A program made the translations under genes and the position numbers. Source: an uncultured Thermodesulfobacteriota bacterium (GTDB lineage Bacteria; Desulfobacterota; S145-22). Taken from it: 34,184 bases of DNA. Of this stretch, positions 1 through 34,184 are shown in pieces (positions within the stretch are counted from its first letter, which is position 1; each line of letters begins with the position of its first letter). The notes under the pieces are model-generated. The model saw nothing but the letters and a program-made list of their open reading frames with translations. It ran no database searches and was not told where the DNA came from. The stretch is from NCBI GenBank assembly GCA_964589315.1, contig CAZPTH010000003.1, forward strand, positions 1 to 34,184, read 5' to 3'.

Positions 1-521
1 CCGGTGGGGGTCGTTTGCGGTTGGGCTTCACCGGGGGCGTTGGGCGCGGGGTTGGTTTTCTCCCCCTTCGGGGGGGGGGGCGGGCAGACCGATTGTCTCC
101 CCTTCCTGAGGCTTACCACGACCTGGGGAGGGGATCGCCGCTGGTATCTCACGAATTCGATATTCGGGTCTTTGAGATTGATGACTACCCTCATCCCCCG
201 GTTATATCTCAGGAGGCGGATATCCTTAACGATGCTGTTTTTCTTTACGGTGATAACCTTCTTGGAAAGACCATTATACGTGCCGCGAAACAGGAGGGTG
301 AGTTTCTTTCCCCTCTGGTAATTTCCCAGCTTTTCCGGAAAATTCTTTTTGAACAGGAAACGGATACGCACAAACTTTGAGACATCTTTAATCTGTATAT
401 TTTTCAGGATGACACGGGGCGTGGCCCACGACGTTGACGTGGCCATTACAAGAAAGAAAAGGGTCACGCATGCCATGTACAAACTGCGCAGGGGAAAATG
501 ATTCTTTCGGAAAGGGGTCAT
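1..521 (-). CDS. Exported protein, N-terminal part only (signal peptide + AMIN-like beta domain + Pro-rich linker); runs off the window edge
   Basis: Not in the ORF track. Translated by hand from ATG at 521: MTPFRKNHFPLRSLYMACVTLFFLVMATSTSWA|TPRVILKNIQIKDVSKFVRIRFLF...VKDIRLLRYNRGMRVVINLK...SPPQVVVSL...CPPPPPKGE, open to position 1. Sec-type signal ending SWA; the 'RVVINL...PPQVVV' pattern resembles AMIN domains. Confidence 0.7.
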   Translation of the reverse strand, partial: MTPFRKNHFPLRSLYMACVTLFFLVMATSTSWATPRVILKNIQIKDVSKFVRIRFLFKKNFPEKLGNYQRGKKLTLLFRGTYNGLSKKVITVKKNSIVKDIRLLRYNRGMRVVINLKDPNIEFVRYQRRSPPQVVVSLRKGRQSVCPPPPPKGEKTNPAPNAPGEAQPQTTPT

Positions 522-659
522 TGGCCTGAAGGAAAGGTGTGGGATAGGAATTCCCATGCCACACCCAGATTGTGAGAACGGGAAGGAGAATCGCAATAAT
601 CGGGTTTTTTCATCTTCACCACGGGAGATGTTCACAAGGTTGCATTTTCTCTCAATTCA

Positions 660-820
660 TCCGCCTTCGCAGCAGCCCCCGCATTTACGCGGGGATAAAT
701 GTGTGCGTCAGCCGCTTCGGCGTGATATTGCCCCTCACACCAGGCGTAAGGTCACACCCTGACCTTTGGCGGTGACGGGTCATTCACAAGGGCCCGCGGT
801 CTTTTCCCGTGGAACCCCAC
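660..820 (-). ncRNA. Candidate structured leader or small RNA, family not recognised
   Basis: Begins right after the promoter; hairpins GUGG-GGUU-CCAC, AAGGUCA-GGGUG-UGACCUU, CCCCGCG-UAAA-UGCGGGG; no credible ORF in the region. Confidence 0.35.
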
Positions 821-827
821 ATAACGC

Positions 828-855
828 ATGTTAAACAAAAGAAATTTTTTGTCAA
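828..855 (-). promoter_or_regulatory. sigma70-type promoter for the leader/exported-protein transcript
   Basis: Minus strand TTGACA (855-850), 16 nt, TAACAT (833-828); predicted start near 820. Confidence 0.55.
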
Positions 856-879
856 TACGCAAGGAGGGCTTTCCCTGTT

Positions 880-1539
880 TTATCGACACTTTTTAACCCC
901 GATCCTCGGGCACAGGTGTGAAATGGGACATTCGCTGCACCGGGGGGAAATGGGGCCGCAGAGATTCTGACCGAACGTTACAAGCAGGTCGTTATATTCA
1001 ATCCAGAATTCCCGGGGCAGGATCTCTCTGAGGGCCATCTCTGTTTTATCCGGCGTCCCGGTTTTGACCAGTCCCAGGCGGTTGGAGATCCTGTGCACGT
1101 GGGTATCGACGCAGATACCCAGCTTTCCGAAGCCCTGGGTGATAACGAGATTGGCGGTCTTCCTCCCCACGCCTTTCAGCTTTAATAGCTCGTCCAGGGA
1201 ATCGGGGACCTTCCCGTCGTATTCCCGAAGCAGGATTTCGCAGATGTCGTGGATCCGTATCGCCTTGGTCTTGTAGAATCCCGCCGGGTAAATGGCCTTT
1301 TCAATGGCCTGGACGGGGAGCCGAACCATTTTCTCCGGGGTGTCGGCCATGGCGAGGAGACGCTGGGACGCGGCGCGGGTCACATCGTCTTTCGTCCGGA
1401 GGCTTATAAGCGTGGCAATCAGGATGGCAAAAGGGGAACGACGTTCACGGGCCACCTCCGTCACGATGGGTTCCTGAAAGCGCCTGTTGAAGCCCCGTAA
1501 GGTGACGATGATTTCCCTGATCTCGTCGTTGCCCATCAT
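880..1539 (-). CDS. nth: Endonuclease III (HhH-GPD DNA glycosylase/AP lyase)
   Basis: HhH motif LKGVGRKTAN, VDTHV, C-terminal 4Fe-4S motif C-x6-C-x2-C-x5-C. Confidence 0.93.
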   Translation of the reverse strand: MMGNDEIREIIVTLRGFNRRFQEPIVTEVARERRSPFAILIATLISLRTKDDVTRAASQRLLAMADTPEKMVRLPVQAIEKAIYPAGFYKTKAIRIHDICEILLREYDGKVPDSLDELLKLKGVGRKTANLVITQGFGKLGICVDTHVHRISNRLGLVKTGTPDKTEMALREILPREFWIEYNDLLVTFGQNLCGPISPRCSECPISHLCPRIGVKKCR

Positions 1540-1796
1540 GCCTCCCCTATATCCCGGGCCTGGTTTTTCACTGCCAGATGCATGGCAATTTCAGGGATGC
1601 GCGGGTCTCCCCCAAGCTTATCTGAAATCTCTTTCAGCGAGAGCCCCTCGGACTTCAATTGCCGGACCTGGGCCACGAGGCGGGATGGATACCTGGACAG
1701 GAAATCCGAGGCTTCCCTGTCGATGGCCCGTGACGCGCGGAGCCGGGCCTCCCGGGTCGGGAAGAATCGTGCAATGGTCTCCTTCTTTTCTCCCAT
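1536..1796 (-). CDS. Hypothetical 86-aa protein, possible HTH-like segment
   Basis: Abuts the gph stop and overlaps the nth start (ATGA), consistent with translational coupling; contains GLSLKEISDKLG. Confidence 0.65.
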   Translation of the reverse strand: MGEKKETIARFFPTREARLRASRAIDREASDFLSRYPSRLVAQVRQLKSEGLSLKEISDKLGGDPRIPEIAMHLAVKNQARDIGEA

Positions 1797-2450
1797 TTAC
1801 GGTTCCTCGAAGAGATTTGGTAACTCATTCATTCTGTGGATGATAATATCCGGTCCATAGGGGGCAAGGGCCCTTTCCTTCTCCACGGTATCCGCAATCA
1901 GGCAGCTTGGACATCCCACGGCCTTCGCGACCAGGATATCGTTTTTCCCGTCCCCTATCATGAGGGTCTCGTTCCTGGAGGCGCTTAACCTTTCCATGAT
2001 CCCCTGGAGGACGGCAGGGTCCGGTTTGGGAACCTGTCCGTCCCTTTCCCCGACGATTTCCGAGAAGAGGTTGGCAACCCCGAGCCCTTCGAGGATCTTG
2101 ACGGCGTAAGGTTCCGACTTGTTGGTCAGAACCGCCAGTTGACTGACCTCCCTGAGGGCCCTGAGGGTTTCCAGAACCCCCGGAAGGAGGGTCGTGTTGT
2201 CCAGGAAGTGTTCCCGATAGTGTTCCGCGAAGAGGGCCTTCGCCTCCGGGAACGCCGCTTCATGATCGGGGCCGAGGCATCGCCGAATCAGGGCATCGAT
2301 TCCGTCTCCCACGTAAGAGATAATAGTTTCATTGGGAAGGGTGGGTAACCCAAGGCCCTTCAAGGCGGCATTGGCCGCGTTGGCGAGGTCGGATCGGCTG
2401 TCCACCAGGGTGCCGTCCAGGTCGAAGACAAAGAGGGAGGGACGTTTCAT
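1797..2450 (-). CDS. gph: HAD-family phosphoglycolate phosphatase
   Basis: FDLDGTLVDS motif I, LTNK, KPDP, MIGDGKND. Confidence 0.85.
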   Translation of the reverse strand: MKRPSLFVFDLDGTLVDSRSDLANAANAALKGLGLPTLPNETIISYVGDGIDALIRRCLGPDHEAAFPEAKALFAEHYREHFLDNTTLLPGVLETLRALREVSQLAVLTNKSEPYAVKILEGLGVANLFSEIVGERDGQVPKPDPAVLQGIMERLSASRNETLMIGDGKNDILVAKAVGCPSCLIADTVEKERALAPYGPDIIIHRMNELPNLFEEP

Positions 2451-5400
2451 GAAGGGATGTCTCCCAGGGAGACACCGATAATCTTTGAAATGCCCGGTTG
2501 TTCCATGGTTACCCCCAGCAGGGACTGGGCGCAGGCCATGGTTCGTTTATTGTGGGTGATGAGGATGAACTGGGAAAGCTCCGAGAGTTCCTTGACCAGC
2601 TCGTTGAATCGGTCGATGTTGTTCTCGTCCAGGGGGGCGTCTACCTCGTCCAGGACACAGAAGGGGCTGGGGCGTGTCATGAAGAGGGCAAAGAGGAAGG
2701 CAATCGAAACCAGGGCCTTTTCTCCTCCCGACAAGAGGCGGATCGCCTGAAGCCGCTTTCCGGGGGGTTGCGCGAAGATTTCGACGCCGGTTTCCTGGTA
2801 GTTGTGGGGATCCGTGAGCCGGATCTCGGCCCGTCCGCCCCCAAACAGCTTGACAAAGAGGTCGGAGAAGTATTCCTGGATCTTTTCGTAGGTCTCCTTA
2901 AAACGCGTGGCGGTGGTCCGGTTGATGCGCTGGATGGTTTCCGTCAGGGTCTGGATCGCCTCCAGGAGATCGGAACGTTGTTGTTCGAGGAAGTCGATCC
3001 GTTCCTTCAGGTCGTCGAATTCCTGGACAGCGACGAAGTTGATTTCGCCCATCTGCCTCATTTTCTCTTCCAGGTCTGCGATTTCGGCGTCGTCAACAAA
3101 TTCCACCTCTTCCGTTTCAGGCTCCGGGAGGGTCTCTGAAGTCAGATCCACGTTGTGATGAATTCTGACATCCTGAACGAGGGTGTCAATTTCCATCTCC
3201 ACCTGGGAAATCTCCAGTTTCTTTTCAGAAACGTGTTCTTTCATCTCCTGGAATTCCTTGAGGAGCGCCGACTTCTTCCCTTCCAGCTCAAGAATGGCCT
3301 CTTTTTCCCGACGAAGGTGGAGTTCCTTTTCCGTGATCTCCTTTTGAAGCTCCTCCAGCTGGGCCTCGGCAGACTTGATTTTTTCTCTGAGCGCTGTAAT
3401 GTTCCGGCCCATCTCTTCAAGCCTTTCGGAAATTTCCCGGGCCCGCTGCTGCTTCAGTTCCATTTCCCTTTTCAGGGTCTCGATCTCTTCTTTGAGGAGG
3501 GGACGTTTCTGAAGGAGACCCTCCAGCTTTTCCCTCCCCCTTGCCTCTTCGATCTTCAACTGGTTGACGGCCTGGGCCTTTTCCTCGACCTGTGACTTGA
3601 GGGCCTGGATCTCTTCCTCGAACCTGTGGGTTTTCTTTCTCAGCTCCTCCTGACGCTGCCGATTCTGTTCATAGATCTTCTCTGTTTCCCTGAGCTCAGC
3701 CTCCGCCGTTTCGAGGGTCTTCTTCAGTTCCTCGATCTCCATCTTGAGGATTTCCAGTTGCTTGCCCACCCTTTCGCGATCCCTCCGGGCGCCTTCCATA
3801 TCCCGCTTATGTCCCAAAAGGGCCATTTCCAGGTTTCTGACCTGGACGGCAGTCTCTTCGAGACGGGTGCGAAGGGCCAGGGTTTCCGCGTGGACGTCCC
3901 CCACTTCCCCGGCCACCTTATCCCTCTCCCGTTCCAGGGCCTTGATGCCTTTTTTGAGCTCGCCGATCTTTCTCTTCCGGGCGATTCTCCCCCCTGTTCC
4001 GGGTTCTTCACTTCCCCCCACGATGACCCCGTTGGGGTAGAAGACATCGCCGTCCAGGGTAACCAGAACACCGGAAAAACCATTTCGCTTGTGAATCTCG
4101 ATGGCCCGGTGGGGATTGTCCACGACCCAGACATCCTTCAGCAGGCAGGAAAGGACATCCCGTTCTTCCTCGGGGGCCTGGACGAATTCCAAAAGCGGGG
4201 TGGCATCCCGGTGCGGGCTTTTTGGGGGGTCCGCGCAGGAGGCCAGGTTTTCCCTCGGGATCAGGCCGCTGCGGCCCGCGTTTTTCTCCTTCAGGAACGA
4301 GAGGCTTTCCAGGGCCGTTTCGTGGTTGTCCACCAGGATAAATTCCAGCTCGTCCCGGAGAATGGCCTCGAGGGCCCGGTCATAACGGGGATTGATCTCG
4401 ATCGTATCCGCCACGAGTTTACAGGGGGAGGTCTCCGTGTCGCGCCGGGAGAAAAACTGTCCAAGCAGGACCTTGGCCCCCTTTGAGGAGACATCTTCCA
4501 GTCGCGACTGGATCTCCTCCAGGGAGGTGAGGCTCGATGTGTCCTCGGACAACCGTTTCTCTATCTCCCGCAGGCGGGCGTTCAGGGTCTCTTCCCTCTT
4601 CTCCGCCTCCCGGAGGGCGGTTTCGAGCCGTCCCTTTTCTTCCTGTTTTTCTTCCAGGTCTCCGTTCAACCGGTCGATGGTGGTTTGCAGCCTGACTTCT
4701 TCCCCTTTCCAGGTCTTAAACCGTTCAAGGGCCTCCGTGAGTTCCCTTTCGCGCGCCTCGATGCCCCTTTTGGTTTCCTGAATCCTTTCTGTCAGCCGGA
4801 CGGCCCTGTTTTTCGCATCAACCTCGGCCGTCATGGCTTCGAATACGTCCTGCTTGTGAGCCTCGAAGGCGGTTTCCGCCTCGGTAAGGCGATGCTTCTC
4901 GCCTTCGTAGACCCCGGTTCTTTCCGCCAGGAGCCGGGCCTTTTCAGCGACTTCTGCCTCGAGGGTCTTGATTTCATCTTCCAGCGTGGCCTCCTGGGCC
5001 TGGAGGGATTTCCGCCGCCGGGCCATCTCTCCGGCTGTTTCAGAGATCCCCTTCAGGGCCTCCTCAAGGCGCCCCTGCTGCTCCTGAAGGGAAAACAGGG
5101 TCTGCTGGTCTTTTCCCAGCATGTCCCGGTGTTGTCCATAGGTCTCGTTCAGGGCGCGCAGGGCCTCTTCCCGCTCAAGGAGCCTTGTCTGGGCGTCGCT
5201 GACCCTGGCCTCCATCCCTTCCCACGCCGCCTGCTTTGCGTTGGCCTGTTGGATCAGGGTTTCGAGGGCCGTGAGCAGGCTTTCCTGCCGATCTCTGAGT
5301 TCACTGAATCGGTTGGCGGCCCGGTAGACCTTCAGGGTGTCGAGCCGGGCCTTAAGCCTCTGATATCTGCGTGCCTTCGCGGCCTGACGTTTCAGCCGGT

Positions 5401-6016
5401 TGGCCTGGCGGTTGACCTCGTAGAGGACGTCTTCGACCCTCGAGAGGTTCTGTTTTGTGGCCTCCATTTTTCGAATGGAGATTTCCCGACGCTCTTTATA
5501 CTTGGAGATCCCCGCCGATTCGTCCAGGAAAAGGCGCCGTTCCTCGGGTTTGGCGTTGATGATGGCGTCCACCTTCCCCTGTTCGATGATGGCGTAGGAG
5601 TTGCTGCCAAGACCTGTCCCAAGGAAGAATTCGGTGATATCCCGCAGGCGGCAGCGGCGCTTGTTGAGCCAGAACTCGCTGTCCCCTGTCCGGTAGACTA
5701 CGCGGCGAATCTCGATCTCGGGAAGTTCCCGGTAAGGTTCGCAGGCGAGACCCTTTGAATTGTCGATGAGGAGGCGGACCTCCGCCCGTCCCAGGGGGGC
5801 GAGACCCTCCGCGCCGGAAAAGATAACATCCTCCATGGAACGGCTTCGAAGGAGTTTTGGGCTGGTGGCGCCCATCACCCACATGAGGGCGTCCAGGATG
5901 TTGCTCTTTCCGCACCCGTTGGGCCCCACGATGGCCGTAATCCCCTCGGGGAACTCAATGGCCGTTTCGTATGGGAAGGATTTAAAGCCGATCAGTTCAA
6001 GGCGTCGGATTCTCAT
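2447..6016 (-). CDS. smc: Chromosome segregation protein SMC
   Basis: GFKSF, Walker A GPNGCGKSN, coiled coils around a hinge, LSGGE signature, LDEVDAPLD; 1189 aa. Confidence 0.97.
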   Translation of the reverse strand: MRIRRLELIGFKSFPYETAIEFPEGITAIVGPNGCGKSNILDALMWVMGATSPKLLRSRSMEDVIFSGAEGLAPLGRAEVRLLIDNSKGLACEPYRELPEIEIRRVVYRTGDSEFWLNKRRCRLRDITEFFLGTGLGSNSYAIIEQGKVDAIINAKPEERRLFLDESAGISKYKERREISIRKMEATKQNLSRVEDVLYEVNRQANRLKRQAAKARRYQRLKARLDTLKVYRAANRFSELRDRQESLLTALETLIQQANAKQAAWEGMEARVSDAQTRLLEREEALRALNETYGQHRDMLGKDQQTLFSLQEQQGRLEEALKGISETAGEMARRRKSLQAQEATLEDEIKTLEAEVAEKARLLAERTGVYEGEKHRLTEAETAFEAHKQDVFEAMTAEVDAKNRAVRLTERIQETKRGIEARERELTEALERFKTWKGEEVRLQTTIDRLNGDLEEKQEEKGRLETALREAEKREETLNARLREIEKRLSEDTSSLTSLEEIQSRLEDVSSKGAKVLLGQFFSRRDTETSPCKLVADTIEINPRYDRALEAILRDELEFILVDNHETALESLSFLKEKNAGRSGLIPRENLASCADPPKSPHRDATPLLEFVQAPEEERDVLSCLLKDVWVVDNPHRAIEIHKRNGFSGVLVTLDGDVFYPNGVIVGGSEEPGTGGRIARKRKIGELKKGIKALERERDKVAGEVGDVHAETLALRTRLEETAVQVRNLEMALLGHKRDMEGARRDRERVGKQLEILKMEIEELKKTLETAEAELRETEKIYEQNRQRQEELRKKTHRFEEEIQALKSQVEEKAQAVNQLKIEEARGREKLEGLLQKRPLLKEEIETLKREMELKQQRAREISERLEEMGRNITALREKIKSAEAQLEELQKEITEKELHLRREKEAILELEGKKSALLKEFQEMKEHVSEKKLEISQVEMEIDTLVQDVRIHHNVDLTSETLPEPETEEVEFVDDAEIADLEEKMRQMGEINFVAVQEFDDLKERIDFLEQQRSDLLEAIQTLTETIQRINRTTATRFKETYEKIQEYFSDLFVKLFGGGRAEIRLTDPHNYQETGVEIFAQPPGKRLQAIRLLSGGEKALVSIAFLFALFMTRPSPFCVLDEVDAPLDENNIDRFNELVKELSELSQFILITHNKRTMACAQSLLGVTMEQPGISKIIGVSLGDIPS

Positions 6017-6062
6017 GGTGGATCTATAGCCGGGAATCTTTCTTGTTCAAGGTATCTGTTCC

Positions 6063-7499
6063 CTACGTTGTTTGGGACGCCGCCCTTTCGGCAAGGAATT
6101 CCATGGCGTCCTGAAGGCGCGCGAGGGTTTTTTCTTTTCCAAGGACCTCCATGACCTCGAAGAGCCCGGGGCTGACCGTCTTTCCCGTCAGGGCGACCCT
6201 CACGGGCTGGGCGATCTTTCCCAGCTTGATCTGGTTTTCTTCCGTGACCTTTTTGAAACACGCTTCCACGCTGGGTTCATCGAAGGTTTCCAGGTGTCTC
6301 AGGCACTCGGTGAGCTGCGTAAAGTAGGGAATCATGGCGGGTTTGAGGAACTTCCTGGCGGCCTTTTCCTCGTATTCTATCCGGTCCGTGAAGTAGAAAC
6401 GCATTCCTTCCGCCATCTCTTTCAGGGTTCGGCTCCGTTCCTTGAGGGTCTTGATGGCCATGACCAGTTTTTCCCGCGGTGGGGCCAGATTTTCACTTTC
6501 GAGAAAGGACTTGAGGGCCTCGGCCAGGGCCTCTTCAGAGGACGAGCGGATGTAATGGCCGTTGAGCCAGAGGAGCTTCTCCTGGTTGAAGACGCCGGCG
6601 GATTTTCCGATACCTTCCAGGGTGAACAGGTCGATCAGCTCCTCCATGGAGAAGATCTCCTTGTCTCCGTGGGACCAGCCAAGTCGGACCAGGTAGTTGG
6701 TCAGGGCCTGGGGAAGATAGCCATCTTCGCGGTAGGCGAGGACGGAAACGGCCCCGTGACGTTTGCTGAGACGTTTGTGATCCTGCCCAAGGATCATGGG
6801 CACGTGCGCGAAGCGGGGAAGGGGGTACCCGAGGGCCTGGTAGATGAGGATCTGGCGGGGGGTATTGTTCAGGTGGTCGTCCCCGCGGATGACATGGGTG
6901 ATACCCATGGTGGCGTCGTCCACGACCACGGCAAAGTTATAGGTAGGGATGCCGTCCTGCCGCATGATGATGAGGTCGTCCAGTTCCCTGACGTCGAATT
7001 GTACCGTTCCCTTGACGAGATCCTCCACGACGACGGTTCCCTCCTCGGGACACTTGAACCTGAGGACAAAGGGCTCCCCCTCCGGGAAGTCTGTCCGGTT
7101 CCGGCACGTCCCGTCGTACTTCGGTTTCCGTCCCTCTTTCAGGGCCTTCTTTCTCTTTTCCTCCAGCTCTTCCGGGGTGCAGTAGCAGCGGTAGGCCCAG
7201 CCGGTATCGAGAAGCTTCTGGGCCGCCTCCCGGTAGAGGTCCATGCGTTCGGTCTGGTAGTAGGGGCCCTCGTCCCAGTCGAGCCCGAGCCAGGTCATGG
7301 CCTCCAGGATGGCCTGAATGGAGGCCTCCGTCGAACGGGCCCTGTCGGTGTCCTCGATCCTGAGGATGAAGGTTCCCCCGGTATGACGGGCGTACAGCCA
7401 GTTGAAGAGGGCGGTTCTCGCCCCGCCGATATGGAGGTAGCCGGTCGGGCTCGGGGCGAATCGTGTAATGACTTTTTCGGTGGTTCCTTTATTTTTCAT
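6063..7499 (-). CDS. gltX: Glutamate--tRNA ligase
   Basis: [14 protein letters not shown] (HIGH motif), RIEDTD, RLSKR (KMSKS equivalent). Confidence 0.97.
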
Positions 7500-7514
7500 T
7501 CAATTCCTTTTCGT

Positions 7515-8054
7515 TCAATGGCGTTCCGGTGCCCGGATGAGCTCCACCTGGCCTGACAGGCCCTCCCAGGTAACATTGACATCATCTTCGTATCTGGTTT
7601 CCAAAGTAATTCCCCGGAAATCGGGCTGAATGGGGAGTTCCCGGTGGCCACGATCTACCAGGACGGCCAGGCGGATCTTTTTGGGGCGTCCCAGGCAAAA
7701 GAGGGCGTCCATGGCCGCACGGGCGCTTCTCCCCGTGTAGATCACGTCATCCACCAGGAGAATGGTGGCGTCTTCCACCGAGACGGGCAGGTCCATGGGA
7801 AGGAGGCCCTTGCCGGGCAGGAGCCTGTGGATATCGTCCCGGTAAAGGGTGGTGTCAACGGAACCCAGGTGAATGGCCTGGCTTCCGAAACGGTCGAGAA
7901 GGGCCTTCAGGCGCTGGGCGACGTTGAGTCCCCCGCTCTGGATTCCCACGATGATAAACGACGGCTCCTTGCGGAATTCCGCGTGAATATTCCTGCCCAT
8001 GGTTTCGAGAACCTCGTCGACCTGCTCAGGCCTGTAAAGGACTTCCGTTGCCAT
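7515..8054 (-). CDS. pyrR: PyrR-like phosphoribosyltransferase
   Basis: TLYRDD, LVDDVIYTGRSARAAMDAL, LVDRGHRELPI. Start moved to the ATG at 8054, which overlaps the lepB stop (TGATG). Confidence 0.88.
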   Translation of the reverse strand: MATEVLYRPEQVDEVLETMGRNIHAEFRKEPSFIIVGIQSGGLNVAQRLKALLDRFGSQAIHLGSVDTTLYRDDIHRLLPGKGLLPMDLPVSVEDATILLVDDVIYTGRSARAAMDALFCLGRPKKIRLAVLVDRGHRELPIQPDFRGITLETRYEDDVNVTWEGLSGQVELIRAPERH

Positions 8055-8737
8055 CAGTGAATGACCTTTCCGATGCGGTTCCATCGAATCTTGTGGGCGA
8101 GATCCGGGGCGAGGTAGTCCCAGGACCAGTAGAGAATCAGGGCCTTTCCCTCGATGAAGCGCTTGTCGACGAATCCCCAGAAACGACTGTCATAGCTGTG
8201 GTTTCGGTTGTCTCCCATCATGAAATAGGCATTGGACGGGACCTTTACGGGCCCAAAATGTGCCTGAATTTCACCTATCTTGCCCCCCGTCTGCCCGCGA
8301 TAGACCCCCCACGGGTCCCTGATGGGCTTTCCGTTCACGAGGATCTTTTTTCCGATGACCTCGATGGTCTCTCCCGGAAGGCCGATGACCCGTTTGATAA
8401 AGTCCTTGCTGTGATCTTCGGGGAAAACGAAGACCACCACGTCTCCCCTTTTGGGCGATGAGATGGGAATCAGGGTTGTTCCGCCTCCGGGCAAGTAGAT
8501 TCCGAAGACTCGATACGGGATGCGAATCCCGTAGGTAAACTTGCTGACCAGGAGGTGATCCCCGACCAGGAGGGTCGGTTCCATCGATCCCGACGGGATC
8601 TTGAAGGCCTGGATCACGAAGGTGCGCACCACCATGGCGATAATGAAGGCAATGAGGATCGATTCGCCATATTCCCTGAACCAGGATTTTTCCTTCGTAC
8701 CTCGCCGCCGTTTTGAGGCAAATATCATTTTGGCCAT
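8054..8737 (-). CDS. lepB: Signal peptidase I
   Basis: SGSMEPTL (catalytic Ser), DFIKRVIG (Lys), GDNRNHSYDSR; N-terminal TM helix; follows lepA. Confidence 0.95.
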   Translation of the reverse strand: MAKMIFASKRRRGTKEKSWFREYGESILIAFIIAMVVRTFVIQAFKIPSGSMEPTLLVGDHLLVSKFTYGIRIPYRVFGIYLPGGGTTLIPISSPKRGDVVVFVFPEDHSKDFIKRVIGLPGETIEVIGKKILVNGKPIRDPWGVYRGQTGGKIGEIQAHFGPVKVPSNAYFMMGDNRNHSYDSRFWGFVDKRFIEGKALILYWSWDYLAPDLAHKIRWNRIGKVIH

Positions 8738-8738
8738 T

Positions 8739-10541
8739 TTATTCTTCCACGGACAGGATGGCGAGAAAGGCATCCTGGGGGATGTCTACCCTGCCAACCC
8801 GTTTCATTCGTTTTTTACCTTCCTTCTGCTTCTCCAACAGCTTTCTCTTCCGCGTGATGTCCCCCCCGTAACACTTGGCGGTGACGTTCTTTCGCAGGGG
8901 TTTGATGGTCTCGCGGGCGATGACCTTCGACCCGATGGCTGCCTGAATGGCGACCTCGAAGAGCTGCCTTGGGATGAATTCCTTAATTCGCTTGATCAAA
9001 TCTCTCCCTTTGGCATAGGCCTTGTCCTTATGAACGATAAGAGACAGGGCATCCACGATTTCCCCGTTGATCAGGACGTCTAATCTTACCAGATTCGCGG
9101 GCTTGAATGCAAGAAACTCATAGTCAAAAGAGGCATACCCCCGGGTTGACGATTTCAGCCGGTCGTAGAAGTCGATAACGATCTCATTTAAGGGCAATTC
9201 GTAGGTTACGACCACCCGGTTGGAGGAGTAGAACTTGATCTCCTTCTGAACCCCTCGCCTCTCCTCACAGAGCTTCAGGACGGTTCCCACATACTCCGAT
9301 GGGATATGGATGGTTCCCAGCATGACGGGCTCTAAGATGGTCTGGATCTTCTGCGGCGAGGGAAGCTGGACAGGGTTTTCCACCAAGATCTTCTCTCCAT
9401 CTGTCTGGATGACCTCGTACCGGACGGTGGGTGCGGTCGTGATCAGCTCCAGCTCGAATTCCCGTTCGAGCCTTTCCTGGACGATCTCCATGTGCAGAAG
9501 GCCGAGGAATCCGCAACGGAAACCGAACCCGAGGGCCAGGGAGGTCTCGGGCTCGAAATGAAATGAGGCATCGTTCAGCCGGAGCTTCTCCAGGGCGTCC
9601 TTGAGGTCGTCATACTTTCCGGCATCCACCGGATAGAGCCCGCTGAAGACCATGGGCTTGACCTCTTTGAACCCGGCCAGGGGCTTCTTGGCGGGGTTCT
9701 TGAGGGACGTGATCGTATCCCCGATGCGGGTGTGGGAGATGTCCTTGATCCCCGCCGTCAGGTATCCCACTTCCCCGGGGCCCAGGCTGTCCAAGAGGAC
9801 GGGGTGGGGCGAGAAGGTCCCGACCGATGTGACTTCGTACACCTTCCCCGTGGACATGAAGCGAATGTCCATGCCCTTGTAGATCCTCCCGTCGAAGACC
9901 CTGACCAGCGTGACCACGCCCATGTAACTGTCATACCAGGAATCGAAGATAAGGGCCCTGAGGGGGCGATCCAGGCTCCCCTCGGGAGGCGGGATACGGT
10001 GAATCACGGCCTCCAGGACCTCGGTAATCCCCTCTCCCATCTTGGCACTGACCAGGAGGGCGTCGGTGGGGTCCAGGCCGATGATCTCGTAGATTTCCTG
10101 CTTTACCTTTTCCGGTTCGGCGCTGGGGAGATCGATCTTGTTGATGACGGGGATGATTTCCAGGCCCTGGTCCACGGCGGTGTAGACATTGGCAAGGGTC
10201 TGGGCCTCGACCCCCTGGGCGGCGTCGACCACGAGGACCGCCCCTTCACAGGCTGCCAGGCTCCTGGATACCTCGTAGGAGAAGTCAACATGTCCCGGCG
10301 TATCGATGAGATGAAAGGTGTAGGTTTGACCGTCCCGGGCCTTATAGCGCATCCGGACCGTCTGGGCCTTGATGGTAATGCCCCGTTCCCTTTCCAGGTC
10401 CATCTTATCGAGATATTGTGCCTTCATTTCCCGGGGAGAGACGGTATGGGTCACCTCGAGGAGCCGATCGGCCAGGGTCGATTTCCCGTGATCCACGTGG
10501 GCGATGATGGAAAAGTTTCTGATGTGACTCTGCTGACTCAT
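8739..10541 (-). CDS. lepA: Elongation factor 4
   Basis: [53 protein letters not shown]. Confidence 0.98.
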
Positions 10542-11197
10542 TATCGCTTTACAATGGTTGCCCTTGAGATTCTGAGGGCGTGGTTTCGAAGGAGAAGGCG
10601 CCTTGCCTTGGCCGCCTCGGTAATATTCGGGTAGTATCCAACCCAGATCCGGTAGTAATGACCCGGCTTCCCGGGGATGGATACCTTGAGGATGTGGGGC
10701 GTGAATCCCTTTTCGCGCAGCATGTTAGCCATCCTGACCGCCCGGTCCCTTTCACGGAAGGCGGCCACCTGGAGGGCATAGGCCCCGTTGGATTCGGCAA
10801 CGGATTTCTTTGATGGGCCCGGCTTTTCCTTTTTCTGTTTTCCCTCTTTCGGTTTAGAAGCCGATTTGGCCTTTTTCCTGTTCGGCGCCTGTTTCTGCTC
10901 AGCTTCGGGATTCATGTTGAGCTCCTGGTCCCCCTCCTTCATCAGTTGATCGTAGAAGTTGATATCGACTTCTTCCTGCTTCCCCTTTTCCCCCGGACCT
11001 TTTGGGGGCGGGACTGATTCCACGGGAAGGGGGGCCTTGACCTCTTCCCTGATGGGGGCGATGCCTTCACGAATGGCATATTCCTTTCCCACCTCTACAC
11101 CGATCAGGAAAAAGACGATGGACGAAATCAGGGCCACGATGAGAGTCGTCAGGGGGGAGCCGGATTTCGGTTTTGTCTCCTGTTTCTTCTTACCCAT
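10541..11197 (-). CDS. SPOR-domain bitopic membrane protein, FtsN-like
   Basis: N-terminal TM helix, INFYDQL motif, charged linker, C-terminal SPOR (YALQVAAF...YYRIWVG); directly downstream of argS. Confidence 0.8.
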
Positions 11198-11203
11198 AAA
11201 TCC

Positions 11204-12862
11204 TTACATCCTCTGGGGCGCGTTGATCCCGAGGAGATCAAGCCCATTGCGAATCACCTGCTTGACACACCGCACGAGGAAGAATCTCGCGGCACTGGTG
11301 TCGGTATCCTCCACCAGGACCCGCGTGTGGTTGTAATAATGGTGAAATTCCCCCGACAGCTCGTGGAGGAAGTAGACCATACGGTGGGGTTCCAGGGCCT
11401 CCGCGCACTGAGCCACGACCTCCGGGAAGCGGGCGATTCGCTTCATCAGCCGCTTCTCGCCCGGAAGCTCCAGGCACTGCCAGCTCACCTGGCTGTATTC
11501 GGGGACAGGGACCCCGGCTTCCCGGGCCTTTTGCTCGATGCTGCATACCCGCGCGTGCGCGTATTGCACGTAGAAGACCGGATTTTCATTCGATTGCCTC
11601 CGCGCCAGGTCGAGATCGAAGTCGAGGGGGGAGTCCGAGCGCCGCATCAGAAAGAAATAGCGTGCGGCGTCTTTCCCGACCTCGTTTAAGACCTCGCGAA
11701 GGGTTACGAAGGTTCCCCCACGGGTTGACATGGAGATCTTTTCCCCTTTCCTGAGGAGGTTAACCAGCTGGATGAGGACTACTTTCAGTTGGTCCGGGTC
11801 GTAGCCCAGGGCCTCGATAACCCCCTTCATCCTCGGGATATAACCGTGGTGATCCGCCCCCCAGACATCGATCACGAGGTCGTACCCACGTTTAAACTTG
11901 TCCCAGTGGTACGCGATGTCCGAGGCGAAGTAGGTCGTTTCTCCGTTCTGTCGAATGACCACGCGGTCCTTTTCATCCCCGAATCGGGAACTGGTAAACC
12001 AGGTGGCGCCCTCCCGCTCCTCGATGAACCCCCTGTTTCTCAGGTCTTCAAGGGCCTGAGACACCTCTCCCCCTTCGAAAAGGGATGCCTCGGAGAACCA
12101 CCGGTCGAATGAGACGCCGAAACTTTCCAGGTCCGAGCGGATGGAGGCAAGAATCTCCTCGGCGGCCACTTGGCGGCATCTTTCGATGGCGGCATCTTCG
12201 TCCATGGCAAGGAGTCGATCTCCTTCCGTTTCATTCAGCCTTCGGGCGATGTCCCGGATGTAGTCGCCCTGGTAGTGGTCTTCGGGAAAGGGGATCTCCC
12301 GGCCGTTCAGTTGGAGGAGGCGGAGGTAGACCGAGCGGCCCAGGACCTTCATCTGGCGCCCGATGTCATTGATGTAATATTCCGTGTCCACCTGGTGTCC
12401 CACGGCACGAAGCAGTCTCGCCAGGGTGTCTCCCACGGCGGCCCCCCGTCCATGCCCCACGTGAAGGGGCCCCGTGGGATTGGCGCTCACGAATTCGACC
12501 TGGATCTTTCTCAAGGGGGATGCCTGCGTCTGTCCAAACGTGTTTCCCCTCTCTTCGACCTCTTTAAGGGTCTCGAACCAGGTGGCCGGGGAAAGGGTGA
12601 AGTTGATGAATCCGGGACCCGCGATCTCCACCGAGGTAAAAAAGTCTGTTTCCTTCAGCCGAGCAGCCAGTGTCTGGGCAATTTCCCTGGGGTTTTTCTT
12701 TAAGGTAGAGGCGAGCCGCATGGCCACGTTGGTGGTGTAATCTCCGAAGCGTTCCTGCGTGGGGTAATCCACGGTGATCTCCGGGGGTTCGCCTCCCGCT
12801 TTAAGTTCCGGGAACTCTTCCCAGAGTGATGTCTCAATGATTTTTCGTATCCGTTCCTTCAT
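11204..12862 (-). CDS. argS: Arginine--tRNA ligase
   Basis: EFVSANPTGPLHVGHGR, WGADHHGY, MSTR, YVQYAHAR. Confidence 0.97.
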   Translation of the reverse strand: MKERIRKIIETSLWEEFPELKAGGEPPEITVDYPTQERFGDYTTNVAMRLASTLKKNPREIAQTLAARLKETDFFTSVEIAGPGFINFTLSPATWFETLKEVEERGNTFGQTQASPLRKIQVEFVSANPTGPLHVGHGRGAAVGDTLARLLRAVGHQVDTEYYINDIGRQMKVLGRSVYLRLLQLNGREIPFPEDHYQGDYIRDIARRLNETEGDRLLAMDEDAAIERCRQVAAEEILASIRSDLESFGVSFDRWFSEASLFEGGEVSQALEDLRNRGFIEEREGATWFTSSRFGDEKDRVVIRQNGETTYFASDIAYHWDKFKRGYDLVIDVWGADHHGYIPRMKGVIEALGYDPDQLKVVLIQLVNLLRKGEKISMSTRGGTFVTLREVLNEVGKDAARYFFLMRRSDSPLDFDLDLARRQSNENPVFYVQYAHARVCSIEQKAREAGVPVPEYSQVSWQCLELPGEKRLMKRIARFPEVVAQCAEALEPHRMVYFLHELSGEFHHYYNHTRVLVEDTDTSAARFFLVRCVKQVIRNGLDLLGINAPQRM

Positions 12863-13010
12863 CTGCCTTCTTTTCCTCTTCTTCCCCTTCTTTTGGAAGG
12901 GACAGGTCCCTCGTATAATCGGGACAGATTCTGTCTTTCATGGTAAACCGTTTCTGGCAGGTCTTTCGCCATGCACAAATGGAGCAAAAGGTCTTTTCCG
13001 CTGACGACAT
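12834..13010 (-). CDS. Small 58-aa protein with four Cys (putative Fe-S/Zn binding)
   Basis: GGGGAG Shine-Dalgarno before ATG 13010; MSSAEKTFCSICAWRKTCQKRFTMKDRICPDYTRD; fills the gap between the hydrolase gene and argS. Confidence 0.7.
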   Translation of the reverse strand: MSSAEKTFCSICAWRKTCQKRFTMKDRICPDYTRDLSLPKEGEEEEKKADEGTDTKNH

Positions 13011-13027
13011 CGTTTGTTCTCCCCTTC

Positions 13028-13849
13028 TCAGGATTCCTGGGTAAGGGCCTGGTAGAATTGCGGTTGCCTGTCCTTTAGAACGGGCCACTGGTTTCGCGCG
13101 CTGGCGACCTCCTTCAGGTCGATATCCGCGATGATCAGGCCCTCGGTCTTTCCGCTTTCCTCCCCGAGGAGGTCCCCGCCGGGCCCCACGCAGAAGCTCA
13201 TGCCATAGAAGTTCTGTTTATCCTCCACGCCCACCCGGTTGACGCGAAAGGCGTAATATCCGTTCGTGATGGCATGGGACATGATCATGGTCTTCCACCT
13301 GTGGTGGGAAAGGAAGGCATTGGCCGTGGGGCTGAAGAGGATCTCGGCCCCGCCGAGCCCCAGGATCCTTGCTGCCTCGGGAAAGAAGTTATCCCAGCAG
13401 ATCAGGATCCCCACCTTGGCGTATCTTGTCTCGATGACCGGAAATCCCAGGTCCCCCGTTTCAAAATAGGACCGCTCCTCCCACAATGGGAACTGGGGGA
13501 CGTGAACCTTTCGATACCTGCCCGCGATTTCGCCGTCGGCATCGATGACGAAAGCCGTATTGTAATAATGGCCGTCCCCGGATTTTTCAAAGAGGGTGCA
13601 GACGAGCACCATCTCCTCTTTCCGGGCTATCTCCCGCATTTCCGTCAGCGTGGGGCCTTCCTCGTCTTCCGCCAGATTGAAATAGTCCTGGTTGATTTCC
13701 GAGGGGAACCAGTGCGTTTGGAAGAGCTCGGGAAAACAGACGATCTTAACCTCTTTCGTCGCGGCAAACCTGAGGAGTTTCAGGGCCCGGTTCAGGTTGT
13801 AGTCCTTGTCTTTCTTACAGCTCAATTGCACACCGGCGATTCTCAGCAT
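13028..13849 (-). CDS. Carbon-nitrogen hydrolase (nitrilase superfamily, N-carbamoylputrescine amidase/ureidopropionase-like)
   Basis: E-K-C triad motifs FPEL, YRKVH, ICWD; start reassigned to ATG 13849 behind AGGAGAAGGA. Confidence 0.88.
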   Translation of the reverse strand: MLRIAGVQLSCKKDKDYNLNRALKLLRFAATKEVKIVCFPELFQTHWFPSEINQDYFNLAEDEEGPTLTEMREIARKEEMVLVCTLFEKSGDGHYYNTAFVIDADGEIAGRYRKVHVPQFPLWEERSYFETGDLGFPVIETRYAKVGILICWDNFFPEAARILGLGGAEILFSPTANAFLSHHRWKTMIMSHAITNGYYAFRVNRVGVEDKQNFYGMSFCVGPGGDLLGEESGKTEGLIIADIDLKEVASARNQWPVLKDRQPQFYQALTQES

Positions 13850-13863
13850 TGTAAATCCTTCTC

Positions 13864-14877
13864 CTACAGTCGTTTGAGTCCGAGGGATTCCATGTCCCAT
13901 AAGGGGGAGACTGTTATGATCTGTTCCTCCCCGGTCTTGATGTCTTTTAAGGAGGCCTGCACCTCCTTTTCATTTCTGCCCTTCCCGTAGCGTGCCACGA
14001 TGCCTGCCGCCTCCTTCAGCCTCTCAGGTGAAAATCCCTGGCCCTTGAGAAGCCCGAGGGGCCCGGGAAAATCCCTGACACTGACAAGGACAGATCCCGC
14101 TTTGAGCAGTTCAGACAGGCGACCGTTTTCCGCCTGGTTTCTACCCACGATGAGATGGGTCCTGTCAGGCCAGATGAAATGTCTCCCGACCCGGCAAAGT
14201 TCAATGTCGTCCCGGTCGATTTCCGGGTATGTCTTTACCACATATTCGATTCTTTTGGAAAGCGTGGGATCGGTAAGGATGCAGCCCCCCGCGGGAGACG
14301 GGTAATCCGTAATACCGAACCTGGCGGCAAGCTCCATCTGCCCCTTGCGGTTTCTCCCGGAAAAGTCGAAAAGGGAAGCCCGATCAACGAGGCCCTCTTT
14401 CTCGGGAATCGTTTCAGGCAGGAGCTTTGCGGACAGGGGGCGGAGGAGGTATCCTTCCATGCCCGAGTCCCGTTCCACGATCCGCATGGTATCCCTCCGC
14501 TGTGACATGGGGCGTTGCCCGATCACCTCTCCCGTGGCCACAAAACGGGCTCCCGTTTCCCTCATGATCTCTCCCGCCTTTTTAACCATGAGGATTTTGC
14601 AGTCGATACAGGGGTTAAAGTTTTTCCCGTACCCGTGCGCTGGTGATTTAAGCATGGGAAAGTAATCCTCCGTGATATCCACTACTGTGAGCTTAATCCC
14701 CCATCTTGTCCGAACCTTCTCGGCCAGGTGGTCGGGGTTTGCGAGGGAGCGGCTTCCGAAAAAAGGGGTCACGAACTTTACAGCCAGAACATCGATCCCC
14801 TGGGCCTCCAGGATTTTGATGGAAAGAATACTGTCCAAACCGCCCGAAAACAGGCAAATTGCTTTGACTGGCTCCAT
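13864..14877 (-). CDS. PP-loop tRNA sulfurtransferase (ThiI/MnmA-like) with a C-terminal DUF814/NFACT-R-like domain
   Basis: SGGLDS PP-loop, NPCIDCK, GEVIGQRPMSQ, PAGGCILTD, GRHF and GRN motifs; no N-terminal THUMP domain. Confidence 0.8.
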   Translation of the reverse strand: MEPVKAICLFSGGLDSILSIKILEAQGIDVLAVKFVTPFFGSRSLANPDHLAEKVRTRWGIKLTVVDITEDYFPMLKSPAHGYGKNFNPCIDCKILMVKKAGEIMRETGARFVATGEVIGQRPMSQRRDTMRIVERDSGMEGYLLRPLSAKLLPETIPEKEGLVDRASLFDFSGRNRKGQMELAARFGITDYPSPAGGCILTDPTLSKRIEYVVKTYPEIDRDDIELCRVGRHFIWPDRTHLIVGRNQAENGRLSELLKAGSVLVSVRDFPGPLGLLKGQGFSPERLKEAAGIVARYGKGRNEKEVQASLKDIKTGEEQIITVSPLWDMESLGLKRL

Positions 14878-14885
14878 AAGTAATG

Positions 14886-14915
14886 AAAAAAGCTAAACAC
14901 TCGCATGTTTAGCTT
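14886..14915 (-). terminator. Intrinsic terminator or attenuator hairpin between the PP2C gene and the housekeeping run
   Basis: Minus strand AAGCTAAACA-TGCGAG-TGTTTAGCTT followed by further T residues. Confidence 0.5.
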
Positions 14916-14981
14916 CCACGCTCTCCTTTCTCTCCTCATACTTACCAGAGATTACAAGGAAATTCAATTGATGCGTAAAGG

Positions 14982-15944
14982 TTACGGAGCCCCGGCCGAC
15001 TTTTTTTGCCCCGTGTCGTGAGGGGACCCCATCCCGAGGGAGGAATAGATGAAATTTCGGGCCCTTTTTCCCATCTCTGTGGAACGGCCCAGGTACCAGG
15101 CCCCACCCGCCAGGATGAGGAGACACAGGAGGACTGCCAGCCATTTCAGGGGACTTTTCTTTGAGGATTTCACGTCTGGCTCGGTGTCGAATCGCCGGGT
15201 CCCGGCCATCACCTTGTCATCCAGGACGGCCAGGGTAATGGAGATGTTGTCTTTCCCGCCCGCGGCGTTCGCCGCGGAGACCAGGCGCCGGATGGCCTCC
15301 TTGGGGCTGTGATCGAGGAGCACGTCTCTGATTTCCGATTCAGGCACCTCGTCGTAGAGGCCATCGGAGCAAAGGAGGACCTGATCGCTGGGGCGTAATA
15401 CGATCTGGCGGTAGTCGAACTTCTGTTCGGGTGAGATTCCCAGGGCGTTGATGATGACATGGCGCTTTGGATGGGTTAAAGCCTCCTCCGGGGAGAGGAC
15501 GCCTTCGTTGACCATTTTGCGCACCAGGGTATGGTCCTCCGTCAAGGCTTGCAGGGTTTTTCCCCTTAAGAGGTAAGCCCGGCTGTCTCCCACCTGCAGG
15601 AGATGGAGCTCCGGGAAGCGGATGACGGTGGCCGTCAACGTGGTTGCCATTCCCTTGCATTCGGGATGTTGATTCACGTAGTTTCTGATGCCTTGATTGG
15701 CCGCTGTGACGGCCTGGGACAGGAAGGTCTTGGGATCCAGCTTTTCGGCCTTCTCGAAGTGCTGTTGAAGGGTCTGAACGGCCAGGCGGCTGGCGATTTC
15801 CCCGCACATGTTTCCACCCACGCCGTCCGCGACTACCATCAGGAGGAGGTCCTGCTTCTTGAAGACGGCGCAGGCATCCTGGTTGTTGGATCGCTTGCGG
15901 CCCGTGTCCGTGATGGAAAAGGCCTGTATGCGCTGAGTCGCCAC
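14982..15944 (-). CDS. PP2C-family (Stp1/PrpC-like) Ser/Thr phosphatase with C-terminal TM anchor
   Basis: TDTGRKRSNNQD, VADGVGG, QVGDSRAY, LCSDGL, GGKDNIS; TM segment WLAVLLCLLILAGGAWYL. Confidence 0.93.
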   Translation of the reverse strand: MATQRIQAFSITDTGRKRSNNQDACAVFKKQDLLLMVVADGVGGNMCGEIASRLAVQTLQQHFEKAEKLDPKTFLSQAVTAANQGIRNYVNQHPECKGMATTLTATVIRFPELHLLQVGDSRAYLLRGKTLQALTEDHTLVRKMVNEGVLSPEEALTHPKRHVIINALGISPEQKFDYRQIVLRPSDQVLLCSDGLYDEVPESEIRDVLLDHSPKEAIRRLVSAANAAGGKDNISITLAVLDDKVMAGTRRFDTEPDVKSSKKSPLKWLAVLLCLLILAGGAWYLGRSTEMGKRARNFIYSSLGMGSPHDTGQKKSAGAP

Positions 15945-15956
15945 GGGGACAGCGTG

Positions 15957-16460
15957 TTAGAGGAGTTTGAATTTGATGGTGGTCTGACCGATTTCGATCA
16001 GGTCCCCATCGTGAAGCTCTATCCGGTCCACGGCCTGTCCGTTAACCCTGGTTCCGGAATCGGTATCCAGATCCGTCAGGAAATAGGTGTCGTCCTTCTT
16101 CCTGATGCTTACATGAATCCTGGAAAGGGAGTCATCGTTTAACCGGATATCCGCCGCATCCCCCCTGCCGATAAGCAGCTGTCCCATATCCACGGGGATA
16201 TGGAACTCCTTCCACCTGTCTTCTCCCTTGACAATGACGAGCCACCCGAGAAACGCCCCGACGGGTTCCAGCCCCTCCGAGAAGATCTGTGTCTTATCAA
16301 GGGGTTGTTCCGTGAAGACGGACGTCTTGTCCGGGCTGGAAAGGTTTTCCGCCACGATCTCCGTCTTTTCGAAAGATGCCTGCTGGGCCAATTCTCTCCC
16401 GCAATCTCTGCAGGTTTTAGACCCGTCCGGGATGGTTGCACCGCAAAATGGACAAATCAT
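15957..16460 (-). CDS. Zinc-ribbon + FHA domain protein
   Basis: CPFC...CRDC; FHA motifs IGRG, LSRIH, DLDTDSGTRVNG, GDLIEIG. Confidence 0.9.
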   Translation of the reverse strand: MICPFCGATIPDGSKTCRDCGRELAQQASFEKTEIVAENLSSPDKTSVFTEQPLDKTQIFSEGLEPVGAFLGWLVIVKGEDRWKEFHIPVDMGQLLIGRGDAADIRLNDDSLSRIHVSIRKKDDTYFLTDLDTDSGTRVNGQAVDRIELHDGDLIEIGQTTIKFKLL

Positions 16461-16484
16461 TTTTTTCTCCTGTCAAAAAAGTTC

Positions 16485-18320
16485 TTAATTTCGTGGAAAT
16501 GCCCCTTCAAAGCCGACGGGTTTATCATTGTTTTCAGGTTCGGCGTTCTTTTTGCCTGTGTGCTTGCTCCCGGAAGGATGTTCCAGGTCTTTTAATGATT
16601 TTTTGATTGATTTGAAGAAATGCCCGATCTGCTTATCTATGGTAAGGGTCTCATTCTCTTTCTTTTTTGCCTTTTTTTCATGTTGCTGAGGAGGAGATTG
16701 CTTCTTGATCTGTTGCTCGGTACTGTAGGTGCCTTCCGAACCCTCTTTGATCTTTTGACTCGGTTTCCGTTTCTTTGATTTTTTTGCGACGGGTCGCCTT
16801 TTGTGTTTCTGCCTTGTTTTTTGTGTGCCTGTACCGGATTCCCGGGTCTTTTCGGAACTTTCCTTTAATTCTCCAGAAGGGGTCATCTCGACGACCGTTC
16901 CGCCCCGGGGGGATTCCCCGGAAGATGTGGAAGTTACCTTATGCTCGGGTTTTCTTGGTTGTTTTTTTTGTACGTTCTCCTGAGGCACCACGGTTTCTTC
17001 CTGGTCTTTCTTATATTCTCCGGAAGGGGTCATTTCGACGATTTCCCCTTCCGGGGCAGTCTCCACGGAGGGGGGGGACGTTTCTCGTTTTTCCTCTCCC
17101 TCTCCAGATTCCGGTTTGCCTACACTCTTTTCAATTTCTTCGAGAACAGGGGTGACATTTTCCTCAGACGAACCTTCCGCCGCCGGCTTCACGGAGCCGT
17201 TTCCCTCCAGACCAGTTTTTTTTTCTGCCTTTTTTGGAGGGGGCGATGGAGGAGACGTCTCCTGGACCTTTTTTTCGATCGCAGGGGCCTTAACAACAGG
17301 GATAATACTCTTTTTTCGGTTCATGAACCAGTAGGTAACCACCACAATCGTGGCCCCTAACAGGAGGATGGCGATAATGATCCAGATGAGAGGAGAGACC
17401 TTTTTCCCCGTCGCTTGAAGAAAACTTCCTGTCCCTTTTTTTATCCCCCCTTCCGACGCCTTTTCTGGGGAAGGGATTGAGGATTTTGGCTTTTTCTCGG
17501 GAGTTGCGCCCAGGGAATCTAAGTCCTTTAGAACCTCCGCGGCAGAGGAGTAGCGTTTTGCGGGATCCTTTTCCAGGAGCTTGAGGATGATAACAGCGAG
17601 GGGTTTCGGGATGTCCTTTTTGATCTTCTTGGGATCGGGAGGAGGGGTTTCCGCGTGGGCCTTCATGATTTCGAAGTCTGAATTTCCAAAAAAGGGCAGT
17701 TTCCCCGTGACCATCTGGAACAGGGTAATTCCCATGGCATAGAGATCACTTCGGGCGTCCACGGATTTTCCCTTGATCTGCTCGGGAGACATGTACCACA
17801 GGGTGCCGAGTCTGACACCGGCCCGCGTGTGACCCTGTTCCGTGGTGGCCTTGGCAATACCGAAATCGGTGACCTTGACATGCCCTTCCGGGGTGATCAT
17901 GATATTTCCCGGTTTCAGATCCCGGTGGATCACACCCTTGGAATGCATGAAGGCGAGGGCTTCCAGGACCTGGCGGGTTATCCGAGTCGCCGTGGCAGGG
18001 GGCATCGCCCCCTTCTCCTGGATGATTTTATCGAGGGTTTGTCCCTCCACGAATTCCATGACGAGGAAGAGACGACCGTCACGTTCCAGGAGATTATGGA
18101 CATTTACCACATTGGGGTGGTTCAGCTTGGCCTGGATTTTCGCCTCACGGATGAAACGCTCACGCATTTCGGAATTGGAGGCCAGTTCCGGGGAGAGGTC
18201 TTTGATGGCAACCAGTTGTTCCAGGCGGACATGGACGCCCTGGTAAACAACACCCATACCGCCTTCACCAATCTTTTTGAGGATTTTGTAATCCCCTATT
18301 ACGGTTCCAAGAAGCGACAT
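16485..18320 (-). CDS. Membrane-anchored Hanks-type Ser/Thr protein kinase with low-complexity C-terminal tail
   Basis: GEGGMGVV, VAIK, HRDLKPGN, DFG, GTLWYMSPEQ; TM LIWIIIAILLLGATIVVVTYWF; K/E/P/S-rich tail with no PASTA repeats recognised. Confidence 0.93.
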   Translation of the reverse strand: MSLLGTVIGDYKILKKIGEGGMGVVYQGVHVRLEQLVAIKDLSPELASNSEMRERFIREAKIQAKLNHPNVVNVHNLLERDGRLFLVMEFVEGQTLDKIIQEKGAMPPATATRITRQVLEALAFMHSKGVIHRDLKPGNIMITPEGHVKVTDFGIAKATTEQGHTRAGVRLGTLWYMSPEQIKGKSVDARSDLYAMGITLFQMVTGKLPFFGNSDFEIMKAHAETPPPDPKKIKKDIPKPLAVIILKLLEKDPAKRYSSAAEVLKDLDSLGATPEKKPKSSIPSPEKASEGGIKKGTGSFLQATGKKVSPLIWIIIAILLLGATIVVVTYWFMNRKKSIIPVVKAPAIEKKVQETSPPSPPPKKAEKKTGLEGNGSVKPAAEGSSEENVTPVLEEIEKSVGKPESGEGEEKRETSPPSVETAPEGEIVEMTPSGEYKKDQEETVVPQENVQKKQPRKPEHKVTSTSSGESPRGGTVVEMTPSGELKESSEKTRESGTGTQKTRQKHKRRPVAKKSKKRKPSQKIKEGSEGTYSTEQQIKKQSPPQQHEKKAKKKENETLTIDKQIGHFFKSIKKSLKDLEHPSGSKHTGKKNAEPENNDKPVGFEGAFPRN

Positions 18321-18338
18321 GGCTGCCTCTATCTTCCC

Positions 18339-20033
18339 TTATTCAGGCTTTTTGAAGATGAAGGTTGCCATCTTGCCTTTTCCGATGATGATGACATCTC
18401 CGGGTTTCAGGACCTCAGACTTGATCTGGTGACCCATCGTGTTGAGAAAGGTTCCGTTTGCCGAGGCAAGGTCTTTGACGACGATATTTCCCCCCTCTTC
18501 CCCGATCCAGGCGTGTTCACGGGAGACGTGGGGGTTGTCGATAACGATGTCACATTTGGCGGCGTCGCGCCCGATCTTCAACCCTTCCTTTGAGATTTCG
18601 AAGGTCTTCCCCTCTACGGGGCCGTCTTTCCCCACGAGAATGCCTGAGGGACCGGGGGCTTCCTTCGGTTTTTCGATCAGTGTAACCTCTTCAACGGGTT
18701 CCGGGGGAGCGACAGACGAGACAGATGGTTCTCCCCTTTTCCCACCTTTTTTCGCGATCACGATCACGATAATCAGGAGAATGAGGATTCCTACCCCGAT
18801 CCCCACGTAGAGCGCGACCTTCTTCCAAGACGTGGGGCATTCCCCTTTCGTTATCTTTTCCTGGGTAAGGCGCTGCAGCTTGAGGACATCGGGCTGCTGC
18901 GGCATCAGTTTCAGAACGGCGTCACAATATTTCATGACGGCGTCACATTCCTGTGCCTTATAGGCCTTCAGGGCCTGTGCCCACAGCTTGTTGAAAAGGC
19001 TTTCCTCAGTGGTCTTGATCCCCGCCCGGGCGATAAATTCCTTGACGGTATTGATGGGAACCAGAAAATTGAATCCCTGGATCTGCTGAGATCCCGACGC
19101 GGTTTTTTCGATGCTGCCCAGTGTGGACATGCCGATGACTTTGCCATTGGCGTCAAACGCCGGGCCTCCGCTGTTCCCGTGGGCGATGGGGGTATCGGTC
19201 TGGATGAGAGAGGCCCCCGTCGCGGTCAGCTTCTTCCCTGAGATGTGTCCCACGGTGACGGTGCAGTCCAGGATATTTTCCAGGCTTTTCTGAAGCATGG
19301 CATGGGAGAGGATAACGCCGGGGTACCCCGCGGCGTAGACGACTTCGCCCAGTTGGACAGAACTGGAATCCCCAAGGATGGCGACAGGCAGGTCCTTGGC
19401 CTCGATCTTGATGATGGCGATGTCTTTTCCCGTTTCCGATTCGTATTCAAATCCCGGGATATCCAGTTTTCCCGCGAAGCGTCCCATGGGGGGGCTGTAA
19501 TCCTTGACCTCGGCGGGATACTGCTTCTTGTTGGAAAGGAGGACCTTGAGGTCTTTCTTTATCGCCACCATGGTTTTGGGCTTCAGGATGCCATACAACT
19601 GGATGATAGCCGCCTTGATGCTCGCAGGATTGTTTTCTACCTTTCCGGACTGGATAAGTTTCGGGATGAAATGTTTCTGGATAACCTGCATCAGAAACAT
19701 TCTTTCGAGCTGTTTGTCGTTTTTCTCATAGTAAAACTGAACGACATGCCCGTTGGTGCAGATATACCCGTTCGGATTGATGATAAATCCGGACCCCGTG
19801 GATCCTATGCCCACGTCGTTGAAGGTCTTCAACCCGCTTTTCGTTTTTATTTGAACGCTTCCAGAAACTTGTGAAACGATGAAGACCACCGACGGCTTTA
19901 CCCGAAGAAGCATCATCTGGGCCGCTTCGTTGGCAGCATGGGATTTCCCCGGCAAAAGAAAGAGACCCGTAAAAATGAACAAAAAGATAATTAGAAAGAC
20001 CTTCCCCTGTTTCAAAGCTCTTCCACCTCTCAT
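18339..20033 (-). CDS. Trypsin/HtrA-like serine protease + TPR-like helices + TM + FHA domain fusion
   Basis: Signal peptide ending SHA; GSGFII, TNGHVV (His), KDIAIIK (Asp), TDTPIAHGNSGGP (Ser); TM VALYVGIGVGILILLIIVIVIA; FHA motifs IGRD, VSREH, DLASANGTFLN. Confidence 0.9.
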   Translation of the reverse strand: MRGGRALKQGKVFLIIFLFIFTGLFLLPGKSHAANEAAQMMLLRVKPSVVFIVSQVSGSVQIKTKSGLKTFNDVGIGSTGSGFIINPNGYICTNGHVVQFYYEKNDKQLERMFLMQVIQKHFIPKLIQSGKVENNPASIKAAIIQLYGILKPKTMVAIKKDLKVLLSNKKQYPAEVKDYSPPMGRFAGKLDIPGFEYESETGKDIAIIKIEAKDLPVAILGDSSSVQLGEVVYAAGYPGVILSHAMLQKSLENILDCTVTVGHISGKKLTATGASLIQTDTPIAHGNSGGPAFDANGKVIGMSTLGSIEKTASGSQQIQGFNFLVPINTVKEFIARAGIKTTEESLFNKLWAQALKAYKAQECDAVMKYCDAVLKLMPQQPDVLKLQRLTQEKITKGECPTSWKKVALYVGIGVGILILLIIVIVIAKKGGKRGEPSVSSVAPPEPVEEVTLIEKPKEAPGPSGILVGKDGPVEGKTFEISKEGLKIGRDAAKCDIVIDNPHVSREHAWIGEEGGNIVVKDLASANGTFLNTMGHQIKSEVLKPGDVIIIGKGKMATFIFKKPE

Positions 20034-20103
20034 GTATTCCTCCCTCTTTTTGAATGATTAAAACCTATACCTTGAATCACAGCCCTAAATTATTCACCAT
20101 ATT

Positions 20104-20195
20104 GTAAAAGTCTTTTACCTTCTGGCTTGCTTAATGTCAATAATGGGGGAGGTGTCGCTGACTTACTTGACAAACCCTCTTCAGATTCGTAAAGG
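20104..20195. promoter_or_regulatory. Back-to-back sigma70-like promoters with a palindromic operator candidate
   Basis: Minus TTGACA(20140-20135)-N17-TAAAAG; plus TTGACA(20167-20172)-N17-TAAAGG; palindrome GTAAAAG-T-CTTTTAC at 20104-20118. Confidence 0.45.
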
Positions 20196-20232
20196 GTAGT
20201 AACAAAATCTTAAGGGGAATGGAACTTCTTTA

Positions 20233-20754
20233 ATGTCTGAACGAAAAGGACTTGTCATCGTCAACACGGGGAATGGCAAAGGGAAGACAACAGCGGCACT
20301 TGGATTGGCCTTCCGGGCCCTGGGACATGGGTTTCGGGTTTTGATGGTCCAGTTCATCAAGGGATCATGGAAGTACGGGGAACTCGAATCGGCAAAGAAG
20401 TTTGAAAATTTTACCTTGATTCCCATGGGGCGCGGGTTTGTCTCCACGGACGGGAAAATTGCGGAGGAGGACCGTAAGGCGGCAGGCGAGGCCCTTTCAT
20501 ATGCGCAGGCTCACATGAAAGACTACGATATGGTCATCCTGGATGAGGTCATTTACGCCATAGGGTTTGGGCTCGTAGACGTGAAAGAGGTTGTGGACCT
20601 GATCAAGGAGAAGCCCGCAGGGGTTCACCTGGTCCTGACGGGGAGGAACGCCCCGGAGGAAATCCTGGAGAGGGCAGACCTGGTGACGGAAATGAGGGAA
20701 ATCAAGCATCCCTATCAGAAGGGGATCAAGGCGCAACGGGGGGTCGAGTTTTGA
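20233..20754 (+). CDS. cobO: Cob(I)yrinic acid a,c-diamide adenosyltransferase (CobO/BtuR)
   Basis: TGNGKGKTTAALG, VQFIKG, ILDE, VLTGR, DLVTEMREIKHP. Confidence 0.95.
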   Translation: MSERKGLVIVNTGNGKGKTTAALGLAFRALGHGFRVLMVQFIKGSWKYGELESAKKFENFTLIPMGRGFVSTDGKIAEEDRKAAGEALSYAQAHMKDYDMVILDEVIYAIGFGLVDVKEVVDLIKEKPAGVHLVLTGRNAPEEILERADLVTEMREIKHPYQKGIKAQRGVEF

Positions 20755-21647
20755 GCCAGACGGGATTGGAGTTCGGTTACTGTCAAAAGTATAATAAAAA
20801 AATTCCCCTCGATGAAAACACAGACTGTGTCCATCCCCATGAATATTGCAGGTTTCGGGCTTCCTGCATCATCAATGAACTTGGTAAGGAGAATCGCCGT
20901 CGCAAGCGGATGGCCCAGGCAGGGAGGCTCGGGGTTCTCTATGGCATCGGGGTAGGCCCTGGAGACCCGTCCATGATTACGCTCCAGGCCATCGATTGTC
21001 TGAAACGCCTCGATGTCATCTTTGCCTCCAAAAAGGCGGGTGTCGCGGAAAGTATCGCCCATACGGTGGTAAAGGAGCACCTTTCTCCCTCGGCGGAGGT
21101 TCGGTTCCTCGAGTTTCAGGCCACCTATGACCGGGAGGCCTTTGATGCCGTGTGGGCGGAAAACGCGAAGAAAGTGGGGGAAGTCCTGAAAACGGGAAAG
21201 GACTGTGGCTACATTACCCTGGGGGATCCCTCCCTTTACAGCACCTTTTCACACCTGATACGGAACCTCCGGAAACAGGAACCCGCGGTAAGAATCGAAA
21301 TCATTCCCGGTGTTTCGATGGTAATGGCCGCCGCAAATCTCCTGAATGTCCCCCTCGCCATCGATGGGGAGACATTGTCTCTGATCCCCTCGGCCCAGAT
21401 TGACCCGGAGCATCTCCACAAGTTGATACGGACCTCCGACAACCTTGTTTTCATGAAGATCCCAAGCGATGCCCAGGAGCTCCTCAGACGTCTCGAGGAA
21501 GAGGGGCTTCTGCACCATGCCATCTGGATCCAGAAATGCTGCCTCCCAGGCCAGCGGGTCGTAAAGGAGTTGAACGTGGAGACCCTGGAAGAGGAACAGG
21601 AGAGGTATTTGTCTCTCATGATTGTGAAAAAGAAGGTCATGATTTGA
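20751..21647 (+). CDS. cbiL: Precorrin-2/cobalt-factor II C20-methyltransferase with a possible Cys-rich N-terminal extension
   Basis: LYGIGVGPGDPSMIT, TLGDPSLYSTF, IIPGVS, YLSLMIV. The TTG start overlaps the cobO stop; alternative in-frame ATG at 20910. Confidence 0.85.
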   Translation: MSQTGLEFGYCQKYNKKIPLDENTDCVHPHEYCRFRASCIINELGKENRRRKRMAQAGRLGVLYGIGVGPGDPSMITLQAIDCLKRLDVIFASKKAGVAESIAHTVVKEHLSPSAEVRFLEFQATYDREAFDAVWAENAKKVGEVLKTGKDCGYITLGDPSLYSTFSHLIRNLRKQEPAVRIEIIPGVSMVMAAANLLNVPLAIDGETLSLIPSAQIDPEHLHKLIRTSDNLVFMKIPSDAQELLRRLEEEGLLHHAIWIQKCCLPGQRVVKELNVETLEEEQERYLSLMIVKKKVMI

Positions 21648-21751
21648 ACTGTGATGCCCTTAAATGGGTTCGTAACAAGGAGGATGTGGAGACCTTCCAG
21701 AATTGATACACTCGCAAAATGTCAGAATTAGAGGAGGTATAAAGAACGGCC

Positions 21752-22171
21752 ATGAAGAGTTACAGGAAGGAACTCTGGTTTAACATCCCGACCCGTCGGG
21801 CCTTTGTGAATATTACCCCGGAGGTCAGTGAATGCCTGCGTGAAAGCGGCATAAAAGAAGGGTTATGCCTGGTGAATGCCATGCATATTACGGCCTCCGT
21901 TTTCATTAACGATGACGAAAAGGGGTTGCACCAGGACTACGAACGCTGGCTCGAATGGCTGGCACCCCATGAGCCTGTCTCCAAGTATCAACACAACCGA
22001 ACGGGGGAGGATAACGGGGACGCCCATCTGAAACGCCAGGTCATGGGCCGGGAGGTCGTTGTGGCAGTGACGGACGGAAGACTCGATTTCGGCCCGTGGG
22101 AGCAGATCTTTTACGGGGAGTTCGACGGGCGGCGCCGCAAGCGGGTCCTCGTCAAGATCATCGGGGAATGA
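21752..22171 (+). CDS. yjbQ: YjbQ/UPF0047 family protein
   Basis: [33 protein letters not shown]; GAGGAGG Shine-Dalgarno. Confidence 0.92.
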
Positions 22172-22235
22172 GGGAGACTACATTGACATTACCCTGAAAA
22201 TATGATTTTTTACCTTTTTTGATTGGAGGTTTTGT

Positions 22236-22466
22236 TTGAAAGGGTCCATAAAGATTGATTCTAATCTCTGCAAGGGATGCGCGTTTTGCGTGGAGGCATG
22301 CCCCAATGACCTGATCGAGATCGGGTCTCGGCGGAACGCGATGGGGTATTTTTACGCGATTGTGAAAAAGGAGAAGGCCAAGGACGGCAAGGGGTGCACG
22401 GGATGCACCCTCTGCGCCGTCATGTGCCCGGAAGTAGCCATCGAGGTGTATCGTGAAAAGAGATGA
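22236..22466 (+). CDS. 2-oxoacid:ferredoxin oxidoreductase delta subunit (2x[4Fe-4S])
   Basis: CKGCAFCVEACP and CTGCTLCAVMCP; GGAGG before the TTG start. Confidence 0.9.
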   Translation: MKGSIKIDSNLCKGCAFCVEACPNDLIEIGSRRNAMGYFYAIVKKEKAKDGKGCTGCTLCAVMCPEVAIEVYREKR

Positions 22467-23535
22467 AAAACCTTCCCTGATGCGGGGAAGCCATATTGTC
22501 GCAGAGGCAGCCGTTCGGGCGGGGTGTCGTTATTATTTCGGGTATCCCATTACTCCCCAGAACGAACTGCCGGAATATATGTCGAAACGCCTTCCCGAGG
22601 TCGGGGGTGTTTTTGTCCAGGCGGAGAGTGAAATCGCCTCCATCAACATGGTCATTGGTGCCAGCATGGCGGGGGCGCGGGTCATGACCTCCTCGTCGTC
22701 TCCGGGAATCAGCCTCAAGCAGGAAGGTATTTCCTACCTGGGTGGCCTTGAACTGCCGGCGGTCATCGTCAACATGATGCGCGGCGGTCCCGGGCTTGGG
22801 AATATCGCCCCATCGCAGTCCGATTATTTTCAGGCGACCCGGGGGGGTGGCCACGGGGATTATCGTACCATCGTCCTCGCGCCCGCCTCGGGGCAGGAGC
22901 TCTGTGACCTGACTTACAAGGCCTTTGATATGGCGGATCATTATCGAAATCCCGTCCTCATCCTGGCGGATGGGATGATGGGCCAGATGATGGAACCGGT
23001 TCGGTTTCCTGTCCCCAGGGATGTGGGAAAACTCCCAAAGAAGCCCTGGGCCATCACGGGGGCGAAGGGGAGAAAGAGCCACTTCATCCGATCCCTCATC
23101 CTGGATCCCGGTCAGATGGAGGAACACAACTGGAAGCTGATCCGAAAGTATGAACAGATTGCGGATTCCGAGGTAAGGTTTGAATCTTTCAAGGTGGATG
23201 ACGCGGACCTGGTGATCGTGGCCTTCGGAACCGCGGCCCGCATCGCGAAGGCGGCGGTCAAGCGGGCCCGGAACGAGGGGCTCAAGGTGGGGCTTTTCCG
23301 GCCTATTACCCTGTGGCCTTATCCGTCGAAGGAACTTCGCGACCTGTCGAAACGGGTCAAACACTTTTTCGTGTTTGAACTGAACGCGGGTCAAATGATC
23401 GAGGATGTGCAACTGGCGCTCGGGGGACAGGCGGATGTCTTTTTCTATGGCAGACCCGGAGGGGTTGTGCCGAATCCGGCCGAGATTTCGAGGATTGTGT
23501 CCCGCCAGTTTTTTCAGAAGGAGATTGGTAAATGA
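22453..23535 (+). CDS. vorB: 2-oxoacid:ferredoxin oxidoreductase alpha subunit (VorB-type)
   Basis: YFGYPITPQ, QAESEIA, TSSSSPGISLKQE, RGGPGLG, GGGHGDY. Confidence 0.9.
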   Translation: MKRDEKPSLMRGSHIVAEAAVRAGCRYYFGYPITPQNELPEYMSKRLPEVGGVFVQAESEIASINMVIGASMAGARVMTSSSSPGISLKQEGISYLGGLELPAVIVNMMRGGPGLGNIAPSQSDYFQATRGGGHGDYRTIVLAPASGQELCDLTYKAFDMADHYRNPVLILADGMMGQMMEPVRFPVPRDVGKLPKKPWAITGAKGRKSHFIRSLILDPGQMEEHNWKLIRKYEQIADSEVRFESFKVDDADLVIVAFGTAARIAKAAVKRARNEGLKVGLFRPITLWPYPSKELRDLSKRVKHFFVFELNAGQMIEDVQLALGGQADVFFYGRPGGVVPNPAEISRIVSRQFFQKEIGK

Positions 23536-24296
23536 AAAAGGTTTTCGAAAGACCCAAGTCCCTCAAGCCCAATCCCTATCACTACTGCCCGGGGTGTGGC
23601 CATAGTCTGCTTCACCGGATTGTGGCGGAGGTGATTGACGAAATGGGAGCCGAGGAGATTGCCATCGGGGTCCCACCGGCGGGCTGTGCCGTTTTGGCCT
23701 ATAACTATTTCGACGTGGACATGGGTGAGGCCGCCCATGGACGGGGGGCCGCCCTGGCTACCGGGGTGAAGCGGGTCTTGCCCGACCACCTGGTCTTTAC
23801 CTACCAGGGAGATGGAGATATCGCGGCCATCGGAACGGCGGAGACGGTCCATGCCGCGAACCGGGGAGAAAAGATTACCTGCATCTTTGTGAACAACGCC
23901 GTTTACGGCATGACGGGAGGACAGATGGCCCCCACCACCATCCTTGGGCAACCAACCACCACCTCCCCGGGCGGGAGAGAGGGAAACCGGGACGGATTTC
24001 CCCTCAACCTGAGCGAGATGCTGGCTGTGACCCGTGGAAGCGTCTATATCGAGCGGACGTCCGTGACCTCGCCTGCGGGAATCCGGGCGACGAAGAAGGC
24101 GGTCCGCAAGGCCTTCGAAATACAGTTGAAGGGGCTGGGGTTCACCCTTGTTGAGGTCCTGTCTCCCTGTCCCACGAACCTCAAAATGAGCCCCATAGAG
24201 GCCTGCAAGTGGGTGGACACCGAGATGGTTAACTACTTCCCCCTTGGGGTTATCAAGGATGTCACGGCCTCCGGGGAGGCACAAAATGCTGATTAA
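23532..24296 (+). CDS. 2-oxoacid:ferredoxin oxidoreductase beta subunit (TPP-binding)
   Basis: HYCPGCGH, YQGDGD...NNAVYGMTGGQ, LSPCPTN. Confidence 0.92.
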   Translation: MKKVFERPKSLKPNPYHYCPGCGHSLLHRIVAEVIDEMGAEEIAIGVPPAGCAVLAYNYFDVDMGEAAHGRGAALATGVKRVLPDHLVFTYQGDGDIAAIGTAETVHAANRGEKITCIFVNNAVYGMTGGQMAPTTILGQPTTTSPGGREGNRDGFPLNLSEMLAVTRGSVYIERTSVTSPAGIRATKKAVRKAFEIQLKGLGFTLVEVLSPCPTNLKMSPIEACKWVDTEMVNYFPLGVIKDVTASGEAQNAD

Positions 24297-24837
24297 GACG
24301 ATTTTCGCCGGATTCGGGGGACAGGGCGTTCTTTCCATGGGCTACGTGCTGGCCTACTCGGCCATGGTGGAGGGACTTCAGGTAACGTATCTTCCCTCTT
24401 ATGGCGCGGAGGTGCGGGGAGGAACGGCCAACTGTACCGTGGCCATTTCAAATGAGGAAATCGCGTCCCCTATCGCGTCATCCCCCGACAACGTGGTCGT
24501 GATGAATAACCCCTCCCTCGAGAAGTTCCAGCACCAGATCCTGACGGGGGGTGTGATGTTTATCAACAGCAACCTGGTGGAGAGCCGCCCGGTTCGAGGG
24601 GATATCGTCCTTTACGAGATCCCCTGTAATGATTTAGCCCATGAACTGGGGAGTGACCAGAGCGCCAACATGGTCATGCTCGGGGGATTTATCGAAAAGA
24701 CCGGCCTGGTAAAACTTGAGAGCGTTCGAAACGCCATCTCGGATGTCTTCAAGGAGAAGAAAAAGGCGAAAGAGATGAATTTGAAGGCCCTCGATATAGG
24801 ATTTAACTATATGAGAAACAATGGAGGGAACGCCTGA
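24286..24837 (+). CDS. 2-oxoacid:ferredoxin oxidoreductase gamma subunit
   Basis: AGFGGQG, PSYGAEVRGG, ANMVMLG; start reassigned to ATG 24286 behind GGGAGG. Confidence 0.92.
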   Translation: MLIKTIFAGFGGQGVLSMGYVLAYSAMVEGLQVTYLPSYGAEVRGGTANCTVAISNEEIASPIASSPDNVVVMNNPSLEKFQHQILTGGVMFINSNLVESRPVRGDIVLYEIPCNDLAHELGSDQSANMVMLGGFIEKTGLVKLESVRNAISDVFKEKKKAKEMNLKALDIGFNYMRNNGGNA

Positions 24838-25262
24838 TGGCCATCAAGCAGATATCGATCAGCCTGGAAAACGTTCCGGGCAAACTATCGGAAGTAAGTG
24901 AGATTCTCGGTAAAAACGGAATAAACATCATCGCCATAAGCGTGGTGGATGCGGCGGATATCAGCTCTATCCGGATCGTGGTAAACGATCCCGAGAAGGC
25001 GATCGAGGTCCTGAAGAGCAATCACTATATTATTCATCCCACGGATGTCCTGGCGGCGGAGGCCCCGAATCATCCCGGGGGGCTCAATGCCATCCTGAAG
25101 CCCTTGAAAGAACGGAACATCAATGTTTCCTATCTCTATCCCGTCCTGGGCACGAAGGACAAGACCGTTCTGATCGTGGGAGTGGACCGCCTGGAAGAGG
25201 CGGAAGAGGTCCTGAACCAGAACTGGGTCAAGTTGATCGGGGAAGAGCTCTACAGTTTGTAA
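24837..25262 (+). CDS. Tandem ACT-domain protein
   Basis: KQISISLENVPGKL...INIIAIS and PNHPGGL...INVSYLY; TGATG coupling to the gamma subunit gene. Confidence 0.88.
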   Translation: MAIKQISISLENVPGKLSEVSEILGKNGINIIAISVVDAADISSIRIVVNDPEKAIEVLKSNHYIIHPTDVLAAEAPNHPGGLNAILKPLKERNINVSYLYPVLGTKDKTVLIVGVDRLEEAEEVLNQNWVKLIGEELYSL

Positions 25263-25282
25263 CGTTGCAACGGGACAAAGAG

Positions 25283-25320
25283 AAAGGCCCGCTCCGTCGA
25301 GCGGGCCTTTTTTACTTTTT
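25283..25320 (+). terminator. Rho-independent terminator, possibly bidirectional
   Basis: AAAGGCCCGCTC-CGTC-GAGCGGGCCTTT followed by a T tract, between convergent genes. Confidence 0.9.
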
Positions 25321-25342
25321 TATGCTCGTTGACTCTTGGTGG

Positions 25343-26191
25343 TTACGCGTAACTGTGGAGACCCGAAATGAGGTAGTTGACCCCGAAGTAGGTGAACAAG
25401 ACGGCGACGAACCCCAGGACTGAGAGATAAGCAGCCTTTTTCCCGTGCCACCCCCGCGTGTATCGGGCGTGGAGGAAGGCGGCATAGATAAACCAGGTAA
25501 TCAGGGACCACGTTTCCTTGGGATCCCAGCTCCAGTAGCTCCCCCAGGCGTAATTGGCCCACATGGCCCCCGTGATGATCCCGATGGTCAGCATGGGAAA
25601 CCCGATGATAATCGACTTGTAATTGGCGTCATCCAGGACCCTTGTCTCTGGAAGCCAGGAGATGGGATTTCCCGCCTTCTTCCTCTTGCTCTGGAGGAGG
25701 TAAAGGAGGCTGACCACGAAGGCCGCCGCAAAGGCGGCGTAACCGAAGAAACAGGTCGTCACGTGAATCGTGAGCCAGTTGCTCTGAAGGGCGGGGATCA
25801 ACGGCGTGATCCTGTCACTGACCCCTGGGATAATGGAAGTGGCGGCAATGGCCAGGAAGGCAAGGGGAACGAAAAAGACCCCGATGACCTTGCGTTTGTA
25901 TCGCCATTCGAAGATGAGGTAGATAAAAATCATGGTCCATGAGAAGAAGATCAGGGACTCATACATGTTGGAAAGGGGAACGTATCCGTAACCCGTGAGA
26001 TGTGTTTCATGCCACCGGAAGGCGATGCCCGCCGTGTGAACCAGGAAGCCGAAAACGAGAACCAGGGTGGCCACCGTTCCCAGCTTTTTGTTCTTGAAGG
26101 CCATGAAGGCCAGATAGCAAAGGGTTGCCACGATGTAGGTCATCATGGCAATCCCGAAGAGTTTTGAACTGATCATTGGAACCTGGTGCAT
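25343..26191 (-). CDS. ccsB: Cytochrome c biogenesis system II heme-handling membrane protein (CcsB/ResC/CcsA family)
   Basis: WWD domain WGSYWSWDPKETW, LQSNWLTIH, C-terminal GLHSY, multiple TM helices. Confidence 0.93.
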   Translation of the reverse strand: MHQVPMISSKLFGIAMMTYIVATLCYLAFMAFKNKKLGTVATLVLVFGFLVHTAGIAFRWHETHLTGYGYVPLSNMYESLIFFSWTMIFIYLIFEWRYKRKVIGVFFVPLAFLAIAATSIIPGVSDRITPLIPALQSNWLTIHVTTCFFGYAAFAAAFVVSLLYLLQSKRKKAGNPISWLPETRVLDDANYKSIIIGFPMLTIGIITGAMWANYAWGSYWSWDPKETWSLITWFIYAAFLHARYTRGWHGKKAAYLSVLGFVAVLFTYFGVNYLISGLHSYA

Positions 26192-26224
26192 TGTTTCGCC
26201 CCTTTCATCAATTATCGCTATTAT

Positions 26225-26252
26225 ATACTAACAGCAGGAGGGAAAATGTCAA
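26225..26252 (-). promoter_or_regulatory. sigma70-type promoter of ccsB
   Basis: TTGACA(26252-26247)-N16-TAGTAT with an extended -10 TG. Confidence 0.55.
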
Positions 26253-26323
26253 ACAAAATGACGCGATTAAGGGATCTTTTTCTCTCTTTTAGACTGCTTT
26301 TGCCCGCGGGAAAAGTCCCTCCG

Positions 26324-27271
26324 TCAAAGCTCCGTGGCGCATTCCGTCGGATCTCCGCGAAGCTTGTCTATGGCGTGATTCAAGGCGGGGAAGATAACCT
26401 CCATGCACTCGGCGACCGCCTTGGGGCTCCCGGGGAGATTGATGATGAGGGTCTTTCCGGCGACCCCGCTGACCGCGCGGGAAATCATGGCATGTGGGGT
26501 CTTTCTGAGACTTTCCGCCCGCATGGCCTCGGCAAATCCCGGAACCTGGCGATCGATGATCTCCAGGGTCACGTCGGGTGTGACATCCCGGGGCCCGAGG
26601 CCCGTCCCACCCGTGGTCAGAATGAGATCGGCCCCGGCCTCAATCTCCTTGAGGAGGGTTTCCCGTATTGCCGGTTTTTCATCGGGGATGATCTCGCTGG
26701 AGAGAATCCGCCCCCCAAGGCGCGTCACATACCAGCGCAGGAAACGGCCGCTGACATCCTCCCGCTCCCCCTTGGCGCCCTTATCGCTCAGGGTCACCAA
26801 CGCGACGACGGGCGCGTCAGAGGCATAGGCACCTTCCTCGATCATCTCCACCACGTCTCCCCGCTTGACCGTGCCTCCGGAGAGGACGCGTCCGAAGCGC
26901 CCTTCCCGGCTGACGATATAGGGACGACCGCTTTCCGGGGGTTCAAAGGTCTCTTTCCCGATCTGCAGGATCTTGATCCGGGCCGTCCCAATGGCCAGGA
27001 CCGTCCCGACACGGAGGAACTCCGGTGGGATTCCCTCGATGGTAAGATTTTCCGAATAGGAATTCTCTTCGAAGGTGGTTCGAATGGCCTTGGGGACCAG
27101 GGCCATCGTCTCCAGGGGAAAGAGGCTGATCTGTCGATCCCAGTCGCCCCCGTGGGCGTCGCCTTCCAGCCCCCAGTCGGGGGTCAGGACCCCTTTGTCG
27201 ACCGGGTGTTTCGGAACACCGCGCACCTTTCCGAGATTGACAGAGATGAGATGTCCATGAATCTTTTCCAT
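26324..27271 (-). CDS. MOSC domain + MogA/MoaB molybdopterin adenylyltransferase fusion
   Basis: N-terminal GLEGDAH...RQISL...ENL...REG (MOSC-like); C-terminal TLSDKG...REDVSG, TTGGTGLGPRDVTP, NLPGSP. Confidence 0.88.
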   Translation of the reverse strand: MEKIHGHLISVNLGKVRGVPKHPVDKGVLTPDWGLEGDAHGGDWDRQISLFPLETMALVPKAIRTTFEENSYSENLTIEGIPPEFLRVGTVLAIGTARIKILQIGKETFEPPESGRPYIVSREGRFGRVLSGGTVKRGDVVEMIEEGAYASDAPVVALVTLSDKGAKGEREDVSGRFLRWYVTRLGGRILSSEIIPDEKPAIRETLLKEIEAGADLILTTGGTGLGPRDVTPDVTLEIIDRQVPGFAEAMRAESLRKTPHAMISRAVSGVAGKTLIINLPGSPKAVAECMEVIFPALNHAIDKLRGDPTECATEL

Positions 27272-27322
27272 ACCTGTTTGTCCTTTAAGGGATTGATTTC
27301 ATGTAACGGGTCAATTGGTTAT

Positions 27323-27805
27323 TTAAGATCCTTCATACACATAGGTCCCGCTCTTGCCGCCACTTTTCCGAACCAGGTGGATATCTCCCATCACCATCCC
27401 CCGATCCACTGCCTTTCCCATGTCATAGATGGTCAGCAGACTGATGGTGACGGCCGTCAGGGCCTCCATTTCGACCCCCGTGGCACCCCGGTTTTTAACC
27501 TCGGCCGTGGCCGTGATCGTGGCCTTCTCCTCGTCCAGCGTAAACTCCACGGAGATCTTGCTGATGGGGATGGGGTGGCAGAGGGGAATGAGGCGAGGGG
27601 TCTGTTTGGCCGCCATGATCCCCGCGATCCGGGCGGTGCCCAGGACGTCCCCCTTCTTCATCTGGCCTTCTTTGATGAGCGTGAAGGTTTCCCGTTTCAT
27701 GCGGATTTCGCCCCGGGCAACGGCCACGCGAAGGGTTTCCGGCTTTTCCGAGACATCCACCATCGTGGCTTCACCGGTTGGACTCAAATGGGTCAGGGTA
27801 TCCAT
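27323..27805 (-). CDS. moaC: Cyclic pyranopterin monophosphate synthase
   Basis: MVDVSEK, LIPLCHP, TGVEMEAL, YDMGKAVD, KSGGKSG. Confidence 0.97.
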   Translation of the reverse strand: MDTLTHLSPTGEATMVDVSEKPETLRVAVARGEIRMKRETFTLIKEGQMKKGDVLGTARIAGIMAAKQTPRLIPLCHPIPISKISVEFTLDEEKATITATAEVKNRGATGVEMEALTAVTISLLTIYDMGKAVDRGMVMGDIHLVRKSGGKSGTYVYEGS

Positions 27806-27826
27806 AAAACCTCCATCAAATGATGC

Positions 27827-28810
27827 CTATCCGCCGATGCTCCACATGCCGCGATGGCACTTGGGGGCGGAGACGGACTGCATGTGGTGTCGTTTGGGTT
27901 TCAGTGCCAGCGTTTTCTGGAGAAGCCTGAGGAGTTCGGTCTCATCCGCCCCGGCCCGCAAGGGGGTCTTGACATCCACCTCGGTATCGGAAAAGAGGCA
28001 GGGACGAAGGTGTCCGTCCGCCGTGAGCCGCAGGCGGTTGCAGGTGCCGCAGAAGTGGTTGCTCAGGGGACTGATCAGGCCGATTTCTCCCTTCGCGTCC
28101 GGGATCTTGTAAACCCGTGCGGGGCCGTTGTTGTGGGTCCCGTTGATGGGGACGAGCGGATAGACGGATTCAATCTTTTTCTTGATTCCCTCCACGCTGA
28201 GGAAATTTCCATCGTTCCAGGTCTCATTGACCGGCATATACTCGATGAAACGGACCACGTAGGGTTCCTCGATGGTGAGCCGGGCGAAGTCGAGGATTTC
28301 CTCCTCGTTGTACTCCTTCATGGCAACCACATTGATCTTCACCGGGGACAGGCCCACGGCCCGGGCCGTTTCGATGCCCTCCCAGACCTGGTGGAAATAG
28401 TCCCTGCCGGTGATGGTCTTGTAAAGCTCGGGCTTCAGGGTATCGAGGCTGACATTGATGCGTCTGAGGCCGGCCTCTTTGAGATCCCGTGCGAATCGCT
28501 TCAACAGAACGCCGTTGGTTGTCAGGCTGAGGTCATCTACCCCCTCGATTCTGGAGATCTGGGAGATGAATTCGGGGAGTCCCTTCCGCATGAGGGGCTC
28601 GCCACCCGTGATCCTGATCTTCCGAATCCCCGCCTTCACGAAGGCTGTCACGAGGGTGATGATCTCTTCAAACCTCAGGATCTCCTCGTGGGGAACCCAG
28701 CTGATCTCGTCGGTTACACAGTAGAGACACCTCAGGTTACAGTGGTCGGTAATGGAGATGCGCAGGTAATCGATGACGCGTCCGTAGTGGTCTTTCAGTA
28801 CATGGTTCAT
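27827..28810 (-). CDS. moaA: GTP 3',8-cyclase (radical SAM)
   Basis: CNLRCLYC, TGGEP, FCGTCNRLRLTADG..RPCL, C-terminal MWSIGG. Confidence 0.97.
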   Translation of the reverse strand: MNHVLKDHYGRVIDYLRISITDHCNLRCLYCVTDEISWVPHEEILRFEEIITLVTAFVKAGIRKIRITGGEPLMRKGLPEFISQISRIEGVDDLSLTTNGVLLKRFARDLKEAGLRRINVSLDTLKPELYKTITGRDYFHQVWEGIETARAVGLSPVKINVVAMKEYNEEEILDFARLTIEEPYVVRFIEYMPVNETWNDGNFLSVEGIKKKIESVYPLVPINGTHNNGPARVYKIPDAKGEIGLISPLSNHFCGTCNRLRLTADGHLRPCLFSDTEVDVKTPLRAGADETELLRLLQKTLALKPKRHHMQSVSAPKCHRGMWSIGG

Positions 28811-30717
28811 CGTGTCTTCTCGGTCCCGCTTTCGGAAGGGTCATATCCCCCCAGGGCCGCCATGGCCTCCCGGAAGGGGGTTGAGCGAATGATATCCAGG
28901 AGAACCCGGATGCGCCGGTCACCGTAAAGTTCGTCCGGGATAACCAAATCGTAGGGTTCCCGGGCCAGCGGGATGAAATCGAGGTCCAAAGCCTCGGCCG
29001 CGGCCTGGATTCCCAACCCGCAATCGGCCATGCCCCCCTGGATCTCGGCGGCCACCATGGCATGGGTGGCAACCTCGTTGAGGTATCCGGAAACGGCCTC
29101 GGGGGAAATATTTTCCCTTTCGAGAAAAAAGTCAAGCAACACGCGGGTCCCCGCGCCCCGCTGACGGTTCACGAACTGGACGTCGTCCCTGGCCAGGTCC
29201 CGGATGGTCTTGATCCCCTTGGGGTTTCCCTTCCGGACCATCAATCCCTGGGTTCGCTTGAGGAGGTGCACGATCCTTACCGCCCGCCCGGAGAGGTATT
29301 TTTGAACGTAAGGGAGATTATAGGTCTGGGTTTCGGGGTCCAGGAGGTGGATGGCCGTCAGGTGCGTCTTCCCGCCCTTCAGGGCAAAAAGGCCGCCCAG
29401 GCTTCCTACCGCCCCGATGGCAAGGGAGACCCCCGTGGCCCCCGCCGCCATGAGGACCTCGATGCGGTCCAGGCTCAAATCGTGACTCCCGATAAAGATG
29501 AGCTGTCCCTCCAGCGTGGATTTCGGTTTCCTGAGCCGGACCGGGACGGGCGCCGTGTCGGAGACCCCCTCCGAGTCCATGGGGATGCGGAGAATCCCGT
29601 CTGCCTCGGACAGCCCCTTCAGGATACCCGCGCCCCTGGCCAGGGGGACCGCGATCCAGGAATCTCCCACCTTTCCAAGGCGTACCCGAATAAATTCCTC
29701 CTGCCCCAGTTTCGAGGGGATCTTTCTAAAAGGGATTGCCTCGAGCGTGGATGGCGCCGGGAGGGGAAGCCCCGTGATCTCTCCAATAAAGGGGCGGATA
29801 ATCTCCTCGTAGAAGAGGGCCGCGGATGTGGGATATCCGGGAATTCCGAAGACCGGTTTGCGATGGACAATACCGTAAAGGGCCGGCTTGCCCGGCATCA
29901 TGGCGATCCCGTGGATGAGAACTTCCCCCAGTTCCTCGAGGATGGTCCGGGTAAAGTCCTTCGCGCCGGCGGAGGATCCGGACAGGATGAAAAGGATGTC
30001 GTAATCTTTGGCGGCGGCCTCCAGCGCGTGAACGAGCTCCTCCCTCTCATCCCTGCACGGGGGGAGGATAGAGGGGAGGGCCCCATCATCCCGGGCATAT
30101 GCCGCGATCATCCGGCTGTTGGTTTCGAGGATCTCGCCGGGTCTTGGAGACGATTCGGGGGGGACAAGTTCCGAGCCTGTGGGAAGGATTGCCACTCTGG
30201 GCCGGGGTTTGACCCTGACGGAGAAGACCCCGGCGTTCAGGAGAAGCGCGATGTCCGGAGGCCGGATGACCTGGTTGGGAACAAGAAGGAGGTCGCCCTT
30301 GATGGTATCTTCCCCCACGGGACGGACATGCTGCCAGGGGTGGGCGGCTGTGCGAATCTCGAAGGTGTCGGGGGTCTTTTTGAGGAGCTGCTCCACCATG
30401 ATCACGGCATTTGTTCCCGTCGGCATGGGGGCGCCGGTATTGACCCAGAAGGCCGTTTCCCCGATTTTCAGGGTGACAGGGGACGCGTCGGAGGCGCCAA
30501 AGGTCACCTTCGCGTTGACGGCCACCCCGTCCATGGCGGCCGCGGCGTAATGGGGGATGGAGCGCCTGGCGAAAACGGCCTCCGCCATGACCCGCCCCTC
30601 GGCCTCTTCAACCGGGAGGGTCTCATGTTTGGCGAGCTCCAGCGTCGGGATCGAGGCAAGGACGCGTTCCCTTGCCTCCGGGAGCGGCGTGAGGGAGAGA
30701 TAGATGGATCGTTTCAT
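28807..30717 (-). CDS. moeA: MoeA fused to a periplasmic-binding-protein-like (PBP) domain
   Basis: AMDGVAV, PTGSE, SGSSAG, PGKP, PGYP; C-terminal GSHD, GSLGGL, FVNRQRGAGTR, GGYD. Confidence 0.92.
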   Translation of the reverse strand: MKRSIYLSLTPLPEARERVLASIPTLELAKHETLPVEEAEGRVMAEAVFARRSIPHYAAAAMDGVAVNAKVTFGASDASPVTLKIGETAFWVNTGAPMPTGTNAVIMVEQLLKKTPDTFEIRTAAHPWQHVRPVGEDTIKGDLLLVPNQVIRPPDIALLLNAGVFSVRVKPRPRVAILPTGSELVPPESSPRPGEILETNSRMIAAYARDDGALPSILPPCRDEREELVHALEAAAKDYDILFILSGSSAGAKDFTRTILEELGEVLIHGIAMMPGKPALYGIVHRKPVFGIPGYPTSAALFYEEIIRPFIGEITGLPLPAPSTLEAIPFRKIPSKLGQEEFIRVRLGKVGDSWIAVPLARGAGILKGLSEADGILRIPMDSEGVSDTAPVPVRLRKPKSTLEGQLIFIGSHDLSLDRIEVLMAAGATGVSLAIGAVGSLGGLFALKGGKTHLTAIHLLDPETQTYNLPYVQKYLSGRAVRIVHLLKRTQGLMVRKGNPKGIKTIRDLARDDVQFVNRQRGAGTRVLLDFFLERENISPEAVSGYLNEVATHAMVAAEIQGGMADCGLGIQAAAEALDLDFIPLAREPYDLVIPDELYGDRRIRVLLDIIRSTPFREAMAALGGYDPSESGTEKTR

Positions 30718-31958
30718 AAGAGCATTAGTATATCCACTTCTTCCCCCTTGTAAACCCCTTCTGAATTCAGGGGAATTCGGATGAGGGCGTTGGCGGCCAC
30801 GAGGGAGGAAATGATTCCAGACTTGCTGAAGATGGGAGTTACAACCTTATCCTTTCCTTTGCCTTCGACCTTTGCCCGGACGAAATCCTCCCGTCCCTGG
30901 GCGGATGGGATGTTCCCCTGGAGGGTCGCCTTTTCCCACGAGAGGGGGGAATTCTCCCTTGCCCCGAGAAGGATATGGAGGGCCCTCGTCACGAAGAGTT
31001 GGGCGATGACCCAGGTGGAAACGGGGTGGCCGGGGAGGCCGAACACCATCTTTTCTCCGACCTTAACGACGAGGGTCGGTTTTCCGGGGCTGACGGCAAC
31101 CCCGTGGACGAGAAGCGAGAAGCCTGGAAATGTTTCGAGGACCTTGAGGGTCAGGTCGCGGACCCCCACGGAACTTCCCCCGGAGAGGAGTAGCAGGTCG
31201 TAGTTGGACAGCCCTGCTTCGCAGGCCGCCTTCAAGGCCTTTTCGTCGTCCGGGACCAGGGTGATAAAGCGGGCCTCTCCCCCACTTTGCTCGACCAGGC
31301 CTTGCAGGGTGAACCGGTTCACGTCCCGAACCTGGCCGGGTAACGGGGAGGTCTCGGCGGGAACGATCTCGTTCCCGGTGGAGATGATTCCGACGGTTGG
31401 TTTCCGGGCCACGGAGACCTGGGTGATGCCCAGGGCGGCAAGGAGCCCCAGTTCCTGGGGGCGGATTTTCTGCCCTTTTTCGAGAACGACAGCCCCTTCA
31501 CGGATGTCTTCTCCCGTCTGGACGACGTTTTCAAGCGGTGAGACGGGACGATAGATCTCCACGATGGAGGGATCGGGGGATTCCGTGTGTTCTACCATGA
31601 CCACGGCGTCGGCCCCCTCCGGCAGCGCGCCCCCCGTGGGAATCTCCATGGCCTCCCCGCGCTTGAGAGGAGTTGTTGGCAGCGTCCCGATGGGGATGGC
31701 TCCCGAAACCTTGAGCATGGCCGGGAAGCCTTCCGAGGCCCCGAAGGTATCCCGGCTGTTGACGGCATACCCGTCCACCGTGGAACGCGGAAAGGGAGGA
31801 ATCGATTCAGGGGCAGTCAGAGAGGCGGCGGAAATCCGGTCATTTGCCTCCGGGAGCGGGACGGTTTCGGACTCGAGGGGTTTCAGGGAATCGATGAGGA
31901 TTGCCTCCACCTCTTCCCTCGTTTTGACCTGGAAGAAATCGGTAAATCGGCTGGCCAA
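30714..31958 (-). CDS. moeA: Molybdopterin molybdotransferase
   Basis: STVDGYAV, TGGALPEGADAVVMVE, STGNE, SGGSSVG, PGKP, GLPGHPVS. Confidence 0.94.
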   Translation of the reverse strand: MASRFTDFFQVKTREEVEAILIDSLKPLESETVPLPEANDRISAASLTAPESIPPFPRSTVDGYAVNSRDTFGASEGFPAMLKVSGAIPIGTLPTTPLKRGEAMEIPTGGALPEGADAVVMVEHTESPDPSIVEIYRPVSPLENVVQTGEDIREGAVVLEKGQKIRPQELGLLAALGITQVSVARKPTVGIISTGNEIVPAETSPLPGQVRDVNRFTLQGLVEQSGGEARFITLVPDDEKALKAACEAGLSNYDLLLLSGGSSVGVRDLTLKVLETFPGFSLLVHGVAVSPGKPTLVVKVGEKMVFGLPGHPVSTWVIAQLFVTRALHILLGARENSPLSWEKATLQGNIPSAQGREDFVRAKVEGKGKDKVVTPIFSKSGIISSLVAANALIRIPLNSEGVYKGEEVDILMLL

Positions 31959-31959
31959 C

Positions 31960-32556
31960 TCAGGACCCCTCTTTCGGATTCCCGGTCTCCGGGAGGTTCG
32001 AAGGAGGACCGGAACAGCCTTCGATTTTCAGGAGGGCCTCCTTTATCGCCAGACCGGAGGAGAATCCACCGAGACTTCCGTTCTTTCGAATGACCCTGTG
32101 GCAGGGGATGAGGATGGGGATCGGGTTTTTCCCGATGGCATTGCCCACGGCGCGGGTCGCCCGAGGACGTCCGATTCTGGTCGCAACCCACTGGTAGCTG
32201 ACGCACCGGCCGTATGGGATGGCAGGTAAGACACGCCATACCTCTTTCTCAAACGGGGTTCCTGCCAGAAAATCAAAAGGGAAGGAGAAGGTGGTCCGTT
32301 TTCCTTCCACGTATTCTTTCAGGGCCGTGTGAATCGACGAATGTTTCGTGGGCTTTTCAGATAGTTTTACGGGCACCGGACATTTCTCAATAAAACGGGC
32401 GCTCTCTTTTTCCTTCCCCCTCCCGAGGAAAATCGCGCAAATCCCCTTCTCTGTCGTAAAAACCCTGACCTCTTCAAGGATGGGTAACGGGATATCTTCC
32501 CATGTCACAACTCTTGGTTTATGATCATTAAACTTGACTTCCTTTCCTTGTTTCAT
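31960..32556 (-). CDS. ogt: Methylated-DNA--protein-cysteine methyltransferase
   Basis: GTPFEKEVW, IPYG, RAVGNA, PCHRV active site. Confidence 0.93.
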   Translation of the reverse strand: MKQGKEVKFNDHKPRVVTWEDIPLPILEEVRVFTTEKGICAIFLGRGKEKESARFIEKCPVPVKLSEKPTKHSSIHTALKEYVEGKRTTFSFPFDFLAGTPFEKEVWRVLPAIPYGRCVSYQWVATRIGRPRATRAVGNAIGKNPIPILIPCHRVIRKNGSLGGFSSGLAIKEALLKIEGCSGPPSNLPETGNPKEGS

Positions 32557-32719
32557 CCCTGTTTTTTACAATAGTCGGAACGAAACTGCAACCTGCGGAA
32601 GGGCCTGGGGAGGAATTCCTGCGCCCGGGGAATTGACGCGGTCGCAATCGTTTTGATTTTGGGGCTTATTAGTGATAAAAAAGCGCGGACAGGTCCCAAC
32701 ACGGAGGAAGACCTAACCG

Positions 32720-33835
32720 GTGATTCGCAGAAAGAACATCCTTTTTTCCTTTGATCAGTCCATCGAGTCGCAGCACCTCTACAAGTACCTGCGGGATCGG
32801 GGATTTTCCCCTGTTCTCGTGGAAGGGGGGACGGCTGAGATCATCTACCAGACCAGCCTCAAGCGCCCGGACCTGCTCATCCTTTACGACTCCCCGCCGG
32901 ACATCGATGTCCACGAAATATGCAAGATCCTGAAGGGGCAGATGGAGACCCAGAGCATTATCATCCTCGTGCTGGACGGGAAGGACACCAAGGCGGAGAA
33001 GCTGGCGACCTTTGGGCTTACGGCGGATGACTATGTCTCGCGGTTCCTGCCCGTGGAGGAACTCTACGCCAAGATCTATTCCCTGCTCAGCATCCGGGAT
33101 TTGCATCTCCAGCTCCTGGAGAGCGAGAAGTTTGCGGCCCTTGGCCGTCTGGCTGACCGGATCGCCCACGAGTTTCGGAATCCCCTCACGGTTATCGGCG
33201 GGTTCGCCCACCGTATCAAGAAGAAGCATCCGAACGATCCGACCTGCCAGGAATACGTCAGCAGGATTATCAAGGAAGTCAATCGGCTGGAAAGGATTGT
33301 CGATCAGGTGACCGAATTTGAGGTCTCTACCGTGGGCCAGTATGAATATCTCGATCTTATCAAGCTCCTCAAGGAACTTGCCGAGGAGTTCACGGCCTGT
33401 ATGCGCGGGGTACCGGAGCGCGATATCACCATAGACATCCCGGAGAACGCCCAGATCCCGCTCATTCACGCCAGCCGTCAGGGAATGAAAAACGTCTTTA
33501 AAAACCTCTTCGAGAACGCCGTTGACGCCATCCCGGAAGGGCGGAAGGGGCTTATACAGGTCTTTACGGGAATGGACGTGGAAGAGGGAATCCTATGGGT
33601 GAAGGTCAAGGATAACGGGATTGGGATTCCCCCCGAGGAGCTGGACAAGGTCATGGATCCCTTTTATACCACGAAACCTTACCGGATCGGGCTGGGACTG
33701 ACCCTGGTCTATCGGCACATCCGTGACATGCAGGGGCGCGTGAAGATTGAAAGCGAGGAAGGGAAGGGAACCACAGTGACCCTCATGCTGCCCTTGATCC
33801 TGAAAGCCCCCTTGCCCACTCACAACGGGAAATAA
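32720..33835 (+). CDS. Cytoplasmic hybrid histidine kinase with a degenerate N-terminal receiver domain
   Basis: H-box AHEFRNPL, N-box NLFENAVDA, DNGIGI, DPFYTTK, GLGL; receiver-like PDLLIL...ADDY; GGAGG before GTG. Confidence 0.9.
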   Translation: MIRRKNILFSFDQSIESQHLYKYLRDRGFSPVLVEGGTAEIIYQTSLKRPDLLILYDSPPDIDVHEICKILKGQMETQSIIILVLDGKDTKAEKLATFGLTADDYVSRFLPVEELYAKIYSLLSIRDLHLQLLESEKFAALGRLADRIAHEFRNPLTVIGGFAHRIKKKHPNDPTCQEYVSRIIKEVNRLERIVDQVTEFEVSTVGQYEYLDLIKLLKELAEEFTACMRGVPERDITIDIPENAQIPLIHASRQGMKNVFKNLFENAVDAIPEGRKGLIQVFTGMDVEEGILWVKVKDNGIGIPPEELDKVMDPFYTTKPYRIGLGLTLVYRHIRDMQGRVKIESEEGKGTTVTLMLPLILKAPLPTHNGK

Positions 33836-33840
33836 GAATT

Positions 33841-34056
33841 GGCGGCTTCGTAAAAAGTCCAATTTCTTTGCCCTATTAAATCTTGCGAAGCAAGCCGGCG
33901 AAGCCAATTTAGCCCGGATAATTCATGAATTATCCGGGCTAAACTGGGCTTCTCCCAAAAAATAGCAACAAATATTGAATTATATAATGATATTAAAGTG
34001 TTGTATTGTTATGAAAGTGAATGTAGGAAAAATGGGGGAACTTTTTGCAAGTTGAC
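33841..34056. mobile_element. Possible degenerate MITE/REP-like element
   Basis: Left GGCGGCTTCGTAAAAAGTCC and right GGAACTTTTTGCAAGTTGAC are imperfect inverted ends bracketing the palindrome; abrupt fall in GC. Confidence 0.3.
33908..33943. repeat. Perfect 36-bp palindrome
   Basis: TTTAGCCCGGATAATTCA|TGAATTATCCGGGCTAAA with no loop; extended by GAAGCC (33900-33905) / GGCTTC (33947-33952). Confidence 0.95.
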
Positions 34057-34184
34057 ACCAAATCTTAGCTCTCAGGATTGCTATGATCGTTTTGATAATC
34101 AAGGCTACTACATCTTGCAAAAATGTATATAAAAACGATGAAAAGGACTTTTAAATGCCTAAATCTCGCTATTATGCTTATATC

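Follow-up and report, generated by a model that had tools for sequence, protein, structure and literature searches.

A conserved operon encoding a predicted HtrA-like protease-FHA fusion, a Hanks-type kinase, a Zn-ribbon-FHA protein and a PP2C phosphatase in an uncultured Thermodesulfobacteriota bacterium

Through FHA domains, bacterial Hanks kinases are known to act on targets in the cytoplasm and on a small number of membrane machines. Whether such a kinase might also govern an exported protease is the question raised by four adjacent genes in the DNA analysed here, a stretch of 34,184 nt (the window) from a Thermodesulfobacteriota genome that is 91% complete. No described case of a Hanks kinase controlling an exported protease was found in the literature, and a full-text literature search found no paper on a protease-TM-FHA protein, in line with the initial annotation, which knew of no characterised example. 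The combination of protease-FHA fusion, kinase, Zn-ribbon-FHA protein (Zn-FHA) and PP2C phosphatase recurs in other phyla and appears unstudied.

The initial annotation had described four co-oriented genes with 12-24 nt gaps, set among housekeeping genes, and both points held. ORF calling placed all four on the minus strand at 14982-20033 with spacers of 18, 24 and 12 nt (Table 1), and the neighbours are CobO, a tetrapyrrole methylase, UPF0047 and POR upstream and ThiI-like/NFACT-R, CN hydrolase, ArgS, a SPOR protein, LepA and signal peptidase I downstream. Inspection of the sequence found Shine-Dalgarno-like sequences ahead of genes 1, 2 and 3, that of the protease-FHA gene being GGGAGG 5' of its ATG, and no obvious one ahead of the GTG start of the PP2C gene. 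An upstream promoter region had also been proposed; this was not borne out, as a consensus scan of the 199-nt intergenic region found no minus-strand sigma-70-like site. The same region gave no Rfam family at E<=0.1. The downstream hairpin that had been noticed is indeed present, with its 12-bp stem and U6 tract, although at -14.9 kcal/mol its fold has a z-score of just -1.9 and is equalled by 7 of 200 shuffles.

Table 1. Features of the four-gene locus and its borders, with positions in the window
Feature	Coordinates	Strand	Evidence or remark
Terminator-like hairpin	14883..14916	-	12-bp stem (14889-14916), 4-nt loop, then U6; flanked by the PP2C stop codon and the ATG (14877) of the following gene
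Gene 4, PP2C Ser/Thr phosphatase, 320 aa, GTG start	14982..15944	-	NCBIfam, Pfam, hydropathy
Gene 3, Zn-ribbon-FHA protein, 167 aa	15957..16460	-	Pfam, alignment A3, AF2
Gene 2, Hanks-type Ser/Thr kinase, 611 aa	16485..18320	-	Pfam, alignment A2, hydropathy
Gene 1, protease-TM-FHA protein, 564 aa	18339..20033	-	Pfam, alignment, AF2, Foldseek, hydropathy
Gene 1 FHA domain, cytoplasmic	18351..18644	-	pThr-binding G488, R489, S504, H507 and N526 retained
Upstream intergenic region	20034..20232	.	199 nt, common to divergent cobO; presumed promoter location
cobO	20233-20754	+	divergent neighbour of the protease-FHA gene

Gene 1 is predicted to encode an exported HtrA-like serine protease that lacks PDZ and is joined by one TM helix to a cytoplasmic FHA domain whose pThr pocket is intact. 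A signal peptide (about aa 1-33, with a hydrophobic core at aa 10-28 by hydropathy) precedes the protease domain (aa 49-336; triad H96/D204/S288; helical insert at aa 95-153), and this is followed by three periplasmic helices (aa 346-395), the TM helix (about aa 403-429; hydropathy segment 408-426), a disordered linker (aa 430-458) and a canonical FHA domain (aa 464-561). Pfam scores were 87.4 bits for Trypsin_2 and 60.2 bits for FHA (PF00498, cut-off 20.7), and the AF2 model has a pLDDT of 82.5 overall and above 90 in the FHA domain. Comparison of the protease with HtrA1/DegS by Foldseek gave E 1e-17 and a TMt of about 0.8, and sequence matches to HtrA proteases span aa 200-339. The chymotrypsin fold and His-Asp-Ser triad are those of the S1C family (HtrA/DegP/DegS); of the PDZ domain that also defines this family, Pfam found no match at E<=0.01, and gene 1 scores below the HtrA-family cut-offs (91.1 vs 416.2 for TIGR02037; 62.4 vs 422.95 for DegS, TIGR02038).

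The triad is invariant in the gene 1 alignment (A1). Across the 202 protease-FHA proteins collected here, Ser is retained in 202, Asp in 192 and His in 188, the remainder being gaps except for one Arg at the His position; the His-Asp spacing is 108 residues in gene 1, with a median of 95 over the set. The pThr-binding residues are similarly constant (R in 199, S in 198, H in 201 and N in 197 of 202), and the protease-linked domain of the window belongs to the FHA family (PF00498) by both its fold and its Arg/Ser/His/Asn residues. A motif picked after the sequences had been inspected, [KRE]T.[ILVMF], is carried by 28 of 106 protease TM-FHA linkers vs 10.8 expected from shuffles, a modest enrichment.

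The kinase is predicted to be TM-anchored and looks active. Its kinase domain (aa 11-265, nt 17526-18290) scores 223.8 bits against Pkinase (PF00069, cut-off 31.7) and is of the Hanks type; K40 of the VAIK motif, H132-R133-D134, D152-F153-G154 and activation-loop residues T159, T165 and T173 are invariant in alignment A2. The best kinase-domain match is PknB_PASTA_kin (NF033483), which at 346 bits vs a cut-off of 450, and over aa 10-280 only, leaves the protein outside the PknB/Stk1 PASTA kinases, and Pfam found no family of PASTA repeats in gene 2. Beyond the TM segment (aa 311-329) lies a disordered extracytoplasmic tail (aa 330-611) that is 17% K, 14.5% E and 9.8% P, also S-rich, and in which Pfam, alignment and hydropathy revealed no recognisable sensor fold. 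Relatives share 30-41% identity in this tail vs 80-83% in the kinase domain; it nonetheless carries conserved short motifs, with VEMTPSG at both aa 428 and aa 477. Gene 4 consists of a PP2C catalytic domain (aa 12-238), a TM segment (aa 268-286) and a short tail of about 34 aa. It scores 77.9 bits against PP2C_2 and, with 248.8 bits vs a cut-off of 230 over model positions 2-230 of 232, belongs to the Stp1/IreP family (NF033484).

Gene 3 comprises a Zn ribbon (aa 1-26; Zn_Ribbon_1, 29.2 bits), a disordered linker (aa 27-64) and an FHA fold (aa 70-167; 63.0 bits), with no TM segment by hydropathy. The AF2 model has a pLDDT below 50 in the linker and of 90 or above in the FHA domain. In alignment A3 (13 sequences from three lineages), linker T33 is invariant and T57, in the same segment, is present in at least 90%. 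The Zn-FHA's own putative pocket has mostly lost the phosphate-binding Arg across orthologues: the Arg position of the 'GR' pair is R in 3, K in 3, N in 1 and S in 6 of the 13, and the window's copy also has Ser where the FHA loop Asn is expected. Pfam, NCBIfam and hydropathy agree with the initial annotation in finding a writer, an eraser and two candidate FHA readers, one of them fused to an exported serine protease, and in placing TM anchors in three of the four proteins, namely the protease, the kinase and the PP2C.

How might these parts act together? Our best explanation, whose chances we judge to be even, is that the kinase/PP2C writer-eraser pair couples phosphorylation state to periplasmic proteolysis via FHA docking. 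The kinase would autophosphorylate and would phosphorylate the Zn-FHA linker at T33/T57, and it may also target a Thr-x-hydrophobic site that recurs between the TM helix and FHA domain of the protease itself. The cytoplasmic FHA domain of the protease would dock on pThr sites, probably those of the Zn-FHA linker, giving a kinase/Zn-FHA/protease complex at the membrane that the PP2C would dissolve, and the FHA domain would take the regulatory role held by PDZ in DegS and DegP. Information could flow either inside-out, from phosphorylation to protease clustering or activity, or outside-in; the initial annotation had suggested that phosphorylation might recruit or oligomerise the protease, or else that the protease might clip the kinase ectodomain. 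We put forward the specific inside-out form only tentatively: pThr on the kinase or the Zn-FHA adaptor would cluster the HtrA-like protease and switch on extracytoplasmic proteolysis, and the PP2C would reset the system.

In the opposite direction, the protease would be a DegS-like periplasmic sensor of envelope or unfolded-protein signals, relayed via the TM helix, and its FHA domain would capture or release the kinase or Zn-FHA for a cytoplasmic output. The nearest folds to the protease are those of HtrA1 and DegS, and the three helices, TM helix and FHA domain stand in place of the absent PDZ sensor domain, both of which suit a sensor. So does the disordered ectodomain of the operon kinase, with its want of a sensor fold; because kinase ectodomains in other linked loci are mutually unrelated, the protease is the conserved periplasmic element of the module. 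The genome's third FHA domain, in one FHA-GAF-HD_5 protein, could belong to the cytoplasmic output, the other two being those of the operon. However, the strictly conserved triad argues for real proteolysis rather than mere sensing, and there is no known mechanism by which a single TM helix would alter FHA availability. We consider this direction of signalling unlikely.

The operon kinase is the sole Pkinase match at E<=1e-20 in the genome (it is also found on duplicate contig C4), the other match over the Pkinase cut-off being a Kdo/WaaP-type kinase, and the operon's PP2C is the only PP2C_2 match. Since these two enzymes are the only such pair in the genome, the operon may be a general Ser/Thr hub, of which the protease is perhaps one client. 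The pair would then resemble PrkC/PrpC or Stk1/Stp1 in having many substrates, and the FHA proteins would be ordinary clients that owe their place in the operon to history, no dedicated link to proteolysis being present. Consistent with a general hub, 6 of 8 other genomes of the window's family have a single Pkinase match, the PP2C scores above the Stp1/IreP cut-off, and PknB/Stk1 is the nearest model to the kinase domain. By sequence the protease-FHA fusion is a large, unnamed and widespread family over several phyla: 2,945 representatives of 50%-identity clusters match the family profile at E<=1e-30, with both domains present in 102 of the best 150. Its distribution in the window's phylum speaks against a general hub. 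There the fusion was found only in the window's family (6 of 8 genomes) and in none of 392 genomes drawn from 110 other families, whereas Hanks kinases are common outside that family (22 of 32 other genomes).

Gene linkage bears on the same question. All five loci examined from same-family relatives have the order protFHA-STK-ZnFHA-PP2C, one of them (L093) ending within the PP2C gene, and the visible chromosomal flanks of L090-L092 match those of the window, the housekeeping context being kept across two genera. The four genes form a real operon, conserved, chromosomally fixed and putatively devoted to membrane phospho-signalling. Of 29 fusion loci from outside the family, 13 have a gene for a kinase, a PP2C or an FHA protein on the same strand and no more than 3.2 kb away; nine of these 13 have at least 1.9 kb of downstream flank, and among them a kinase is present in all nine and the full set in six. 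Two linked loci with ample flank (L115 and L125) have a kinase only. The gene order is protFHA-ZnFHA-PP2C-STK in Acidobacteriota and FHA-ZnFHA-PP2C-STK-protFHA-STK in a Syntrophaceae metagenome-assembled genome (MAG).

The initial interpretation is supported in part. The four genes do form a co-conserved module: the same content, with a gene order that differs between phyla, is found in the window's family, the Syntrophaceae MAG and several Acidobacteriota. However, 16 of the 29 loci from other lineages lack any partner gene of the kinase, PP2C or FHA kind over as much as 7-8 kb, so that the fusion can function with no dedicated kinase beside it. The family tree has two clades. One, to which the window belongs, covers the window's own family, Syntrophaceae and several Acidobacteriota, and every locus in it has adjoining kinase, PP2C or Zn-FHA genes; in the other (Pyrinomonadaceae, Plasticicumulans and Kofleriaceae) the fusion stands alone. 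Linked loci cluster on the tree, with 3 label changes vs a shuffled mean of 12.5 and a match in 0 of 500 shuffles, figures in which kinship among the sequences overstates independence. Because the unlinked loci form a separate clade, linkage is, among the loci compared, clade-specific and not universal. That a second clade lives without adjacent kinases favours a general hub; however, the recurrence of the four gene types in three distant lineages despite reordering is hard to explain without functional coupling, and we regard a hub with no dedicated coupling to proteolysis as distinctly unlikely.

Could the locus instead serve conflict or defence, as a kinase-based module that acts against phages or other bacteria and whose effector is the protease? 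The kinase matches PADLOC models of PD-T4-6 (up to 333 bits) and mad6, and the protease weakly matches the RT-Protease and LmuA models. However, the PADLOC kinase models cover only the generic kinase domain (aa 1-290), in a library that has no curated cut-off, and the Zn-FHA has no PADLOC match. The shared housekeeping context in two genera, with no mobile-element or defence genes adjoining, and the presence in the operon of the genome's only Hanks kinase also argue against defence, which seems highly improbable. A detached accessory of the T6SS Thr-phosphorylation pathway, of a T3SS YscD-like protein or of the actinobacterial PknB/FhaA/FhaB division cluster is scarcely credible. There are weak matches to Yop-YscD_cpl, VI_FHA and FhaB_Rv0019c, the last covering the TM-linker-FHA segment at aa 433-555, but scores fall under the curated cut-offs both for VI_FHA of the PpkA/PppA/Fha1-TagH pathway (TIGR03354; 36.2 and 39.1 bits vs 120.25) and for mycobacterial FhaB/FipA (NF049868; 53.7 and 50.6 bits vs 125). 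PASTA is lacking, a search of the 91%-complete genome for VipB (PF05943) gave 0 matches, so that no T6SS sheath gene was found there, and no rodA, pbpA or secretion genes lie within the window. The earlier remark that no T6SS or division genes accompany the operon is upheld, and as far as the 91%-complete genome shows the operon is not a detached part of a T6SS.

If phosphorylation and proteolysis are indeed coupled by FHA docking, periplasmic proteolysis would have a new regulatory input, with FHA in the place of PDZ. The inside-out form, if true, would be a prokaryotic route from Ser/Thr phosphorylation to envelope proteolysis in a large, unstudied, multi-phylum family. The system is compact, with four proteins, and makes sharp predictions at R489, S288 and Zn-FHA T33/T57.

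Each part has relatives among known systems. Gene 1 shares its protease fold and His-Asp-Ser triad with the HtrA family (DegS, DegP, HtrA1), in which DegS works through PDZ-sensed peptides; unlike that family, it has no PDZ, carries a helical insert between His and Asp, and ends in a TM anchor and cytoplasmic FHA domain. The association of PP2C and Hanks kinase in one operon recalls Stk1/Stp1 (PrkC/PrpC, IreK/IreP) and PknB/PstP, and PstP is a TM-anchored PP2C resembling the window's. However, the window's kinase has no PASTA domains and a charged, disordered ectodomain, and no cell-wall genes are adjacent. The Zn-FHA resembles the phospho-switch proteins of the GarA/OdhI type in being small and soluble and in having conserved Thr within a disordered stretch that precedes its FHA domain; it differs in its N-terminal Zn ribbon and in the loss of the FHA Arg from most orthologues. 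GarA is also the closest solved FHA by sequence to that of the protease (E 7e-10), and the two FHA proteins score 48.7 and 39.2 bits vs a cut-off of 200 on the GarA/OdhI model (NF041660), outside that family.

Two published arrangements combine writer, eraser and FHA reader with one accessory protein, as here, the fourth member of such operons being variable. A preprint describes Deinococcus DRA0331-0334 as a four-gene STK/PP2C/FHA operon with a vWA protein (10.64898/2026.01.23.701218), and a report on Esr pathways describes FHA output proteins with zinc-finger-type domains (PMC13622651). Compared with the operons as described there, the accessory here is a protease-TM-FHA fusion, and vWA, MoxR and beta-propeller genes are absent. 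A parallel in regulation is PknF-Rv1747, which share an operon in M. tuberculosis. Rv1747 is reported to be an ABC transporter of the membrane that carries FHA domains on its cytoplasmic side; it is activated when PknF phosphorylates linker Thr, to which these FHA domains bind (PMC3138270). The window's operon differs in its effector, an exported protease of HtrA-like type that has a single FHA domain where the ABC exporter has two, in adding a PP2C and a second FHA protein, and in a sequence kinship restricted to the FHA and kinase domains. What the two have in common is an operon-mate kinase and a membrane protein with cytoplasmic FHA, and the linker-pThr reading and envelope-directed control described for Rv1747 (PMC3138270) provide a precedent for the coupling proposed here.

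Four co-oriented genes on the minus strand, separated in the ORF calls by gaps of only 18, 24 and 12 nt, encode the exported protease-FHA protein, a Hanks-type kinase, a Zn-ribbon-FHA protein (Zn-FHA) and a PP2C phosphatase (see the table), and the operon is flanked by housekeeping genes. The initial annotation had described this arrangement, together with transmembrane (TM) anchors in three of the four products, and hydropathy analysis placed TM segments in the protease (aa 408-426), the kinase (aa 311-329) and the PP2C (aa 268-286), with none in Zn-FHA. The description is confirmed with the exception of the promoter: the downstream hairpin is present, albeit with a modest z-score, but a promoter scan of the 199-nt upstream region, which is common to the operon and the divergent cobO, gave no consensus sigma-70 site in the operon's direction. 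Genes 1 to 3 are each preceded by a Shine-Dalgarno-like sequence, and no obvious sequence of this kind was read ahead of the GTG start of the PP2C gene. No Rfam family matched positions 14700-20500 at E<=1e-1. The gene directly 3' of the operon (13864-14877, minus strand) encodes a ThiI-like PP-loop domain fused to an NFACT-R_2 RNA-binding domain and keeps this position in relatives. Two further elements with four cysteines were seen in translation only: an ORF of 84 aa separating the nitrilase gene from argS (12834-13088, minus strand), and roughly 60 extra aa at the N-terminus of a tetrapyrrole methylase whose Pfam domain starts at aa 63 (20751-20940, plus strand).

Features of the operon, modelled parts of the protease-FHA protein (aa), and identities of operon products to the window's own proteins in loci of the host's family
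Feature	Position	Strand	Evidence or value
Protein 1 (protease-FHA), 564 aa	18339-20033	-	Trypsin_2 + FHA (Pfam)
Protein 2 (kinase), 611 aa	16485-18320	-	Pkinase, 223.8 bits (Pfam)
Protein 3 (Zn-FHA), 167 aa	15957-16460	-	Zn_Ribbon_1 + FHA (Pfam)
Protein 4 (PP2C), 320 aa, GTG start	14982-15944	-	PP2C_2 (Pfam)
Hairpin, 12-bp stem then U6	14883-14916	-	fold -14.9 kcal/mol, z-score only -1.9
Protease-FHA: signal helix	N-terminal start		AlphaFold2 model
Protease-FHA: two protease barrels	aa 49-336		AlphaFold2 model
Protease-FHA: helical insert between His96 and Asp204	aa 95-153		AlphaFold2 model
Protease-FHA: three helices	aa 346-395		AlphaFold2 model
Protease-FHA: TM helix	aa 403-429		AlphaFold2 model
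Protease-FHA: disordered linker	aa 430-458		AlphaFold2 model
Protease-FHA: FHA sandwich	aa 464-561		AlphaFold2 model
Protease domain			81-88% identity (family loci)
Protease FHA			79-91% identity (family loci)
Kinase domain			80-83% identity (family loci)
Zn-FHA			70-81% identity (family loci)
PP2C			66-76% identity (family loci)
Kinase ectodomain			30-41% identity over long alignments (family loci)

By hydropathy, aa 10-28 of the protease-FHA protein form a signal-peptide core, and its TM segment is followed by Lys and Arg. Its AlphaFold2 model, built from an 18-sequence alignment (pLDDT 82.5), matched the protease domains of HtrA1, DegS and Deg1 in Foldseek (E ~1e-17, TMt ~0.8), and a sequence search of the PDB matched HtrA proteins to aa 200-339 only and GarA to the FHA domain. 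Because Pfam detected no PDZ domain and the score fell below the cut-off, the protease was placed outside the HtrA family proper. In the linker between the TM segment and the FHA domain, a Thr-x-hydrophobic site is frequent 20-25 residues ahead of the FHA domain; a strict form of this pattern, picked after viewing the data, occurs in 28 of 106 linkers vs 10.8 expected from shuffles.

The protein family is large and unnamed, and the module is co-conserved in one clade. Most of the best 120 matches in a word-indexed search have Trypsin_2 and FHA domains and carry generic names only, and when 1.84 billion cluster representatives were searched exhaustively with a profile, 2,945 proteins scored E<=1e-30, the best 150 of which comprise 102 with both domains, 47 with the protease only and one with FHA only. 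Across 202 collected fusions, Ser288 is invariant (202/202), and His96 (188/202) and Asp204 (192/202) are otherwise gaps, save for one Arg at the His position; the FHA residues Arg489, Ser504, His507 and Asn526 are kept in 199, 198, 201 and 197, respectively. With these catalytic and FHA residues retained, both halves look functional throughout the family. One distant cluster of homologues contains a Hydrogenobacter protein. In two relatives with the same type of protease (P0102 and P0106) the place of FHA is taken by a rhodanese domain (PF00581), and many others have no extra domain; therefore, the exported protease module appears to come with interchangeable partner domains.

The kinase has complete catalytic motifs and conserved Thr residues in the activation loop. 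Its best NCBIfam match, PknB_PASTA_kin, covers the kinase domain only and reaches 346 bits, below the cut-off of 450, and its assignment as a PASTA kinase was rejected. The PP2C alone passes a named-family model (Stp1/IreP, 248.8 vs a cut-off of 230; NCBIfam), and PADLOC gave generic kinase and protease domain matches only. Charged, low-complexity sequence makes up the kinase ectodomain (K 17%, E 14.5%), although short conserved islands persist in it, among them VEMTPSG, repeated at aa 428 and 477, and an amphipathic motif at the C-terminus; the ectodomains of kinases in other linked loci (those with the fusion gene beside kinase, PP2C or FHA genes) are mutually unrelated among the matches listed. 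A predicted complex of protease aa 35-400 with ectodomain aa 336-611 scored 0.03 and 0.04 against a mark of 0.32, and counts neither way.

Conservation of the four genes as a unit, which the initial annotation had proposed to check, holds in one clade of fusion-bearing loci and fails in another. Within the host's family, all five further loci examined have the order protease-FHA, kinase, Zn-FHA, PP2C (one, L093, stops within the PP2C gene), and the visible flanks of three (L090-L092) match those of the window, where cbiL/cobO border the operon at one end and the PP-loop gene, nitrilase and argS lie beyond the opposite end. Wider loci were drawn from pattern scans of genome and metagenome contigs, which are samples, with ORFs and domains called by purpose-built HMMs; these yielded at least 29 fusion-bearing loci outside the family. 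Among the matches listed, 13 of the 29 (L002-L007, L096-L099, L101, L115 and L125) have at least one co-directional partner (kinase, PP2C or small FHA gene) no more than 3.2 kb away. All three partners are present in six of these listed 13; in the four without a visible kinase the sequence stops no more than 930 nt past the fusion gene, and in L115 and L125, which have longer flanks, the kinase is the sole partner. The gene order is protease-FHA, Zn-FHA, PP2C, kinase in Acidobacteriota, and FHA, Zn-FHA, PP2C, kinase, protease-FHA, kinase in a Syntrophaceae MAG. This last locus (L004:4914-11495) encodes a pair of small Zn-ribbon/FHA paralogues and a PP2C, and has a kinase gene on either side of the one for protease-FHA. 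Of these two kinases, one is short (a 337-aa frame) and stops right after its TM segment, and the PP2C match is spread over two overlapping frames, which may reflect a frameshift. The remaining 16 of the 29 listed loci have no kinase, PP2C or FHA gene nearby, several of them with 7-8 kb of sequence to either side; in L016 the opposite strand carries an FHA gene at a distance of 3.8 kb. These unlinked loci, again among the matches listed, belong to Pyrinomonadaceae and Blastocatellia, Plasticicumulans, Kofleriaceae and metagenome contigs; no recurrent neighbour was found in L013 and L009 (the latter from Plasticicumulans acidivorans DSM 23606), where an M16 peptidase, an RR-GGDEF-EAL protein, an aldehyde dehydrogenase and a TPP enzyme were seen. 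A maximum-likelihood tree of 37 rows sets the linked side (the host's family, Syntrophaceae, and Bryobacterales and Acidiferrales-type Acidobacteriota) apart from the unlinked side, with a root that is not fixed because protease-only outgroup rows sit inside both. The linked label requires 3 changes on this tree vs a shuffled mean of 12.5, with 0 of 500 shuffles as low, a statistic that overstates independence because the sequences are related to one another.

A sample of 401 genomes from the phylum showed the fusion (E<=1e-40) in 6 of the 8 other genomes of the family and in 0 of 392 genomes of 110 other families, and Hanks kinases are common (a match in 29 of 41 relatives). Such a distribution would be consistent with a putative gain of the module in an ancestor of the family. 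The nearest named relatives of the LepA protein, at about 68-71% identity, are mostly Desulfuromonadales and 'Deltaproteobacteria', a weak pointer to Desulfuromonadales-like affinity. In the host's own 91%-complete genome, Pkinase matches at E<=1e-20 are confined to the operon kinase. This kinase is counted twice because a second contig, C4 (L094), repeats the operon region and therefore doubles the operon copy counts. C4 matches window positions 17006-28957 (~12 kb, 99.94% identity, same assembly) and ends inside the repetitive ectodomain region of the kinase, where protein identity drops to 95% across 108 aa and the DNA alignment skips ~110 nt; the duplication probably reflects redundant assembly or a repeat that varies between strains. 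The listed sequencing runs are four DNA runs from a single hydrothermal-vent metagenome study. The only other match above the Pkinase cut-off is a Kdo/WaaP-type kinase, a 548-aa protein with lipopolysaccharide-kinase matches in two stretches (L176:890-2536, contig C204), which suggests an LPS-producing, diderm organism.

PP2C_2 has one match in the genome. Outside the two operon genes, the FHA model matched a single product, an FHA-GAF-HD_5 protein encoded on contig C33, which is a candidate for cytoplasmic output from the operon's kinase. The gene for this protein (L175:2972-4462) adjoins a Kup K+ transporter gene, and HD_5 is an HD-GYP-type domain. Orthologues matching from about residue 25 through the FHA domain occur in 5 of the 8 other family genomes (59-66% identity); elsewhere there is one weaker near-full-length match (G031), and other relatives match the GAF-HD part only. 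The copies in G003 and G004 have one in-frame TGA each.

FHA domains dock on phosphorylated activation loops and juxtamembrane segments of mycobacterial PknB. In a full-length alignment of 13 Zn-FHA orthologues encoded beside the fusion in three lineages, Thr33 is invariant (context K/x-T-x-hydrophobic) and Thr57 is present in >=90% (K-T-x-hydrophobic-hydrophobic). Both sit in a linker (aa 27-64) modelled as disordered (pLDDT <50, vs >=90 for the FHA domain of Zn-FHA). The 'GR' arginine of Zn-FHA is mostly lost (R in 3, K in 3, N in 1 and S in 6 of the 13), in sharp contrast to the near-universal Arg489 of the protease FHA domain (199/202). Zn-FHA may act mainly as a phospho-acceptor or adaptor, and its phosphothreonine would be read by the canonical FHA domain of the protease. 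We consider the chances even that FHA-mediated coupling links the kinase/Zn-FHA pair to the protease, and we give any particular direction of signalling less weight than coupling as such.

The initial annotation had noted no T6SS genes beside the kinase, PP2C and FHA genes, and the operon is not a detached part of a T6SS: the VipB sheath model had no match in the 91%-complete genome, and the operon did not qualify as a T6SS threonine-phosphorylation pathway. Membership of the FhaB/FipA and GarA/OdhI systems was likewise tested and rejected. The initial annotation knew of no characterised protease-TM-FHA protein, and our search of open-access PMC and bioRxiv full text, subscription journals being outside its scope, found no description of such a fusion. 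The operon is a variant of the known STK/PP2C/FHA module type. Its logic resembles that of PknF/Rv1747, in which the cytoplasmic FHA domains of a membrane effector read linker phosphothreonines made by the operon's kinase (PMC3138270), and that of both the Deinococcus vWA operon (10.64898/2026.01.23.701218) and the Esr pathways (PMC13622651), which are four-gene STK/PP2C/FHA operons with a variable fourth member.

Follow-up and report, generated by a model that had tools for sequence, protein, structure and literature searches.

A large, apparently unstudied family of PDZ-less HtrA-fold proteases with a predicted cytoplasmic FHA domain, encoded here beside a Hanks-type kinase

HtrA and DegS proteases are normally gated by PDZ domains, and a PDZ domain acts in the same compartment as its protease. 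How, then, could an exported HtrA-like protease be controlled when it carries no PDZ domain and is instead joined, through a transmembrane (TM) helix, to a phosphothreonine-binding FHA domain? This question is raised by an open reading frame (18339-20033, minus strand) in the window analyzed here, a stretch of 34,184 nucleotides from an uncultured Thermodesulfobacteriota bacterium (contig CAZPTH010000003.1). The stretch turns up in four DNA runs, all from one study and labelled as hydrothermal vent metagenome, and no RNA run is listed as containing it. The open reading frame encodes a protein of 564 aa that was found by homology search to be conserved across homologues, and by sequence comparison it is a real gene. 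Its predicted domain order is signal peptide, HtrA-fold protease, TPR-like three-helix domain, TM helix, disordered linker and FHA domain (Table 1).

Table 1. Predicted features of the protease and its operon partners, with positions in the window.
Feature	Position	Strand	Detail
Signal peptide	19935..20033	-	residues 1-33; basic n-region, hydrophobic core, S-H-A/A site
HtrA-fold (S1C-like) protease domain, predicted periplasmic	19014..19934	-	residues 34-340; Pfam and structure alignment
Catalytic His96	19746-19748	-	TNGH
Insertion 1, antiparallel helical hairpin directly after catalytic His	19575..19739	-	residues 99-153; AF2
Insertion 2, loop before catalytic Asp	19434..19493	-	residues 181-200; pLDDT 67-78
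Catalytic Asp204	19422-19424	-	GKDIAI
Catalytic Ser288	19170-19172	-	GNSGGP
TPR-like three-helix domain, predicted periplasmic	18834..19013	-	residues 341-400; sits where HtrAs carry PDZ
Transmembrane helix	18753..18821	-	hydrophobic core residues 405-427, then KKGGKR
Disordered linker, predicted cytoplasmic	18645..18752	-	residues 428-463; candidate phospho-acceptor motif EEVTLIE
EEVTLIE, candidate phospho-acceptor Thr451	18672-18692	-	within linker
FHA domain, predicted cytoplasmic	18342..18644	-	residues 464-564; Pfam 486-551
Hanks-type Ser/Thr kinase, 611 aa	16485..18320	-	kinase domain 11-265, one TM; Pkinase E 3e-66
Zinc-ribbon-linker-FHA protein, 167 aa	15957..16460	-	Zn_Ribbon_1 and FHA
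PP2C phosphatase (Stp1/IreP-type), C-terminal hydrophobic segment	14982..15944	-	NF033484, 248.8 bits against a cut-off of 230

The exported part of the protein has a Pfam Trypsin_2 match (residues 80-302, E 2e-24) and the intact His/Asp/Ser triad that a sequence-only reading of this DNA had recognized. The triad is kept in 118 of 118 full-length matches, a count that leaves out two of the 120 best matches, both N-terminally truncated. VIA-align placed the domain with Deg1, DegQ, DegP, Rv0983, HtrA1 and MucD at Z 26-28, with 185-208 residues aligned at an rmsd of about 2 Å, and identity to solved HtrAs in the aligned core was 30-40%. The likeness to HtrA, DegP, DegQ and DegS therefore comprises the chymotrypsin-fold core, the triad, the GNSGGP motif and predicted export, whereas the protein differs from them in lacking a PDZ domain and in having about 78 extra residues between His and Asp, a TPR-like domain, and a C-terminal TM helix and FHA domain. 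Pfam reported no PDZ family, and the AF2 model has three helices, the TM helix and the FHA domain after the protease, so that the PDZ domain is indeed absent, as had been read, and with it the one or more C-terminal PDZ domains of the HtrA/S1C definition. Scores against the curated HtrA models (TIGR02037 Do family and the DegS, DegQ and HtrA equivalogs) stayed far below their cut-offs, with 91.1 bits against 416.2 for TIGR02037 and 62.4 against 422.95 for another of these models. Plant Deg5 (4ic5), a PDZ-less HtrA member, was among the structural matches.

The extra residues between His and Asp form a net insertion. A total of 107 residues separate His96 from Asp204, and the spacing is 80-113 aa in all 118 full-length matches. 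Against solved HtrAs, the family profile aligned in two pieces, 70-98 and 200-324; because these pieces are separated by only about 23 residues in MucD, the long insertion that had been noticed is present, but its size by this alignment is the net figure given above and not about 100 aa. Structure prediction with AF2 rendered it as a helical hairpin (helices 106-129 and 136-153, pLDDT 91-97) and a loop. In the family profile and in VIA-align the hairpin was unaligned to any solved HtrA, while the loop falls within the profile gap and is of lower confidence in the model. A Pfam scan of residues 97-202 found no family. The insertion was detected in 110 of the 150 best family representatives, the set that also underlies the family counts of FHA and helical domains given below.

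Following the protease, the AF2 model has helices at 346-359, 363-376 and 381-395 (pLDDT 95-97), and the region gave a sub-threshold match to Fis1_TPR_C (E 3e-4, 21.3 bits against a cut-off of 25.3). It had been described as a TPR-like helical pair with three Cys; the TPR-like character and the cysteines stand, but the pair gives way to three helices. Cys363, Cys370 and Cys399 were confined to the 16 closest matches, and the three-Cys motif was rejected as a feature of the family on that ground.

Several observations bear on which side of the membrane each domain occupies. The predicted signal peptide, read by eye in residues 1-33, runs from four basic residues through a 16-residue hydrophobic core to S-H-A/A; a helix spans residues 5-24 at the N-terminus of the AF2 model, and an N-terminal hydrophobic segment is present in 81 of the 83 evaluable family representatives. 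The TM helix reaches a Kyte-Doolittle maximum of 3.2 and spans residues 402-429 in the AF2 model, and the first eight residues past it have a mean net charge of +2.9 over 102 family representatives, a positive-inside pattern. Because a signal peptide is combined with one stop-transfer TM helix, sequence rules predict a type I topology, with the protease outside and the FHA domain inside. The signal peptide, the single TM helix followed by KKGGKR and the orientation proposed by the sequence-only reading are all supported by these data. The catalytic domain of the co-encoded kinase precedes its own TM helix in the sequence and by Pfam, and the kinase is therefore predicted to face the cytoplasm.

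The FHA domain, modeled by AF2 with pLDDT 91-98, matched Pfam PF00498 at E 2.6e-16, with 60.2 bits against a gathering cut-off of 20.7. It is canonical, as had been noted: the phosphothreonine-binding residues G488-R489, S504-x-x-H507 and N526-G527-T528 are present. Across the aligned relatives, whose identity goes down to about 30%, G488, S504, H507, N526 and G527 never vary (49 of 49), and at least 90% of these relatives retain R489. The linker before it is disordered at residues 430-458 of the model (pLDDT about 40) and variable in relatives, except that [VA]-T-x-[IV]-[EQ] is kept in 16 of the 16 closest. T-x-[IVLMF] occurred in the linker of 57 of 102 representatives against 24.9 +/- 4.2 expected from 500 shuffles (maximum 38), and 10 of the 102 FHA-bearing representatives have no linker Thr at all. 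The linker Thr pointed out earlier thus holds up as a candidate site in the closest relatives but not as a universal feature of the family, and Thr451 is a candidate phosphorylation site that may be phosphorylated in the cell.

The genes around the protease point to a possible source of such phosphorylation. The protease gene opens a compact operon of four genes, spaced by 18, 24 and 12 nt, in which the genes for the Hanks kinase, the zinc-ribbon-FHA protein and the PP2C come after it. In the 91%-complete MAG, this kinase is the only full-length Pkinase match apart from its duplicate contig, the PP2C is the only PP2C_2 match, and the cluster holds two of the three FHA domains found. The linker of the zinc-ribbon-FHA protein has three K-T-x-[IV]-[VF] motifs, DKTSVF and DKTQIF among them, which relatives retain. 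The acidobacterial orthologues have KTRLE (KTRME in locus L041) and KTVL[LI], and motifs of this kind are conserved across two phyla. A scan of the operon for promoters and terminators gave nothing above shuffles. A reading of the region as a defence or mobile island was rejected because the flanking genes are housekeeping genes.

The same four gene types adjoin relatives of the protease in 7 of 17 loci examined. Three close loci are complete (L007, L010 and L011) and a fourth, L008, is cut by the contig end after the kinase; these loci are kin and hence not independent support. The acidobacterial loci L017, L018 and L041 have the four gene types in a different order. Kinase-like matches lie near the relative in L054, and L013 has the second FHA gene before its contig end. 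Of the 17 loci, each with a full-length relative, eight show neither a kinase nor a PP2C within about 8 kb, and comparison of neighbour genes found no partner common to the kinase-less loci across phyla; in four of them, all from Pyrinomonadaceae, M16 peptidases and a lipoprotein of roughly 200 aa recur, and three of these four have a REC-GGDEF-EAL gene. The family member of Plasticicumulans acidivorans DSM 23606 (L014) likewise has no kinase gene next to it. Together, the kinase, PP2C and second FHA protein of the operon and the recurrence of this set in Acidobacteriota support a link, read from gene content, between the protease and Thr phosphorylation. The neighborhood resembles the actinobacterial cluster fhaA-fhaB-pstP-rodA-pbpA-pknA-pknB in placing a Hanks kinase, a membrane PP2C and a second FHA protein side by side, although neither rodA nor pbpA is present in the window. 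It also resembles the type VI secretion (T6SS) set PpkA/PppA/Fha1-TagH, in which a membrane Hanks kinase, a PP2C and an FHA reader control an envelope machine; however, the protein scored 36.2 bits against a cut-off of 120.25 for TagH/Fha (TIGR03354), and no T6SS family was found among the window ORFs scanned with Pfam.

The protease belongs to a widespread family. At E<=1e-30, 3,586 cluster representatives match the family profile, and all parts (a full-length collinear match with insertion, helical domain, TM helix and FHA domain) are present in 107 of the 120 best matches, with the protease-TM-FHA architecture recurring in several phyla. The FHA domain is missing from 46 of the 150 representatives, which suggests that the protease module works without it; in relatives it is replaced by rhodanese, rhodanese plus cNMP-binding, a zinc ribbon or a short tail, and some relatives carry two FHA domains. 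A search of longer proteins for kinase fusions returned 15 matches and was uninformative, the trypsin-kinase fusions among them being only weak and generic (P0129 at E 2e-5, P0135 at E 5e-4). A TPR-Trypsin_2-FHA protein, P0121, was also among them.

We found no study of a protease-TM-FHA protein in the freely available papers searched. The available text of the eLife 2020 article on conflict systems (PMC7159879), the 2005 kinase survey (PMC1262709), a 2026 preprint on Esr signalling and PMC12204202 does not describe the architecture. A precedent is Bacteroides thetaiotaomicron NP_811686.1, whose architecture Tripathi and Sowdhamini (2008, PMC2605481) give as FHA-FHA-Trypsin in a table and mention in a single sentence. 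It too joins FHA to a trypsin-like protease but has two FHA domains, both N-terminal, and the available text gives no topology, operon or function for it; the order protease-TM-FHA is not among the architectures in that text. The family whose members join a signal peptide and an insertion-bearing protease to a helical domain, a TM helix and an FHA domain is large and, judged by these papers, apparently unstudied.

The sequence-only reading had proposed that phosphothreonine binding by the FHA domain replaces PDZ gating. This proposal is only partly right. Its connection to Thr phosphorylation agrees with the operon and its acidobacterial counterparts, but replacement of PDZ gating is unsupported as worded, since a PDZ domain shares the compartment of its protease and the FHA domain would lie on the opposite side of the membrane, at the end of a disordered linker some 35 residues long. 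Moreover, the position of the PDZ domain is taken by the periplasmic helical domain, which is kept in 148 of 150 family representatives compared with 104 of 150 for the FHA domain.

We consider the best reading to be kinase-controlled, inside-out regulation or positioning of the periplasmic protease, and give it about an even chance of being correct. It builds on results for the architecture, the fold, the conserved catalytic and phosphothreonine-binding residues, the operon and the family distribution, and from these we infer the topology, the phosphorylation of Thr451, the phosphothreonine to which the FHA domain binds, the direction of signalling and the substrate. A Sec signal peptide would export an active HtrA-fold serine protease that one TM helix anchors as a type I membrane protein, and the disordered linker would hold the canonical FHA domain in the cytoplasm. 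There, the co-encoded Hanks kinase would write phosphothreonine marks and the PP2C would erase them; candidate sites are Thr451 of the protease, loops of the kinase itself and the zinc-ribbon-FHA partner with its three KT-x-hydrophobic motifs. The marks would be read by the FHA domain, and its docking in trans, between protease protomers or with the kinase or the partner, may set the clustering or position of the protease, such that the cytoplasmic phospho-state would control periplasmic proteolysis. Control would have to act through assembly or location because a single TM helix and a disordered linker offer a poor route for allostery. A cytoplasmic input with a periplasmic output is suggested by the relatives, which fuse the protease-helical-TM module to other ligand-binding or adaptor modules (rhodanese, rhodanese plus cNMP-binding, zinc ribbon or two FHA domains). 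Against the reading stand the eight loci with no kinase or PP2C nearby, the 46 representatives that lack an FHA domain and the 10 that have no linker Thr. Phosphothreonine-FHA contacts drive self-association of the ABC transporter Rv1747. In this membrane protein the cytoplasmic FHA domains, together with Thr residues of the linker, are targets of a Hanks kinase (PMC8339232). It differs from the protein described here in being a transporter rather than a protease and in having its FHA domains at the N-terminus.

Signalling could also run from the outside in, with the FHA domain docking the protease onto the autophosphorylated kinase and the periplasmic domain trimming or sensing the long, disordered tail of the kinase and so setting kinase activity, by regulated proteolysis in the manner of DegS/RseA. 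The kinase has a tail of about 270 aa after its TM helix, rich in Lys, Glu, Pro and Ser and predicted to be periplasmic, with short islands kept in four of four close relatives (SIIPVV, ENVTPV-EE-EK, VEM[TS]PSG and the C-terminal TIDK..GHFFKS-KKS-K), its gene starts 18 nt past the protease gene, and the acidobacterial clusters keep both genes. However, the acidobacterial kinases (L017 and L041) do not share these tail motifs, no kinase adjoins the relative in about half of the loci, and the fusions to cNMP-binding and rhodanese domains argue for a cytoplasmic input and not a mere tether. We therefore regard this direction as rather unlikely.

Alternatively, the protein may act as an adaptor in the manner of GarA/OdhI or FhaB/FipA, with phosphorylated Thr451 bound by its own FHA domain in cis, as a self-contained switch that recruits or releases a cytoplasmic partner at the membrane, and the protease a constitutive quality-control enzyme that is chiefly an anchor. 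In FhaB/FipA (Rv0019c), too, a linker separates a TM anchor from a C-terminal FHA domain, and residues 433-555 of the present protein aligned to positions 35-156 of 158 of its model (NF049868); yet the score, 53.7 bits, is under the cut-off of 125, and the membrane anchor here comes after a 400-aa exported protease. FhaB is a small protein that is not known to have an external domain. A Thr motif in a disordered segment upstream of the FHA domain is shared with OdhI and GarA. Both belong to the closest FHA structures for the zinc-ribbon-FHA protein, and the motifs of that partner resemble their N-terminal ETTS (PMC8546545). OdhI and GarA are, in contrast, soluble metabolic regulators, the linker motif of the protease is EEVTLIE and not ETTS, and its score against NF041660 was 48.7 bits against 200. 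In the AF2 model, made by a method that cannot represent phosphate, the linker is undocked (pLDDT about 40). Selection on the protease is evident from the invariant triad and from conservation of the periplasmic additions, and the MAG already has three ordinary HtrA-like genes for quality control. This account appears decidedly improbable.

That the fusion and operon are incidental and the FHA domain a relic, as its absence from 46 of 150 representatives and the 8 of 17 loci lacking kinase linkage might suggest, is very improbable given the phosphothreonine-binding residues invariant in 49 of 49 relatives, an architecture that recurs in several phyla and a cluster kept in two of them.

To our knowledge, few outputs of bacterial Hanks kinases have been described, and a protease whose only regulatory appendage lies across the membrane would connect cytoplasmic phospho-signalling directly with proteolysis in the envelope. 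The system is also unusually tractable, with one full-length kinase, one phosphatase and three FHA readers found in the MAG, and since the family is large and spans several phyla, one good experiment would annotate thousands of genes. More tentatively, and with less confidence than doubt, we suggest that inside-out regulation extends to the family as a general class of signalling proteases, in which a PDZ-less HtrA core with hairpin and TPR-like domain is combined with interchangeable cytoplasmic readers (FHA, cNMP-binding, rhodanese or zinc ribbon) and in which, here, the sole Hanks kinase acts by phosphothreonine-FHA-driven clustering of the protease. If such a class exists, the internal signalling state of these bacteria would directly set proteolysis in the envelope.

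The protease-FHA gene encodes a predicted exported HtrA-like protease joined through one transmembrane (TM) helix to an FHA domain, and a Pfam scan found no PDZ domain in its product. This overall architecture, first proposed in the sequence-only reading, was confirmed by Pfam, by sequence motifs and by an AlphaFold2 model, with three corrections.

Features of the protease-FHA protein (residue numbers) and of its gene cluster (window positions)
Feature	Position	Strand	Size	Description	Basis
Protease-FHA ORF (first gene)	18339-20033	-	564 aa		
Signal-like N-terminus	to ~residue 33			basic residues, 16-residue hydrophobic core, S-H-A/A	read from sequence
Trypsin_2 (trypsin-like peptidase)	residues 80-302				Pfam, E 2e-24
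Catalytic motifs	His96, Asp204, Ser288			TNGH, GKDIAI, GNSGGP	read from sequence
Second hydrophobic segment	residues 405-427			followed by KKGGKR	read from sequence
Linker				Pro/Glu/Ser-rich, contains EEVTLIE (Thr451)	read from sequence
FHA domain	residues 486-551				Pfam, E 2.6e-16
FHA signature residues	G488-R489, S504-R-E-H507, N526-G527-T528				read from sequence
Hanks kinase (second gene)	16485-18320	-	611 aa	one TM, ~270-aa periplasmic tail (predicted)	Pkinase, E 3e-66
Zinc-ribbon-FHA protein (third gene)	15957-16460	-	167 aa		
Stp1/IreP-type PP2C (fourth gene)	14982-15944	-		C-terminal hydrophobic segment LKWLAVLLCLLILAGGAWYL	248.8 bits vs cut-off 230

In the AlphaFold2 model, built on an alignment of 49 relatives (mean pLDDT 86.5, below 50 only at residues 1-4 and in the linker at 430-458), the protease core superposes on the solved HtrA-family enzymes Deg1, DegQ, DegP, M. 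tuberculosis Rv0983, HtrA1, MucD and DegS (Z 26-28, rmsd ~2 Å, 185-208 residues aligned within model range 31-340, VIA-align; Foldseek E ~1e-16). Two segments of the family profile, 70-98 and 200-324, align with solved HtrAs, and MucD has only ~23 residues separating them; the family therefore carries a net insertion of ~78 residues between the catalytic His and Asp, rather than the ~100 originally estimated. No Pfam match to this insertion was found. In the model it consists of an antiparallel helical hairpin (helices 106-129 and 136-153) immediately after His96 and, further on, a loop (181-200) ahead of Asp204, while the intervening β-hairpin (154-180) probably represents canonical HtrA strands. 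In chymotrypsin-fold enzymes, the loops after His57 form the rim of the active-site cleft, and by analogy the insertion hairpin would sit on this rim. C-terminal to the protease, the model has three helices (346-395) instead of the TPR-like pair first described, with a sub-threshold Pfam match to Fis1_TPR_C (E 3e-4). The three cysteines noted in this region are present in 16/16 closest matches, but most other matches have none.

A signal peptide followed by a single later TM helix implies an N-out/C-in topology, which would make the protease periplasmic and the FHA domain cytoplasmic. This assignment, also made originally, draws on sequence rules and on family-wide consistency. Among 102 cluster representatives that contain protease, TM and FHA and are <50% identical to each other, the first eight residues past the TM have a mean net charge of +2.9, and an N-terminal hydrophobic segment was found in 81 of the 83 evaluable representatives. 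We hold the architecture and topology with high confidence. Because the catalytic domain of the kinase precedes the kinase TM, it is predicted to share the cytoplasmic side with the FHA.

The four genes of the cluster are co-directional and tightly spaced, with gaps of 18, 24 and 12 nt. They pair an HtrA-fold protease with a Hanks kinase/PP2C/FHA module, both of them known kinds. Given the hydrophobic C-terminus of the PP2C, kinase, phosphatase and protease-FHA protein are all predicted to be membrane-anchored. Kinase residues ~341-611 (window 16485-17300 (-)) form a Lys/Glu/Pro/Ser-rich periplasmic tail that is probably disordered. Four islands in it are kept in 4/4 close relatives (SIIPVV, ENVTPV.EE.EK, VEM[TS]PSG and a C-terminal TIDK..GHFFKS), VEM[TS]PSG occurring twice in the tails of the window and of its close relative L007; these islands were absent from the acidobacterial kinases. 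Housekeeping genes lie on both sides (SMC, GltX, LepB, LepA, a SPOR protein, ArgS, CobO, 2-oxoacid:ferredoxin oxidoreductase subunits and MoaA/MoeA), and Pfam found no secretion-system families in the window ORFs that were scanned. The ORF at 13864-14877 (-), immediately downstream of the cluster, joins a ThiI/PP-loop ATPase-like N-terminus to NFACT-R_2 (E 8e-21).

The phospho-signalling inventory of the MAG (2.46 Mb, 91% complete) is minimal. The cluster kinase is its sole full-length Pkinase match, the others being a 36-bit partial match and one sub-threshold match, and the cluster PP2C is its sole PP2C_2 match. Only three FHA domains are present, two of them in the cluster. The third belongs to an FHA-GAF-HD protein (HD_5, HD-GYP-like) on contig C33 (L003:1369-2859 (+)), whose gene neighbours that of a Kup-type K+ transporter; this protein is possibly a cytoplasmic, second-messenger output of the cluster kinase. 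The MAG also has three ordinary HtrA-like genes. Its contig C4 (L002, 25424-29970) duplicates the protease gene and a portion of the kinase gene at 99.85% identity to window 16840-21533; the final 55 nt of the duplicate align ~148 nt farther along the kinase tail. The duplicate may reflect strain redundancy or a contig-end assembly artefact.

The proposed phosphorylation of the linker Thr gains comparative support. The motif [VA]-T-x-[IV]-[EQ] is kept in 16/16 closest matches within an otherwise variable linker, and T-x-[IVLMF] occurs within the last 30 linker residues of 57 of the 102 representatives, against 24.9 +/- 4.2 (maximum 38) in 500 composition-preserving shuffles. Linker Thr is not universal, being absent altogether from 10/102. 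Three similar K-T-x-[IV]-[VF] motifs (EKTEIV, DKTSVF and DKTQIF) lie between the ribbon and the FHA of the zinc-ribbon-FHA protein and are retained in its close relatives; the acidobacterial orthologues have KTRLE (KTRME in L041) and KTVL[LI]. The closest solved relatives of this protein's FHA include GarA and OdhI, and the ETTS phospho-motif upstream of their FHA domain (PMC8546545) resembles the Thr motifs of the zinc-ribbon-FHA protein.

Architecture, fold, conserved catalytic and pThr-binding residues, operon and family-wide modularity are established directly. On the mechanism we propose, the kinase would write pThr marks, the PP2C would erase them and the FHA would read them. An allosteric signal is unlikely to pass through one TM helix and a disordered linker, so FHA reading of pThr would most plausibly affect how the protease assembles or where it is positioned; HtrA cores are trimers. 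The sequence-only reading had let the FHA take over PDZ gating. Its topology and linker Thr find support, whereas the insertion hairpin and TPR-like domain are better candidates for a PDZ-type substrate-gating role than the FHA. To the inside-out clustering mechanism as a whole we give an even chance at best. One rival combines a FipA/GarA-like adaptor with a constitutive protease. Another reverses the direction, the protease acting from outside on the disordered periplasmic tail of the kinase; the tail does have conserved short motifs, but their conservation is confined to the close clade.

Linkage was assessed at 17 loci with a full-length or near-full-length relative, over ~8 kb of neighbourhood. 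The kinase adjoins the protease gene in 7/17. All four gene types are present in three close relatives (L007, L010 and L011), and in a fourth, L008, the contig ends after the kinase; the acidobacterial loci L017, L018 and L041 have the order protease-FHA, zinc-ribbon-FHA, PP2C, kinase. At L013 a second FHA gene is followed by the contig end, and the cyanobacterial L054 has kinase-like matches nearby. Eight of the 17 have no kinase, PP2C or second-FHA neighbours of the cluster type within ~8 kb, one of them (L029) having a further FHA match ~4 kb upstream on the opposite strand. As the close loci are kin from one lineage, the acidobacterial clusters are the main source of independent support. 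Coupling of the protease-FHA protein to its co-encoded kinase is probable, and its absence correspondingly unlikely. In the Pyrinomonadaceae loci L021, L025, L036 and L045, where the kinase is not adjacent, a ~200-aa lipoprotein (47-58% identity among the four) and M16 peptidases flank the protease-FHA gene, and L021, L025 and L045 share a convergent REC-GGDEF-EAL gene.

A 2008 survey lists 'FHA-FHA-Tryp' once, in Bacteroides thetaiotaomicron, without topology or function (PMC2605481). We found no studies of a protease-TM-FHA protein in the full-text literature searched, subscription papers being outside its scope, and database names for the family are only generic (ESM Atlas clusters are auto-named 'FHA/Trypsin/Trypsin-like peptidase domain-containing protein'). 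Among the best 120 matches in a 5.8-billion-protein collection, with source names including Geobacteraceae, Deltaproteobacteria, Acidobacteria, Blastocatellia and 'bacterium HR13', 107 have the FHA signature; all 118 full-length ones keep the catalytic triad, with a His-Asp spacing of 80-113 residues. Full-length matches in species genomes come from Thermodesulfobacteriota MAGs (73-82% identity) and from Acidobacteriota, Bryobacterales, Pyrinomonadaceae, Kofleriaceae, Plasticicumulans acidivorans DSM 23606 and a Phormidesmis MAG. Within the window's phylum the gene is patchy: 7/301 sampled genomes match at E<=1e-40, all from the window's own family, where 6/8 other genomes have it, and it was not found in the remaining genomes searched.

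The family is uncharacterised and large, with 3,586 of 1.84 billion cluster representatives matching its profile at E<=1e-30; the protease-FHA gene is typical of it rather than unique. Among the best 150 representatives (all E<=6e-88), the second protease barrel is present in 149, the helical domain in 148, a match to the insertion model in 110 and the FHA in 104. Some members have two FHA domains; those lacking one have rhodanese, rhodanese plus cNMP-binding, zinc ribbon or short tails C-terminal to the TM. In P0259, P0183, P0222, P0232 and P0269, the cytoplasmic FHA position is taken by rhodanese, with or without cNMP-binding, or by a zinc ribbon. These part counts and replacements indicate that the conserved core is the periplasmic module with its TM, and that different readers can occupy the cytoplasmic position. 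Replacement of the FHA by cNMP-binding or rhodanese modules favours signalling from a cytoplasmic input to a periplasmic output.
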